Source: an uncultured Chloroflexia bacterium (lineage in GTDB: Bacteria; Chloroflexota; Limnocylindria; Limnocylindrales; CSP1-4). Taken from it: a stretch of 64,000 nucleotides of DNA. Position 1 is the first letter of the stretch. Every line of letters begins with the position of its first letter. The stretch lies in assembly GCA_963833225.1 (NCBI GenBank), contig CAWHXD010000019.1, positions 307,534-371,533 of the forward strand, given 5' to 3'. The translations under genes were made by a program, and so were the position numbers. Positions 1-64,000 of the stretch are shown here, piece by piece. The notes beneath the pieces are model-generated. The model made no database searches and was not told the origin of the DNA. It was given only the letters and a program-made list of their open reading frames with translations.

Positions 1-775
1 CGACGAACAGGATGAACGGCACGCCCGGCAGCTGCCGGGGTCCGGGGCCGGCCGTGGCTGACGCTGCCTCGGGGACGATGTCCGCGATCACGGCCACCCG
101 GCCGTCATCGTCCTGGGTGGCGGGGCTCGAAGACGGGGAGCTCGCGTGTCGTGGGCGCGAGCGGAGCACGTCCCGACGCACCGCCGTCGCGACGTACCGG
201 CTCACGACGTGGGCAACCCGGGTGCGCGTCGCGAGCCAGCGGCGCAGGCCGAGTACTCCGAGCACGGACACGATGCCCTTGGCAGGCCCGTAGGTGCGAG
301 AGGCATGGCGCAGGCACTTCCCCAGGGCCGGTCCCTCGCAGATTCGCCCGTCGATCAACAGGCTGCGTGTCGCACAGGCGTAGCCGTAGTCGCGCACGGA
401 GAGGACCATCGGAATCCCGGTCCCGGCCAGGGCCAACGCGGCCGTGTACGCGGACCATCCGTGCACCTGGACGACATCCGGCCGGAACGAGCGGATGAGC
501 CGTCGCAGGCCAATCGCGAGCCATGGATCCGGGAGTGGCGGCAGGTATCGACGCGTCGGCGATCCCGAGAACCAGGGGACCGAGGTGAACACGCCCGGAA
601 TGCGCGTCACGCCGATGTCGCCGTCCTGGTCCGATCTGGGCAGACCCGGCTGGCTCACCGTCGCCACACGCACCGAGGCGCCGCCGGCGGCCAGGGCGTG
701 GGCGAGCGCCCTCACCTGCAGCTCGACACCGCCGACATGCGGCGGGTAGAAATCGGCGAGCAGGAGCACCCGCAC
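1..775 (-). CDS. Glycosyltransferase family 4 (GT-B fold), N-terminal ~258 aa; gene runs off the left edge
   Basis: Absent from the ORF track because there is no stop in the window. Reverse translation from GTG at 775-773 reads VRVLLLADFYPPHVGGVELQVRALAHALAAGGASVRVAT..., a typical GT4 N-terminus. The start lies 4 nt after the stop (779-781) of the upstream gene. Confidence 0.8.
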   Translation of the reverse strand, partial: MRVLLLADFYPPHVGGVELQVRALAHALAAGGASVRVATVSQPGLPRSDQDGDIGVTRIPGVFTSVPWFSGSPTRRYLPPLPDPWLAIGLRRLIRSFRPDVVQVHGWSAYTAALALAGTGIPMVLSVRDYGYACATRSLLIDGRICEGPALGKCLRHASRTYGPAKGIVSVLGVLGLRRWLATRTRVAHVVSRYVATAVRRDVLRSRPRHASSPSSSPATQDDDGRVAVIADIVPEAASATAGPGPRQLPGVPFILFV

Positions 776-778
776 CGT

Positions 779-1528
779 TCAGTCCGCGCCGGCCAGCCGG
801 ACCTCGCGCAGGGGCGTCCCGCGCACGGCGTCCAGGAGCGCGACATCGACCTCGCCGGCGCCGGGGGCGCGCTGCAACGTGGCCGTCCATCGCTGGCCGG
901 GTGCCAGCGTGACCGGTTCATCAAGCACCACGCCACCGTCACCGGTGACGACGACTCGCCAGGATTCGGAGGTGGCCCCGATGTTGGCCGCCCCGACCTG
1001 CGCGTTCGTTCCGTTGGGGACGATCCACAGCTGGGCGCCGTCCGCCAGGGTCTGGACCGCGCCGGCACGGGCGATGACCAGCGCGCCTGTCACCAGCGTG
1101 AGCCCGATCAGCAGCAGCACGGCCTCGTCGTACCCGATCGAGTACCGGTCGATCAGGCCAGCGAGCATGCGGCCGATGGGACGCTCGCGACGTGTCTTCC
1201 AGGTGGCCCCGGCGACCCCCAGGACGGCAACCAGGATGAGGATCGGGCCGAGCCACGCCAGGCCCAGGGGCGTGCGGTCGAGCAGCAGACCGAGGCCGAT
1301 CGCGACGGTGATCCCAAGGCCCGTCGCGAGCACGGCCGACGACGCGAGGCTGAGGCGATCGTCGCCCGTGAGGGCGCGGGTCACGAGGATGCCGGGACCG
1401 ATCACGGCGATGACGAACACCAGCACCGAGGCCATGAGGCCCAGGCCCCCGACGACGGCGATCGTGAGGCCGATCCCGATCAGCTGGGAACCGATGACGA
1501 CGGCCGCCCTCATCCGCCCGTCTCCCAC
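779..1528 (-). CDS. Integral membrane protein with soluble C-terminal domain, unknown function (glycan operon member)
   Basis: ORF track 249 aa. The N-terminal two thirds are strongly hydrophobic (IGIGLTIAVVGGLGLMASVLVFVIAVIG...). Tightly packed between operon neighbours. Confidence 0.7.
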   Translation of the reverse strand: MGDGRMRAAVVIGSQLIGIGLTIAVVGGLGLMASVLVFVIAVIGPGILVTRALTGDDRLSLASSAVLATGLGITVAIGLGLLLDRTPLGLAWLGPILILVAVLGVAGATWKTRRERPIGRMLAGLIDRYSIGYDEAVLLLIGLTLVTGALVIARAGAVQTLADGAQLWIVPNGTNAQVGAANIGATSESWRVVVTGDGGVVLDEPVTLAPGQRWTATLQRAPGAGEVDVALLDAVRGTPLREVRLAGAD

Positions 1529-1564
1529 AACCCGCGCACGTCGTAGATCCGGATCGGACCAGCG

Positions 1565-3712
1565 TCAAGGACCACGCTCACCCCGGGTTGAGCCGCCCAT
1601 TTCGTCAGCCCGTCCAGCCGTCAGGCCCTTGTCCGCGAGGTCGGTCGGTTCGCCCGCCTCGAAGAACGACCTGGTGAACGGATCCACGCCGACCAGTCGG
1701 AGGTCGACGACCAGGTAGTCGATGTGTCCGGCCGCAAGGATGTCCAGCGCCTTGGTGTCCACGACCGGTTCGGTGAACAGGCGCCACGTGGAGAGCCCGT
1801 CCCTGAACACGGTGACGGCGTCCTGCCGGCCATAGCTGCCCATGAGGATCCGGTTGATCCGGTCGGCGACGATCCGGTTGTCGGGGCCGAGGTGGTCGAG
1901 TGCCCACACGGCCGCCAGCTTTCCGTTGGGCTCGATCGACCGTGGGTCCGCGGAGGCAAGATAGGGCCCGGGCTGCCGGGCCCAGGCCGGCGTGCCGATG
2001 ACGACGCTGCCGCCCAGCAGGACCAGGAATGCCAGCACGCCCGCGGCGTTGAGCCATCGCAGCCGCTGGGGAGACAGCGCGGCATGGATGGTCGGGGCGA
2101 CACGGCGGAGCGGTGCCCGCCAGTCGGCGATGACCACGAGACCGGCGAGCAGCCCGACACCGAGGAACACGAACTCCGGGGTGCGGGTGGCTTCCTCGGA
2201 GCCGCGCTGGCTCAGGCGGAGGAGGAGGGTCACCGGATAGGTGGCCGCCACGAGCCCGAGGGTGACCGCCAGCGGCACTCGTCGGAACGCGCGCCACAGG
2301 CGCCACAGCCCGAGTGGCAGCACTGCGAGCACGATCAGGACGCTCGCGTAGGCAAGGAACCGTTCCCAGGGGGCGGCGAGACCACTGGGCGGCCCGGCGA
2401 ACAGCTCCCGCACCTGTGTCTGGCCGGTGAGCAGCCCGATCAGCTCGAGCGCGTCGGCGAAGCGGGGCCCCAGGTACGGGATCGTCTCGCTGGCGACGAA
2501 GATGATCCAGCCGGCGATGAACGCGATCATGGCCACGAACAGCGTTGCCGGCGCACGCCACGAGGACCTGGGCATGCCGCGCATCCTGGTGATCAGGGCC
2601 CAGCCACCCAGGATCCCGGTGAGCACGTAGGCGGTCAGGTGATGGCTGACCACGACCCCGAACCCGACGACAGCCGTGGCGATCAGGCCTCGCCAGCGCG
2701 AGCCATACGAGGATGCGAGCCCGAGCACGAGCACCGTCAGGGCGATCCCCAGCGACTCGTAGCTGAACTGCGCGTTGAAGTAGAGGAACTGCGGGTTCGC
2801 CGCGTACACGAGCACGCCGACGCCGGCGGCCCGGTGGCTGGTCGTGAGCCGCTCGTACAGCAGGAACAGCCCGACCACCACGATCAGGCGGGCCGCGCCG
2901 ACGATCACCAGGCCGGCGTCGTACACGCTGGCCCCGGTGACGCTGGAGACGACGGACGTCAGGATCTCCAGGCCGGGGTACAGCGGGCTTGCGGGCAGGA
3001 GGGAGTTGTCCCCGAACAGGCGTCCCGTGCGCAGGATGTCCTCCGCCGTCCGCAGGTGCAGGAGCTCGTCGTAGAAGGTGAACTGCAACGGGTCGTGGAT
3101 CACCTTCACGAGGTAGAACGCGATTCCCAGGATCGACACCAGCCACAGGCGCTCGCGGCGCGACGTGCCCTCGCCCAGGAGCCGGACGGCGATCGGTGCC
3201 CCGATCACCGCGAGGCCTGCCCAGAAGAGCGGCACGGCGAGGGCCCCTGACGATCGGGCCATCCCGTCTCCGAGCGCGACGAGCAGCAGCCCCAGGCCCA
3301 CGAGCACCAGCACCTCGGGCGTTCTTCCGAGGGTGGGCTTCGCGATGTCGCGCCCGGTGGTCCCGGCGGTGTCGGCATCGGACTCGTACGGAGGGATGGC
3401 CACGCGATCGATGTCGTCGGAACGCCGGGTGGCGGAGGCGGCGGCGATGTCTGTGGCGGGCCCGATCCCCGGCGGCGTTGCGCCCTCGGCCCCGGTGGTC
3501 CGCGCGCGTCGCTGGCGGGGGGGCTTCGGCGTGGACGCCTCGGCGACCTCGGGGTCCGCATCTCGCCCGGCAGCGCTCGAGATCGGGCCGGGCAGCTGGC
3601 CGGCCTCAACCTGTGGGTCGCCGGACCCCTTCGCCCGGACGCGTCGCCGGGGTCTGGGGGCGGGATCGCCGGGCACGTCGGCAGGCTCGGGACCCTGGGT
3701 CGGATCGGTCAT
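1565..3712 (-). CDS. Large polytopic membrane protein with disordered Pro/Arg-rich N-terminus; possible GT-C-type glycosyltransferase or polymerase
   Basis: ORF track 715 aa. About 150 aa of low complexity, then at least 10 hydrophobic segments, then a ~170 aa soluble tail. The start overlaps the stop of the upstream GT4 gene (tcat at 3709-3712). Confidence 0.65.
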   Translation of the reverse strand: MTDPTQGPEPADVPGDPAPRPRRRVRAKGSGDPQVEAGQLPGPISSAAGRDADPEVAEASTPKPPRQRRARTTGAEGATPPGIGPATDIAAASATRRSDDIDRVAIPPYESDADTAGTTGRDIAKPTLGRTPEVLVLVGLGLLLVALGDGMARSSGALAVPLFWAGLAVIGAPIAVRLLGEGTSRRERLWLVSILGIAFYLVKVIHDPLQFTFYDELLHLRTAEDILRTGRLFGDNSLLPASPLYPGLEILTSVVSSVTGASVYDAGLVIVGAARLIVVVGLFLLYERLTTSHRAAGVGVLVYAANPQFLYFNAQFSYESLGIALTVLVLGLASSYGSRWRGLIATAVVGFGVVVSHHLTAYVLTGILGGWALITRMRGMPRSSWRAPATLFVAMIAFIAGWIIFVASETIPYLGPRFADALELIGLLTGQTQVRELFAGPPSGLAAPWERFLAYASVLIVLAVLPLGLWRLWRAFRRVPLAVTLGLVAATYPVTLLLRLSQRGSEEATRTPEFVFLGVGLLAGLVVIADWRAPLRRVAPTIHAALSPQRLRWLNAAGVLAFLVLLGGSVVIGTPAWARQPGPYLASADPRSIEPNGKLAAVWALDHLGPDNRIVADRINRILMGSYGRQDAVTVFRDGLSTWRLFTEPVVDTKALDILAAGHIDYLVVDLRLVGVDPFTRSFFEAGEPTDLADKGLTAGRADEMGGSTRGERGP

Positions 3713-4878
3713 GCCGGCTCGTCATCGCGCGCGGTCGCCGGTACCATGCGGCCGCGCTTCGCCAGCACGGCCCGGTACACGTCCAGCGTCGCACTCACCA
3801 CCTCGCCCCAGCCGCGCAACCGAGGCGGCGCGAGCCGGTCCCGGCGGCGGCCGGATGCCAGGATGGCCGCGGCGATCTCGCCGGGGGCAGCGTCGACGCT
3901 CACGAGGCGCAGCCAGTCCGCAGGCAGCTCGTGCGCCTGCTCCCTGTGGGCGGGGATGTCGCTCGCCACGACGGCAGCACCCGCTGACACCGCTTCCAGC
4001 ACCGTCAGCCCGAACGCCTCCTCCCTGGACAGCGTGACGAACGCGTCGGCTCCACGGTACCAGTGCCGGAGCTCGTCGTCGGTGATCCGACCCAGGATGC
4101 GGACGCGCTGCTCGACGCCAGCGGCCACTGCCGCGGCGCGGAGCGCGTCCTCGGCCGGCCCTGACCCGAACACGATCAGCTCGTGATCGGGCAGGTGAGC
4201 CATGGTCTCGACCACCCGGTCAACCTGCTTGTAGGTCTCGAGACGCCCACCGGCCAGCACGACTGGTCGCCCGTCGCGCGGGACATCGGCGGTCCGTGCC
4301 GGGACCGACGACGCGTCGGCTGGCGGCGAGGCATCCACGCCGTGGGGAATCACCGTGATCGGCAGCTCGGACCCGAAGTGTGCCCGGAGGAGGTCCGCTT
4401 CGGCATGCGAACAGGCGATCACGGCGTCCGCGTTGCGGACCATCCACGCACCGGCGAACCGGTACGGCCGGTGCAGCAGCGACCGCGCCGGCGTGTGTCC
4501 GGTGCCGTGGTAGTGGGGCGTCAGGACCAGGGGTCGGCCGCCGAGTCGTGCCACCGCTGCAGCCATCAGCGCCAGGGGCGTGTGGTAGGAGTGCGCGTGG
4601 AACAGGTCTGCCTCGCGGGCGTGCTGCACCAGCCAGGCACCGAGGCCCGGCGACAGGAAGAACACGTCATCGTGGACCAGGGTGCCGAAGCGGTGGACCG
4701 TGACCCCGTCGTGGACGGCAACGGGCGGAAGCGTCGCCGTCGGGTCGGTGGTGGCGATCTCGAGCTGCACTCCCCGTGATCGGAGGCCGCGTGCGAGCGC
4801 CGCCACGTGCCGCTCGACGCCACCGAGGGCCGGTGCGTAGCGGGGCGTGACCATGAGGATCCGGGCGGGCCTGGTCAC
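3709..4878 (-). CDS. Glycosyltransferase family 4
   Basis: ORF track 389 aa. N-terminus ILMVTPRYAPALGGVERHVAALARGL and C-terminal EEAFGLTVLEAVSAGAAVVASD (EX7E-like region) are typical of GT4 enzymes. 4-nt overlaps with both neighbours. Confidence 0.85.
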   Translation of the reverse strand: MTRPARILMVTPRYAPALGGVERHVAALARGLRSRGVQLEIATTDPTATLPPVAVHDGVTVHRFGTLVHDDVFFLSPGLGAWLVQHAREADLFHAHSYHTPLALMAAAVARLGGRPLVLTPHYHGTGHTPARSLLHRPYRFAGAWMVRNADAVIACSHAEADLLRAHFGSELPITVIPHGVDASPPADASSVPARTADVPRDGRPVVLAGGRLETYKQVDRVVETMAHLPDHELIVFGSGPAEDALRAAAVAAGVEQRVRILGRITDDELRHWYRGADAFVTLSREEAFGLTVLEAVSAGAAVVASDIPAHREQAHELPADWLRLVSVDAAPGEIAAAILASGRRRDRLAPPRLRGWGEVVSATLDVYRAVLAKRGRMVPATARDDEPA

Positions 4879-6143
4879 GTGACCGGCCCTCCGCGTCCCG
4901 CGTCCCCGGGGTCGGCTGTCCGACCGCGGTCCAGCCGGTCGAACAGGGCGTCATAGGCGTCGACCGTCTGGGACCACGAGTGGGGGTGGGGATACCGTTC
5001 ATCGCCACGCGTCGCCAGGTCGAGGATCGCCGCCCGCAGCGCGGGGACGTCGTCTGGCGGAACCACGATCAGGCCGCCGTAGCCTGCCGCCCCCTCGGGG
5101 TTGCCACCGACGCTGGTGATGACGACCGGGAGACCGTACCCCATCGCCACGTGGAGCGGACCGCTGAGCGATGAGCGCTTGTACGGCAGCACGACGGCAT
5201 CCGCTCCGCGCAGGTAGCCATCAAGCTCGTCGTCGTGGACGTACCGGTTGACGAAGGTGATCCGATCGCGATGGCGGCTGCGGGCGATCAGGTCGGACGG
5301 GAGCGTCCAGCCCTCCCAGGTCTCACCGACGACCGTCAGCCAGTAGCGGGAAGCCTCGTCGGGCTCGAGCGAGTCGAACGCCGCGACAAGGTCCTCGAGC
5401 CCCTTGTAGGGACGGATGATCCCGAAGAACAGCAGGTTCGTCGTGCCCTGGGGTGCCTCCCGAAGGGGTGGCGCCGAGGGCGTCGTCGCTCCCCGGGCGG
5501 CGTGATCGTAGGGCCCGTGGGGGAGGACGGCGATCGGCCGGTGGCGCCCGATGCGGTAGGTCGAGCGAACCAGGTCGCGGTCGTGGGTGGAGTGGACCGC
5601 AAACGCCGAGGCGATCCCCAGGACCAGGGGGGCGATCGCGCGCACGTAGGTCTGGGCGAGGCCGATGCGCGCTTCACCCGTGTCGAGCACCTCGTGGAAC
5701 TCGATCACGACCTGTTTCCTTGCCAGGCGGGCGGCGAGCGCCAGCGCCAGGTAGGTGTGCAGCACCGTCCCGGTCCACCACTGGAGCACCACGACGTCGG
5801 GTTGCCGGCGTGCCAGGAACCAGAGGGCGCGCAGGAGGCTCGGCATCCAGTACCAGTTGACGCCGTCGAACTGATCCACCTGGGGCGAGACGCGCACGCC
5901 CGCCAGCGGCTGGCCCACCCGATCTCGTCCCGGATACAGACGCCGTGGCAACAGGTCGCGCATGGTCACGATGCTGACCACGTGACGCTCGGCGAGGGCA
6001 TTGGCAAGGTGGATCGTGTAGACGCTGATCCCACTGAGGTATCGCGTCCCGGACCCGACCACGCACACGCGCACGGGTGCCGGCTCGCGTGTGCCGCTGT
6101 CGGACGCGGTCATGTCCGGCGCGCGGCTGGTTGACGGATTCAA
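4875..6143 (-). CDS. Glycosyltransferase (GT4/GT1-like), first gene of the operon
   Basis: ORF track 422 aa. Contains VRVCVVGSGTRYLSGISVYTIHLANALA and a C-terminal GT-B half (LPYKRSSLSGPLHVAMGYGLPVVITSVGG). The true start may be the internal Met at about 6113. Confidence 0.75.
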   Translation of the reverse strand: MNPSTSRAPDMTASDSGTREPAPVRVCVVGSGTRYLSGISVYTIHLANALAERHVVSIVTMRDLLPRRLYPGRDRVGQPLAGVRVSPQVDQFDGVNWYWMPSLLRALWFLARRQPDVVVLQWWTGTVLHTYLALALAARLARKQVVIEFHEVLDTGEARIGLAQTYVRAIAPLVLGIASAFAVHSTHDRDLVRSTYRIGRHRPIAVLPHGPYDHAARGATTPSAPPLREAPQGTTNLLFFGIIRPYKGLEDLVAAFDSLEPDEASRYWLTVVGETWEGWTLPSDLIARSRHRDRITFVNRYVHDDELDGYLRGADAVVLPYKRSSLSGPLHVAMGYGLPVVITSVGGNPEGAAGYGGLIVVPPDDVPALRAAILDLATRGDERYPHPHSWSQTVDAYDALFDRLDRGRTADPGDAGRGGPVT

Positions 6144-6570
6144 CGGCGTTTCACTGGCGCGTTCTCGCTCCCATCAGGTGCCGATAAGCGGGCGCTAAGC
6201 CGCAGGCAGGCGGCACCACGCATCATCGGGCATCTCGTCGGCGATCGCACTCTCATGGGCCCAAGTGGTGACCGCGGACACCGCCGTTCTTCGAGCGTCC
6301 GACACGGCCCCGGCAATTCGAGCACGGACCGCGTTTTCCGTACGGGGGACGACCGGACTATCTCGTTACACCGCTGGTTCGTGCTCCAGGCGCAGGCTCG
6401 CTATACGAGCAGTTCCGCCCCTCACACGAGTTCGTGAGTCCCAAGTCGCCCCGCGCCAGACGCGGGCGGTCCGAGGGCCGGACGGCACACGCAACTGGAG
6501 CAACCCGGTGACCTTCACACGACGACGCACAGGTCGGCAGCCCGACCGACGAAACGGACGAACTGGCGCA

Positions 6571-8676
6571 ATGCAGCGTCGATCAGCGTGGAGCCTGCTG
6601 GTGCTCTCGCTGCTCGTCATGGCGCTCGTGGTGCCGGCAGCCGCCCTGGCGAAGTCGACACCGACGCGTAGCCGGGTCCCGGACGCCCAGCCGGCGAGGA
6701 CGCCGCAGCTTGCGGTCAAGCCCGGGACGGCCGAGACCGGAAGCTCAGTCACGGTCGCGGGATCGCAATTCCCGTTTGCCCAGGCAGGGCTGCTCGTGGT
6801 TGATGGGCGTCGGGGCCAGGCGGTGGCCTACAAGGTCAATCGCCGGGGAGCGTTCCGGGTCAAGCTCACTATCCCCGGGTCTGCGGGCCCGGGCAAGGTG
6901 GAGGTGGTGGCCGTTGTGACCGTCGACGGCGTCGACGCTGATATCGCGGTCGTGTCCTTGATGGTCACGCCCGGCCCGACGCCCTCACCCACGCCACGGC
7001 CGACGCCCTCACCCACGCCACGGCCAACGGCCACGCCCACGCCACGGCCAACAGCCACGCCTTCCCCGCTGCCGACGCCCCCGACCCCCCCGCCGCCGAC
7101 GCCCTCGGCAACCCCCACGCCGACGCCTGCGCCAACGGCCACACCCACCCCCTCGCCCACGGCGACACCCACGGCGACACCCACGCCCACGCCCACGGCG
7201 ACGCCTTCCCCGCTGCCGACGCCCCCGACGCCGTCCGCGACGCCGTCGCCATCCCTCGCGCCGTCGCCCACGCCCTCGCCGACGGCGTCACCCTCCCCCA
7301 CGCCCTCCCCCACGCCATCGCCGAGCGAAGACCCGACACCCTCGCCCAGCGCGACGCCCGTCTCGGGGGCCTACTACGTGACGACCAGCGGATCCGACTC
7401 GGCGAGCGGATCGGCTGCGGCTCCGTGGCGAACACTCCAGAAGGCCGCCGACAGCGTGCCCGCGGGCGGCACGGTGTACGTTCGCGCGGGGACCTACACG
7501 GGGTTCAGCACGTCGCGGTCTGGTGCATCGAGCAGCTCTCCGACCCGCTTCCTCGCCTACCCGGGCGACGCCCGTCCCGTGATCGCGGGTAACGGCCGTC
7601 TCGACGTGGTCAAGTTCAACGCCAACCACGACCTGGTGATCCAGGGCTTCGTGATCCAGGGGGCGGCCGGTGGCACGGGCTCGGGCGCCGGGATCCGGAC
7701 CGAGAACGGCGCCAGCCGGATCACGATCCGCGACAACGTCATCCAGGACAACCGCTCCTACGGTGTGAACCTGTGCAGCTCCTCGAGCATCACGGTCGAG
7801 GACAACGAGATCACCCGCAACGAGGAGGGCGTCCAGGTGTCCCGTGGCGGAGCGGGCATCGTGATCACGAACAACCGGATCCACCACCAGGACAAGCTGG
7901 TCGTCAACACCGCATCGCCCACGGGCGATGACCACGGTGCCGTCGGGATCTCCCTGGTGCGGACGACCGGAGCGGTGAGCGTCACCAACAACCTGCTGTG
8001 GGGCAACCGCGCGGCCAGCTACGACTACGGCTGGGACGGCGGGGCGTTCGAGATCTACAGCGCCAGCTACGTGACGATCGCCTACAACACGACGTGGGAC
8101 AACGAGAACGTCATCGAGACCGGCGGCGACGGCACGATGGGCTGCACCGCCAACTCCTTCCACCACAACACGAGCTATGGGGCGGTGACGCAGGGTCGGT
8201 CATTCGGCATGTTCCTGCGCTGCGGAGCCGACATGGTGATCGCCCACAACGTGCTCTACAACCTCGATGGCTTTGCGTTCAGCGTCGACGCATCCGGGTC
8301 GGGCTACGGTGACTCGATCGCCGGGCTGCGCATCCAGGACAACGTCGCCGTGATGGCCACCGGCAAGGTCATCGGCATCGAGAGCTCCCTGCCGGCCTCC
8401 GTCATCATCGACAACAACCTGTTCTGGAACAGCTCTGGCGGCTACATCGCGAGCGTGACCGGCAAGGGCTCGACATCCAGCCTGGCGACCTTCACCTCGT
8501 GGACAGGTCGCATGGGGTCCGGGATCAGCTCGGATCCGAAGTTCATGAGCGGCTCCGGTGGCGACTTCCGCCTGCGGGCCACGTCGCCGGCGATCGACAC
8601 GGGAGTCATGGTCCTGCCCGGCACGCCATACTCCGGCGCCGCGCCGGACATGGGACGGTACGAGACCACACCCTGA
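6571..8676 (+). CDS. Secreted protein: signal peptide, Ig-like domain, ~125 aa Pro/Thr/Ser linker and right-handed parallel beta-helix domain (pectate-lyase/NosD-like)
   Basis: In frame with ORF 6265..8676. Met at 6571 gives [27 protein letters not shown] (signal peptide). After the linker comes [42 protein letters not shown], followed by repeated N-x-I/V beta-helix rungs ([32 protein letters not shown]). Confidence 0.8.
6965..7345 (+). repeat. Coding low-complexity Pro/Thr/Ser/Ala repeat (degenerate short-period DNA repeats)
   Basis: Translation reads [44 protein letters not shown]...[22 protein letters not shown]. The block [12 protein letters not shown] occurs twice. Confidence 0.9.
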
Positions 8677-8700
8677 TCGGAGGGCCGCTGGCCCGCCCTG

Positions 8701-9429
8701 CTAGGAAACGGTATCGCCCGGTCGCCAGTCGATCACGTCCGCGGTCCCACCGCGGGCGGTGATCGCGTCCCGGAGCTGTGCCGGCGTTCCGGCGAGGATC
8801 GGGAACGTGCCCCAGTGGATCGGGAGCACGTGGCGCACGCCCAGCAGCTCCGTTGCCAGCGCCGCGCCTTCCGGGTCCATCGTGAAGTGCCCGCCGATCG
8901 GCAGCATCGCGAGATCCGGGCGGAACAGGTCGCGGATGAGCGTCATGTCGCCGAACACGGCGGTGTCGCCCGCGTGATAGATCCGGAACCCGTTCTCCAG
9001 CTCCACGACGAACCCGGCCGGCTCGCCCAGGTACAGCGTCGTTTCCCCGCCGGGGTTCCAGTCGCCCGCAGAGTGATCCGCGCCGGTCATCGAGACCCGC
9101 AGCCCCGCGGCCTCCAGGGTGCCGCCCTTGTTCATCCCGGTGACCTGGTCGGATCCGCCCGGGAGCCGCCGCGAGAGCCACAGGCTCATCTCGTGGATGC
9201 ACGGCCAGGCGGGACGCAGCCGGGCGGCGAGGGCGATCGCGTCACCCATGTGATCGCCGTGCCCGTGGGTGACGAGGAGCAGGTCGCACCGGTCGACGGT
9301 GTCGGCCGATCGCGGGCTCATGGGGTTGCCCAGCCATGGATCGAACAGGATGACCTTGCCCCCCGGCGTCCGGACCTCGACGGCCGCATGGCCCAGCCAG
9401 GTGAACGAGGTGTCTCGACCGATCGCCAT
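8701..9429 (-). CDS. Metallo-beta-lactamase-fold metal-dependent hydrolase (UPF0173-like)
   Basis: ORF track 242 aa. Contains FTWLGHAAVEV, LLLVTHGHGDHMGD (HxHxDH motif) and HWGTFP near the C-terminus. Confidence 0.8.
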   Translation of the reverse strand: MAIGRDTSFTWLGHAAVEVRTPGGKVILFDPWLGNPMSPRSADTVDRCDLLLVTHGHGDHMGDAIALAARLRPAWPCIHEMSLWLSRRLPGGSDQVTGMNKGGTLEAAGLRVSMTGADHSAGDWNPGGETTLYLGEPAGFVVELENGFRIYHAGDTAVFGDMTLIRDLFRPDLAMLPIGGHFTMDPEGAALATELLGVRHVLPIHWGTFPILAGTPAQLRDAITARGGTADVIDWRPGDTVS

Positions 9430-9488
9430 CGAAGGATCCTCCTGCCGGCCCGCGCGCTCGCTGGAAGGGCGGGTGCTGTCCGATCAGT

Positions 9489-10391
9489 ATGGCCCCGCAC
9501 CAGGTTCCACGACGAGGTGCGGATACACTCGCGCTCGTGGCCGCCGAGCAGATCGCCCAGAACCTCGCGCTGATCAACTGGACGGTTGTGGCCGTGCTCG
9601 CCGTCGGCTCCTTCGCCGTGGTCGTGTTCGGCCGGCTCCGGACCGAGGCCACGAAGGGGTACCTGGCGTTCACCGCCCTGTGCGCCGCGGCGTTCGGCGT
9701 GCTGGCCTATCTCTCGGACACGGCGCTGCCGGTGCCGCCGGCGGCGCTCATGGGCACGGTCGGTTCGCCGATCGTGACCGACCCGGCGTTCGAGGTGCCG
9801 AGGCGGGCCGCGCTGCTCGCCTTCACCGCGCTCACGATCGTCACGATGGTCGTGATCGCCCGGGGGGGCCGGGCGGTGTGGCCGGGTCTCGCGGGGCTGG
9901 GCGCGGGGCTCGTGGCGCTGGGCCTGGGTGGCCTCTCCTGGGGAGGGTCCGCAGCCGGTGCGCTGCTGCTGCTCGTCCAGCTCGTGGCCCTCGCCCTGGC
10001 GACCGGCGGGGTGTTCGCCGCCATGATCCTCGGACACTGGTACCTGGTGACGCCCAAGCTGCCCGAGCGACCCCTGGTGCTCGTCTCCCGCCGCCTGATG
10101 TGGGTGGTCGCGATCCAGGTGCTCCTGTTCGCGATCTGGGTGGGCGTTGGGGTGGGGCCGGGATCGCCTGGCCCGCTCGCGGCGCTCGTGGGGCCGTACG
10201 CGCTGTTCGTGTGGCTGCGCCTGCTCGTGGGGCTCGTCTTCCCGCTGGTGGTCTCGTGGGCGGCCGTCCAGACGGCCAGGTCGCGGTCCATGGAGAGCGC
10301 CACCGGGCTTCTCTACATCAACGTCGGTACGATCGCGGCCGGCACCATCCTCGCGGCCGGGCTCTACTTCGGCGCCGGGCTGCTGGTCTAG
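9489..10391 (+). CDS. Polytopic membrane protein, unknown function
   Basis: ORF track 300 aa with about 8 hydrophobic helices. 20 nt upstream of the MoaD-MoaE gene. The start is uncertain. Confidence 0.6.
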   Translation: MAPHQVPRRGADTLALVAAEQIAQNLALINWTVVAVLAVGSFAVVVFGRLRTEATKGYLAFTALCAAAFGVLAYLSDTALPVPPAALMGTVGSPIVTDPAFEVPRRAALLAFTALTIVTMVVIARGGRAVWPGLAGLGAGLVALGLGGLSWGGSAAGALLLLVQLVALALATGGVFAAMILGHWYLVTPKLPERPLVLVSRRLMWVVAIQVLLFAIWVGVGVGPGSPGPLAALVGPYALFVWLRLLVGLVFPLVVSWAAVQTARSRSMESATGLLYINVGTIAAGTILAAGLYFGAGLLV

Positions 10392-10411
10392 CGAGGTACC
10401 ACGGAGGTCTC

Positions 10412-11206
10412 ATGAGCGTCCTTCCCCCGCTCCGGATCCGCGTCCGCCTGTTCGCCATGCAGCGTGAGAAAGCTGGGACCAAGGAGCTTCGCCTCGAGCT
10501 GCCGCTGGGCTCGACCGTGGACGATGCGTGGGCTGCGGTTGTCGAGGTCGTCCCGGTCTTGGCCCCGGGCCGCTCATCGCTGCGGTTCGCGGTCAACGGC
10601 GACTACTCCGACCCGTCGCGGCCGCTGGCCGATGGCGACGAGATCGCGTGCATCCCCCCGGTCAGCGGCGGATCCGATGCGGCCGACGACGACGCGGCCG
10701 ACGACGATGCCGATCGCGTGCTCGAGATCCGCGCGGCACCGTTTCCCGCGACCCTGGTTGCCGAGCTGTCGGACCGGCTGGCCACGGTCGAGGACGGTGG
10801 CGTCGTCGCGTTCATCGGCCGAACTCGGATCACGCCAGGCACACCGGCCCCCGGGCAGGAGGCCGATGCCGCGACGCACGCCGGTCGTGAGGTCCGGGGT
10901 TTGGCGTACGAGGCCTTTGAGCCGATGGCCCTCCACGTGCTGGGCGAGATCGCCGACGAGATCGAGCAGCGGTTTGGCGTCCGGCGGATCGCGATCATCC
11001 ACCGGACTGGCGAGGTCCCCCTGGGTGAGACGTCCGTCCTGGTCGTGGCGGCGGCACCCCACCGGGACGCCGCCTTCGCCGCCGCCCGGTACGCGATCGA
11101 CGAGACCAAGGCACGGGCACCGATCTGGAAGGCCGAACGGTTCTCCGACGGGCACGTCTGGATCGGTGAGGTGGCTCGGACGGGGCCCGCGGACGCAACC
11201 CGGTAG
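10412..11206 (+). CDS. moaX: Fused molybdopterin synthase MoaD-MoaE (MoaX-like)
   Basis: Met at 10412, in frame with ORF 9269..11206. The N-terminal ~87 aa end in IPPVSGG (ubiquitin-like MoaD C-terminal GlyGly). An acidic linker SDAADDDAADDDAD follows, then a MoaE-like domain (VVAFIGRTR..., IAIIHRTGEVPLGETSVLVVAAAPHR, APIWKAE). Confidence 0.8.
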   Translation: MSVLPPLRIRVRLFAMQREKAGTKELRLELPLGSTVDDAWAAVVEVVPVLAPGRSSLRFAVNGDYSDPSRPLADGDEIACIPPVSGGSDAADDDAADDDADRVLEIRAAPFPATLVAELSDRLATVEDGGVVAFIGRTRITPGTPAPGQEADAATHAGREVRGLAYEAFEPMALHVLGEIADEIEQRFGVRRIAIIHRTGEVPLGETSVLVVAAAPHRDAAFAAARYAIDETKARAPIWKAERFSDGHVWIGEVARTGPADATR

Positions 11207-11276
11207 CCCGACTGGCGACCAACCCGTAACCCAAGGTCGGGATCACGACCGGGCCGCAGGGCGCCATACTTCGGGC

Positions 11277-12872
11277 ATGCATCAGTTCGGGGACGGCACG
11301 ACGATCGAGGAGCTGCGCGCGAGGGCGGCCGGGATCGCGTCGGCCTGGGGTGCTGCCGCAGCCACCTTCACCACCGTCGGCCAGGAACGAGCGATCCTGC
11401 GCCTGTTCGGCGTCACCGGCCTCGACCAGGAGGGCCGGCCGCTTGCTGCCGAGGTCGTCGACCGATACGTGACCCCGGACCCTCGGCGGCTCGGTGGCGG
11501 AATCGCCCTGCCGTTCGCGATGGCCATGGCGGAGTACGACCTCCGCCCGCAGGAGCTGGCGCAGGAGGTGGCGGCCGGGAACGTGGACCTCGGGCTCGAG
11601 GCGGAGCTGCTCGCCGAGCCGGACCGGCGCGCCATCGCGGTCGCCAATGCGGAGGCGCTCGCGCGTGGCGCCCTGGAGAGGATCGACGCGAACCGGACGG
11701 CCCGCCACGAGCTCCTCGCGGTGCTGGGGGACCCGCGGCGGCCATGGATCGGCATGTCGCTCGCCTCACCGGCCATCGTGGATGCCCTCGAGGAGGCTGC
11801 CCGCACGATCGGGGCCGGGGCCGAGCTGGTCCGGGTCGAGGTGCCGCCCAGCCGTGAGCTGGCGGAGCTGACGACACGGGCCGGGCATGCCGTGGAGGGG
11901 TGGCATGCCGACGCCTCGTCCCGGGGCGGTCTCGAGGCCCACGACCCGGCCGGCGCCCCCGTCCCGGCCGGTGCCCAGCGCGCGCTCTCGGTCCTGCGAC
12001 GGTTCGTGGATGAGGCGGGCGCGCGCCGTCGGGGCTACGTGCGGCTGATCACCGATGCCCAGCCGCTGGCCGCGCCGGAGCAGGCGGTCGTCGCGGCCTT
12101 CGAGCGCGTCGACATCGTCGTCGCGGACCCGATGCGCGAGATCGTGACCGGTCGGGTGGACCCGGACCGGGCCCTCGCCGATCACGTGTTCGCGCACCGG
12201 CTGCTGTGCCGGGCCGGGACGCGGGTCATCGTGCCATCCGGGCCGCTCCTCGTGGGGCCGGACCTGGCCCGTGGCCTGCCCTCCGATCCCGCGACCCGCG
12301 CAGGGCGCGCGCTGGCGATGCAGCTGCTGGCCGTCGAGCTGGCGATGCGGGACGGGATGCCCGCCGGAAGCGTGTCGCTGGGTGCGCTCCCGGGCTGGCT
12401 GGTGGAGGAGCCGGACGCTCCCGCTCGTGCCGCCGCCGAGGTCGCGGTCCGGAGGGCGCTCTTCCCCGAGCATCCGCTGGCGTTCATGGAGCCGACCCTC
12501 TCGCCAGAGGCGGCCGGGACATGGCACGCGCTCGCGGCCGCGCTGCTCCCGGATGCGGGCGAGGTGGACGTGGTGCTGCGCCAGGCCGGTGACGCCTCTG
12601 ACATCGTGGCCCGGACCCGGTCGGCGGCAATGGTCGCGGCGGGCCTGCGCGAGGGCCGGTCGACATCGGGTCTCACCGGGGCAGCGGCCGTCCATGCCGC
12701 CCGGTGCCTCGCGGTGGCCTCGGAGACCCTGGCGGCGCTCGAGGAATTGGGTTGGGGCGCCGTCGTGGACCAGCCGCTTGCCGTGGGCTCCGTGGGGCTC
12801 GGGGCGGAGGCGGTCGCGGAACGGACCGGGTCGTTCGACGCGCTGGCGGTCGAGGTGTCGGCTGGCGGCTGA
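11277..12872 (+). CDS. Lysine-5,6-aminomutase alpha-subunit (KamD)-like protein, with no partner subunit nearby
   Basis: Met at 11277, in frame with ORF 10464..12872 (531 aa). From memory, TTVGQERAILRLFGVTGLD and GYVRLITDAQPLAAPEQAVVAAFERVDIVVADPM resemble conserved blocks of KamD. No B12-binding KamE-like gene is adjacent. Confidence 0.45.
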   Translation: MHQFGDGTTIEELRARAAGIASAWGAAAATFTTVGQERAILRLFGVTGLDQEGRPLAAEVVDRYVTPDPRRLGGGIALPFAMAMAEYDLRPQELAQEVAAGNVDLGLEAELLAEPDRRAIAVANAEALARGALERIDANRTARHELLAVLGDPRRPWIGMSLASPAIVDALEEAARTIGAGAELVRVEVPPSRELAELTTRAGHAVEGWHADASSRGGLEAHDPAGAPVPAGAQRALSVLRRFVDEAGARRRGYVRLITDAQPLAAPEQAVVAAFERVDIVVADPMREIVTGRVDPDRALADHVFAHRLLCRAGTRVIVPSGPLLVGPDLARGLPSDPATRAGRALAMQLLAVELAMRDGMPAGSVSLGALPGWLVEEPDAPARAAAEVAVRRALFPEHPLAFMEPTLSPEAAGTWHALAAALLPDAGEVDVVLRQAGDASDIVARTRSAAMVAAGLREGRSTSGLTGAAAVHAARCLAVASETLAALEELGWGAVVDQPLAVGSVGLGAEAVAERTGSFDALAVEVSAGG

Positions 12873-12895
12873 CCGGTCGCCACGGGCTCCCCGGC

Positions 12896-13345
12896 CTAGA
12901 GGCGCGTCAGGCCGTCGGCCTCGTTATCGGCGACCAGGCGCTCGCAGGTGGGGCAGTGCCAGGCCGCCTGGAGCGGTGTTCCGCACAGCTCGTGCCGCAG
13001 CGGCTCACCGACGCCACCCCGGCGGGAGCCCCAGTCGGCCAACAGCTGGAGAGCCCCCGCGAGCTCCCGACCATCGACGGTGAGCGCGTACTCCATCCGC
13101 AGCGGGCGGCGGCTGTAGGGCGTCGCGACCACGATCCCGGCACGTTCCAGGCGCCGGAGCCGGTCCGAGAGGATGTTGGGCGCGATCCCGTGCACGGCGC
13201 CACCCAGCTCGTTGAACCGTCGCGAGGCCGGCAGCAGCGCGTCGACCAGCAGCAGGCTCCATCGGTCGCCGACGCGGTCGAGCGCTGCGCCGAGGGCGCC
13301 GGTGGGCGGGACGGGATCGGTGGGGGTGGTCATCGTCGGCCCCAT
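12896..13345 (-). CDS. HxlR-family winged-helix transcriptional regulator with C-terminal Cys-rich tail
   Basis: ORF track 12896..13396. The likely start is MGPTM at 13345. DRWSLLLVDALLPASRRFNELGGAVHGIAPNILSDRLRRLERAGIV matches the HxlR pattern. The tail is ELCGTPLQAAWHCPTCERL. Confidence 0.8.
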   Translation of the reverse strand: MGPTMTTPTDPVPPTGALGAALDRVGDRWSLLLVDALLPASRRFNELGGAVHGIAPNILSDRLRRLERAGIVVATPYSRRPLRMEYALTVDGRELAGALQLLADWGSRRGGVGEPLRHELCGTPLQAAWHCPTCERLVADNEADGLTRL

Positions 13346-13385
13346 GGTAGGCGAGCGGTTGCGTCTCGTCCGGCAGGGTAGTAGA

Positions 13386-13417
13386 TTGCAACTCACAAGT
13401 TACTAGACACTTGCAAC
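13386..13417. promoter_or_regulatory. Candidate operator in the divergent HxlR / protease promoter
   Basis: Locally AT-richer island. Inverted repeat CAAGT-N8-ACTTG (13396-13413) and direct repeat TTGCAAC at 13386-13392 and 13411-13417. Confidence 0.35.
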
Positions 13418-13439
13418 AGGTCACGAGAGGCGCGAACCC

Positions 13440-16237
<2,798 letters not shown>

Positions 16238-16256
16238 GACGGAGTGCAGCCCCGCG

Positions 16257-17708
16257 CTACACCCCCGGGAGGGCCTCGCCGAGCCCGAACGGCGCCCCGG
16301 CCTCGCGCACGCACGCACGGAGCGCGTCCGCCGTGTCCGGTGCCGGGCTCGCGACCACGTGCGAGGCGAGGATCTCCTCGACCCGCTCCCTCGCCCGCCC
16401 GAAGGCGTCCAGCCCGCCGGCGTCCTGCCACGCCCGCCGCGAGCTGCGATCGATCACCTTCGAGGGCAGGAACTGCTCGGACTTGAACAGCCGGCGCGTG
16501 TCCTGCAGCTCCAGGAACCGGCCCTCCGGACCGGCCTGCTCGAAGAACCCGGTGGCGAGCGTCTCGGTGGGGGTCGCCACCCCGCGCAGCAGGCGCTGGA
16601 CCATGCCGATCATCTCGGCGTCGAGGACCAGCTTCTCCGCGCTCTGGACGAGCAGGAAGTCGAGCATGCCCGGCGCCGGAGATCATGTCGATCCCGGCGA
16701 GACCGCCGATCAGCGCGGTCATGCCGCTCTCGTAGCCGGCCTGGGCATCGACGACCTTGGAGTCGGTCGCGCCGAGGTACGCGTGGACGGGCAGCCCAAG
16801 GGACTTGCCGACCGCCGCATACCCGGCGTCGATCATCGCGGTCTCGATGGCGCCCATCGGGGTGGCGCCGGAGCGCATGTCGATGATCGACGGGGCGCCG
16901 CCCCAGACGATCGGCGACCGGCCTCGGCCAGCTGGTGGAGGACGATCCCCGCCAGGGTCTCGGCGGCGTGCTGGACGATCGCGCCGATCAGGGTGACCGG
17001 TGCGGCGACGCCGGCCAGGGGCATCGAGATGAGCTCGGCCGGGACGTGCGCCCGGGCGAGGTCCATCACGTTCCGGCAGGCGAACTCGGACCAGGTGAGG
17101 GGCGGCGACGGACAGACGTCGAACACGGCCCGCGGCTTCTCGGCGAGGGCGGCACGCCCGCCGGCGTCGATGGCGAGCAGGTCGATCATGATCGCGGAGC
17201 CGCGCGGCGTGAACGCCCCGGTCACCACGGGCTTGGAGCTGTGGACCAGGCACAGGAACAGCCGGTACAGGTCGCCGATCTCGGTGGGGACGTCGTGGGC
17301 CACGATGGCCGTGGACACGGCGTTGTACGCGGGCAGCGCATCCGCCACGCGCAGCAGGCGCGCCAGGTCGGCAGCCTGGGAACGGTGCACCTCGAGCGTC
17401 TCCGGGTCGAGCATCGCCACCCCGGACGAGCCGGGATCGAAGTTGACGACGCCCTGCCCGTAGCGGGCCGCCGGGTCGCCGGCCCGGTCGAACAGGCTGA
17501 ACTCGTGCGGGACGGTGTCCAGTGCGCGCCGGACCATGGCTTCCGGGATGCTCACCCGGTCGCCGTCGGCCGTGGCACCGCTGGCGACGAGCAGGGCGAT
17601 CGCCTCGGGCTCCTCGACCTTGGTGCCGGGGCTGGCCAGCAGCGCCAGGGCTTCGTCGACCACGCGGTCGATCAGGGCGGGATCGAGGAGCTCGAACCGG
17701 GGTCGCAT
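16257..17708 (-). pseudogene. MttB-superfamily (non-Pyl trimethylamine-methyltransferase-like) corrinoid methyltransferase, disrupted by two compensating frameshifts
   Basis: The N-terminal part is in ORF 16833..17756 (from MRPRFELLDPALIDRVVDEAL). The conserved centre PIVWGGAPSIIDMRSGATPMGAIETAMIDAGYAAVGKSLGLPVHAYLGATDSKVVDAQAGYESGMTALIGGLAGIDMISGAG is only readable in the frame of ORF 16186..17253. The C-terminal part MLDFLLVQSAEKLVLDAEMIGM... (ORF 16257..16667) is back in the first frame (17756-16667 is divisible by 3). Confidence 0.85.
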
Positions 17709-17718
17709 CGCCGCGCCC

Positions 17719-19185
17719 TCAGCCAACGCCGGCCGGGCTGGTCCCGGCGGCGGCACGGTGGGCCGCGATCAGCCGCCCCAGCTCGGCATCCTGGGCCGGA
17801 TCGAGCGGCTCGGGGGTGTGCTCGCGAAGCAGCGTCCGGGCCCGCTCGAGGGCCTCGCGGTGGTACTTGTCCGGGTCTGCCTCCCAGGCGCCGTAGTGCC
17901 GCCGGTCGAGATAGCGCGCCTTCCACAGGCCGCGCATCGCCGTCCGGGTGTGCGGCGAGGTCAGGAAGTCACCGCCCGGCCCCACGTCGGCGATCGCATC
18001 CAGGGCGAGCGTCTCGTCGTCGACCGCGATCCCCTCGCACACCTTGGCCACGATCGAGGCGATCTCGGTGTCGAGGATCATCTGCTCGTAGGACCAGATC
18101 CGGGACCCGTGCAGGAGCCCGGCGCCCAGCAGCATGTCCGAGACCACGACCGTGGCCATGAACGCCGACAGCCCGTTCTCGAGGCCGGCCTGCCAGTCGG
18201 ACCGCTTGGCGCCCGTGGCATAGGCGCCCATCGAGAGCGGCACGTGGTAGAAGTCGGCGAGCTGGTTGGTCGCCGCGCCGAACAGGAAGTCCTCCGGGCC
18301 GCCGCCCGTGTAGGCGCCCGACCGCAGGTCCATCGCGGTCTGCGCCGCGGCGTAGTAGACGGGGGCGCCCGGGTGCGCCAGCTGCATCAGGGCCATGGCC
18401 GTGACGACCTCGGCGTTGCCGGTGACGAGCGAGCCCGCCACGGTGGCCGGTCCCGAGAACGCGCACGAGGCCATCGTCATGAACCCGACGGGCACGCCGT
18501 GGCTGGCCGCAACGAGCGAGGCATCGATGGCGCCGCCATCGTGCGCGAGCGGGCTGATCGTGCACTGCATGAGCGAGAGGACCGGGCGGGCCCGCAGCGA
18601 CTCGCGCGAGCCATTGAGGACCTGGGCCATCGCGATCGCCGTCTCCGCCTCCTCGGGCGTGACGATCGACTCGGTCTGGACGTGCTTGGTCGAGTTGCGC
18701 CAGACGGCGGCGACCTCCTCCAGCGAGCGCGTGGATGGCTCCACGTCCTGCGCCGACACCGCGACCCAGTGGAACGCGATCTCGGGCAGCGCGTCGGCGA
18801 CGCGGGCGATGTCCCCGACGTCGGCGAGGGCAGACCGGCGTACCTCGAGGGTCCACGGGTCGAGGACCTCGATCCCACAGCCGTCCGTGGCGAGGTACAC
18901 ATGCTCGCCGTCGAGCGGCAGGTCCTGGTCCGGGTTGCGGGCGCCGAGGGTGTAGGCGCTCGGGGCGTGCTTGAGAGCATCCTCGATCAGTGATCGGGGC
19001 GCCTTGACGATGCCTGTCTCCCGATCCACCTTCGCGCCGTGCTCCGCCCAGATCGCCTGGGCTCGGACCGAGGGAAACCGGACGCCGACGCGCTCGATGA
19101 TGTCGAGGGTGGCCTCGTGGATACGGCCGACGGCGGCCTGCGAGAGGACCTCCAGCCGCGGGCGGCTGTCAGGAATGATGCTCAT
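17719..19185 (-). CDS. MttB-superfamily corrinoid-dependent methyltransferase (non-pyrrolysine), paralog 2
   Basis: ORF track 17719..19257. Met at 19185 is preceded by GGAGG. Contains SIIPDSRPRLEVLSQAAVGRIHEATLDIIERVGV, a typical family N-terminus. Open throughout, with no in-frame TAG. Confidence 0.85.
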   Translation of the reverse strand: MSIIPDSRPRLEVLSQAAVGRIHEATLDIIERVGVRFPSVRAQAIWAEHGAKVDRETGIVKAPRSLIEDALKHAPSAYTLGARNPDQDLPLDGEHVYLATDGCGIEVLDPWTLEVRRSALADVGDIARVADALPEIAFHWVAVSAQDVEPSTRSLEEVAAVWRNSTKHVQTESIVTPEEAETAIAMAQVLNGSRESLRARPVLSLMQCTISPLAHDGGAIDASLVAASHGVPVGFMTMASCAFSGPATVAGSLVTGNAEVVTAMALMQLAHPGAPVYYAAAQTAMDLRSGAYTGGGPEDFLFGAATNQLADFYHVPLSMGAYATGAKRSDWQAGLENGLSAFMATVVVSDMLLGAGLLHGSRIWSYEQMILDTEIASIVAKVCEGIAVDDETLALDAIADVGPGGDFLTSPHTRTAMRGLWKARYLDRRHYGAWEADPDKYHREALERARTLLREHTPEPLDPAQDAELGRLIAAHRAAAGTSPAGVG

Positions 19186-19300
19186 GTGTGCCTCCAGCCG
19201 GGCGCCCCGTGTCCCGGCCACGCGTAACGACTCCGGCTCAGGATCGGGAGCCGGCACCGATGCGGATCAGGGGCGGTGGGGGACGCGCGCCGCGCAGCGA

Positions 19301-19966
19301 TCAGGAGGCGGTGGCCGCCTCCGCGCCGAGGAGCTTGCGGGCCAGCGCGACGGCGCCGATGGCGTCTTCGCTGTACCCGTCGGCGCCGATCTCCGTGGCC
19401 CAGCTCTCGCTGGCCGGGGCGCCGCCGACGATCACCTTGACCTTGTCGCGAATACCCGCGTCGGTCATCGCCTGGACGACGGTCCGCTGTCCGGCCATGG
19501 TCGTGGTCAGCAGCGCCGACACGCCGATCAGGTCCGCGTTGTGCTCCTTCGCCGCCTCGACGAACTGGTCCGGTGCGACGTCCACGCCAAGGTCATGGAC
19601 CTCGAACCCGCTGGTGGACAGCATCATCCCGACGAGGTTCTTGCCGATCTCGTGGATGTCACCCTTGACCGTGCCGATGACCACGCGGCCGACGACGTGG
19701 CGGACGGCCGCCTGCGCCTGGAGCTCCGGCTCCAGGATGTCCATCGCCTTCTGCATCGCCCGGGCCGCGAGCATCATGTCCGGCAGGAACAGCTCGCCGA
19801 GGCCAAATTGCTCGCCCACCCATGACAGGCCGGGGACCAGCCCGTTGTCGATGGCCGCGAGCGGGGCGACCCGCTGGTCGAGGACCTGCTGGGCCAGGGC
19901 GGCCGATGCTGTCGCGTCGCCGTCGATCACGGCCTGACGAAGCGCCGCGTAGAGCTCGTCGCTCAT
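19301..19966 (-). CDS. Cobalamin-binding corrinoid protein (MtgC/MttC-like)
   Basis: Met at 19966 is preceded by AAGGAG. N-terminal helical cap domain, then the B12-binding signature GDIHEIGKNLV (DxHxxG), SALLTTT (SxL) and VIVGGAP (GG). Confidence 0.9.
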   Translation of the reverse strand: MSDELYAALRQAVIDGDATASAALAQQVLDQRVAPLAAIDNGLVPGLSWVGEQFGLGELFLPDMMLAARAMQKAMDILEPELQAQAAVRHVVGRVVIGTVKGDIHEIGKNLVGMMLSTSGFEVHDLGVDVAPDQFVEAAKEHNADLIGVSALLTTTMAGQRTVVQAMTDAGIRDKVKVIVGGAPASESWATEIGADGYSEDAIGAVALARKLLGAEAATAS

Positions 19967-20021
19967 GGTTGCTCCTTGTGCTCGGTTGCCTGCGTGACGT
20001 TGCCGCGAACAGACGACGGCT

Positions 20022-21503
20022 TCATGAACTGGGGGCCGGACGAGGGACGGCGGCCCGCTCGAGGATGGACGCGATGGCCTGCTCCGCCGCCTCGGGGAGC
20101 GGCGGAGCCTGGTGCGATGCGAGGATCTTGTCCACCCGGGCGGCGGCACGCTCCCCGAGGGTCAAGCCGCCGCGAGCGAGCCATTGGGGCCGGCTCGTCC
20201 GGTCGATGAGCGATGGATACCAGTGCTCGCGGTAGTGGTCGAGGGTGTGTTGCGCCTCCAGAAACGACCCGTTGGGTCCGAGCGTGTCCACCAGGTCCAG
20301 CGCGAGCGCCTCATCGTCGAGGGCCACGGGCGCGATCGACGCCCCGATCCAGGCGGCGATCTCGTCGCAGATCGCGAGCTGGGCGAGCGAGCCGCACAGC
20401 CCCGACTCCAGGTATCCGCTGTCGTGGACCAGGTGCCCGCCGGCGAGCGCGTGCCAGAGCATCGTGAGCGACGCGTCGGCCGCCGCCTGTCCGTCCACGG
20501 CCTTGCTGTCCGAGCCGCCTGCGAGCGAGAACATCGGCAGGTCGTAATGGTGGGCGAGCGACGGGACCACGCCCATGTGGTCGGGCTCGGCGTACGGGTC
20601 CACCATCGTGCGCAGGTCGAGGAACTCGCCGCCCATGCCGGGGATGACCACTGGGGTCCCCTCCCGCACGAGGTTCGCGAGCACCAGCCCGACCAGGACC
20701 CCGGCGTTGTTGACGGCCACGTTGCCGGCGAGGGTCACCGGGCCTGTCGTCCCGCCCGACGTGACCGGGATCCACAGGGCCGGCAGGCCGCGCTCCGCGA
20801 GCAGGATCAGCTTGCGGATCGAGTCGCCGTTGTGGACGAGACCGCTGGTGACATTGATGTAGAACGCGACCAGCGGTCGCTCGCGCAGGGCATCGGGCCC
20901 GCCGACCACCGCCTCGGCCATCGCGACCGCGTCGGCCATGGCGTCGACGTCGTAGGTCACCACCACGAGGGGCTTGGTGGTGTGCCGGAGCATGACCGCC
21001 ATCTGCTCCCGGTCCGCCATGGCTGCCGGGACGTCCGAGGGCAGGAACATCGACATCCCGAATGCCATGTTCGGCAGCGCGTCGATGACCGTCAAGCCGT
21101 CACGGGTGTCCCCGACGACGGCCGCTCGCCGCTCGCCGGTCCGGTGGTCGATGATCGAGAGGCAGTCCGACCCGGGCCCGAAGTAGACGTTGTCGCCCTC
21201 GAGGAACAGGCGTGGCTCGCCGGCCCGATCGTGGAGGACGACCGATCGGTTCGCGACGCCCAGCGCCCACTCCACCAGCGATCCCGGCACATGGACCCGG
21301 CCATCGTCGGTCACCCTGGCGCCGGCGCCGTGCAGGCGCTCGACCGCTTGCGCGTCGTGCAGGAGGACGCCGGTTCGCTCGAGAATGGCGAGGCTGGCCT
21401 CGTGCAGCCGCCCGCAGGCTTCGGGTGTCAGGCGGTCGTAGCGCGGCGAACGCGCCATGCGCCGCTCGGGCGGCAGCTTGGGGGCAAGGGATTCCACGGA
21501 CAC
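20022..21503 (-). CDS. MttB-superfamily corrinoid-dependent methyltransferase (non-pyrrolysine), paralog 3
   Basis: ORF track 493 aa. Contains YDRLTPEACGRLHEASLAILERTGVLL and the central PVVIPGMGGEFLDLRTMV and GGSDSKAVDGQAAAD blocks, collinear with paralogs 1 and 2. No in-frame stop. Confidence 0.85.
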   Translation of the reverse strand: MSVESLAPKLPPERRMARSPRYDRLTPEACGRLHEASLAILERTGVLLHDAQAVERLHGAGARVTDDGRVHVPGSLVEWALGVANRSVVLHDRAGEPRLFLEGDNVYFGPGSDCLSIIDHRTGERRAAVVGDTRDGLTVIDALPNMAFGMSMFLPSDVPAAMADREQMAVMLRHTTKPLVVVTYDVDAMADAVAMAEAVVGGPDALRERPLVAFYINVTSGLVHNGDSIRKLILLAERGLPALWIPVTSGGTTGPVTLAGNVAVNNAGVLVGLVLANLVREGTPVVIPGMGGEFLDLRTMVDPYAEPDHMGVVPSLAHHYDLPMFSLAGGSDSKAVDGQAAADASLTMLWHALAGGHLVHDSGYLESGLCGSLAQLAICDEIAAWIGASIAPVALDDEALALDLVDTLGPNGSFLEAQHTLDHYREHWYPSLIDRTSRPQWLARGGLTLGERAAARVDKILASHQAPPLPEAAEQAIASILERAAVPRPAPSS

Positions 21504-21580
21504 CTCACACGATGGAGACGGCCTGATGAGCGTCCGGCCCGCAGGTCAGGGAGCGACAGGGCGGAAGGTCCCGAGGAAAG

Positions 21581-23252
21581 GTGTCCGAGCGACCGTCCGG
21601 GGACTTGCGCGTGCCCGCGAGACTTGACGGGATGCCCCACGTGATCCATGGGAGTGAGCGACGCCCGCTCGTTCCCGGACGCCTGCTGTACGACGAGGCC
21701 GACCAGCTTTCGGTTGTCGTCCCGGCCTCGTGCCAGCGCACGGGGCGCTGCCACGAGTGCGTGGTGGAGATCCGCACGGGGATGGACCAGCTCTCGGCGC
21801 GCACCGCCGAGGAGTCGTTCCTGGGGCCCGCGTTCCGGCTCGCCTGCCAGGCCACGATCGAGCGGGCCGATCGCGACGTCGAGTTTGCGATCCTCCGCCG
21901 CCGGTTGCGGATCCTGCTGGCGCCCGAGTCACCCGGCGAGACCCCCGACCTCGACCCGGCCGTCACGATCATCGAGGGGCGCTATCGCGGACATGATGGC
22001 GCCGACCTGGGTGTGGCGCGCGGGCGGCCGATCGGTCTCGCGATCGACATCGGGACGACGACCGTGGTCCTCGAGCTGGTGAGCCTCGAGACCGGTGGCG
22101 TGCTCGCGGTCGCCGCGCTCGAGAACCCCCAGCGGTTCGGCGGCTCGGACGTGATGACCCGCATCTCGTACGACGGCGAGGTGCCCGGCGAGCTGCGCCA
22201 GGCGCTCCGGCGCGCGCTCAACCACGAGCTCAAGCGCCTGTGCGCCGACCTCGGCCTCGACCGTCGCCAGCTGGTGGACGCCTACGTCGTGGGCAACCCC
22301 ACGATGCGCGACCTGTTCTTCGGGCTTGACGTCAAGCCGATCGGCCACATCCCGTTCCGCTCCGTGACCGAGACGGCGCTCCGGGATGGCGAGGCCGAGA
22401 GCACGACGGTCGTGCGCAAGGCCCACGAGATCGGCCTGCTGATGAACCCCCAGGCGCGAGTCACCGGGGGCCCGCTCATCGCCAGCCACGTCGGGGCTGA
22501 CGCCGCGGCGGACCTGGTCGCCGTGGAGGCGGTGGCCCGTGGCGGCTCGTTCCTGCTGGTCGACATCGGGACCAACAGCGAGATCATCGTCTCTGACGGC
22601 GAGCGGCTGGTCGCCGCGTCCAGCCCGGCCGGCCCCGCGTTCGAGGGCGGCGGGGTCCGTTACGGCATGCCCGGTGCGGACGGCGCCATCGAGAAGATCA
22701 GCCTCGCGGGTGACCGGTTCCGGATCCGGACCATCGGGGACGCGCCGCCGGAGGGCATCTGCGGCTCGGGGCTGGTGGACCTCCTCTCGGAGCTCCGCCG
22801 GGCGGAGTGGATGACGACCCGGGGCACGTTCGCGGACAAGGTCCCGGAGCTCGTGATTGAGCCGACCCATCCCATCACCTTCTCGCGCGCGGATGTCGGC
22901 CACCTCTCGATCGCCAAGGCGGCGACGGCCGTCGGTCAGCGGGTGCTGCTCCGGCGTCTCGGCCTGCGCCCGGCGGACCTCGATCACGTGTACCTCGCCG
23001 GCGGCTTCGCGAACGCGATCGACACCGCGTCCGCGTTCGCCATCGGGTTGCTGGTCCCCGTCCCCGAGGAGCGCGTCACCCGGGCCGGCAACGCGTCCAT
23101 CGGCGGCGCGCGGGCTGCTCCTCCTGTCTCTCGAGCGGCGCGCCGAGCTCAACGATCTCGTCCGGCGCATCGAGCACGTTGAGCTCGAGTCTGAGCCAGA
23201 CTTCTTCGACCTGTTCACCGATGGCTGTCTGTTCGAGCCGATCCCCGCATAG
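21581..23252 (+). pseudogene. RamA/RACo-type ATP-dependent reductive activase of corrinoid proteins ([2Fe-2S] ferredoxin domain + ASKHA/DUF4445), with a +1 frameshift near the 3' end as sequenced
   Basis: ORF 21581..23182 has CQRTGRCHEC...LACQA (C-x5-C-x2-C...C) and GLAIDIGTTTVVLELV. After ...RAGNASIGGAR the conserved tail GLLLLSLERRAELNDLVRRIEHVELESEPDFFDLFTDGCLFEPIPA continues in the frame of ORF 22857..23252. The total length minus 1 nt is divisible by 3. Confidence 0.8.
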
Positions 23253-23264
23253 AGGTCTTCGCCC

Positions 23265-24989
23265 ATGAGTCCCAGTGCCCGCCGCGCCAACACCCCGCCC
23301 GATGACCTGACCGGCCCCGGCGCCCTCAAGCGGGTGCTCTCCTCGAGCGACGGCTTCGCCACGATCGTGGAGCTGGTGCCCTGGGCGGGGCAGCTCGCGG
23401 ACGCCCGGGGGACGAAGCCGCTCAAGATGGCAGCCGACCTGGCGGGCAACACGCGGATCACGGCGCTGTCCATCACCGATAACGCCGGCGGTCACGCCAA
23501 GCTGTCGCCCGACGCGCTCGGCGAGCGGGCGCGGGCCCAGGGCCACGACGCGATCGTCCACATCGCCTGCCGTGACCGGAACCGGAGCGCGATGCAGAGC
23601 CTGGGCTGGCAGCTGCTCTCGCGTGGCCTGACCACCGTCCTCGCGCTCACCGGCGACTACCCGGTGGACGGCTACGAGGGCCTGCCGCGACCGGTGTTCG
23701 ACATCGACTCCGTCTCGCTGATCGACCTGCTGCGCCACCTGTCCGCGGACGCGGTGGCAAAGGCCGAGGCGGACGGTGACGAGGATCCGGGCCGATTCGA
23801 GTTCTTCACGGGCTGCGCGATCGACCCCTTCAAGCGCCTCGAGCGCGATCTCGTGCCGCAGTTCCTCAAGCTCGCGCTCAAGCAGCGGGCGGGGGCGGAC
23901 TACGCGATCACGCAGGTGGGCTACGACGCCCATCGCTCCGACGTCCTGCTGCGCTGGATGCGGCGCGAGGGGATGGACATGCCCGTCGTGGGCAACGCCT
24001 ACATCCTGTCCGCCGGGGTTGCCCGGGCGTTCAACGCCGGCAAGGTGCCGGGCTGCGTGGTCACCGACGACCTGCTCGCGGTCGCCGAGAAGGCCGCCAC
24101 CGGTGCCGACAAGGGCCGCGCGTTCTTCCTCGAGCTTGCCGCCAAGCAGCTGGTGGTCGCCCGCGGAATCGGCATGCGGGGCATCTACATCTCCGGACAC
24201 CGTGACGCAGGCGAGATCGCGAAGGTCCTCGACCTGGCCGACGCCCACCCGGCCGATGACTGGCGGTCGCTGGTCAAGGACGTGTCGTTTGGCCTGCCCG
24301 GCGCCTTCGAGCCATTCGAGAGCGATGGCGCGGGCCTGTCCACGGACGAGTACAGCCGCGCCTACGCCGCGTCGCTCACGCCTGCGGCCCGCGCCCGCGC
24401 CCGCGCGACCGTGCCCCCGGTCTACAAGCTCAACCGGCTGCTCCACGAGCGAGCGTTCGAGCCCGGCTCACCCGGGTTCGCCCTGTGGGGCAAGGTCTAC
24501 CGGAAGGTCGAGGCGTTCCACCTCGACAAGCCCGTCCATGTCCTCGAGCAGGCGGTCAAGGTCCCGATGTTCGACTGCCGGGACTGCGGCGACTGCTCGT
24601 TGCCTGACATCGCGTACCTGTGCCCCGAGAGCCACTGCCAGAAGAACCAGCGCAACGGCCCGTGCGGCGGCGCCCACGATGGCCAGTGCGAGGTGCCGGG
24701 ACACACGTGCGTCTGGGCCGACGCCTACAAGCGCCTCAAGCCCTACGGCGAGGAGCGCACGATGCTCGAGCGACCGATCGTGGTCCAGGACAACACCCTG
24801 CATCGGACCAGCGCTTGGGGCAACACCTTCCTGGGGCGTGACCACTTCGCGAGGCGTGTCGGGGCTCCGCAGACCCCGCCCTTGCAGGCGCCTGCCGCTC
24901 CGGCGACACCCGCGACCAGTCCCGCCACCCCCACCACGCCCGCCACGCCTGCCACTCCGACCGTGCCCGAGAAAGGACCCCGCTCGTGA
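23265..24989 (+). CDS. metF: Methylenetetrahydrofolate reductase fused to a MetV-like Cys-rich C-terminal domain, with a Pro/Thr/Ala tail
   Basis: ORF track 574 aa. MTHFR TIM-barrel part (ITALSITDNAGG, HIACRDRN, LALTGDYP). Then FDCRDCGDCSLPDIAYLCPESHCQKNQRNGPCGG (MTHFR C-terminal/MetV zinc-ribbon-like) and the tail PAAPATPATSPATPTTPATPATPT. Confidence 0.8.
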   Translation: MSPSARRANTPPDDLTGPGALKRVLSSSDGFATIVELVPWAGQLADARGTKPLKMAADLAGNTRITALSITDNAGGHAKLSPDALGERARAQGHDAIVHIACRDRNRSAMQSLGWQLLSRGLTTVLALTGDYPVDGYEGLPRPVFDIDSVSLIDLLRHLSADAVAKAEADGDEDPGRFEFFTGCAIDPFKRLERDLVPQFLKLALKQRAGADYAITQVGYDAHRSDVLLRWMRREGMDMPVVGNAYILSAGVARAFNAGKVPGCVVTDDLLAVAEKAATGADKGRAFFLELAAKQLVVARGIGMRGIYISGHRDAGEIAKVLDLADAHPADDWRSLVKDVSFGLPGAFEPFESDGAGLSTDEYSRAYAASLTPAARARARATVPPVYKLNRLLHERAFEPGSPGFALWGKVYRKVEAFHLDKPVHVLEQAVKVPMFDCRDCGDCSLPDIAYLCPESHCQKNQRNGPCGGAHDGQCEVPGHTCVWADAYKRLKPYGEERTMLERPIVVQDNTLHRTSAWGNTFLGRDHFARRVGAPQTPPLQAPAAPATPATSPATPTTPATPATPTVPEKGPRS

Positions 24990-26026
24990 AGCTCGACCGC
25001 ACCGGCAACCCGTTCCAGATCGTCGGCGAGAACATCCACGCCACCCGGGTTCTGAAGCGGGCCGGCAAGCATGCGGCCGAGCTCGAGGACGGTTCGGTCG
25101 GGATCGCCTTCGAGACGCCCGATGGCGAGCGACTCGTGCTGCCGGTTCACCCGGACCTCGCGGCGGCCCGTGACTTCGCGAACGGCAAGATCAAGCATGT
25201 GCAGAGCGCCGTCAGGCACGGGCTCGATGCCGGGGCGTGGGCGGACGTGGCCGCGGCGTATGTCCGGACGCTCGCCCATCGCCAGGAGGTCACCGGCGCC
25301 GACTGGCTGGACCTCAACGTCGACGAGGTGTCCGCCGACTCCGCGTTCCGTGCCGAGGCCATTGCCTGGCTGGTGGAGACCGTCGAGCAGACCGCCACCG
25401 TCCCCGTGTCGATCGACTCCTCCGATGTCGCCGTGCTCGCCGCCGGGGTCGCCGCTTCCACCCAGCCGCGTGGCCGGCTGATGCTCAACTCGGCCTCCAT
25501 CGAGCGGCCCGAGGTGCTCGACATCGCCGCCGAGACCGCCTGCGCCGTGATTCTTGCGGCCAGCAGCCTCGGTGGCATGCCGGCCAACGCGGAGGAGCGC
25601 GTCGCGAACGCCGTCGGGCTGGTCGAGCTGGCTCTGGCGAAGGCGATTCCCGGCGAGCTCCTCTACGTCGACCCGCTCGTGCTGCCGGTGGCGGTCGCAC
25701 CCGAGGCTCCGGTCTACGTGATCGAGTCCGCGAGGGCCCTGCGGGCCGAGTACGGGGACACGATCCACATGACGGGTGGGCTGTCCAACGTGTCGTTCGG
25801 GATGCCGGCCCGAAAGCTCCTCAACGACACGTTCATCGACCTGTGCGCCGAGGCCGGCATCGACAGCGGGATCATCGACCCGGTGGCGAGCGACCTGCCC
25901 CGCGTGTTCGCCGCGGATCGCGAGAGCGAGCCCTACAGGCTGGCGGCGAACATGCTGCTCGGGCACGACCCGTTTGGCGGCGAGTACGTCGCCGCGTTCC
26001 GGGATGGGCGGCTCGGAGGGGAGTAG
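24986..26026 (+). CDS. Pterin-binding methyltransferase (MtrH/AcsE/MtgA-like methylcorrinoid:tetrahydrofolate methyltransferase)
   Basis: ORF track 346 aa. GTG start overlaps the metF stop (GTGA at 24986-24989). Contains IVGENIHATR, WLDLNVDE, PVSIDSS, YVDPLVLPV and GGLSNVSFGMP, typical of the dihydropteroate-synthase-like pterin-binding barrel. Confidence 0.8.
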   Translation: MKLDRTGNPFQIVGENIHATRVLKRAGKHAAELEDGSVGIAFETPDGERLVLPVHPDLAAARDFANGKIKHVQSAVRHGLDAGAWADVAAAYVRTLAHRQEVTGADWLDLNVDEVSADSAFRAEAIAWLVETVEQTATVPVSIDSSDVAVLAAGVAASTQPRGRLMLNSASIERPEVLDIAAETACAVILAASSLGGMPANAEERVANAVGLVELALAKAIPGELLYVDPLVLPVAVAPEAPVYVIESARALRAEYGDTIHMTGGLSNVSFGMPARKLLNDTFIDLCAEAGIDSGIIDPVASDLPRVFAADRESEPYRLAANMLLGHDPFGGEYVAAFRDGRLGGE

Positions 26027-26138
26027 GAGCGTCGGGGGTGGCGGGGGACCGCGACAGCGGGTCGGTGGCGCGCCTCCGGGCCCCGCCCCCGTGTGACCGC
26101 GGTCGCCATCGCCGGGGCACGCAGCGGTTGCTGCCGGG

Positions 26139-26285
26139 ACGCCGCGCCCCCGTGCAGCCGGCCCCGCCCCCGTCAGCCGGCCCCGCCCCGTGCAGCCGGC
26201 CCCGCCCCGTCGCAGCCGGCCCCGCCCCCGTCAGCCGGCCCCGCCCCGTGCAGCCGGCGCCGCCCCGTGCAGCCGGCCCCCGGCA
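26139..26285. repeat. Intergenic tandem repeat, about seven copies of an imperfect 19-20 bp unit (GCCCCGCCCC(C)GT(G/C)CAGCCG)
   Basis: Read directly: ...gcgcccccgtgcagccg gccccgcccccgtcagccg gccccgccccgtgcagccg gccccgccccgtcgcagccg gccccgcccccgtcagccg gccccgccccgtgcagccg gcgccgccccgtgcagccg... Lies between convergent genes. Confidence 0.9.
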
Positions 26286-26629
26286 GGAGCCCTGGCCCGC
26301 GCGGCCTGTCCCGCCAGGCGCCATTGCGCCGGATATCAGCCCCCGGTGATCCAGCAACGGGTGCCGGTCCCCCGCCGGGCCTAACATCAGCCCTGACCGG
26401 CATCCGGGGCCGAATCGCATGGTCTGATCGTTGCTGTACCGGTCCTGGGTGATATCCGGTGCAGTGACCCGCCCGGTGCCCTCGGGCCAGCGCGAGATCG
26501 CCGACTCGGAAGCTGGGGCGGCGGCAGGCGGCGAGGTCGTGGCCAAGGAACGGCCGTGAGGCCGTGGCCAGGGACTGGCCACGAGGGACTGGGCGGCCGC
26601 CTGGCCCGGTGCCCTCAAGCCAGCGCCCG

Positions 26630-27373
26630 TCAGCCCGCCGGGACCGCCTTCACGACGCCGTCGTCCCAGCTCATCACGAGCTGCTCCCCCGGCTGGAGGA
26701 CGAGCATGTCCTCGCCCCAGTCGCCGTCGATCAGCTGTCGGAGCAGCACGAGGCTGCCCTCGACATGCTCGAACGCCCAGCCACGCCGCTCGGCCTCGTC
26801 GCGCGCGTCGGTCTCGGCGGCCGTCTCGTCGGCGACGCCCATGGACACGAATGCGGCCCGCCCGTAGTGGGACCGCCAGCCGCCCAGGATCTCCATCAGG
26901 TAGTCGGCGTTGTCCTCGCCGTACTTGGCCACGTACTCGGCCCGGGTCTCCTCGATCTGGGCGTCCGTGTCGGATCCGATCGCCAGCCCGCCCACGCTGG
27001 CCCGGTATCCGTCGTTGCGCTCCAGCTGATCCGCGACGTACCAGTAGGTCGCGACCTTCGCGTGCTCCTCGGCATAGCGCTCGCGCGCCCCCAGGAACAG
27101 CGTGATGCAGTCGTGCGCCCGCGGCACGACGACAGGCTTGTCCCGGGCCACGATCCCCGCCGTGGCGCCACCGCACAGCCCGTAGCCCAGCACGATCGCG
27201 TCCGCGTTGGCGGGGGCATCGTCGATCGCCTCCTGGAGCCGTTCCCGCAGCGTCTTCGGCTCGTCGTGCAGGCCGCGTTCGAACATGCGCAGGTCGACGA
27301 CATGCGGGGAGCGGGCGGCGCACAGGTAGACCGGGCGCGCGAGGACGTCGCACGCGATGGCGTACAGGCGCAT
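26630..27373 (-). CDS. DUF1638-family protein (uncharacterised, associated with corrinoid methyltransferase loci)
   Basis: ORF track 247 aa. LGYGLCGGATAGI and PRAHDCITLFLG resemble the conserved Cys/His blocks I recall for DUF1638. 47 nt downstream of the URO-D-like gene on the same strand. Confidence 0.6.
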   Translation of the reverse strand: MRLYAIACDVLARPVYLCAARSPHVVDLRMFERGLHDEPKTLRERLQEAIDDAPANADAIVLGYGLCGGATAGIVARDKPVVVPRAHDCITLFLGARERYAEEHAKVATYWYVADQLERNDGYRASVGGLAIGSDTDAQIEETRAEYVAKYGEDNADYLMEILGGWRSHYGRAAFVSMGVADETAAETDARDEAERRGWAFEHVEGSLVLLRQLIDGDWGEDMLVLQPGEQLVMSWDDGVVKAVPAG

Positions 27374-27420
27374 CAGGCGGTTCCGCGGCGGGTCATGGCC
27401 GCGATCCTACCGCCGGAGGG

Positions 27421-28584
27421 CTACCCACGGAGCGGGTAGTGCCCGAATGCCTCCACGGCGTCGACCATCGCCAGCACGTTCTCGGCCGGCACGTCGTTCA
27501 TGACCGTGTGGACCGCGCCCAGCATGTAGCCGCCGCCCTCGCCCAGGGTGCCGATCACCCGCCGCACCTCGGCCCGGACCTCGTCCGGCGTCCCGTTGGG
27601 CAGCACATGGTGGGTGTCCATTCCGCCGCAGAACACGAGGTTGTCGCCGAACCGCTTCTTGAGCCCGGCGAAGTCGCTCATGCCACCGGCCGACGCCTGG
27701 ACCGGGTTCAGCACGTCGACGCCGATCTCGATGAAGTCGCCCAGCAGGTCGAAGACGTCGCCATCGGTGTGGAACACGATCGGCGCCGCGGTGCGCTGCC
27801 GGATGAACGCGATGAGGTCGGCGTGGATCGGCTTGAGCATCCGCCGGTACATGGCCGGGGACATCAGCAGCCCCACCTGCGACCCGAGATCGTCGCCGAT
27901 CTTGACCATGTCGATCAGGTCGCCGCACTCGCGCAGGAACCCGTCCATGAGGGTCTTGCACAGCGATTGCGTCTTCCACAGCAGCGCCTGGGCGAACTCG
28001 GGCTCGCCGGCGAGGTTGGCGAGGAAGGTCTCGGTCCCCTGCAGCGAGGTGGCCCGCTCGAGCGGGAAGGCGAGCCATGGGCAGCCGACGGAGGCGAACT
28101 CGCCCTCGTCGCGGATCCGCTGCGCCTCGGCGCGGACACCCTCGAACCGGGTCGGGTCCGTCATGTCGGGCCAGGGATACGCCTCGATGTCCTTGAGCTC
28201 GTACGCCTCGGCGAGGGGATGGATGCCCGGGAACCAGTCCTCGGGACCGGCGTAGATGTGGCCACCGCCCCAGTCGTCGATCATCGGGCTCAGGGGCTCG
28301 CGACTGGCGTTCCGCGCGCGGACGTTGGCCGGGAAGTGGTCAAGGACACCGCGGACGTCGGCGTGGAGCCGCCGGTACGTGGCCTCGTCGGGCTTGGCCG
28401 TCCCGAGCTCCGGCCACTCGTAGATGTACTCGTCCGGCGCGTCCACCCCGATCAGGGCCTTGATCCGCCGGTAGGTGCCCATCTTGATCCCGGTCGCGTT
28501 GGTGGGGCCGAGGAAGATCGGCACCCGGTCGGGCACGTCGTGGGCAAGCGTCGCCTGTACGCGCTCGCGGGGCGTCATGGGCAT
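27421..28584 (-). CDS. Uroporphyrinogen-decarboxylase (URO-D)-fold methyltransferase, MtaA/MtbA-like
   Basis: ORF track 387 aa. Contains RERVQATLAHDVPDRVPIF, KIGDDLGSQVGLLMSPAMYRRMLKP, IVFHTDGDVFDLLGDFIEIGVDVLNPVQ and GGGYMLGAVHTVMNDVPAENVLAM, collinear with the second copy at 54029. Confidence 0.8.
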   Translation of the reverse strand: MPMTPRERVQATLAHDVPDRVPIFLGPTNATGIKMGTYRRIKALIGVDAPDEYIYEWPELGTAKPDEATYRRLHADVRGVLDHFPANVRARNASREPLSPMIDDWGGGHIYAGPEDWFPGIHPLAEAYELKDIEAYPWPDMTDPTRFEGVRAEAQRIRDEGEFASVGCPWLAFPLERATSLQGTETFLANLAGEPEFAQALLWKTQSLCKTLMDGFLRECGDLIDMVKIGDDLGSQVGLLMSPAMYRRMLKPIHADLIAFIRQRTAAPIVFHTDGDVFDLLGDFIEIGVDVLNPVQASAGGMSDFAGLKKRFGDNLVFCGGMDTHHVLPNGTPDEVRAEVRRVIGTLGEGGGYMLGAVHTVMNDVPAENVLAMVDAVEAFGHYPLRG

Positions 28585-28724
28585 CGGGGGCCTCCGGGGG
28601 TCGTCTCGGGATGGGGACGCACCACCCAGCCTACCCGACGCCAGGCTTGCCGGGCCGGTTGACGCCGCCGGTAGCGTGGATTGACAGGCGCCGACTCCGG
28701 GCGTCCATCGGGGAGGTTGAACGG

Positions 28725-29129
28725 ATGGCGGGTAGCGGCACGCGCGAGGATCCCTGGCAGCTGGTCACCGCGAACGGAGGTTCCGCATACCAGATGTGGC
28801 GCGACGAGGCGGCCGATCCGCCGGCGCTCGTGTGCCAGGTCGGCAGCACCCAGCTCCGCTATCACCTCCGGGCGATCGAGGACCTGGCGGCGTGGCTGCG
28901 CGCGCAGGGCGACTGGATCCCCCTCGGCGGCGCCGACGAGCAGAAGCTTGCCGCGGAGGGCACGGTCGAGGCGTGGGGCCGCTCGGAGACCAACCCGGTC
29001 GGCGGCTGGTACGGGTTGCGCAAGGGGTACCGGGGCCGCTTCGGCGCCTACCTGCCGCCGCTGCTGGACGCGCTGGGGCTCGCGGAGCTGGAACACAACC
29101 CGAGGAACAACCGGGTGCGCGCTCGCTGA
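28725..29129 (+). CDS. Hypothetical protein (134 aa)
   Basis: Met at 28725 with GGGAGG 8 nt upstream, in frame with ORF 28611..29129. Non-repetitive, balanced composition (TREDPWQLVTANGGSAYQMWRDE...). Confidence 0.55.
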   Translation: MAGSGTREDPWQLVTANGGSAYQMWRDEAADPPALVCQVGSTQLRYHLRAIEDLAAWLRAQGDWIPLGGADEQKLAAEGTVEAWGRSETNPVGGWYGLRKGYRGRFGAYLPPLLDALGLAELEHNPRNNRVRAR

Positions 29130-29220
29130 CCGCCCTGCCCGTCCGGCGGCACTGTTCGCCCGCTCGGTGCATGCTTGGCCGGTGACGAACCCGAGGAACG
29201 CCCAGCCACGGACCGAGCCC

Positions 29221-30318
29221 GTGCGTGGCGGCAATCGGTTGGCCGAACGCGAGCGGCTCGCGGCCGCGGCACGCACCACGCGCGTGCTCGCGATCGCCGC
29301 CCTCGTCCTCGCGGTCCTCGCCATCGGTCTCGCGGCCGCCCCGATCATCGCCCCCCCGGCGTCGTGCCAGGACCAGGCGTGGAGCGTCTCCCCGTCCGCG
29401 GGCGACCTGCCGACGGGCTGGTCGATCGCGGCGACGCAGTACGACCTGTCGCGCAAGACCATGTCGTTCCTGGGCGCGCCGCCGACCGACGGGGTCACGG
29501 CCCAGGCCCAGGTCATCGCCACCATCACCTGCTTCGAGCAGGGTGCCGCCGATGCCGTGAGCCGATCCCAGCAGGCGTCCAAGGACGCCAACCAAACGGT
29601 CACGGAGCGCAACGACCTCGGTGACCAGGGCTTCAGCGCGGTGGACGTGAGCGGCGCGACCTTCCTGCAGCTGCGGAAGGATCGGATCGTGGTCTACATG
29701 GCGAGCTCCGCGGAGACCTCGTCCACGGAGGTCGACCAGCTCGCCTCGGCGTTTGACAAGGCCCTGGGCGGCGACGGCGGAACCATCGCCCCGGCGACGC
29801 CGCCAGCCAGCATCGATCTCGGGCTCGACTCGTTCGACCCCAGCGAGACGCTGGCGCCGGAGCCGCAGGCCGCGCCGGACCTGGTCGCCTTGCTGCCGAC
29901 GGTGGTCGGCGACCTCAACATGATCGCCGAGTCCGCGACGGGCTCCACGTTCCTCGCCGATGACCAGGGGAGCCGCGCCGTGCTCGCCGCGCTGCGGGCG
30001 GCGGACAAGCAGCCCGATGACCTGCGGCTCGCCCAGGCCTTCGACGAGCTCGGGGAAACGGACCTGTCCGTCCTCGCGGTGACGGTGGACGGCCTGCCGG
30101 TGGAGCAGACGAGGGACCTCGTCCTCGGTGTCTGGCTGGCCGCGACCGGCCCCGGGGTGGTCCACGAGCCCATCGAGCTGGCGGGCCGGTCGTTCACCAG
30201 GGTGGACTATGGCGACGGCGGCCGGATCGACTACGTCCTCACGGAGGGCGCCGTGGTGCTCGTGATCAGCACGGCCGACCCGGCGCTGGCCGAGGCCACG
30301 GCGGCCGCCCTGCCCTGA
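29221..30318 (+). CDS. Membrane-anchored hypothetical protein (single N-terminal TM helix, extracytoplasmic domain)
   Basis: GTG at 29221, in frame with ORF 28681..30318. TM helix VLAIAALVLAVLAIGLAAAPII, followed by an acidic, low-Arg soluble domain. The start is uncertain. Confidence 0.55.
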   Translation: MRGGNRLAERERLAAAARTTRVLAIAALVLAVLAIGLAAAPIIAPPASCQDQAWSVSPSAGDLPTGWSIAATQYDLSRKTMSFLGAPPTDGVTAQAQVIATITCFEQGAADAVSRSQQASKDANQTVTERNDLGDQGFSAVDVSGATFLQLRKDRIVVYMASSAETSSTEVDQLASAFDKALGGDGGTIAPATPPASIDLGLDSFDPSETLAPEPQAAPDLVALLPTVVGDLNMIAESATGSTFLADDQGSRAVLAALRAADKQPDDLRLAQAFDELGETDLSVLAVTVDGLPVEQTRDLVLGVWLAATGPGVVHEPIELAGRSFTRVDYGDGGRIDYVLTEGAVVLVISTADPALAEATAAALP

Positions 30319-30374
30319 CGGGAGGGCGGCGCACCGCGCGGCGGCATTGGCCACGCGTCACGTGGGCGTCATCG

Positions 30375-31133
30375 TTGCCCTCGAGGCTTGGTGGAGCGAT
30401 GATCCTGTCCATGCCCATCCGACCCGCCGGCCCTATTCTCGTGGTCGACGATGACCCCAAGATCGTCGCGCTCGTTCGGATGTACCTCGAGCGCGAGCGG
30501 TACCCGGTGGCCACCGCGGCCGATGGGCGCGCCGCCCTGCGGGCGATCGAGGAGCTCGAGCCGCGCCTGGTGGTTCTGGACCTGATGATCCCCGAGCTCG
30601 ACGGGCTCGCGGTGATGCGCCGCGTCCGCCAGCTGGGTGACGTTCCGATCCTCGTCCTCTCGGCACGCGGCTCGGTTGGCGATCGGATCCTGGGCCTGTC
30701 CGAGGGTGCGGACGACTACCTGCCGAAGCCGTTCTCCCCGGCGGAGCTCGTGATCCGGGTCCGGGCGATCCTCCGCCGGACGGAGCGGGGCCCCGCGGAT
30801 GGCGCGGTGCTGACGCTGGCCGACCTCGAGCTGGATGCCGATCGCCACGAGGCGACGGTCGCCGGCCGGCCCGTGGCCTTGTCCACGCTGGAGCTCCGCC
30901 TGCTGGCAGCCCTCCTTGACGCCGACGGCCGGGTCCTGGGCCGCGACCGGCTCCTCGACGCCATCCATGGCGAGGGCGAGGGCGACGTCACCGACCGTGC
31001 CATCGACCAGTACGTCAAGCGGCTGCGCGAGAAGCTGGGCGACGACCCGGCAGAGCCGCGATACGTCGCGACGGTCCGTGGCGCGGGCTACCGTGCCGCG
31101 GGCCCCGTGGAACGGCGGGCGGCGGCGCGATGA
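30375..31133 (+). CDS. OmpR-family response regulator
   Basis: ORF track 252 aa. Receiver domain ILVVDDDPKIV...VLDLMIPELDG...ILVLSARG, then a winged-helix output domain (LELDADRHEATVAGRPVALSTLELRLLAAL, YVATVRGAGYR). Confidence 0.9.
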   Translation: MPSRLGGAMILSMPIRPAGPILVVDDDPKIVALVRMYLERERYPVATAADGRAALRAIEELEPRLVVLDLMIPELDGLAVMRRVRQLGDVPILVLSARGSVGDRILGLSEGADDYLPKPFSPAELVIRVRAILRRTERGPADGAVLTLADLELDADRHEATVAGRPVALSTLELRLLAALLDADGRVLGRDRLLDAIHGEGEGDVTDRAIDQYVKRLREKLGDDPAEPRYVATVRGAGYRAAGPVERRAAAR

Positions 31134-32212
31134 TCGGCGGCGACCGCATCTCCACGCGGTTCCTCCTCGCCGCCCTCGTGGTCACCGGGCTGGCCCTCGC
31201 GATCGTGGCGTTCGGCGTGCTCCGCGTGGGAGCCCAGGCGTTTGAGGCGCTGATGCTGGCGGCGGGCGAGAGCGCGGACCATGCCCACGAGATGTTCGAC
31301 GCCAGCGTGTCGGAGGTCGTCATCGTCGCGGGCGCCGTGGCGGCGGTGATGGCTCTCGTGGTCGCGCTGGTCCTTGCCCGCCGGCTGGCCCGGCCGATCG
31401 AACGTCTCGCCCAGGGCGCGGCGCGGATCGCCGACGGAGACCTCGATGCCCGGGTGCCCGAGGAGGGACCGGCCGAGCTGCGTGCGCTCGCGGCGGCCTA
31501 CAACCGGATGGCCGTGCGCCTCGCTGAGCAGGAGGCGGTCCGCCGCGAGTTCATCGTCAACGCGTCACACGAGCTGCGGACGCCGCTCACCAATCTCCAG
31601 GGCTACCTCGAGGCTCTCCGTGACGGGGTGATCCCCGCCGAGCCCGACGTGTTCGACTCGCTCCGCGAGGAGGTCGACCGGCTGACCCGGCTCGCCGCCT
31701 CGCTGGACGTGCTGGCGGCCGCGGGCGCCGGCAAGGATGGGGCGAGCCGCGGCTCGGGCGAGGTGCGGGCGCTCGATCTCGGTGCCACGGTGCGAACGGC
31801 CGTGGACCTGATCGCCCCCTCGCTGGCCCGGCGATCGATCTCCCTCCAGCTCGACGCCCCCGACGGGATCGTCGTCCGGGCGCGACAGGATGAGCTCACC
31901 CAGGTCCTCGCGAACCTCCTCCAGAACGCCGTCCGGTACACGCCCCCGGAGGGCCGGGTCCGCGTGATCGCCGACCATGATGGCGACCTCGGTCGCGTCC
32001 GCGTGGCCAACACCGGGCCGGGCATCCCGGAGGCGGACCTGTCGCGTGTCTGGGAACGCTTCTATCGCGTGGAGAAGTCACGGGACCGCGAGCGAGGTGG
32101 CGCGGGGATCGGCCTCGCGATCGTGAAGCAGCTCGTCGAGGCGGCCGGCGGCCGGGTCGGGGTGGCGTCGGAGCGCGGCTGGACCGAGTTCACGGTGCGG
32201 TTGCCGGGCTGA
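31130..32212 (+). CDS. Sensor histidine kinase (TM, HAMP, HisKA, HATPase_c)
   Basis: ORF track 360 aa. 4-nt overlap with the regulator gene. H-box FIVNASHELRTPLTNL, N-box LLQNAVRYTP, G-boxes ANTGPGI and GGAGIGLAIV. Confidence 0.9.
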   Translation: MIGGDRISTRFLLAALVVTGLALAIVAFGVLRVGAQAFEALMLAAGESADHAHEMFDASVSEVVIVAGAVAAVMALVVALVLARRLARPIERLAQGAARIADGDLDARVPEEGPAELRALAAAYNRMAVRLAEQEAVRREFIVNASHELRTPLTNLQGYLEALRDGVIPAEPDVFDSLREEVDRLTRLAASLDVLAAAGAGKDGASRGSGEVRALDLGATVRTAVDLIAPSLARRSISLQLDAPDGIVVRARQDELTQVLANLLQNAVRYTPPEGRVRVIADHDGDLGRVRVANTGPGIPEADLSRVWERFYRVEKSRDRERGGAGIGLAIVKQLVEAAGGRVGVASERGWTEFTVRLPG

Positions 32213-32310
32213 GTGACCGGCGCCGGCCGCCGGGGTTCGCCCGGCGACCGGCGCAGACCACACCCGACCGCATCGCACCTTGCCATTCCGTCTGCAAGGT
32301 TGGGCGTCGT

Positions 32311-32871
32311 ATGCTCCCCGCACCGGCAACGCCACCGGAGCCTGGCAACCCTCTGGAGGGGATCGTGCGCGAGCAGCTGGTCGCCTGGGCAGGGGACTGC
32401 GTCGTCAAGGGCTCCGTCGATCTGGGCGAGGGGCGTCTCAGCGACCAGGTCAACGAGCTCGAGGTCGTCACCTTCTTCGACGCGACCCTCCAGGCCCTCG
32501 ACGACGGCCACGAGGTCGCAGTCGGCGAGCTGGAGGTGGGACGCGGCGAGCTCCACGTCATCTCGGTCCAGGGCCGCCGCGGCGATCCCGCGCGCCGACT
32601 GCGGACGGTCGAGGAGCGGGTCACGCTTGAGCTCGGGCCGTTCGTGATCACGGGCAACCTCCACCGCCCGCCCAATACGGCGCCGCTCGCATCGCTGAGC
32701 CGCTGGCAGCGGTTCGTGCCGATGACCGACGCGCTCGTGGGGTTCAAGGACCGGGACGCCGACCTGGTGGCCCAGGAGGTGGTGCTGGTCAACCGCGACC
32801 GGGTCGCCAGCACGGTCCCGCTCGCGGTCGTTCCCGTGTTCGAGGGCGAGCCCCCGCAGCTCCAGGCCTGA
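32311..32871 (+). CDS. Hypothetical protein (186 aa)
   Basis: ORF track. Coding-like composition, followed by a strong hairpin at 32914-32940. No recognisable motif. Confidence 0.5.
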   Translation: MLPAPATPPEPGNPLEGIVREQLVAWAGDCVVKGSVDLGEGRLSDQVNELEVVTFFDATLQALDDGHEVAVGELEVGRGELHVISVQGRRGDPARRLRTVEERVTLELGPFVITGNLHRPPNTAPLASLSRWQRFVPMTDALVGFKDRDADLVAQEVVLVNRDRVASTVPLAVVPVFEGEPPQLQA

Positions 32872-32913
32872 GCCTGGTCGGGACCGATGACGGTGCCGAG
32901 ACCTGAAATGGTG

Positions 32914-32940
32914 AGGGGCGCACCCTGAGGGCGCGCCCCT
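32914..32940. terminator. Bidirectional stem-loop terminator candidate between convergent genes
   Basis: AGGGGCGCACCC-TGA-GGGCGCGCCCCT: 11 of 12 stem positions pair, with a 3-nt loop. No T-tract, which is usual for high-GC genomes. Confidence 0.55.
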
Positions 32941-32961
32941 GATTGTCGTGCGCCGCCTGGC

Positions 32962-33454
32962 TCAGAGCGGGCAGCCGAGGTTGTTGTCGTCGTCGAGCCA
33001 GCTCGCCAGCGACAGGATGGTCGTCCGGCTGCCACTCGTCAGGGCGGCGTTGACCGTGGGAAATCAACGGCGGTTCGCCGTTGAAGCCCGGGTCATTTCG
33101 ACGCCACGGGAAGAGCAGGTGGGACCCGTCCGGGCTGTCATAGGCCGCGTTGAGGAGTGATGCGATCGCGGCCCGGAGCAGGATCTGCTGGGCTCCCGCG
33201 ATGCGTGGCCCGCCGCGCAGCGCCAGGCCCTGCTCGAGTGTCAGGCTGGAGAACGCGGCCGGTGCTCCGGTGAACACGCTCCCGATCGTCTGGACGGGCG
33301 TGAACTCCTGCCAGACCTCCGTGTGGTTCTTCCAGTACCCGGGCGTGCATCCTTCGCTGTCCCCGGCGACGTTCGCGGCAACCGGGACGGCACCGGCGAC
33401 GAGTGCGACGGCGAGGGTCGCGGTGGCCAGGAGGAATCGGAACCGAACGCGCAT
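32962..33454 (-). pseudogene. Secreted hypothetical protein (signal peptide, CTPGYWKNH motif), apparent +1 frameshift near 33053-33063
   Basis: Met at 33454 with a GGGAG RBS. Signal peptide MRVRFRFLLATATLAVALVAGAVPVAANVAG. After ...FNGEPPLIS the listed frame turns Arg/Pro-rich and reads through the terminator hairpin into the convergent gene. The +1 frame gives TVNAALTSGSRTTILSLASWLDDDNNLGCPL-stop at 32962-32964, just before the hairpin. Confidence 0.5.
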
Positions 33455-33631
33455 CTTGCTGCTCCCGTGGAATCCGGTCCCCGGTTCGAACACGATGACG
33501 GGATCCCCCGCCCGCGGCCGCGTTTCGATAGGCGCAAGGTAGTGGGACCAACGGGTCATTGACAAGGTCCGATCGGACGCATCCGGTGCTCATCGGCAAC
33601 ATCGTGCATCTGACCCACGCCGGCCCACGCT

Positions 33632-33645
33632 GGATCCTAGAATCC
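33632..33645. promoter_or_regulatory. Imperfect CTAG-centred palindrome upstream of the Gfo-nagB pair (candidate GntR/HutC-type operator)
   Basis: GGATCCTAGAATCC, with 6 of 7 arm positions complementary, about 27 nt upstream of the start at 33672. Confidence 0.3.
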
Positions 33646-33671
33646 CACGACCAGCCGCAGGGAGCGCCGCC

Positions 33672-34871
33672 ATGAAGACGCACGCCATCACGATGCTCGG
33701 CACGGGCCTCATCGGGGACTTCTACACGTTGACCCTCCACGGCCAGCGTGGCCGCGACAGGGTCCGGGTCGTGTACTCCCGGAGCGAGAGCCGGGGCAAG
33801 GCGTTCCGCGAGCGCTGGGGCATCGCGGAGTCCACGACGGACATGGAGGCGGCCATCCGCCACCCCGAGACGGACGTCGTCGTGGTCGCCCTGCCCAACC
33901 ACCTCCACGAAGAGGCGGTCAAGGCCGTCGCGGCGGCCGGCAAGGCCGTGCTGTGCACCAAGCCCCTGGGACGGACCGCGGACGAGGCGAAGCGGATGCT
34001 GAAGGCAGTCGAGGCGGCGGGCGTGTTCGGCGGCTATCTCGAGGACCTGTGCTATACGCCCAAGACGCTCAAGGCCATCAAGTCTGTCCAGGACGGGGCC
34101 CTCGGCGACGTCACCTGGGTCCGGGCCCGCGAGGCCCATCCGGGGCCACACAGCGCCTGGTTCTGGGACGGCCGGCTGACCGGTGGCGGGGCCATCATCG
34201 ACCTCGGCTGCCACTGCATCGAGATCATCCGCAACTTCGTCGGCAAGGGAAACCGGCCGGTCGCCGTCATGTGCACCACGGACACGCTCGTCCACCCCAT
34301 CGACGACGAGGACAACGCCATCGCGCTGATCCGGTTCGAGTCCGGCGCCATCGGCCAGTTCGAGGTCAGCTGGACGTTCCGCGGCGGGATGGACCTTCGC
34401 GACGAGGTCGCCGGCACCAACGGCACGATCTGGCTCAACCACTTCCTGCGGACGGGCTACGAGATGTTCACGGCCGGTGGGTCGAGCGGCTACGTGGCGG
34501 AGAAGGCCGAGACCGCGGCGGGCTGGCTGTTCCCGGTCGGCGACGAGGTCTCCGAGCTGGGCTACGTGGACATGTTCACGGACATGTTCAACGCCATCGA
34601 TGGCGGCGCGGTCCCCCAGGAGACCTTCTACGACGGGTACGTGGTCAACACGGTCATGGATGCCTGCTATCGATCCGCAAGGAGTGGCGCCTGGGAGCCG
34701 GTGGAGCTCGAGTGGCGCGGCGGGACCACGCCGCGGATCACCGCCTCCGGCGAGGAGTGGGAGGGTCACACCGTGATCAAGCGGGAGGTCCTGCCGGACG
34801 GGCGCGTGAAGATGATCCTCAAGGATCGCTCGACTGGCGATTACGTCGACCGCATCATCGCCGGGGAGTGA
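33672..34871 (+). CDS. Gfo/Idh/MocA-family NAD(P)-dependent oxidoreductase
   Basis: ORF track 399 aa. Contains [13 protein letters not shown] (Rossmann), [30 protein letters not shown] (family EKP-like motif as TKP) and [13 protein letters not shown]. Confidence 0.85.
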
Positions 34872-35653
34872 GCCCGTCGGAGGCGCGCGCATACGGTCTC
34901 GAGGTCCTGCCCGCGGGCGAGTGGGCCGGGACCGTTGCCGCGTGGCTCGTCGCCCGGCTCGGTGCCCGTCCCGCCCTGCGGGTCTGCCTGCCGACCGGCG
35001 ATACGCCGTCACCCGTGTATGCCGAGCTCGTCGCCGCGGAGTGGCGCGGCGAGGTGTCACTCGCCTCTGCGACGGTGCTGCTGCTCGACGAGTGGGTGGG
35101 TCTCCCGCCGGACGACCCCGCCCGGTGTGATGCCAGGCTCAGGGACGAGCTCCTGGGGCAGCTTTCCGCACCACCCCTGTTCGTGCCCATCGACGTGGAC
35201 GGTCCGGACCCCGAGGCGGCTGCTGTCGCGCACGACACGGAGCTGGCACGTGGGTTGGACCTCGCGGTGCTCGGCCTCGGCATGAACGGCCACGTCGGGT
35301 TCAACGAGCCGGGCTCCCGCCCGGATGACGCCACCCGGCTCGTGCGGCTGGCGATCTCGTCGCGAGAGGCGGCCGTGGCCCGCTATGGTGCTGGTTCCGT
35401 GCCGACGGCCGGGATCACGGTTGGTCTCGCCCGGCTGCTCGAGGCACGGGAATGCTGGCTGCTGGTCACAGGCCAACGCAAGGCCGCGATCCTGCGGCGT
35501 GCGCTCGACGAGCCGGAGGGCCCGGACTGCCCGGCGTCATACCTGCGGCGCCACCCGCGCCTCACGGTGTTCGCGGACGAGGCGGCGGCCTCGCTGCTGC
35601 GAGCCTCAGATCATGATGATCCCGCTCTCGGACGGCACGTGGCCGGCCCGTAG
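34868..35653 (+). CDS. nagB: Glucosamine-6-phosphate deaminase/isomerase family (NagB-like)
   Basis: GTG at 34868 overlaps the upstream stop (GTGA). In frame with ORF 33953..35653. Contains [19 protein letters not shown] and [16 protein letters not shown], characteristic of NagB and 6-phosphogluconolactonase-like proteins. Confidence 0.75.
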
Positions 35654-36261
35654 CTGGCGGGCGATCGCGGCGCCGTCGAGCGGGAACTGGACGCGCAGTG
35701 CCTCTCGATGTGCAGCGAGCGCGGCCCGGTTGTGTGCGGAACGTCCGATGACGAGGATGACGCTGCCGGCGCCGGGATCATCGCGGCGCTTGAGCTCGAT
35801 CGCCCGCGCCTGCGCCTGGAGGTCGGCGAGCCGCACGATGCACTCCACTGACGCCGTGTGATCGCCACCGGTGATCCGGCCGTCCCAGGCCCGGAGGTCG
35901 CCGGAGTGGGGCAGGCCGACCTCGCGGGCCATTGCCAGCCCGCGGCCGAGCAGCGCGGCGAACCGACCGAGGACGGCGAGCTGGCCATCGTCGCGTAGCT
36001 GGGTACCCGACGGGTACAGCCGCAACGAGACCCGGAGCCCGACGGCTCGTGCTGCCCGGGCAAGCTGATCGAGGGTGGGACGGTCCAGGGCGGCACGCTC
36101 GATCCGGCCCAGCTGCGACGGCGACATGCCGGCTCGGCGCGCCGCGGCAGAGAGGCTCGACCCGGCGGCAACGCGTGCGTCATGGATGTCGCGAGCAGCT
36201 TCCTGGGCCAACCGCCGGGCATCGGCGGCGGCAGCATCGGTGGGACGCTCGCGAGTGCTCA
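35606..36261 (-). CDS. XRE-family helix-turn-helix regulator with ~140 aa C-terminal domain of unknown function
   Basis: Met at 36261, in frame with ORF 35606..36397. HTH segment LSAAARRAGMSPSQLGRIERAALDRPTLDQLARAARAVG. The 3' end overlaps the convergent nagB by 48 nt. Confidence 0.7.
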
Positions 36262-36315
36262 TGCGCGCATCCTCGCCGGAGGCGCTTATGCGCGGCTTAC
36301 ACGCGGCGCCCGGCG

Positions 36316-36415
36316 AGCCACTTGGCACAGCTGCCCGGTGGGCCACTTGCCGCCCGCTTGCCGTCCGGCCACGTGGCGCCGCTTGCCGCCCGGCCACTGG
36401 CGCCGCCTGCCGCCC
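36316..36415. repeat. Intergenic tandem repeat, four imperfect ~25 bp units (GCCAC(N)TGGCGCCGCTTGCCGCCCG)
   Basis: Units read: gccacttggcacagctgcccggtgg / gccacttgccgcccgcttgccgtccg / gccacgtggcgccgcttgccgcccg / gccactggcgccgcctgccgcccg. Lies 55-155 nt upstream of the XRE gene start. Confidence 0.8.
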
Positions 36416-36550
36416 GGCGGGTGAACGGGGCGGTGCTGTCTCGGCGCTGCCGCGGGGCGGTGGATTGGTGCGGTGCGCGGAGCGTCAAGCGCACGGATGG
36501 AGCGCTGGGCGGCAACGCGGTGCCGGGACCGCACCGTAGAGCCGCCGGGC

Positions 36551-36698
36551 GAGGGCACGAGGGTGGGCACGAGGGCGAGGGCACGAGGGCGGCCACGAGG
36601 GCGAGGGGCACGAGAACCGGTGTGGGACACGAGAACCGGTGAGGGGCACGAGAACCGGCGATGGCCACGAGGGCGAGGGGCACGAGAACCGGCGAGGG
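36551..36698. repeat. Intergenic array of nine CACGAG cores in two interleaved unit types (GGCACGAGGGYG ~12-15 bp; GGCACGAGAACCGGYG ~19 bp)
   Basis: Read directly: gagggcacgagggtgggcacgagggcgagggcacgagggcggccacgagggcgaggggcacgagaaccggtgtgggacacgagaaccggtgaggggcacgagaaccggcgatggccacgagggcgaggggcacgagaaccggcgaggga. Starts 30 nt beyond the ROK regulator stop. Confidence 0.85.
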
Positions 36699-36727
36699 AG
36701 CCGAGGCGCCGCCGCCGTGCCACCCAG

Positions 36728-38032
36728 CTACCCCGCGCCTGCTGTTGCGACCTCCGGCATCCCGACGGGCTCGCCGGCCCCCAGCCAGCGGGCCAGCGAT
36801 TCCCGGCTGAACAGCTGATCCACGACCATCCCAGACGCCCCGATGACCCCCGCCAGCGAACCCAGCGAGGAGCGCTGGATCTGCAGGTCCCGCGTGGCCA
36901 GGGGAAGGCCGCGCGCGTAGACCACCTCGCGGATCGCCGCGAGCAGGACGTCCCCGCTCTGGGCCACGCCACCGCCGATCACGACCAGCGAGGGGTTGAA
37001 GAAGTTCACGACGCTGGCCAGCATCAGCCCGACCCGCCGGCCCGCCGACTGGAGCAGCGCGACGGCCACCGGATCCCCGAACGACGCGGCCCTCGCGACA
37101 TCCTCGGCCGTCAGCGCGCCGCGGGCATTCAGGCCGGCGAGCAGTCGCTCGCTGCGCCCCTCGCGGGCGGCCGCCGCCGCGTCCCTGGCCAGGGCTTCGC
37201 CCCCCGCGAGGGATTCGAGACAGCCGGTGTTGCCGCAGCGGCACACGACGGTCCGGTCGTCCGAGATGTGGATGTGGCCAACGTCGCCGGCGGACCCCTG
37301 GGCCCCACGGTGGAGGTGGCCGTCGCTGATGACCCCCGCCCCGATGCCGGTGCCGATCTTCACGACGACCACGTTGGCATGGCCCGCCGCCACGCCGGAC
37401 CGCCACTCGCCAAGCGCCAGCACATTGACGTCGTTGTCCACCCAGACGGGCGCCTCATAGCGTGTCGCGAACCGCTCGCGGACCGGGTAGCCGTCCCAGC
37501 CGGGCATGATCGAGGGCGAGATCGGGCGACCGGTCCGGAACTCGACGGGTCCCGGGATGCCGATCCCGATGCCCCACAGGCGCCCCGGCAGGCGCCGCTT
37601 GGGATCCCGCAGCTCCTCGAACAGCTCGTCGACCCGGTTCAGCACCAGCTCGGGTCCCGAGGCGATATCGGCGGGCTCGCCGATGTGGGCGAGGATCCGC
37701 CCATCGAGGGTGGTGACGGCCACGTCGATGGAGGTGGCGCCGAGATCCGCCACCAGCACGTGCCCCGCATCACCGCGGAAGGCCAGCTGTCTGGGTGGCC
37801 GGCCGCCGGTGCTTGGCCCGGGATCGCCCTCCGCGATCAGCCCTCGGTCCAGCAGCTCCGCAACCCGCCCCGCGACGACCCCTCGCGACAGGCCGGTGAC
37901 ATCGACGATGTCTGCTCGCGACCGGGCCTGACCATGCCGGATGGTGTCGAGCACCGCCTCGAGGGCATCGAGGGTCTCGTCCGACGGGGGTGCTGGCTCC
38001 GGGCCCTGCCCGGTGATCGACGGGGCGTCCAC
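36728..38032 (-). CDS. ROK-family transcriptional repressor (N-terminal winged HTH + ROK sugar-kinase-like domain)
   Basis: In ORF 36728..38314. The likely GTG start is at 38032. wHTH segment RSRADIVDVTGLSRGVVAGRVAELLDRGLI, ROK segment VKIGTGIGAGVISDG and zinc motif HIHISDDRTVVCRCGNTGCLE. Confidence 0.85.
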   Translation of the reverse strand: MDAPSITGQGPEPAPPSDETLDALEAVLDTIRHGQARSRADIVDVTGLSRGVVAGRVAELLDRGLIAEGDPGPSTGGRPPRQLAFRGDAGHVLVADLGATSIDVAVTTLDGRILAHIGEPADIASGPELVLNRVDELFEELRDPKRRLPGRLWGIGIGIPGPVEFRTGRPISPSIMPGWDGYPVRERFATRYEAPVWVDNDVNVLALGEWRSGVAAGHANVVVVKIGTGIGAGVISDGHLHRGAQGSAGDVGHIHISDDRTVVCRCGNTGCLESLAGGEALARDAAAAAREGRSERLLAGLNARGALTAEDVARAASFGDPVAVALLQSAGRRVGLMLASVVNFFNPSLVVIGGGVAQSGDVLLAAIREVVYARGLPLATRDLQIQRSSLGSLAGVIGASGMVVDQLFSRESLARWLGAGEPVGMPEVATAGAG

Positions 38033-38188
38033 GCGCCGGATCCTACACCGAAGCGACCAAGGCGACAGGAGGCTTTTGCACTTGACTGGCAGAAGTACCA
38101 TAGGCCAAGCGACGAACTGTTGGCGGTCTCCTGAGCGTGTCGTCCATGCGAGAGGGGGTCCCCGGGCAGGCAGGCGCCCCACGGACCC

Positions 38189-38209
38189 AACTGGTTGTCT
38201 AGACTGATC
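38189..38209. promoter_or_regulatory. Perfect 8-bp palindrome GTCTAGAC in a dre/NagR-like context (AACTGGTTGTCTAGACTGATC), candidate GntR/HutC operator
   Basis: Located about 45 nt upstream of the Gfo gene start (38250), in the lower-GC divergent promoter region shared with the ROK repressor. About 10 of 16 positions match the remembered DasR consensus ACTGGTCTAGACCACT. Confidence 0.4.
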
Positions 38210-38249
38210 GCCGCAGGGTTCGACGCACCGGAGGAGATGGCTGAACAGC

Positions 38250-39407
38250 ATGCCGCGACGCACCGACATCGGCACCGCGGTCATCGGCAGCGGGTTCATC
38301 GGCACCGTCCACATCGAGGCGCTGCGCCGGATCGGCGTGCGCCTGGTCGGGCTGCTCGACGCCTCCGCGGACCTTGGTGCCCGACGCGCGCAGGAGCTTG
38401 GCCTGCCGAAGGCCTACGGCTCGCTCGAGGAGCTGCTCGCGGACGACGAGGTGCAGGTCGTCCACGTCACCAGCCCCAACGAGCTGCACCACGGGCAGGT
38501 CAAGGCGATCCTCGCCGCGAACCGGCACGTCGTGTGCGAGAAGCCGCTGGCCATGACCAGCAACGAGTCCGCGGAGCTCGTCTCGCTGGCCGCGGCGTCG
38601 GGCCTGGTCAACGCGGTCAACTTCAACATCCGCTGGTACCCGCTCAACCAGCATGTCGCCTCGCTGGTTCGCGAGGGCGGCCTGGGCGACGTGCGCCTGG
38701 TCACCGGTCGCTACTTCCAGGACTGGCTGCTGTTCGACACGGACTGGAACTGGCGCCTGGAGGCCGACCAGGGCGGGGCGCTGCGTGCCGTGGGTGACAT
38801 CGGCTCCCACTGGCTGGATCTCCTGGGCTTCCTGACCGGCCTCCGGGTCGAGGCGGTCATGGCGGACCTGACGACGTTCATCCCCGTCCGGCGCAAGCCG
38901 GCTGGCGAGGTGGTCACGTTCTCCACGGAGCGGGCCGCGGAGACCGTCCCGGTCGAGATCCACACCGAGGACACCGCGTCCGTCCTCCTCCGGTTCGAGG
39001 GTGGCGCCCGCGGCAGCGTCAACATCAGCCAGCTCTCGCCAGGTCGCAAGAACAGCCTTGCCTACCAGATCGACGGCTCCTCCTCCGCCGTTGCCTGGGA
39101 TTCGGAGCAACCGGACTCGCTGTGGATCGGTCACCGCGACCGGCCCAACGAGCTCCTGCTCCGGAACCCGGCGCTCATGAACGGCGCGGGAGCCGCGGCG
39201 TCGCGGCTGCCGGGCGGCCACGTGGAGGGCTTCGCCGACACGTTCGGCGCCGTGTTCACCGCGGTCTACGACGACGTCCTGGCCGGACGCCCGTCGGACG
39301 ATCCGCGCTATGCCACCTTCGCCGCCGGCCACGAGGAGATGCTGATCGGGGACGCGGTCCTGGCCAGCTCCCGGTCCGGCGCCTGGGTCGAGGTCAACCG
39401 GGACTGA
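38250..39407 (+). CDS. Gfo/Idh/MocA-family oxidoreductase
   Basis: ORF track 385 aa. Contains IGTAVIGSGFIGTVH, VHVTSPNELHHGQVKAILAANRHVVCEKPL (EKP motif) and DIGSHWLDL. Confidence 0.85.
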   Translation: MPRRTDIGTAVIGSGFIGTVHIEALRRIGVRLVGLLDASADLGARRAQELGLPKAYGSLEELLADDEVQVVHVTSPNELHHGQVKAILAANRHVVCEKPLAMTSNESAELVSLAAASGLVNAVNFNIRWYPLNQHVASLVREGGLGDVRLVTGRYFQDWLLFDTDWNWRLEADQGGALRAVGDIGSHWLDLLGFLTGLRVEAVMADLTTFIPVRRKPAGEVVTFSTERAAETVPVEIHTEDTASVLLRFEGGARGSVNISQLSPGRKNSLAYQIDGSSSAVAWDSEQPDSLWIGHRDRPNELLLRNPALMNGAGAAASRLPGGHVEGFADTFGAVFTAVYDDVLAGRPSDDPRYATFAAGHEEMLIGDAVLASSRSGAWVEVNRD

Positions 39408-39435
39408 TGCCCCGATACGCAGAGGAGCAGCCGCG

Positions 39436-40350
39436 ATGAAGCTCGGCTTCCTGACCGCCCCGTTCCCCGAGACCCCGCTGATGGAGGTGGCCGACTGGGC
39501 CGCCGACTCGGGGTTCGAGGTCCTTGAGATTGCCTGCTGGCCGAGGAGCGAGGGGCCCACCCGTCGCTACGCCGGGACGAGCCACATCGACGTCGCCAAC
39601 CTGTCCGCGGACCAGGCGAAGGACATCCGGGCCGAGGTCGAGGGCAAGGGCCTGTCCATCTCGGGCCTCGGCTTCTACCCCAACCCGCTCCACCCGGACC
39701 CCGAGCTCCGGGCATCCGCGATCGGCCACCTCAAGAAGGTGATCGACGCCGCCGAGAAGATGGACATCGAGCTCGTCAACACGTTCATGGGCGGGGACGC
39801 GGCGATGAACCAGGACCAGAACTGGGAGGAGGCGCTCCGCGTCTGGCCCGACCTCGTCCGGTACGCGCAGGACCACGGGCGCAAGATCACGCTCGAGAAC
39901 TGCCCGATGCTGTTCAGCTACGACGAGTGGCCGGGTGGCCACAACATCGCCACCACGCCCCGGATGTGGCGCCGGATCCTGGAGCAGTGGGCGGGCACGA
40001 TCGGGCTCAACTTCGACCCGAGCCATCTCGTGCTCCAGATGATCGACACCGGCCGGTTCCTCAAGGAGTTCGGCGCCCACGTGCTCCACTACCAGGCCAA
40101 GGACCTGATGATCGACCGGGACGGCCTGTACGAACGCGGCATCTTCAGCATGGGCATGGGCTGGCAGATCCCGCGGATCCCCGGTCTCGGCGACGTCGAC
40201 TGGGGGATCGTGCACGGCGAGCTCTATCGCCAGGGCTACCAGGGCGACTGCATCATCGAACACGAGGATCGCCGGTTCGAGGGCACGGACGAGAAGGTCA
40301 AGCAGGGGTTCCTGATCGCCCGGGATGTCCTCCGACCGTACTGCCACTGA
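39436..40350 (+). CDS. Sugar phosphate isomerase/epimerase (xylose-isomerase-like TIM barrel)
   Basis: ORF track 304 aa. Contains GFEVLEI, ITLENCP, GLNFDPSHL and IIEHED, the typical AP-endonuclease-2/xylose-isomerase-like metal-ligand pattern. Confidence 0.8.
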   Translation: MKLGFLTAPFPETPLMEVADWAADSGFEVLEIACWPRSEGPTRRYAGTSHIDVANLSADQAKDIRAEVEGKGLSISGLGFYPNPLHPDPELRASAIGHLKKVIDAAEKMDIELVNTFMGGDAAMNQDQNWEEALRVWPDLVRYAQDHGRKITLENCPMLFSYDEWPGGHNIATTPRMWRRILEQWAGTIGLNFDPSHLVLQMIDTGRFLKEFGAHVLHYQAKDLMIDRDGLYERGIFSMGMGWQIPRIPGLGDVDWGIVHGELYRQGYQGDCIIEHEDRRFEGTDEKVKQGFLIARDVLRPYCH

Positions 40351-40386
40351 TCGTCCGAGCCTCGATCTGACCCGACACGGAGCACC

Positions 40387-41133
40387 ATGACTATCGACAT
40401 CGCCGACCTCACCGAGCGCGACATCGCCAAGACCATCGACCACAGCCTGCTCCGCCCCGAGCTGGACGACGCCTTCGTTGAGGCCGGCTGCCGGCTGGCG
40501 GCGAGGTATGACGTGGCATCCGTGTGCGTCCGCCCGGTGGACGTGCGGCGCGCGAAGGCGATCCTCGATGGCACCGACGTTGCGGTTGGCACGACCATCG
40601 GCTTCCCGCACGGCAACCACGCCACCGAGACCAAGGTGTTCGAGGCCCGGCGGGCGCTGGCCGACGGCGCCACCGAGCTGGACATGGTCCTCCAGATCGG
40701 CGCGCTCAAGTCCGGCCGCGACCAGGAGGTGGAGGACGACATCCGGGCGGTGGTCGAGGTCGCCCATGCCGCCGGCGCCATCGTCAAGGTGATCTTTGAG
40801 AACGCCTATCTCACCGACGAGGAGAAGATCCGGGCCTGCCGGCTCACCGAGGCGGCGGGCGGCGACTTCGTGAAGACGTCCACGGGCTTCGCGCCCTCGG
40901 GCGCCACCCACGAGGACCTGCGGCTGATGCGGGCGAACACCAGCCCACACGTGCGGGTCAAGGCGGCCGGCGGCGTCCGCACGCTGGACGCGCTGCTGGC
41001 CGTGATGGAGCTGGGCGTGACCCGGATCGGCGCCACCGCCACCGAGACGATCATCCTGGACTTCCGGGGCCGCAAGGCCGGTGAGGCCGGCGATCGGGCG
41101 GCAGCGAGCGTGCTCGACGGGACGGGCTACTGA
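40387..41133 (+). CDS. deoC: Deoxyribose-phosphate aldolase family (DeoC-like class I aldolase)
   Basis: ORF track 248 aa. Contains IDHSLLRPE, SVCV, GFPHG, VKVIFENAYL, DFVKTSTGF (Schiff-base Lys) and VKAAGGVRT. Confidence 0.85.
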   Translation: MTIDIADLTERDIAKTIDHSLLRPELDDAFVEAGCRLAARYDVASVCVRPVDVRRAKAILDGTDVAVGTTIGFPHGNHATETKVFEARRALADGATELDMVLQIGALKSGRDQEVEDDIRAVVEVAHAAGAIVKVIFENAYLTDEEKIRACRLTEAAGGDFVKTSTGFAPSGATHEDLRLMRANTSPHVRVKAAGGVRTLDALLAVMELGVTRIGATATETIILDFRGRKAGEAGDRAAASVLDGTGY

Positions 41134-42213
41134 TGACCGTCCGCGTCGGGATGCTGGGCTGCGGGTTCATCGGGGAGTTCCACGCGCTCGGCCTGCGCTA
41201 CGTCCGCGACGCACAGCTCGTCGCCAGCTGCGACGCCAGCCCGGAGCGCCGCGACGCCTACGCGGCGCGGTTTGGGGGCCGGGCCTATGCCACGGTGGAC
41301 GAGGTGTGCGCCGATCCCGAGGTGGACCTCGTGATCGTGTCGCTGCCCAACCACCTGCACCGCGACGCGGTTCTCGCGGCGGCCGCGGCCGGCAAGGGGG
41401 TCGCCTGCACCAAGCCGCTCGGGCGCAACGCCGGCGAGTCGGCCGACATGCTGCGTGCGGTCCGCGACGCGGGCGTGTTCAACGCCTACCTCGAGAACGT
41501 GATCTTCAACCCCGACCTGCTCCGGATGCGCGACATGGTCGAGGCGGGCTCCATCGGCCGGCTCACGACCGTGCGGGCCCGCGAAGGGCATTCCGGGCCG
41601 CACGCCGCCCACTTCTGGGACGCAGAGCTGGCCGGCGGCGGGCGCGCTGCTGGACATGGCCTCGCACGGCGCCGAGTACGCGCGGTTCCTGTTCGGCAAG
41701 GACCTCGCGGTGACGGACGTGTTCGCCTGGGGCGCCACCCTGGTCCACGGCGAGCGGACCGGGGGCGAGGACAACGCCGTGATGGTCATGCGCTTCGCTG
41801 ATGGACGCGCGGCGACGGTCGACGTCTCGTGGTCGTCGAAGGGCGGTCTCGAGGGCCGGTTCGAGGCCTACGGCGATGGCGGGCGGCTGATCACGGACAT
41901 CAGCGTCGGGTCGCTCAAGGCGTTCGTGGAGCGGCCGTCGGGCTACGTGGTGGAGAAGGCGGACGCCGAGACGGGCTGGATCTTCCCCGTGCCCGACGAG
42001 GTGCGCGTGCACGGCCACGACCTGATGATGGCGGACGTGATCGGCGCCTTCGCCGACGCCCGGGCGCCTCGGGAGACGTTCCGGGACGGGTACGTCGTCA
42101 ACGGGATCCTCGACGCTGCGTACCGGTCCCTCCGATCCGGCCGCTGGGAGCCCGTGACGCTCGAAGCCTCGCTGCTCGCCGGGCCGGCCATGGCTGCGGG
42201 GCATACCGCGTGA
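41133..42213 (+). pseudogene. Gfo/Idh/MocA-family oxidoreductase with an apparent +1 frameshift at about 41636-41646
   Basis: ORF 41133..41801 reads MTVRVGMLGCGFIGEFH...VACTKPL...FWDAELAGGG, then degenerates. ORF 41656..42213 continues ASHGAEYARFLFG... in the next frame. Removing one base restores AGGGALLDMASHG (the family G-G-x-L-x-D-x-G/S-x-H block). Length minus 1 is divisible by 3. Confidence 0.8.
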
Positions 42214-43031
42214 CGGGCCCCGTCCTGGCCACGCCCGCTGTGCCGGTGACCGCGGCGGACACCTGGCTGCGGGCGGCCGCAGACGTGCTCGCCCGTGTCG
42301 CGAGCACCCAGGCCGCGGGGATCGAGACCGCCAGTCGCTGGTGCGCCGACGCGATCGCCGCCGACGGCCTGGTCCACCTGTTCGGCACCGGGCACTCGCG
42401 GATGCCGGTCGAGGAGATGTTCCCGCGCTACGGGTCGTACCCGGGGTTCAACCCGATCGTCGAGCTGTCGATGACCTTCCACACCCAGGTGGTGGGCGCC
42501 AACGGCCAGCGGCAGGCGATGTTCATCGAGCGCCAGCCCGGGCTGGCCGAGGTCATCCTGTCCAACTTCCGGTTCGGACCACTGGACGTGATGATGATCT
42601 TCTCGGCAAGCGGCCTGACCGCGGTCCCCGTTGAGATGGCGCTGGGTGCCAGGGCGCGCGGAATGCGGGTGATCGCCGTCACGTCCGTGGACCAGTCGAT
42701 GTCCGCGGAGCCCGAGCCCGCCGCGGGCCGCCGCCTGCTCGATGTCGCCGATCTCGTGCTGGACCTGTGCTCTCCTCATGCGGACGCAGCGGTGACGATC
42801 CACGGGCTGGACAGTCCGGTTGGCCCTGTGTCGACCATCGGGGCAGTCGCCATCGTCAATGCCATCAAGTCCCGGACCGCCGAGCTCCTCGTGGAGCGCG
42901 GGGCCATGCCCCCGGTCATCAGCCGCGCGAGCGCGGTCGGTGCTCAGCGGTCGAGGGAGCTGTTCGACGAAGCCTATCGAGAGCATGCACGGCGGCTCGC
43001 CCATGCGATCGACCAGCAAGGAGGTGCGTGA
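42210..43031 (+). CDS. SIS-domain protein (UPF0309-like sugar-phosphate isomerase/binding protein)
   Basis: GTG at 42210 overlaps the upstream stop. In frame with ORF 41829..43031. Contains LVHLFGTGHSRMPVEEMFPRYGS and DVMMIFSASGLTAVPVEMA. Confidence 0.7.
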   Translation: MTGPVLATPAVPVTAADTWLRAAADVLARVASTQAAGIETASRWCADAIAADGLVHLFGTGHSRMPVEEMFPRYGSYPGFNPIVELSMTFHTQVVGANGQRQAMFIERQPGLAEVILSNFRFGPLDVMMIFSASGLTAVPVEMALGARARGMRVIAVTSVDQSMSAEPEPAAGRRLLDVADLVLDLCSPHADAAVTIHGLDSPVGPVSTIGAVAIVNAIKSRTAELLVERGAMPPVISRASAVGAQRSRELFDEAYREHARRLAHAIDQQGGA

Positions 43032-43123
43032 CGCCCCAAGGACTCAGCGACATTGCCAAGGGTTCCTGGCGGACCTCGACTCTTCCTGGAGTCACCGGCC
43101 GCCACAAGGAGGAGAAGGACTAG

Positions 43124-44317
43124 ATGAAGCAACTCAAGACGGCCCGCGGCCTGGTCGCGATCGGTGTGATCGCGATCATCGTGGGCGCATGCAGCGGCGG
43201 TGCTGCCACCCAGGCCCCGGCCACGTCGGCTCCGGCCACGGCGGCTCCGGCGGAGTCGATGGCCCCCGAGAGCATGGCTCCCGAGAGCATGGCCCCGGCG
43301 GCGACCGGCCCGTTCGCCATCGGATACTCGAACGGCGGCGGCGTGGGCAACGGGTTCCGCGAGGAGCAGGTCTGCACCGCGAAGGCCGAGGCAGCGGCAC
43401 TGGGCACGGACAAGATTTCCGGGCTGAACGTCATCCACCGCAACACCGATGCTGCCGGACAGCTGTCGGACCTGCGGGACCTGATCTCGGCGGGCGTCAA
43501 CGCGCTCGTGTTCAACCCGAATGACCCGGATGCGCTCAACCCGGCCCTGGCCCAGGCGAATGCGGCTGGGATCGTGACCGTATCGGTTGACGCCTATGTC
43601 ACCGACCCGGACACGTGGAACTTGTACAACAACCAGGTCAAGTACGCGGAACTCGGCGCCAAGTGGCTGTTCGACCAGATCGGCGGCAAGGGCACCGTGT
43701 GGTACACCCGCGGGCTCGCCGGCCATCCGGCCGACTCCGACCGCGACATCGGGTTCAAGAACGTCCTCAAGGACTACCCGGACATCAAGATCGTCCCGGA
43801 CGCGAACGGCGTGTTCACGGGCTGGGATCCGGCCACGACCACCAACCTGGCCAACGACTTCATCGCCAGCGGCCAGTACGACAAGATCGACGGCATCTGG
43901 GCATCCGGCATGGGCGCCCAGATCGTTGACGCGATCAAGGCCGCCAACAAGCCCTTCGTGCCGATCGCCGACGCCGACATCGGTGCGTTCGTCGCGCAGC
44001 TGCTCAATCCGACCGACTACCCGGGCCTGGTCGGCGCGGCCGTGACCAACACGGCCTCCGTCGGCGGCGCCGGTGTCAATCTGGCGTACAAGCTGCTCAG
44101 TGGCGAGACGGTCGAGCAGACCCCGGGCGCGGGGCGCCCGAACACGATCCTGCTTGACCCGCAGGTTCTGGACAACACCACCGACCAGGGCAAGACTGAC
44201 CTCCAGGCGTGGATCTCCGTTCCCAACATGGATCCGCTCTGGCCGCTCAGCCTGTCGATCCCGGGTTGGACCGACTACGATCCCAACACGGTTCCGTCGA
44301 CCTGCCAGGGCGGCTGA
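43124..44317 (+). CDS. ABC transporter periplasmic sugar-binding lipoprotein
   Basis: ORF track 397 aa. Lipobox IIVGAC at the end of the signal peptide, an Ala/Pro/Ser/Met linker with a triplicated MAPES peptide, then a type-I periplasmic binding fold (GYSNGGGVGNGFR...). Confidence 0.85.
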   Translation: MKQLKTARGLVAIGVIAIIVGACSGGAATQAPATSAPATAAPAESMAPESMAPESMAPAATGPFAIGYSNGGGVGNGFREEQVCTAKAEAAALGTDKISGLNVIHRNTDAAGQLSDLRDLISAGVNALVFNPNDPDALNPALAQANAAGIVTVSVDAYVTDPDTWNLYNNQVKYAELGAKWLFDQIGGKGTVWYTRGLAGHPADSDRDIGFKNVLKDYPDIKIVPDANGVFTGWDPATTTNLANDFIASGQYDKIDGIWASGMGAQIVDAIKAANKPFVPIADADIGAFVAQLLNPTDYPGLVGAAVTNTASVGGAGVNLAYKLLSGETVEQTPGAGRPNTILLDPQVLDNTTDQGKTDLQAWISVPNMDPLWPLSLSIPGWTDYDPNTVPSTCQGG

Positions 44318-44384
44318 ACTCGATCCCCATCAACCGGGGGACGCCGGCCGAGCCGGCGTCCCCCTCATCCTCAATCGGGAGCCC

Positions 44385-45920
44385 ATGACGTCCACCGATA
44401 CCGATCTCCTGCTCGAGGCGACAGGAGTCTCTAAGGCATATGGCGCGGTTGTTGCGCTCACATCGGCGTCGCTTGCGGTGCGACCAGGCGAGGTGCATGC
44501 CCTGCTTGGTGCCAACGGCGCCGGCAAGAGCACGCTGGTCAAGATCCTGACCGGCGCGGTACATCCGGACAGCGGCCGCATCGTCGTCCGCGGGCGGGAA
44601 CGGACCTCGCACTCGCCGGCCGAAGCGCGTCGCAACGGACTGGTCTCGGTCTACCAGGAGCCGTCGCTCATCCCCGACCTCGACATCCGCGCCAACCTGC
44701 GACTGACTCGGACGCCAATCGAGCCGTTCCGCCACTGGGTCAACGAGCTTGGCCTCGAAGACCTCGACATGGCCAGCCTCGCGCGAAGACTGCCACTGGC
44801 CTCCCTGCGGATCATCGACCTCGCGCGCGCCCTTGCCATCGAGCCCGACGTGCTGCTGATGGACGAGATGACCGCCGCCCTGCCGGCCAACCTGACCGAC
44901 CGCGTGCTCGAGGTGATCGGTCACCAGGGGGGTGGCGATCGGTCGGTGATCTTCATCTCCCACCGCATGATCGAGATTGCCGCCGTGTGCGACCGGGCGA
45001 CGGTCCTGCGCGAGGGAGAGACGGTCGGTGTGGTCGACATCACCGCCGGCTCCGAGGAGCGCATCGTTGAGCTCATGCTTGGCGAGATCGACGTCCTGCC
45101 GGGTCAGCTCCTGGAAGGGCGTGGCGCGGCCGCCAGCCGGCGAGACGCGATTCCACGGATCGAGGCCCGCGGGTTGCGCGCGACTCGCCGGCTGAACGAC
45201 GCCTCGTTCACCCTCCATGCCGGCGAGGTCCTGGGGATCGTCGCGCTCGATGGCCAGGGTCAGGACGAGCTGTTCGACATCCTGGCCGGCTCGGACCGCC
45301 CCACGGGCGGCCAACTGCTGGTCAACGGCAAACCAGTCGCGTTCCGGCACCCTGCCGACGCCATCCGGGCCGGCCTCGTCTACGTCCCGGCAGACCGGGC
45401 CGAGGCGCTCCTGATGCAGCGCTCCGTCCGCGAGAACATCGCCCTGCCCTTCCGTACGCGGTTCCGGAGCTGGGGCCTGATCGACTTGGGCGGTGAGGGT
45501 CAGATGGTGCACGCCGCGGTCGAGAGGCTGCAGATCGATGCCCGAGCCGGCAACGAGGTGCGACGCCTGTCGGGCGGCAACCAGCAGAAGGTCACCATCG
45601 CCCGCTGGGTTGCGGGCGGCGTCCAGACGATGCTGTGCTTCGACCCCACGCGCGGCATCGACATCCGAACCAAGCAGCAGATCTATGTCCTGTTGCGCGA
45701 GCTGGCCGCGGCCGGGGCGGCCGTGCTCCTGTACACGTCGGAGCTCAAGGAGATCCAGCTCGTCTGCGACCGCGCGATCGTCATCTTCGGTGGCGAGGTC
45801 GTCGCCGAGCTGGAGGCCGCCACAGCCGACGAGGCGGCCCTGCTCCGGGCGGCGCACAACCTGCCACCGGAGGGGGCACCGGCGACCGGGGTCGCCGGTG
45901 CGGCCGGAGGCCTGGCATGA
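44385..45920 (+). CDS. Sugar ABC transporter ATP-binding protein (duplicated ATPase domains)
   Basis: Met at 44385, in frame with ORF 44073..45920. Walker A GANGAGKST, LSGGNQQKV signature in the second half, Walker B LLMDE and LCFDP. Confidence 0.9.
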   Translation: MTSTDTDLLLEATGVSKAYGAVVALTSASLAVRPGEVHALLGANGAGKSTLVKILTGAVHPDSGRIVVRGRERTSHSPAEARRNGLVSVYQEPSLIPDLDIRANLRLTRTPIEPFRHWVNELGLEDLDMASLARRLPLASLRIIDLARALAIEPDVLLMDEMTAALPANLTDRVLEVIGHQGGGDRSVIFISHRMIEIAAVCDRATVLREGETVGVVDITAGSEERIVELMLGEIDVLPGQLLEGRGAAASRRDAIPRIEARGLRATRRLNDASFTLHAGEVLGIVALDGQGQDELFDILAGSDRPTGGQLLVNGKPVAFRHPADAIRAGLVYVPADRAEALLMQRSVRENIALPFRTRFRSWGLIDLGGEGQMVHAAVERLQIDARAGNEVRRLSGGNQQKVTIARWVAGGVQTMLCFDPTRGIDIRTKQQIYVLLRELAAAGAAVLLYTSELKEIQLVCDRAIVIFGGEVVAELEAATADEAALLRAAHNLPPEGAPATGVAGAAGGLA

Positions 45921-46924
45921 GCGTGACGACCGGCACGCTCGACGCCCTGCGGGTCCGGCCGCGCAAGACGCTGGCGGGCATGGTCCGGCGCAACGGTTGG
46001 ACGCTCGGGCTGCTCGCGTTCCTCGCAGCGCTGCTTGTGCTCACCAAGATCATCCAACCCAACTACGGCGCGTTGGGGATCCAGAACCTGGCCGTCTCGG
46101 TCATGCCGCTGGCGATGGCCGCCGTTGCCCAGGCGATCATCGTCATCTCCGGCGGGATCGACCTCTCGATCGCCTCGATGATGGCCCTCACGAGCGTGGT
46201 GTCGGCCGAGCTGATGAAGGGCCAGAGCGAGGAGTTTGGCGTCGCCGTCGTGGTCGGCGTGATCCTGCTCGGCATGTTGCTGGGTGCGATCAACGGCACG
46301 CTGGTCGTACTGACCCGAGTGCCGGACATCGTCGTCACGCTGGCTACCTACTTCGTATGGGCGGGCTTCGCGCTGCTCGTGCGGGCGTCGCCCGGCGGTG
46401 GCGCGTCGACGTGGCTCAAGGACCTCGTCAGCGGCTCGGTTGGCAGCGACCTCGTGCCGAAGGCGGCACTCGTCTTCCTGATCATTGTGTTCGTGATCTG
46501 GATCCCTGTCTCGCGATCGCGGACGGGGCTGTCGATCTACGCGGTCGGCAGTCGGCAGCTGGCCGCATTTCGCAGCGGCGTGTCCGTCGGCACGACCAAG
46601 GTCATCGCCTACGTCCTGGGGGGGCTGTTCGCGGCACTTGGCGGGCTGTCACTCACGGCCAGCACCGGGATCGGCACACCGGTCCCGGAGCCCACCTATA
46701 CCCTGATCAGCGTCGCCGCCGTCGTCTTGGGTGGTGTCAGCCTGGCCGGCGGCGTGGGCGGCGTCCTGGGCCCGATCCTCGCCGTCCTCGTCCTGCAGCT
46801 GATCCGGACGGACATGACGTTCCTGAGCATCAACTCGAACATGGCCCTCGTGGCGCAGGGCTTCATCCTGATCGGAGTGCTGATGGTCGGCAGCTGGATC
46901 CAGATCCGCCGGAGCCGGGCGTGA
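45917..46924 (+). CDS. ABC transporter permease (ribose/xylose-type, BPD_transp_2-like)
   Basis: Met at 45917 overlaps the upstream stop (ATGA). In frame with ORF 45635..46924. Multiple TM helices and an IIVISGGIDLSI block. Confidence 0.85.
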   Translation: MSVTTGTLDALRVRPRKTLAGMVRRNGWTLGLLAFLAALLVLTKIIQPNYGALGIQNLAVSVMPLAMAAVAQAIIVISGGIDLSIASMMALTSVVSAELMKGQSEEFGVAVVVGVILLGMLLGAINGTLVVLTRVPDIVVTLATYFVWAGFALLVRASPGGGASTWLKDLVSGSVGSDLVPKAALVFLIIVFVIWIPVSRSRTGLSIYAVGSRQLAAFRSGVSVGTTKVIAYVLGGLFAALGGLSLTASTGIGTPVPEPTYTLISVAAVVLGGVSLAGGVGGVLGPILAVLVLQLIRTDMTFLSINSNMALVAQGFILIGVLMVGSWIQIRRSRA

Positions 46925-47910
46925 GCGCCACTGCCGACGCCCCCGGTCGGAGCCTCGCGCCTGCGGCGTGGCGAAGCCTGCTGCGCGACTATCCGCTCAT
47001 CCCCCTGACCGGCCTGCTGCTGATCCTGGTGGTCGCCGTGGAGATCGGCCAGCCGGGAACCGTCAAGCCATCGTGGGCCGGCGTCGTCGCCCGGGCGACC
47101 ATCCCCCTCGCCATCCTCGCCGGCTGCCAGACGCTGACCATGCTGACCGGCGGCATCGACCTGTCGGTCGGTTACGTGGCATCGATGGCAGGCTTCGTGA
47201 CCGCAACGCTCGTCGGGCCATTGGGCGTGCCGCTGGCGATCTTGGCCACGCTCCTCGTCGCCGCGATCGCGGGCCTGATCAGCGGCGTCGGGGTCGGCAT
47301 CTTCCGCGTCCACCCGTTGATCATGACCCTCGGCATGGGCCTGGTCGTGCTCGGTTTCTCCAACGTCTGGCAGTTGCAGATGGTGCAGACCGGGTCGGGC
47401 GTGCCGTCCGAGCTGCGGACGGTGGGCGTCGGCCTGGTGGCGGACATCATTCCGTACAGCCTGGTCGTGTTCGTCCCGCTCGCCGCGCTGATCCTGTTCG
47501 GCCTCCGGCGCAGCGGCTACGGCCGGCTGTTGTTCGCGATCGGCGACAACCCGGTCGCGGCGCGCCTGTCCGGGGCGCGATCCTGGCAGGTGCTGATCGT
47601 CCTGTACATCATCTCGGCCGTCCTGGCCGCGGTCGCCGGTCTGCTCTATTCGGGACTGGGCAACACGGCCAGCGTGACCCTCGTCCAATCGCAGCTGCTG
47701 CCGTCGGTCGCTGCCGCCGTCATCGGCGGAACCTCGATCCTGGGCGGCCGCGGCACGTTCACGGGCACCATGCTCGGCGCGCTGATCCTGACCGTGCTGA
47801 CCGCGCTGCTCACCATCCTCGGCCTGCCCGAGCCGTGGCGCCAGATCGTGTTCGGCTCGATGATCGTCGCCGTCGCCGCGGCGTACACCCGGGTCACCAC
47901 CGAGTCCTGA
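46921..47910 (+). CDS. ABC transporter permease (second subunit)
   Basis: GTG at 46921 overlaps the upstream stop. In frame with ORF 45493..47910. Contains LTMLTGGIDLSVGYV and GGTSILGGRG blocks. Confidence 0.85.
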   Translation: MSATADAPGRSLAPAAWRSLLRDYPLIPLTGLLLILVVAVEIGQPGTVKPSWAGVVARATIPLAILAGCQTLTMLTGGIDLSVGYVASMAGFVTATLVGPLGVPLAILATLLVAAIAGLISGVGVGIFRVHPLIMTLGMGLVVLGFSNVWQLQMVQTGSGVPSELRTVGVGLVADIIPYSLVVFVPLAALILFGLRRSGYGRLLFAIGDNPVAARLSGARSWQVLIVLYIISAVLAAVAGLLYSGLGNTASVTLVQSQLLPSVAAAVIGGTSILGGRGTFTGTMLGALILTVLTALLTILGLPEPWRQIVFGSMIVAVAAAYTRVTTES

Positions 47911-47913
47911 GCG

Positions 47914-48849
47914 ATGAGCGAGCCGGCCGCGACGCGTCACCTGGGACTCGACCTCGGGGGCACCAACCTCAAGTGGGCGGTCGTCGAGCAGGCGAGCGGC
48001 ACGTGGACGGCACTGGCGCACGAGCAGGTGCCCACGCGGACCGTGGCGGATCCGGACCGCATGCCGGACACCGTGGTCGCCCAGCTTGGCGAGGTCGCGG
48101 TCCGGGCCATCGCCGAGCACGGTCCCGTCCTGAGCGTCGGGATCGGCGTGCCGGGGCTGTACGACCCGGCCACCGGCCGCACCCGGTTCCTGGTCAACGT
48201 GCCTGGCCCCTGGGCCGGGTACCCGGTCGCCGGGCCCGTGTCCGAGACCGTCGGCGTGCCGGCCTTCCTGATCAACGACGCGCGGGCGTTCGGTCTTGCC
48301 GAGCTGCGGCTGGGTGCCGGACGGGGGGCGCTTTCGATGGTCGGGCTCACCCTGGGGACCGGCGTGGGTGGCGTGCTTGCGATCGACGGACACGTGCACC
48401 AGGGCCACGACGGCACCGCCGGGGAGATCGGGCACCAGACCATCGACCCGGACGGGCCATGGTGCGGGTGTGGGAACCGCGGCTGTGTGGAGGCCTACGC
48501 GCGGGCCGATCAGATCGCGGCGGCATGCGGGACGGAGACGGCCGAGGAGGCGGTGCGCGCCGCGCGGGCAGGTGATGAACAGGCGATCTCGGGGCTGCGC
48601 GACGTGGGTCGGTACCTCGGGATCGGGATCGCGAACATGATCACCGTCGTGTCGCCGGACCGGATCGTCCTCGGCGGCGGGGTGGCCGCAGCCGGAGACC
48701 TGCTGTTCGAGCCGATCCGCGCCGAGATCCGACGCAGGGTCACGACGACGTCGATCGACGACGTGACGCTGGTCGCGGCGGAGCTCGGGACCTGGGCGGG
48801 GGCGATCGGGGCGGCCGTGCACGGAGCCGAGTGCGCCGGGGCGATGTGA
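47914..48849 (+). CDS. ROK-family sugar kinase
   Basis: ORF track 311 aa. N-terminal LGLDLGGTNLKWAVV, then LTLGTGVGGVLAIDG and GEIGHQTIDPDGPWCGCGNRGCVE (zinc motif). No HTH domain. Confidence 0.85.
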   Translation: MSEPAATRHLGLDLGGTNLKWAVVEQASGTWTALAHEQVPTRTVADPDRMPDTVVAQLGEVAVRAIAEHGPVLSVGIGVPGLYDPATGRTRFLVNVPGPWAGYPVAGPVSETVGVPAFLINDARAFGLAELRLGAGRGALSMVGLTLGTGVGGVLAIDGHVHQGHDGTAGEIGHQTIDPDGPWCGCGNRGCVEAYARADQIAAACGTETAEEAVRAARAGDEQAISGLRDVGRYLGIGIANMITVVSPDRIVLGGGVAAAGDLLFEPIRAEIRRRVTTTSIDDVTLVAAELGTWAGAIGAAVHGAECAGAM

Positions 48850-49586
48850 CGGTCGTGGATGGGGGGACGCCGCTGCCGCAGTACCGCCGGATCGAGCTGG
48901 CGCTGCGCGAGCGGCTGGCGTCGATGCCGCCCGGTGAGCGGCTCCCTTCGGACGATGAGCTGTGCCGCGAGTTCGCCGTCAGCCGGATGACGGCCCGCAA
49001 CGCGATGCTCCGGCTGGCGGAGGACGGGCTGGTCCAGCGGATCCCCGGGCGCGGCACGTTCTCGGTGGCCGCGCCGTCGCACCGGCACGCGGACCGCCTG
49101 ATGGCCTTCTCGCAGGAGATGGCCCGGATGGGGCGGGTTCCGTCCTCCCGGCTCCTGGACCGGGACATCCGGCCATCCACGGCGGACCAGGCGGCCGCCC
49201 TCGGTCTGCGCGCGACCGAGCCCGTGGTCATGGTCCGCCGGCTCCGGCTCGCGGACGGCGAGCCGATCGCGCTCGAGACCGCGGTGCTGGTGCGGCGGAC
49301 GGCGGACGTGGTGATGGCCACCGACCTCGAGGATGGCTCGCTCCACGGGGCGCTTGCGGCCGCCGGGCTGCACCTGCGTCGCGGCAACGCGACCATCACC
49401 GCCGAGGCCGCCAGTCCCGAGGATGTCCGCCTCCTGGGCGTGCCCAGGGGGTCGCCGCTGCTCGTGGAGCGGCGGGTGATCTCCGACGTGGCAGGCCGAC
49501 CGGTAGAGGCCACGGAGTCGCGCTACCCGGGCGACCGCTACGCGCTGGACGTGCGGTTCGAGGTGGAGGAGGGGATCCGGGGCTGA
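48831..49586 (+). CDS. GntR-family regulator, HutC/UTRA subfamily
   Basis: ORF track 251 aa. Contains LPSDDELCREFAVSRMTARNAMLRLAEDGLVQRIPGRGTF, then a UTRA-like effector domain. An alternative GTG start at 48846 overlaps the kinase stop. Confidence 0.85.
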   Translation: MRRGDVTVVDGGTPLPQYRRIELALRERLASMPPGERLPSDDELCREFAVSRMTARNAMLRLAEDGLVQRIPGRGTFSVAAPSHRHADRLMAFSQEMARMGRVPSSRLLDRDIRPSTADQAAALGLRATEPVVMVRRLRLADGEPIALETAVLVRRTADVVMATDLEDGSLHGALAAAGLHLRRGNATITAEAASPEDVRLLGVPRGSPLLVERRVISDVAGRPVEATESRYPGDRYALDVRFEVEEGIRG

Positions 49587-49866
49587 GGGCCGCCGCGCCT
49601 GTTCGCCGATCGCAGGCGGCCTTGTCGTGACGCGCAGTCAGCCTTTCAGGTCTCAACGCCGGTTCGCGGGTTCCGGGAGCCCGCTTCGGGCAGCGAACGC
49701 GACTCGCCGTCAGGATCCACCCGCGAGGGGCCGCGTCCGGAGCGGTTCGAGCGGCAATCCGTGACGGAACGGCAATCCCGGCCCGCGAGGCCGCCGTGTG
49801 CCGAGTCGCAACCCGGGCACGCCGACCTGGGGGAGAACCGACCCCCGGGGGTACCGGGTGATTCGA

Positions 49867-52039
49867 CTACGAGCCGCTGATCCCGGCCAGCTCCAGCATT
49901 CGCTTGGCCGTGTAGGACGGCCCCTCGTCACGGGTGAGCTGGGCGAGGACGTCGATCGGCAGGTCCTCGATGATCGCCCCGTTCGAGTTGAACAGCAGGT
50001 GCTGGTCCACGGCCAGGCCGAACGCCGATCCCTCCTTGACGGCGTGGTACAGGTTCCGCGGCGCCACCGAGTCGCCCACGTTGAGGACGTTGACACCCGC
50101 GGCGCGCAGCTCCTCGTACAGCCCGGTGATCGGCCGGGTGTGGCAGGCGACCACGTCGTCCACCTCCAGCTCGGTCCGGTTGAACGCGCCATCCTGGAGG
50201 ATGACGGACCCATCTCGGATCTCGGCCACGGTGGTCGAGGTGATCACGTCCACCGGGTGCTTGTACGGCCGGGAGCTGAGGACCTCGGCGTCGGTCTGCG
50301 CGAAGCGCTTGCGCAGGACGTACATGTGGATGACCTCGACGTCGGCCGCGAACTCGCGGTTCTCGGTCACGATCGTCACCTTGCGCCCGATGTCGGCCAG
50401 CCACGCCGCGGTGTCGGCCGCCGCGTAGGAGTCGCCCCAGAGCAGCACCCGCTGGCCGAGCTTGCGCATCTTCCGGCCACCGGGGTGGCACTCACAGGCG
50501 ACCTTGGGACAGGCCATCGTCTCCTCGAACGGGACGATCCGTGACGCGTCCCCGACCACCGGGGGCACGTACGACTCGGCGCCGGTCGCGTTGAGCACGA
50601 GGTCGTAGCCGCGCAGCTCGTCGACCGTGGGCGCATGGTTGAGCCGGATCTCGACGGACAGGTCGAGGAGCTGGTCCCGGATCCAGTCCAGGTACCAGCG
50701 CATCTTCTCCTTGCCCGGGACCATGCACACGTACTTCATCGCGCCGCCGAGCTCGCCCGACCGCTCGTACAGCGTGACCAGGTGGCCGCGCTCGGTCGCG
50801 ATCCGCGCCGCCTCCATGCCCGCCGGGCCGCCGCCCACGACCGCCACCCGCACCGGCTTGTCGGTCCGGCGCATGTCGTCATAGGCGGGCTGTCCGCAGG
50901 CCGCGTTGATGGAGCACGCGATCTCGTGCTTCGCCATCAGCGATTCCTGCCAGCAGCCGCCAAGGCAGGAGATGCAGCGGCGGATCGACTTCACCTTCCC
51001 GTACTTCGCCTTGACCGGCCAGTACGGATCCGCGAGGAGCTGCCGGGCGAGGCCCACGAGGTCCGTCTTGCCCTCGGCGAGGATCTGCTCGCAGTACTCC
51101 GGGTCCCGGAGCGAATGCGAGGTGATGACCGGGATCTTGACCACCTTCTTGGTCGCCTCGGCCGCATAGGTGGCCCAGCCCTGCGGGTACTGCATCGGGT
51201 CGAACCCGGCACCCGGGCTCTCCTGCATTCCCTGCGACAGGTCGAGCGCGGCGACCCCGGCCCGCTCGAGGACCCGGGCCGTCTCCAGGCCCTCCTCGAG
51301 GTTCCGACCGCCCGGGCACCACTCCTCGAAGGAGTACCGCACGAGGACCGGGTAGCCCTTGCCGCACTTCTTCTGGATGGAGTCGATGACCGCGAGCGGG
51401 AACCGCATCCGGTTCTCGAACGAGCCGCCGAACCGGTCGGTGCGCATGTTGAGGTACGGCGACATGAACTCCGACAGCAGGTACCCGTGCGCCGCGTGGA
51501 GCTCAACCGCGTCGAAGCCCGCCTGCTTGACCCGCCAGGCCGCCTCGGAGAACAGGTCGACGAGCTCGAGGATCTCGGAGATCGACGCCTCGCGGATCTC
51601 CTTGCCCTTCTCCTCGGCGTTCTCGTAGATGATCTCGTGGCCCGCGGACCATGGCAGCTTGAGGACCCGGTCCGTGGCGCCCAGGGTGTTGTAGCGGGGG
51701 ATCGCGCACTGGCGCCCGGGGTGCTGCAGCTGGACCGCGCACTTGGCGCCGTAGCGGTGCATCGACTCCGCCAGGCGGGCGAGCCCCGGGACGTAGTTGT
51801 CGCCGTCGGCCACGAGACAGGTGACCGTCGGCCGGCCGGTCTTCATGTCGGGCGTGGTGGCGCCCACGATCACGAACCCGGTGCCGCCCTTGGCGATGTT
51901 CCCGTGGTGGTGGAGGTCGCGCTCGCTGACCTCGCCGTCCGCGTGGGACGAGCTGATGTCGGTCGGGACGTGGACGATCCGGTTGGGAAGGGTCAGGGTC
52001 CCCAGCTGCAGGGGGCTGAACAGGTTGCGGGAAGGCCAT
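49867..52039 (-). CDS. OYE-like FMN domain + 4Fe-4S + FAD/NAD(P) domain oxidoreductase (2-enoate reductase / 2,4-dienoyl-CoA reductase / amine dehydrogenase architecture); apparent +1 frameshift at codon 4
   Basis: ORF 49867..52224 contains LFSPLQLGTLTLPNRIVHVP, HAAHGYLLSEFMSP, the Cys cluster CISCLGGCWQ...ACSINAACG and VAVVGGGPAGMEAA. The only RBS-equipped ATG (GGAG-N9-ATG at 52039) is one base out of frame. ATGGCCTTCCCGCAAC minus one C gives MAFRNLFSPLQ. Confidence 0.8.
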
Positions 52040-52222
52040 GGCGAAAGACTCCAGCTGGGTGGCGGGCAGGCGGCAACGCGTCGATCCTCCGCCCGCGCCG
52101 TGCCGGTGGCAATGCCAGCGACGGCCGATCGACTGGCAGAACCGGCCGCCAGTCCCGCTGGACGCCCCGAAATCCTCCACATGGCCCTGTCGGATGGGGC
52201 TGCCGGCTGCGAAGGTGGATCC

Positions 52223-53143
52223 ATGGCCGTCTACGTCTGGAAGCAGGACATGGAACCCAGGTTCCCATTGGCGGTGCTCGAGTACACGGCGCGTGATGAC
52301 CACGACCCGATGCACTGGCACGACCACTTCGAGATTGCCCTGGTGCTCGAGGGGCGTGGCTCCTTCCTGTTCGGTCGCCGGAGCCTCCCGGCGGAGGCCG
52401 GCGACCTGTTCTTCATCGACAACAGCCAGCCCCACGTGGCACTCGCGGATCCGGGCCACTCGCTCCGCCTGCTGCTCGTCCTGTTCCGCCCCGAGCTGAT
52501 CGCCGGCCCAGGCTGCCGGGAGCTCGACCTCGGGTATCTCGCGCCATTCCGCGTGGACGAGCGAACGTGGTCGCCGCGGGTCGCCGGGTCGACCGCGCTC
52601 GCCGGCCCAGGTCACGCCGGTGCTCCACGAGCTTCGGGCCATCTTCGATCGTCACGACGCCACGGAGCGGCATCTCGCGGACGCCACGCTCCGGGTGGCC
52701 CTGGCCCTCGTGAACCGCGACCAGGGCACCGCCGCGGTCACCGCCGCCACCGCGCGGGCCGCCGCGGACCGCCGGGAGCAGATCCGGCCGGTCCTCGCCT
52801 ACGTGGACGGTCACTGCCAGGAGAGCATCACGCTCGATGACGTGGCGGACCTGGTCCACGTCAGCCCGTCCCGCGTCCGCCACGTGTTCAAGGACGTGAC
52901 GGGGGTGGGCTTCAAGGAGTACCTGACCGCCGGTGCGGGTCGCCGAGGCCAAGCGTCTGCTCCTGTCAACGGACCTGTCCGTCGCGGAGATCGCGCGGCC
53001 AGGTCAGCTACACGAACCTGCACCAGTTCTACAAGGTGTTCTACCGGTCGTGTGCCATGTCGCCCGGGGAGTACCGCCGCTACTACACGCCCGCCGGTGG
53101 GGAGCCCGTCGTGGCCCAGGCGCGCCAGGAGGTCGCCACGTGA
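52223..53143 (+). pseudogene. AraC-family regulator (cupin sensor + double HTH) carrying three +1 frameshifts
   Basis: Cupin part MAVYVWKQDM...HWHDHFEIALVLEGRG (frame of ORF 51797..52840). The middle part VLHELRAIFD...LDDVADLVHVSPSRVRHVFKDVTGVGFKEYLTA is in ORF 52620. RVAEAKRLLLSTDLSVAEIA is in ORF 52933. The last HTH, VSYTNLHQFYKVFYRSCAMSPGEYRRYY, is in a further frame ending at TGA 53141-53143. Length minus 3 is divisible by 3. Confidence 0.8.
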
Positions 53144-54021
53144 CCAGCATCGCCCCCGTCAAGGCTGCCATCCGGATCCGGGAGGCGGTCGACGCCGACT
53201 GGGAGGAGGCCGGCCGGATCTGCTACGAGGCGTTCGCCACCCTCGCCGACCAGCACGGGTTCCCGCACGACTTCCCCACGGTCGCCGCGGCCGCCGAGCC
53301 CGTCCGCTGGCTGATCAACCACCCGCGCGTCTACGGCGTCGTGGCCGAGAAGGGCGGTCGCGTCATCGGCTCCAACTTCCTCGACGAACGCGGGACGATC
53401 AGCGCGATCGGGCCGATCAGCGTGGACCCCACCGCCCAGGATCATCACGTCGGGCGGCTGCTCATGGACGCCGTCCTGGACCGGGCGCACGCGCGGAACG
53501 CGCCGGGTGTCCGGCTGCTCCAGATCGCCTACCACAACCGGTCATTGTCGTTGTACGCGAAGTTGGGCATGGAGGTCCGCGGCTCGTTCGCGGCAATGCA
53601 CGGGACACCGCTCCGGCGCGTGCTCCCGGGCTACGACGTCCGACCGGCCACGACCGATGACGAGTACGCCTGCAACTCGCTGTGCGTCCGCGTCCACGGG
53701 CACGCCCGCGCCGGCGAGGTGCGCGAGGCGATCGAGGCCGGGACCGCGCGCGTCGTGGAGCGCCTCGGCCGGATCACCGGCTACACGACCAAGATCAACT
53801 ACTTCGCGCATTCCGTGGCCGAGACCAACGACGACCTCCGGGCGCTCATCTGTGAGGCGGAGGATTTCGGGACGCCCGGGTTCCTCGTCCCGCTGTCCAA
53901 CAACGACCTGTTCCGCTGGTGCCTCGAGGAGGGCCTGCGGATCTTCTTCGTGACCAACATGATGACCATCGGGCTGTACCAGGAGCCGGAGGGCGCCTAC
54001 ATGCCCTCGGTGGGGTACTGA
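53140..54021 (+). CDS. GNAT-family N-acetyltransferase with ~130 aa C-terminal extension
   Basis: GTG at 53140 overlaps the AraC stop. In frame with ORF 52933..54021. Contains IREAVDADWEEAGRICYEAF and ISVDPTAQDHHVGRLLMDAVLDRA (acetyl-CoA binding Q/R-x-x-G-x-A/G-like). Confidence 0.7.
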   Translation: MTSIAPVKAAIRIREAVDADWEEAGRICYEAFATLADQHGFPHDFPTVAAAAEPVRWLINHPRVYGVVAEKGGRVIGSNFLDERGTISAIGPISVDPTAQDHHVGRLLMDAVLDRAHARNAPGVRLLQIAYHNRSLSLYAKLGMEVRGSFAAMHGTPLRRVLPGYDVRPATTDDEYACNSLCVRVHGHARAGEVREAIEAGTARVVERLGRITGYTTKINYFAHSVAETNDDLRALICEAEDFGTPGFLVPLSNNDLFRWCLEEGLRIFFVTNMMTIGLYQEPEGAYMPSVGY

Positions 54022-54028
54022 GCCGTCC

Positions 54029-55181
54029 ATGGCGGTGACGTCGCGCGACCGGGTCCGGGCAGCCCTCGACCACCGCGAGCCGGACCGGATCCCGTTCGAC
54101 CTGGGTGGCACGCGGGTGACCGGCATCCACGCCCGCGCCTACGAGCGGCTGCGCCCGGCGCTGGGGCTGGAGCCGCGCGAGGCGCGGATCGCGGACCTCA
54201 CCCAGCAGCTCGCCGAGGTGGAGCCGGACGCGGCCGCCGCGCTGGAGACCGATGTCCGGCTCGTCTCGGCCCGCGGCGGTTCCACGTACCGGCGCGAGAT
54301 CCGCGAGGTCGACGGCTACCACATCTACACGGACGAGTGGGGCGTGGGCCGGCGGATGCCCGTCGACGGCGGCCTGTACTTCGACTCGTCGGCGCCGCCG
54401 CTGGCCGGGGAGGTCGACCGGGCGCGCGTCGACGCCTGTCCGGTGCCCGACGCGACCGATCCCGCCCGGTACGCGGGGATGGGTGAGGAGGCGGGCCGGC
54501 ACGCGGCCGACGACGTCGCGGTGGCGGTCGGCTCGATCTGCTGGCGGCCTCACGGAGGGCCTGTTCAAGCTGCGCGGGTTCGAGGATGGCTACCTGGACC
54601 TCGCCGGGGATCCGGCCCTTGCCCGGCGGGTGATGGAGCGCGTGCTCGAGGTCAAGCTCGCCTACTGGGAGCGGGCACTGCCCGAGGTGGGCGACAGCGC
54701 CGACGTGCTCGTGGAGGCGGACGATCTCGGCGGCCAGGACCGGACGCTGTTCTCGCCCCGGACGTACCGGGACCTGGTGAAGCCCCTCCACCGCGAGCTG
54801 TTCGCGTTCCTCCATGCCCGAACGTCCGCGAAGGTCTTCTTCCACACCTGTGGCGCGGTCCGGGACCTCATTCCCGACCTGATCGAGATCGGGGTGGATA
54901 TCCTGAACCCCGTGCAGGTATCGGCGGCCAACATGGACTCGGGTGAGCTCAAGCGCGAGTTCGGGCGCGACCTCACCTTCTGGGGTGGCGGCGTGGACAC
55001 GCAGCGCGTCCTGGGTTCCGGGACGCCGGCCGAGGTGCGGGCGGAGGTCCTGCGCCGGGTGAGCGACCTGCGGGGCGGCGGCGGCTTCGTGTTCGCCGCG
55101 GTCCACAACATCCAGCCCAACGTCCCGGCCGCGAACATCCTGGCGATGCGGGCCGCCCTGCGCGAGGCGAACGGTGGCTGA
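54029..55181 (+). pseudogene. URO-D-fold methyltransferase (second MtaA/MtbA-like copy) with an apparent +1 frameshift at about 54536-54545
   Basis: ORF 54029.. reads MAVTSRDRVRAALDHREPDRIPFDLGG... up to VGSIC. ORF 54252..55181 then continues GGLTEGLFKLRGFEDGYLDLAGDP...FFHTCGAVRDLIPDLIEIGVDILNPVQ...GGGFVFAAVHNIQPNVPAANILAM. Collinear with the intact copy at 27421-28584. Confidence 0.8.
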
Positions 55182-56322
55182 ACCCGCGATCCGCGCGATC
55201 GCCGGTCGCCTCGTTCTCGCCGGCGGCGTGGTCGCCGGCCGGATCGCCGTCGAGGACGGCTGGATCGCCGCGGTGATCGAGGACCCGTCCGATGCCGAGG
55301 CGGCCCGAGGCCCCCTCATCGCCCCAGGGTTCATCGATGTCCACGTCCACGGCTGGGGTGGCCACGACGCGACCGGCGATGCCGCGGCGCTGTCGGGGAT
55401 GGCCCGGGCGCTGCTCCGCCGGGGCGTGACCTCCTTCCTGCCCACGGCGCCGACCCTTGCCGAGGCCGAGATCCCGCGCTTTGCCGAGCGGGTGCGCGCG
55501 TGGATGCCCGATGCCCCTGGTGACGGCGCCGAGCCGCTGGGCTTCAACCTGGAGGGACCGTTCATCGCCCCGATCCGCAAGGGTGCCCACGACCCCGCGC
55601 TGCTCCGCACGCCCGCCGAGCTGGCCCCGGCCATTCTCGACGCGGCGCTCGACGGCCTGCGGATCATCACCATCGCCCCCGAGCTCCCGGGCGCGCTGGA
55701 GCTCATCGCTCGCCTTGCCGGGCTGGGGATCGCGCCGTCCATCGGCCACTCGAACGCGACCCTCGACGAGGCGCGCGCGGGATACGCGGCCGGGGGCCGC
55801 ACGACCACCCACCTGTTCAACGCGATGACCGGGGTCGACCACCGGCTTCCCGGTCTGGCCGTCGCCGCCCTCACGGACGATGCCGCCTACGTGGAGCTGA
55901 TCGCCGACGGCAACCACGTGCACCCGGCGCTGTGGCCGATCATCACGCGCACCAAGCCGGCGGACCGGCTGGTGCTCGTGTCGGATGCGCTGCCGCTGGC
56001 CGGGATGGGCGACGGGCGGGGGTTCGTGGGCGGGCTCGAGGTCGAGGTGCATGGCGGGCGGGCGACGCTGCTTGGGACCGAGACGCTGGCCGGGTCCGTG
56101 ATCGCGCTCGACACCGCGGTGCGCAACCTGGTGCACGAAGGGCAGTCGCTCGACCTCGCGGTGGCGGCCGCTTCGGCGAACCCCGCGGCGCTGCTGGGCA
56201 TGGTGGACCGGGGGGCGATCGAGCCGGGCAGGGTGGCCCACCTCGTGGAGCTCGATGATGCGCTGCGGGTTCGGCGAGCAACGCGAGGGTTCGAGTGGGT
56301 CGCCGGCGCAGGCGCGGCCTGA
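55174..56322 (+). CDS. nagA: N-acetylglucosamine-6-phosphate deacetylase (amidohydrolase superfamily)
   Basis: ORF track 382 aa. Contains APGFIDVHVHGWGGHD, IAPE, SIGHSNAT, THLFNAM and LVSDALP, the canonical NagA blocks. Confidence 0.85.
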   Translation: MAEPAIRAIAGRLVLAGGVVAGRIAVEDGWIAAVIEDPSDAEAARGPLIAPGFIDVHVHGWGGHDATGDAAALSGMARALLRRGVTSFLPTAPTLAEAEIPRFAERVRAWMPDAPGDGAEPLGFNLEGPFIAPIRKGAHDPALLRTPAELAPAILDAALDGLRIITIAPELPGALELIARLAGLGIAPSIGHSNATLDEARAGYAAGGRTTTHLFNAMTGVDHRLPGLAVAALTDDAAYVELIADGNHVHPALWPIITRTKPADRLVLVSDALPLAGMGDGRGFVGGLEVEVHGGRATLLGTETLAGSVIALDTAVRNLVHEGQSLDLAVAAASANPAALLGMVDRGAIEPGRVAHLVELDDALRVRRATRGFEWVAGAGAA

Positions 56323-56333
56323 GACACGCCCCG

Positions 56334-56999
56334 GTGATCGTCCAGCTGTACACGATGCAAACGGTCGAGGAGGCCCTGGCCTGCGTCGACGCCGGTGCGG
56401 ATCACCTCGGCCTGACGCCGCCGCAGGGGCTGCCCGGCGAGCTGCCGTCGCTCGCGGCCATGCGCGAGATCGTGGCGGCGGTGGGGGACCGGGCGCGCTG
56501 CGTGGCGCTCACGGTGGACATGGACGAGGACCGGATCGTCGAGATGGTGGGGGTCGTGGCGCCGGCGATCCTGCACCTGTGCCCGCTCGCGTCGGAGACA
56601 TCGCCCGCCCGGGTGGCGGCCATCCGGGCGCGGCTGCCGGGGGTGCCGATCATGCAGGCGGTGTCGGTGACCGGGCCGGCGAGCATCGAGGTCGCCCGTG
56701 CGTACGCCGCCGTCGCCGACGTCCTGATCCTGGACACGCAGGCGCCGGACATCCCGGGGATCGGCGCGAGCGGAGCGACCCACGACTGGTCGGTGAGCCG
56801 CGCGATCGTCGACGCGGTGCGGGTTCCGGTGATCCTCGCCGGGGGGCTGTCACCCGAGAACGTCGGCGAGGCGATCCGGGTGGTCCGGCCGTGGGGTGTC
56901 GACTCGCTGACGCACACGAACCGCACCCTCCCCGGGGGCGGCTTCCGCAAGGATCTCGACCGCGTCGCGGCGTTCGTGGCGGCAGCCCGAGGTGGCTGA
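56334..56999 (+). CDS. Phosphoribosylanthranilate isomerase (TrpF)-family protein, outside any trp context
   Basis: GTG at 56334, in frame with ORF 56295..56999. Contains VQLYTMQTVEEALACVDAGADHLGL, LILDTQAPDIPGIGASGATHDWS, VILAGGLSPENVGEAI and PWGVDSLTHTN, collinear with the TrpF barrel pattern. Confidence 0.65.
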   Translation: MIVQLYTMQTVEEALACVDAGADHLGLTPPQGLPGELPSLAAMREIVAAVGDRARCVALTVDMDEDRIVEMVGVVAPAILHLCPLASETSPARVAAIRARLPGVPIMQAVSVTGPASIEVARAYAAVADVLILDTQAPDIPGIGASGATHDWSVSRAIVDAVRVPVILAGGLSPENVGEAIRVVRPWGVDSLTHTNRTLPGGGFRKDLDRVAAFVAAARGG

Positions 57000-57987
57000 G
57001 GGCACCGCGCCGGGGCGCGCGCGGCCGGTCGTGGTGCTCGGCGACCTCAACGTCGACCTGACCCTGGAGCTGCCCGATCGGGGCGCGCCCGTGGCGGAGC
57101 GAGTCGTGCGCGAGCCGCGGCTCACCGGGGGCGGCACCGCCGGCAACACGGCGGCGGCCCTGGCGCGGCTCGGCGTGCCGGTCGAGTTCTGCGGGTCGGT
57201 GGGCGATGACGGGTTTGGACGGTGGCTCGCCCACGACCTGCGGACGATCGGCGTGGGCACCCGCGGCCTCGTGGTCACCCGCGAGGCGCCGACCTGCCAG
57301 GTCATCGCGATGGTGGAGCCGGACGGGGAGCGCTACCTGGTCGTGTGGCCAACCGACGGCGGGGCGCTGACCCGTCTCGCCCCGGTCGAGCTGGATCCCG
57401 GACTGGTGGCGGGTGCGGCCTGGCTGCACACGACCGGGATGTGCCTGCGGTCCTCGCCGATCGCGTCGTCCGTCCTGGCCGGGATGCGGCTCGCCCGGGA
57501 TGCCGGCGTCCCCGTGTCGATCGACCTCAACCTGCGCCTCGAGCTGTGGGACCTCTCGGCCGAGGTGCTGAGGGTGGTTGTCGAGGCCGTTTCGCTGGCC
57601 GATGTCGTGCTGGGGAACGGCGCCGAGGAGCTGGTCCCGCTGGCCCGGGCGATGGGCGCCATCGCGGACGGTCCCGAGGCGGCGGCACGGGCGCTGGCTG
57701 GCGGCGAGCGGACGGTCGTCGCGCGGCTGGGCGCGGCGGGGGCGCTCGCCTGCGGGTCGGGCGGCGAGGTCATCGCGGCCCCGGGGTTTCCCGCGCGGCT
57801 GCGCAGCCCGGTGGGTGCCGGCGACGCGTTCAACGGCGGGTTCATCGCGGCCCGGGTGGCGGGACTGCCGATGGCCGACGCGCTCCGCTGGGGGAACGCG
57901 GTGGGCGCGCTCAAGGTGTCCCGCGACGGCGGGGCGCGGGACCAGCCCGACCGCGCCGAGGTGCAGGCGCTGCTCGCCGGGTCCTGA
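56992..57987 (+). CDS. PfkB-family carbohydrate kinase
   Basis: ORF track 331 aa. Contains VVVLGDLNVDL, GGTAGNTAAALARLG and the C-terminal signature VGAGDAFNGGFIAA. Confidence 0.85.
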   Translation: MAEGTAPGRARPVVVLGDLNVDLTLELPDRGAPVAERVVREPRLTGGGTAGNTAAALARLGVPVEFCGSVGDDGFGRWLAHDLRTIGVGTRGLVVTREAPTCQVIAMVEPDGERYLVVWPTDGGALTRLAPVELDPGLVAGAAWLHTTGMCLRSSPIASSVLAGMRLARDAGVPVSIDLNLRLELWDLSAEVLRVVVEAVSLADVVLGNGAEELVPLARAMGAIADGPEAAARALAGGERTVVARLGAAGALACGSGGEVIAAPGFPARLRSPVGAGDAFNGGFIAARVAGLPMADALRWGNAVGALKVSRDGGARDQPDRAEVQALLAGS

Positions 57988-58199
57988 CCACCCCGCGGCC
58001 CCGTCCGCCTCGCAGACGCGCCAGGTACCGGTCCTGGCTGATGCAGAGACGGATCGGCTGCCTCAACGTGGGCTCAAGATCAGTCCTGGCCGGTGCGATG
58101 GCGCCACAACGGTCGCCGCGCGTTGGAATATCGGCTCACGGCGATCACCGGTGCAAAGCGGAACCGGGCATGCGCCGGTGGCAGGCCGCGCCGGAGACG

Positions 58200-58757
58200 C
58201 TAGTCGCGCGTCGGCCGCAGCGACACTGCCCCGGCGCCGGCGAGCGCCAGGACGCCGAGCACCAGCAGCAGCCCGCCGCCGACCCCGCCCGCCGGCCGGG
58301 AGAGCGCGGCATCGGTCGAGGGCGGCGTCACCCCGGGCGTGCCCGTGGCGCCGCACACCGTGCTGGTGAGGACGGTGTCCAGCTCAACGGTCAAGGGCGC
58401 CGGCGGCAGCTCCTCGATGGTCGAGGTCAGCTGCCCGATGGGCGTCTCGAAGGTGACGCACCCGTTGCGGTCGGGGTCGGACTGCGACGTGGCGCCCGTG
58501 GCGAACACCTGCAGCTCCGATCCGACGCCGGCCTCGACCGCCACGCTGAACTCCCCGCTCTCGTCGGTCGCGGCGGACACGATCAGGTCCGTGCCGGTCA
58601 CCGAGACGACGACGTCGATCCCGGTGACGGGCACGCCATCCCTGACCACGGTGCCGGCCACGGTCACCGAACCCGCGCCGAGCGCGCCGGCCGGGAACGC
58701 CAGCAGCATGGCGAGAACCGCCGTGAGGGCAAGGATCGCGGGTCGGACCTGGCGCAT
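58200..58757 (-). CDS. Secreted protein with CarboxypepD_reg-like beta-sandwich and a C-terminal hydrophobic anchor plus basic tail
   Basis: Met at 58757 with a GGAGAA RBS. Signal peptide MRQVRPAILALTAVLAMLLAFPAGALG. Contains GTVVRDGVPVTGIDVVV...DESGEFSV. Tail is LSRPAGGVGGGLLLVLGVLALAGAGAVSLRPTRD. Confidence 0.65.
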   Translation of the reverse strand: MRQVRPAILALTAVLAMLLAFPAGALGAGSVTVAGTVVRDGVPVTGIDVVVSVTGTDLIVSAATDESGEFSVAVEAGVGSELQVFATGATSQSDPDRNGCVTFETPIGQLTSTIEELPPAPLTVELDTVLTSTVCGATGTPGVTPPSTDAALSRPAGGVGGGLLLVLGVLALAGAGAVSLRPTRD

Positions 58758-58886
58758 GCGTTCTCCGTGGGGGTGACGTCGGCGACACGGTCCCGGCCGC
58801 ATCCCGCCAGACACGGTACGCCTTGGGGCGTGCGCACACAACGCGAGAAATGCCCTATCGGGACCCGGCCGCGGCTTCGGGCGTGC

Positions 58887-60350
58887 CTAGCGACCGGATT
58901 CGGAGACCCCCCAGCCGGCATCCACGGCCACGACCTGGCCGGTCACCATCGCCGCCTCGTCAGACAGGAGGTGGAGGGCGGTCGAGGTGACCGCGTCGGC
59001 GTCGATCGGGCCCCCGGCAAGCGGCTGCTTGCCGGCGAGGTAGCCCAGGATCTCGGGGTCGACCTGGGCCCGCCGGCTCATCGGGGTCGCGATGAGCGAC
59101 GGGGCGATCGTGTTCACCCGGATCCGGAATGGCGCGTAGTAGGCGGCCATGGCACGGGCCAGGCCCTCGACGGCCCCCTTGGCCGCGGCGTACCCGTGGG
59201 TCGCGAAGAATGCCGGCGCCGGGTGGGTGGCCAGGGTGCTGGACATGAGCAGCAGCGCTCCCCGTCCCCCGGGCTCGCGGGGTTCCTGGAGCAGCATCCG
59301 ACGCACGGCGGCACGCGCCACCAGGAACTGGGACGTCGCGTTGGATGCCATCACGGCCTCCCAGCCCTCGAGCGACGCCTGGTCGAGGGGGCCGTCGCCG
59401 TACCGGCGGGCGGAGATACCGGCCACGCTGTAGACGGCGTCGAGCCGGCGCCCGAGCGCGTCGAACCCGGCGTAGGCGGCCTCGACCTCGTCCTCTCGCC
59501 GCAGATCTGCCGCCTGCCACGCACAGGCGCCACCGGCAGCGGTGATCTCGCCGGCGAGCGCCTCCAGGTGCGCCGCGGTCCTCGAGACCACGAACACGAA
59601 CCCGCCCTCCGCCGCGACACGACGCGCCGCGGACGCCGCCATCCCGGTCGAGCCGGTGATGAGCACGGTTCGCCCGGCGAAGCGCCCCGGGCTCGTCACG
59701 CGCCGCCACCCCCGGGAGCTGCTGAGCGATTCCACCAGCGCCCGACGCGTCACGGCGTCCGCCTTCGTGAGGGCGCTCCCGATGCCCACCGCCGCCGCGC
59801 CCGCATCGAGGAAGGCGCGCGCGTTGGCTTCGACCAGCCCGCCGGTCGGGACGAGCTCGACCTCGGGCAGCGGGCCCCGCAGCTCGCGCACGAACCCGGG
59901 CCCGACCGCGGAGGCGGGGAACAGCTTGACGAAGGTGGCGCCCGCGGTCCACGCGGCGTGGATCTCCGACGGCGTCAGTGCCCCCGGGATGAACGGAAGG
60001 CCCTCGGACACGGCGGTGTCGATCAGCGACAGGTCCACGAGCGGGGCAACCGCGAAGTCGGCCTCTGCCCGGCGGGCCGACTCCAGCACGTGGCGGGTGA
60101 GGATCGTCCCGGCTCCCACCAGGAACGGCCCGTCGGAGCGGCCGGCAAGGCGGTTGCGGACGGCGACCAGGTCCGCTTCGGCGGTGGCCGCGTCGAACGT
60201 GACCTCGAAGGCGCGGGCACCCGCGTCCGCGAGCTCGGCCACGAGGTCGAGCAACGCCGCCTGCGGGGCGAAGCGGCGGAGCACGACGATGAGGCGGTGG
60301 CGGCGGATGGCGGCCGCGACGGGTCCGTGGCGGAGCGCATCGGCGGTCAT
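58887..60350 (-). CDS. Fusion of KDPG/KHG aldolase (Eda-like) and short-chain dehydrogenase/reductase (SDR)
   Basis: Met at 60350 overlaps the upstream stop (ATGA). Eda blocks are VVLRRF, VGAGTILT, FIPGALTPSEI and VKLFPA. After the linker SLSSSRGWRRVTSPGRFAG comes the SDR part RTVLITGSTGMAAS...NTIAPS with the catalytic YAAAK. Confidence 0.75.
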   Translation of the reverse strand: MTADALRHGPVAAAIRRHRLIVVLRRFAPQAALLDLVAELADAGARAFEVTFDAATAEADLVAVRNRLAGRSDGPFLVGAGTILTRHVLESARRAEADFAVAPLVDLSLIDTAVSEGLPFIPGALTPSEIHAAWTAGATFVKLFPASAVGPGFVRELRGPLPEVELVPTGGLVEANARAFLDAGAAAVGIGSALTKADAVTRRALVESLSSSRGWRRVTSPGRFAGRTVLITGSTGMAASAARRVAAEGGFVFVVSRTAAHLEALAGEITAAGGACAWQAADLRREDEVEAAYAGFDALGRRLDAVYSVAGISARRYGDGPLDQASLEGWEAVMASNATSQFLVARAAVRRMLLQEPREPGGRGALLLMSSTLATHPAPAFFATHGYAAAKGAVEGLARAMAAYYAPFRIRVNTIAPSLIATPMSRRAQVDPEILGYLAGKQPLAGGPIDADAVTSTALHLLSDEAAMVTGQVVAVDAGWGVSESGR

Positions 60351-61705
60351 CGGGCCACCGCCCCGTCGCCGGTGATCGCGGCGCCGGACGAGGCACCGGC
60401 CCCGCCGGCGACCACCCGACCGTCGATCCCCACCGGGTCCAGCAGGGCCCCGTCGCGGGCCAGCCGCTCCCGGAGCAGATCGGCGGGCACCGCGCGCGGC
60501 ACGATCCCCCCCGCCGCGGCGGCGACGGCCGCGGTCCCCGCTGCCTGGCCCATCGCCATGCACGTCGCCATCGACCGGGCCGACGCGTGCGCGTCATGCG
60601 TCGCCGAGAAGCACCGTCCCACCACCAGCAATCCCTCCACTCCCAGCGGGAGCAGGGACCGGTACGGGATCCCGTACACACCCCCCTCGCCCACGTACTG
60701 CCATGCCGTATCGCCCCCGGCGCCGTGATCCTCGATCGGCGCGCCGCACAGCCCGATCTCGTCCTCGAACCGGCGGCCCGAGAGCACGTCCTCGCGGGTG
60801 AGCCGGTAGTCACCGTGGACCCGCCGGCTCTCGCGAACCCCGATCGCCGGGCTGGTGGCCACGATCACGCTGCGCTCGAAGCCCGGCACCCGACCCCGCA
60901 GGAACCGGTGGTACTCGCGGACCTGGCGGCGTCCCTCCACCTCGGCTGCCGTCAGCTGCTCCGGGTCCGTGGCGTCCACGCCGGGTATGCGGGTCATGTG
61001 GACGAGCGCGACACCGGCGTGCGGGGTTCGGTGCCACGACCCCTCGACGCGCGGCAGCCGGTAGTCGCCCGATGCCGCCGCCTCGCCCATCAGCCGCCAC
61101 AGCTCCCGCTTCGGGACGGCCGACGCCGCGTCGATGTCCACGTTGGCTACCTTGAACAGGGTCGAGAGCGACTGGACCGGGCCGCCATCGCCGGGCGCAT
61201 CGTGGGGCACGCCGGCCATCGCGCACACATCCGCGTCACCCGACGCATCGATCACCACGCCCGCCTCGACCCAGCGCGAACCGCCCTTGTTCCAGAGCCG
61301 GATCGCCGTCGTCCGTCCGTCGTCCACCTGGACGCCCGTCATCTGCGTGTGGAGGAGCAACTTCACGCCGGCGTCTTCGGCCAGGCGCTCCCACAGCACC
61401 TTGAGCGCCTCCGCGTCGTAGGTCACGCCGGTGCCGGCACCGTAGGTGTTCGGCCGCTCGAACGCGACCCCGTCGGCCATCAGGCGGCTCGCGATCTCCC
61501 AGCCGAGTCCGCCGACCACGCGTCGCGGCTGGTCGCCCGGCGTGTAGAACGCGTAGAACGTGTCGAGGACCGCCGTCGAGGTGCCGCCCATGAACGCGAG
61601 CCGATCCACGAGCAGGACGGATGCGCCCAGGCGCGCCGCGCTGATGGCGGCGGCCGATCCCGCCGAGCCGGCGCCCACGACGACGACGTCGTATCGGTCA
61701 TCCAC
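60347..61705 (-). CDS. FAD-dependent oxidoreductase (FAD_oxidored/GIDA-like family)
   Basis: GTG at 61705, in ORF 60347..61810. Contains YDVVVVGAGSAGSAAAISAARLGASVLLVDR (GxGxxG-x17-D). 8-nt overlap with the upstream gene. Confidence 0.75.
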   Translation of the reverse strand: MDDRYDVVVVGAGSAGSAAAISAARLGASVLLVDRLAFMGGTSTAVLDTFYAFYTPGDQPRRVVGGLGWEIASRLMADGVAFERPNTYGAGTGVTYDAEALKVLWERLAEDAGVKLLLHTQMTGVQVDDGRTTAIRLWNKGGSRWVEAGVVIDASGDADVCAMAGVPHDAPGDGGPVQSLSTLFKVANVDIDAASAVPKRELWRLMGEAAASGDYRLPRVEGSWHRTPHAGVALVHMTRIPGVDATDPEQLTAAEVEGRRQVREYHRFLRGRVPGFERSVIVATSPAIGVRESRRVHGDYRLTREDVLSGRRFEDEIGLCGAPIEDHGAGGDTAWQYVGEGGVYGIPYRSLLPLGVEGLLVVGRCFSATHDAHASARSMATCMAMGQAAGTAAVAAAAGGIVPRAVPADLLRERLARDGALLDPVGIDGRVVAGGAGASSGAAITGDGAVAR

Positions 61706-62706
61706 GCGCGGGCTCCCGGGTCGTCGCCGATGGGTTGTCGCCTGCGCCGCCGGCCGGCATCGCGTAGAAGCGGGCAGGGTTCTCGACCAGGATCCGCGCC
61801 GCCCCGGCATCGCCCAGGCGGCGCCGGAGTCGCGGCTCGAAGGTGGTCATCAGGTAGCGGAGCCCGGGCCCGCCCTCGTAGGCGCGGAACGACATCCGTC
61901 CGCCCAGGTCCAGGCCGAGCATCAGGCGGTCCAGGTGTCCGGCTCGGGCGACGGCCTCCACCAGGTCCAGCACCAGCGAGTCGGGGTGGTACTTGGTCCG
62001 CCCGATGGTGTCGTACTCCAGCGTCACGCCCCGTGCCGCGATCTCCGCGTGCAGCTCCGCGTCGGGGTTGCGGTCCAGGTGGGCCAGCGCGATCCGGCCG
62101 GCGCTCGCCCCGGCGCCTTCCAGCAGGTCGATGATCTCGTGGGCTGCCGTCCCGATCTCCGCGTGGACCAGGATCGCGGCGCCGGTCGCGGCCGAGGCGC
62201 CGGCGATGGCCTCCAGGCGGCGCCGCTCGGCGCGGGAGATGTGGTGGTACGAGGCGCCGCCCTTGATCGCGCCGGCCCGGGCGGCGTCCGGCGGCAGGGC
62301 CGGGTCGTTCCAGTCGGCGGAGTGCATCCCCAGGCGCAGGTCCGCGAGGATCCGGTCGGCAAGGACCTCGACGGGCGTGTCGTACACCCAGTGGCCCGCG
62401 GGGTAGTGCGCGTCGCGGTGATAGCCGCTGGCTCCGATGATGGCCACGCCGGTCGCATCGGCGATCGTCCGCAGCCCGGCCGGGTCCCGCCCGAGCCCGA
62501 TGGGCGTCATGTCGACGATGGTCCCGACACCGCTGGCTCGAGCGTCGAGCACCTCCTCGATCGCCATCGCCGGATCGGTGAACGCCGCGCCCGGCAGCGC
62601 CGGCGAGTCCATCAGCAGATGATCGTGCGCATCGACCACGCCCAGCGCCTCGAGCGCCCGGGGACCGGTGACGGTGACAACGTGGCGATCGGCCACGGAA
62701 CCTCCA
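61698..62706 (-). CDS. Phosphotriesterase-homology protein (amidohydrolase-fold lactonase-like)
   Basis: GTG at 62706 with a GGAGG RBS, in ORF 61698..63200. Contains GVVDAHDHLL (HxH), ILVHAE, ALAHLD and LGLDLG metal-ligand pattern. Confidence 0.75.
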
Positions 62707-62826
62707 GATGTGCGCGCCAGGCGGCGCGGCGACTGCAGGTGAGTGTAGCCTCGGCGACCGGCCGGGAAGGTGATTCGGGCCGTTCGGCAGGGGAACGAGA
62801 ACCCCATCCTGGTGGACGCTACGTCC

Positions 62827-64000
62827 ATGGCTGCTCCCGTCCGGGCGGACGGCCGCGTCCCGGCCGCTATCGATCCCCCCATCGCTCGTCGCGTCCTCGT
62901 CGAGGGCGTGGTCCAGGGCGTTGGCTTCCGCCCGTTCGTCTGGCGGCTCGCCACAGAGCTTGGCCTCGTCGGCCGTGTCCGGAACGCCGCGGGTCGCGTG
63001 GAGATCGATGCGGCCGGGCCCCCGGCCGCGCTTGATGCCTTCGCCCGCCGGGTGCGCACGGACGCGCCGCCGCGGGCCCGGGTCGAGCGAGTGACGGTGG
63101 AGGCACTCGACCCGACGGCCGTGGCCGGCCTGCCGACGCCGTTCGCCATCGACGAGAGCGTCGCGGCGGCGACCGCGGAGCGCCTGTTCCCGCCCGACAT
63201 CGCGACCTGCGACGACTGCCTCCGCGAGCTGCGCGATCCGGGGGACCGCCGCTACCGGTACCCGTTCACGAACTGCACCAACTGCGGGCCGCGCGCCACG
63301 ATCATCGAGGCGCTTCCCTACGACCGTGCGCAGACGACGATGCGCCCGTTCCCCCTGTGCGCGGCGTGCGAGGCCGAGTACCGCGATCCGGCCGACCGCC
63401 GGTTCCACGCCGAGCCCGTGGCGTGTCCCGCCTGTGGACCGGCGCTCGCGTGGCAGCGGACCGGGGCGCCCGCGCCGACCACGACTGGGGAGGACGCGCT
63501 CGCGGACGCGGTTCGCGCGCTCCTGGGCGGCGAGATCGTCGCGGTCAAGGGTCTCGGGGGATACCACCTCGCGTGCGATGCCACGGACGACGATGCCGTC
63601 CGCCGGCTCCGCGACCGCAAGCGCCGCTGGGCGAAGCCGTTCGCCGTGATGGCCGGTGACCTCGACGCCGTCCTGGCCCTGTGCCGGGTGGGGGCCCTGG
63701 AGCGCCGGCTCCTCGAGGGCCCGGCTCGCCCGATCGTCCTCCTCGAGGCCCGTCGCGACGGCCAGCCGCGGCTCGCCCCGTCGGTGGCCACCGGAAACCG
63801 CCGTCTTGGTGTCTTCCTGCCGTACACGCCCCTCCACCACCTGCTGCTCGAAGCGGTGGGGCGGCCGCTGGTCCTCACGTCCGGCAATCTCACCGACGAG
63901 CCGCTCGCCACCGACGACGAGGACGCCCGTTCGCGCCTCGGCGGCCTGGCGGATGGCTTCCTCACCCACGACCGCGAGATCCGGGCGCGCTACGACGACT
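62827..64000 (+). CDS. hypF: [NiFe]-hydrogenase maturation carbamoyltransferase HypF, N-terminal ~390 aa (runs off the right edge)
   Basis: Absent from the ORF track (no stop in the window). Translation from ATG 62827 gives the acylphosphatase-like segment VEGVVQGVGFRPFVWRLA. Two zinc-finger pairs follow: CDDCLRELRDPGDRRYRYPFTNCTNCGPR and CAACEAEYRDPADRRFHAEPVACPACGP. The YrdC-like segment is VKGLGGYHLACDA. Confidence 0.9.
   Translation, partial: MAAPVRADGRVPAAIDPPIARRVLVEGVVQGVGFRPFVWRLATELGLVGRVRNAAGRVEIDAAGPPAALDAFARRVRTDAPPRARVERVTVEALDPTAVAGLPTPFAIDESVAAATAERLFPPDIATCDDCLRELRDPGDRRYRYPFTNCTNCGPRATIIEALPYDRAQTTMRPFPLCAACEAEYRDPADRRFHAEPVACPACGPALAWQRTGAPAPTTTGEDALADAVRALLGGEIVAVKGLGGYHLACDATDDDAVRRLRDRKRRWAKPFAVMAGDLDAVLALCRVGALERRLLEGPARPIVLLEARRDGQPRLAPSVATGNRRLGVFLPYTPLHHLLLEAVGRPLVLTSGNLTDEPLATDDEDARSRLGGLADGFLTHDREIRARYDD

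Follow-up and report, generated by a model that had tools for sequence, protein, structure and literature searches.

The gene cluster at positions 16257–28584 of the window (the whole 64-kb stretch of DNA analysed) is probably a corrinoid-dependent module by which a Limnocylindria-like Chloroflexota bacterium from soil would harvest methyl groups and feed them into methyl-tetrahydrofolate (methyl-THF). Judged by their sequences, the three methyltransferases (MT I) encoded there, assigned to orthogroups B1, B2 and B3, are uncharacterised branches of the MttB family within a known system design, and their substrates are probably neither glycine betaine nor the other characterised acidic betaines. 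The Pfam scan found all domains named in the initial annotation, and the description given there of a complete and self-contained module (three MT I genes, corrinoid protein, MT II, activase and methylenetetrahydrofolate reductase) is borne out by the domain content. The same gene order is repeated in dozens of independent genomes, and the arrangement is therefore not a product of chance.

The gene content, coordinates and junctions proposed in the initial annotation proved to be exact. On the minus strand, mttB3 (20022–21503; 493 aa, intact; Pfam MTTB 273 bits), the corrinoid-protein gene (19301–19966; 221 aa; Pfam B12-binding_2 and B12-binding), mttB2 (17719–19185; 488 aa, intact; MTTB 307 bits) and mttB1 (16257–17708; MTTB in two fragments, 16833–17756 and 16257–16667) are separated by gaps of 55, 115 and 10 nt, respectively. 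The divergent ramA (21632–23252, plus strand; Pfam Fer2, Raco_middle and RACo_C_ter, 21581/21632–23182) encodes a RACo-type ATP-dependent reductive activase. Its start lies 77 nt from that of mttB3, or 128 nt if the ATG at 21632 is used as in the close relative L001. The region 21504–21631, delimited by the flanking genes, presumably holds promoters in both directions; an Rfam search of this region gave no family at E ≤ 1. The frame-corrected ramA ends at 23252 and is followed after 12 nt by the ATG of the fused metF-metV gene (23265–24989, plus strand; Pfam MTHFR and PF12225, the MetV-type C-terminal domain), which is joined by a GTGA overlap to the gene of the pterin-binding methylcorrinoid:tetrahydrofolate methyltransferase (MT II; 24986–26026, plus strand; Pfam Pterin_bind). 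The genes for a DUF1638 protein (26630–27373; Pfam DUF1638 124 bits) and a URO-D-fold protein of 387 aa (27421–28584; Pfam URO-D 85 bits) are located on the minus strand.

The corrinoid protein carries the DxHxxG motif as DIHEIG; its best NCBIfam match was the MtgC type (228 bits), and it scored 214.6 bits with TIGR02370, against a cut-off of 215.3. We infer that B1, B2 and B3 all use this one protein from the fact that the 64-kb window has no other corrinoid-protein gene. The activase has an N-terminal 2Fe-2S ferredoxin domain and matched the AcsV-type NCBIfam model with 255 bits. A Cys-rich motif was found in the MetV-type domain of the MetF-MetV translation, which showed weak similarity to Thermus MTHFR in the PDB. 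MT II matched PRK07535 (180 bits), and its best PDB matches were MeTr/AcsE and D. hafniense 4o0q, deposited as 'dihydropteroate synthase DHPS', which we take to be an O-demethylase MT II. In the proposed mechanism, B3, B2 and B1 would each bind a methylated substrate, most likely a cationic methyl-ammonium compound, and transfer one of its methyl groups to the corrinoid protein in the Co(I) state. MT II would then pass the methyl group from methyl-Co(III) to tetrahydrofolate, and MetF-MetV would oxidize methyl-THF to methylene-THF for further oxidation or assimilation. The activase, probably assisted by DUF1638, would return accidentally oxidized Co(II) to Co(I) with ATP and a low-potential electron. 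The role of DUF1638 in corrinoid reactivation is presumed; in Phaeobacter inhibens its gene shows cofitness with other split-methionine-synthase genes (PMC5764234), and in Ruegeria it is induced by N-osmolytes (PMC12478193).

The succession of the corrinoid-protein gene, mttB2 and mttB1 is recurrent across Chloroflexota and beyond. The set of components travels together, since 40 Limnocylindria-type loci contained the corrinoid protein (40), B1 (40), RamA (39), MetF-MetV (37), MT II (35) and DUF1638 (33); MttB3 (22/40) and URO-D (15/40) were optional members. The close relatives were all metagenome-assembled genomes (MAGs), with no Limnocylindria isolate among the matches.

Recent duplication of mtgB, which was considered in the initial annotation as a case against a novel system, does not explain the three MT I genes. 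They represent three deep orthogroups with only 28–29% pairwise identity, 25–31% identity to MtgB, Pyl-MttB or 4yyc, and a distinct set of pocket residues that is invariant within each group. At the positions of Y97, R312, H348 and F356 of MtgB, B2 has C(G)/S/L/S, B1 has S/H/S/L and B3 has S(D)/F/H/G, where the letter at position 97 varies with the alignment and the equivalents of R312, H348 and F356 are stable. The pockets C/G-S-A-L-S of B2 and S/D-F-G-H-G of B3 were invariant in 74 and 19 orthologs, respectively. R312 is essential in MtgB and is conserved in MtcB, MtpB, MthB and MtyB (PMC13080624). This acid-group-binding Arg of the characterised non-Pyl members is replaced by Ser in B2, His in B1 and Phe in B3, and because it is gone from all three, they are not copies of MtgB. 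It is unlikely that they are nevertheless ordinary glycine-betaine or other already-characterised betaine demethylases, although MtgB ranks first or nearly so among the PDB matches of B2 and B3, the corrinoid protein is of the MtgC type and metagenome surveys label such genes mtgB (PMC6081815). The identity to MtgB is just 28–31%, compared with 45% between D. hafniense MtgB and its S. meliloti homolog, and of the four glycine-betaine-binding residues none is kept in B2 or B1 and only the His (H348) in B3. Soil surveys thus probably mis-annotate genes of these types, as the residues binding glycine betaine are missing. It is plausible that the three paralogs act on three separate substrates, and MttB2 and MttB1, a tightly conserved adjacent pair, may work together. 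The gene of B1 directly follows that of B2 in 69 of 80 loci from several Chloroflexota classes (median gap 96 nt), and MtgB forms a dimer, with the C-terminal extension of either subunit completing the active-site rim of the other (PMC13080624). It is possible, but not likely, that the pair forms a heterodimer or demethylates one compound in successive steps, MttB3 being an add-on; about ten loci, however, have B2 without B1, and the known non-Pyl members remove one methyl group only, from a quaternary amine. The 64-kb window contained no transporter or downstream catabolic gene indicating a substrate.

As to the direction of methyl flow, we infer that it runs towards methylene-THF; the sequence itself does not set it, since MT II enzymes can run both ways, and Ruegeria uses MtgC and MtgD for both directions (PMC12478193). 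A mainly biosynthetic flow similar to that of split methionine synthase, from methyl-THF via the corrinoid protein to an acceptor and with URO-D as a thiol-methylating module, has in our opinion little probability. In P. inhibens, RamA-like and DUF1638 genes do show cofitness with those of the split MetH (PMC5764234), the URO-D gene lies 47 nt upstream of the DUF1638 gene on the same strand, and the URO-D fold includes MtaA, which was the top Foldseek match (4ay7, followed by UroD structures) of the AF2 model (pLDDT 90). The protein has, however, H272-T-D274 and H359 in place of the H-x-C...C zinc motif of MtaA-type thiol methyltransferases, reaches 57 bits with the MtaA/CmuA family against a cut-off of 235, and is missing from 25 of the 40 related clusters. 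Its orthologs (62–65% identical) are solitary in unrelated contexts on three Chloroflexota-type metagenome contigs, and a second URO-D paralog of the window is located among sugar genes. Membership of URO-D in the methyl-transfer system is thus doubtful, and its assignment as a second methyl acceptor in the initial annotation was not upheld. Moreover, a homocysteine-binding domain is absent and a biosynthetic flow would give no role to three MT I genes. Three single-base indels, which break the frames of mttB1 (−1 at ~16918 and +1 at ~16671) and ramA (+1 at ~23116), could mean that this strain is losing the locus by decay; if they were real, its mttB1 and ramA would be impaired. That these are true pseudogenes is very unlikely, and a dead locus, as was weighed in the initial annotation, is unlikely. 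The three indels occur in the window alone when it is compared with the relatives L001 and L003, which have private frameshifts of their own in different genes of the same cluster, a pattern to be expected from assembly errors. Elsewhere in the window, the second URO-D paralog is also broken and there is a further private indel at ~11212. After correction, mttB1 encodes 483 aa, like its intact ortholog in L001, and ramA encodes 539 aa, the same length as in L001. In mttB1 one indel offsets the other, and the 82 codons between them, read in the corrected frame and compared with L001, comprise 66 identical ones, 12 with a synonymous and 3 with a nonsynonymous change; synonymous changes outnumber nonsynonymous ones about 4:1 in the corrected frames. 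As neither relative shares the indels and purifying selection appears to act on the corrected frames, assembly error is their most likely cause. The MAG L003 comes from the MFD series, which is presumably nanopore-based.

The overall architecture is not that of an undescribed variant, as the initial annotation had suggested, since its design is known from Eubacterium limosum (PMC8604678) and aerobic Ruegeria (PMC12478193). The list of established non-Pyl systems given there was likewise outdated, as it left out MthB, which acts on phosphocholine, and the systems of aerobic proteobacteria. In E. limosum, biochemical work showed that MtpB, MtcB and MtyB deliver methyl groups via MtqC and MtqA to THF, with RamQ as the activase, and mtqA and ramQ adjoin methyl-THF oxidation genes (PMC8604678). 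Both there and in the window, several divergent non-Pyl MttB paralogs are combined with an MtgC/MttC-type corrinoid protein, a pterin-binding MT II and an ATP-dependent activase, one of each. The parts are, however, spread over several loci in this gut acetogen, whereas the high-GC soil Chloroflexota has a single 12-kb divergent cluster, MT I enzymes all lacking the conserved acid-binding Arg, a MetF-MetV fusion and DUF1638. In aerobic Ruegeria pomeroyi, genetic work demonstrated the same logic with two MtgB proteins, MtgC, MtgD, MetF2, RamA and DUF1638 (PMC12478193). The same component families, DUF1638 and a dedicated MetF paralog among them, are shared with MtgBCD(E) of this species and the split methionine synthase of P. 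inhibens, which function in non-acetogenic bacteria, with two MttB-family proteins being co-induced (PMC12478193; PMC5764234). In contrast to the window paralogs, which lack R312 and are 26–27% identical to 4yyc, the proteobacterial MtgB type (PDB 4yyc) keeps R312 and H348 and is 45% identical to D. hafniense MtgB; in addition, Roseobacter MtgC was reported as a separate clade near CmuA, and the window has no gene for the homocysteine-binding MtgE. Fold and three-component logic agree with MtgB-MtgC-MtgA of Desulfitobacterium hafniense (PDB 2qne / 9yce), the MtgB of which is the best PDB sequence match of B2 (230 bits) and B3 (186 bits), but the glycine-betaine-binding set of residues is not conserved.

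The Pyl-MttB of Methanosarcina barkeri (PDB 7xcl) matched B1 (200 bits) and B2 (217 bits) almost as well as MtgB did, and a GAG(M/L)L motif is common to it, B1 and B2. The window paralogs, in contrast, lack UAG and reach 429 (mttB2), 359 and 320 bits with TIGR02369, below the equivalog cut-off of 525. In agreement with the initial annotation, no in-frame TAG was found in mttB2 or mttB3 and no pyl-like domain among the scanned genes of the window, which also contains no tRNA genes. The residue at the Pyl position is Ala in B1 and B2 and Gly in B3. The Rfam model PYLIS_3 (mttB pyrrolysine insertion sequence) matched mttB1 in register at 16671–16770 on the minus strand, with 38.9 bits (gathering score 38). 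The match begins precisely at the Pyl-equivalent codon, which is GCG (Ala) and not UAG, and includes several non-canonical pairs; we read it as probable coding-sequence homology to Pyl-type mttB and not as a working element.

The 603-nt spacer between the MT II and DUF1638 genes contains a tandem repeat of ~8 copies of a 19-nt GC-rich unit (26141–26297). The spacer is absent from L001, where ~80 nt separate DUF1638 from the next gene, the 3' piece of an MT II gene that is split there, and the DNA alignment of the window with L001 breaks across it. The second URO-D paralog of the window is split over two reading frames, and a ThiS/MoaE-aminomutase gene fusion is seen at the site of the private 1-nt indel (~11212).

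The corrinoid methyl-transfer cluster of the window contains three MttB-type methyltransferases (the MT I enzymes MttB1, MttB2 and MttB3) which represent three conserved, uncharacterised orthogroups with non-canonical substrate pockets within a compact and complete gene set. It is this combination that is new here. The G+C content of the window is 69-76% throughout, and a filter based on codon-position G+C recovered the genes listed in the initial annotation; every domain named there was matched in a Pfam profile search. The minus strand carries mttB3 (20022-21503; MTTB, PF06253, 273 bits), the gene of the corrinoid protein (19301-19966; B12-binding_2 and B12-binding, 74 and 106 bits, with the motif DIHEIG), mttB2 (17719-19185; PF06253, 307 bits, covering positions 13-498 of the 500-position profile) and mttB1, which is split into the fragments 16833-17756 and 16257-16667 (PF06253, 125 and 74 bits). 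On the plus strand lie the ramA activase gene (21581/21632-23182; Fer2, Raco_middle and RACo_C_ter), metF-metV (23265-24989; MTHFR, PF02219, and the MetV-type PF12225 in one 574-aa protein) and the gene of the pterin-binding methyltransferase MT II (24986-26026; Pterin_bind, 70 bits). They are followed on the minus strand by a DUF1638 gene (26630-27373; Pfam DUF1638) and a URO-D-fold gene (27421-28584; URO-D, 85 bits). The reported spacings of 55, 115, 10, 77 and 12 nt and the GTGA overlap were all reproduced. The corrinoid-protein gene is present in a single copy within the 64-kb window. Apart from one PYLIS_3 match, no cobalamin riboswitch or other Rfam family was found at E<=1 in the region 16000-29000.

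The three paralogs share 28-29% identity with one another and 25-31% with D. hafniense MtgB, M. barkeri MttB and the S. meliloti homolog 4yyc; the identity between MtgB and 4yyc is 45%. In a distance tree, each of the three formed its own clade together with orthologs from other genomes. In MtgB, the trimethylammonium group of the substrate is bound by Y97 and F356 and its carboxylate by R312 and H348; the enzyme is inactive with the R312L replacement, and MtcB, MtpB, MthB and MtyB all retain R312 (PMC13080624). None of the three window proteins carries this glycine-betaine-binding set, of which 4yyc retains Y, R and H. The residues at Y97/R312/H348/F356 are C or G/S/L/S in MttB2 (invariant in 74 orthologs), S/H/S/L in MttB1 (58 orthologs) and S or D/F/H/G in MttB3 (19 orthologs), the letter at position 97 in MttB2 and MttB3 depending on which of two alignments is used. 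The acid-contacting Arg is thus replaced by Ser, His or Phe, and the comparison with MtcB, MtpB, MtyB and MthB in this respect follows the published statement on conservation (PMC13080624) rather than a direct sequence alignment. As far as the aligned residues tell, no paralog resembles any characterised non-pyrrolysine enzyme at its substrate pocket. The possibility, considered in the initial annotation, that all three paralogs fall inside one characterised orthogroup can be dismissed, since each of them forms a separate clade with its own invariant pocket residues.

A pyrrolysine-dependent trimethylamine methyltransferase was not recognized among the paralogs either. No in-frame TAG occurs in mttB2 and mttB3, as had been stated before, and the residue aligned to pyrrolysine is Ala in MttB1 (in 52 of its 58 orthologs) and MttB2, and Gly in MttB3. 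The scores of the paralogs with the equivalog model TIGR02369 (429, 359 and 320 bits) are all below the cut-off of 525. There is no tRNA gene in the 64-kb window and no pyl-like domain among the genes scanned in it. MttB1 and MttB2 are about equally similar to pyrrolysine-containing MttB and to MtgB. The match to the mttB pyrrolysine insertion sequence PYLIS_3 (16671-16770, minus strand; 38.9 bits against a gathering score of 38), which is the only Rfam hit of the window, lies inside mttB1, starts exactly at the pyrrolysine-equivalent codon and ends at a +1 indel. As it begins with a GCG codon and pairs poorly, we rejected a functional role for it and read it as coding homology.

All window proteins were compared by tblastn with 82 fetched loci. 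The nearest proteins and loci all come from Chloroflexota MAGs designated 'uncultured Chloroflexia' (MFD series) or 'Candidatus Limnocylindrales', with amino-acid identities of up to 94-97%, and relatives of the three orthogroups number in the thousands in the metagenome protein set. Judged by its best matches, the host is most likely a soil bacterium of the Limnocylindria type. The core formed by the corrinoid protein, MttB2 and MttB1 is kept across Limnocylindria, Anaerolineae and Caldilineae, with mttB1 directly after mttB2 in 69 loci (median gap 96 nt); MttB2 occurs alone in some MAGs labelled Aminicenantes or Eubacteriales. One MAG with an operon of the three core genes is the Anaerolinea-assigned L082. 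The divergent arrangement is constant in the 40 Limnocylindria-type loci, which encode RamA (39), MetFV (37), MT II (35) and DUF1638 (33), MttB3 (22 of 40) and the URO-D-fold protein (15 of 40) being optional. A tyrosine phenol-lyase gene (14828-16237, plus strand; TIGR02618, 764 bits, above the equivalog cut-off of 721) is convergent with mttB1 at a distance of 19 nt and is about 90% conserved. In 21 of the 40 Limnocylindria-type loci it lies in the 10-kb flank. Since its distance varies and unrelated genes intervene, this convergent gene was rejected as a member of the system and is treated as lineage synteny only. Similarly, no support was found for a trimethylamine or dimethylglycine dehydrogenase function of the 785-aa protein with OYE-FMN and Pyr_redox domains (49867-52224, minus strand), a flavoprotein of the FadH/BaiCD/mycofactocin-OYE type for which every family score is below the cut-off.

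The corrinoid protein belongs to the MtgC/MttC type, with a B12-binding_2 cap and a Rossmann domain with DxHxxG, and scores slightly below the TIGR02370 cut-off (214.6 against 215.3 bits). The activase has the RACo/RamA-type domain set, consisting of an N-terminal 2Fe-2S Fer2 domain (CxxxxxCxxC...C), a RACo middle domain and an ASKHA ATPase domain, and belongs to the 2Fe-2S RACo/AcsV type (best NCBIfam model AcsV, 255 bits, versus 123 bits with the methanogen RamA model). MT II is a pterin-binding TIM barrel homologous to MeTr, by sequence a methylcorrinoid:THF methyltransferase of the MtgA/MtqA/MeTr type and with an insertion of about 65 aa read after the first strand; it gives 180 bits with PRK07535 (cut-off 259), and its best solved relatives are D. 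hafniense 4o0q (104 bits) and MeTr 2yci (93 bits). MetFV combines an MTHFR domain with a C-terminal Cys-rich MetV domain in one protein, whereas MetF and MetV are two subunits in acetogens. A search for a solved structural relative of the DUF1638 protein found none. In P. inhibens, the fitness of the DUF1638 gene correlates with that of the other split methionine synthase genes, and DUF1638 and the RamA-like gene match in their phylogenetic distribution (PMC5764234); the Ruegeria DUF1638 gene is induced on N-osmolytes (PMC12478193).

The scheme known from E. limosum and Ruegeria is the best-supported reading of the cluster. According to this scheme, the MT I enzymes would pass methyl groups to the Co(I) of a single corrinoid protein, from which MT II would transfer them to THF, MetFV would oxidise methyl-THF, and RamA with DUF1638 would repair Co(II). 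The gene content and synteny are observed; we infer the direction of the methyl flow and the substrates. The use of one corrinoid protein, MT II and activase by several MttB paralogs is established for MtpB, MtcB and MtyB of E. limosum (PMC8604678), whereas for the window cluster we infer it. The aerobic Ruegeria runs the same set of families, including MetF2 and DUF1638 (PMC12478193). The window cluster differs from the aerobic MtgBCDE split methionine synthase/GBT demethylase by being without MtgE: neither this homocysteine-binding subunit nor an S-methyl_trans-type gene was found among the scanned genes of the 64-kb window. The suggestion that the cluster is a candidate for an undescribed variant system cannot be upheld, since this kind of system is already known (PMC8604678; PMC12478193).

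The initial annotation had further proposed the URO-D-fold protein as a second methyl acceptor, which is unsupported. The AF2 model has a high confidence (pLDDT 90), and the Foldseek search with this predicted structure returned MtaA 4ay7 first (TM 0.61-0.69), followed by many UroD structures (TM ~0.6-0.7), the fold being common to both. The invariant residues are H272-T-D274 and H359, in place of the H-x-C...C zinc site of MtaA, and the TIGR01463 score of 57 bits is far below the cut-off of the MtaA/CmuA family (235); thus neither the zinc site nor the family score of MtaA, MtbA or CmuA was found. A conserved genomic association with the corrinoid protein is not seen, as the gene occurs in 15 of 40 clusters and orthologs with 62-65% identity stand alone in unrelated neighbourhoods on three Chloroflexota-type metagenome contigs, with no corrinoid genes nearby. 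The protein may still be linked to corrinoid chemistry, because in one related locus (L039, 2-1073 in its own coordinates) a second corrinoid-protein gene, with a product sharing 50% identity with the corrinoid protein of the cluster, comes after a URO-D gene that is internally deleted and has 141 aa left. The assignment as HemE was rejected, as the profile is matched only in part, at 85 bits, and the identity to solved UroD structures is 14-19%. A second URO-D-fold paralog (54029-55181, plus strand), 46% identical over the C-terminal 200 aa and with the motif H-T-C-G, adjoins NagA, a PRAI-like gene and a PfkB kinase of sugar metabolism, with no corrinoid genes alongside.

In metagenomes of soil and sediment, non-pyrrolysine MttB homologs are among the 'methylotrophy' genes annotated most often. 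To our knowledge, only six members of the superfamily have known substrates. In a floodplain study, mttB was found in 17% of MAGs, chiefly of Acidobacteriota and Chloroflexota, and homologs in Limnocylindria MAGs were thereby noted earlier at the annotation level (PMC11264602). Such homologs are routinely annotated as trimethylamine or glycine-betaine demethylases (PMC6081815). This annotation is probably wrong for the Chloroflexota lineage of the cluster, since its orthogroups are without the glycine-betaine-binding residues. Genes of M20, S9 or S58 peptidases lie beside mttB2 in 21 of 40 more distant loci, and MttB orthologs are accompanied by peptidases or transporters in Anaerolineae-type and other MAGs (L071 8437-17508, L059 6239-12957 and L087 9001-19440, in their own coordinates). 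The apparent operons include GntR-corrinoid protein-MttB2-MttB1-S9-(fourth MttB paralog)-M20 and S58-S58-amino-acid permease-MttB2, and a distant MttB3 ortholog adjoins S15 and S66 peptidases and an oligopeptide ABC transporter. Such neighbours are absent from the window and from the loci of Limnocylindria type. The loss of the acid-binding Arg, together with these neighbours in other lineages, is a weak lead, by genomic association only, to methyl-ammonium substrates that stem from amino acids or peptides. That MttB1, MttB2 and MttB3 open a new substrate class of the superfamily is a bolder reading which we consider rather unlikely. It draws on the same two leads, and its candidate substrates would be compounds such as trimethyl-lysine and amino-acid betaines, N-terminal or other, and also non-acidic quaternary amines, in contrast to the acidic osmolyte betaines of the known members, and MttB2 and MttB1 might then act as a heterodimer. 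The compact conserved set of three MT I enzymes, corrinoid protein, MT II, activase, DUF1638 and MTHFR could be expressed as a unit and could serve as a tool for finding new methyl donors of abundant soil bacteria and the role of DUF1638.

Compared with the close relatives L001 and L003, the window contains private single-base indels in mttB1 (at ~16918, -1, and ~16671, +1) and in ramA (at ~23116, +1). With these removed, MttB1 (16257-17708) and RamA, which reaches full length only without the extra base, have 483 and 539 aa, as in the L001 annotation. Of the 81 codons that separate the two indels of mttB1, 12 show synonymous and only 3 nonsynonymous changes relative to L001 when read in the corrected frame, and the rest of the gene has the same synonymous-rich pattern. 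These two relatives, the closest public ones, have different private frameshifts, L001 in the pterin methyltransferase of the cluster (3171-4212) and L003 in metFV (4286-5890), which points to systematic indel errors in these long-read MAG assemblies. The second URO-D paralog of the window is likewise broken over two frames. Since the indels are private, the corrected lengths match L001, the relatives have other frameshifts and nonsynonymous changes are few, the three indels are most likely long-read assembly errors and at most very recent lesions.

An 802-aa ORF (10464-12872, plus strand) corresponds in L001 to two genes, one for a 261-aa ThiS/MoaE fusion and one for a 536-aa protein distantly resembling lysine-5,6-aminomutase alpha; a window-private 1-nt deletion at ~11212 may have fused them. 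The ORF has no B12-binding beta subunit next to it. The spacer of about 600 nt between MT II and DUF1638 (26027-26629) is absent in L001. It contains, at 26141-26297, a GC-rich 19-nt unit (GCCGGCCCCGCCCCGTGCA-like) repeated in tandem about eight times, followed by a 38-nt imperfect inverted repeat at 26322-26466.
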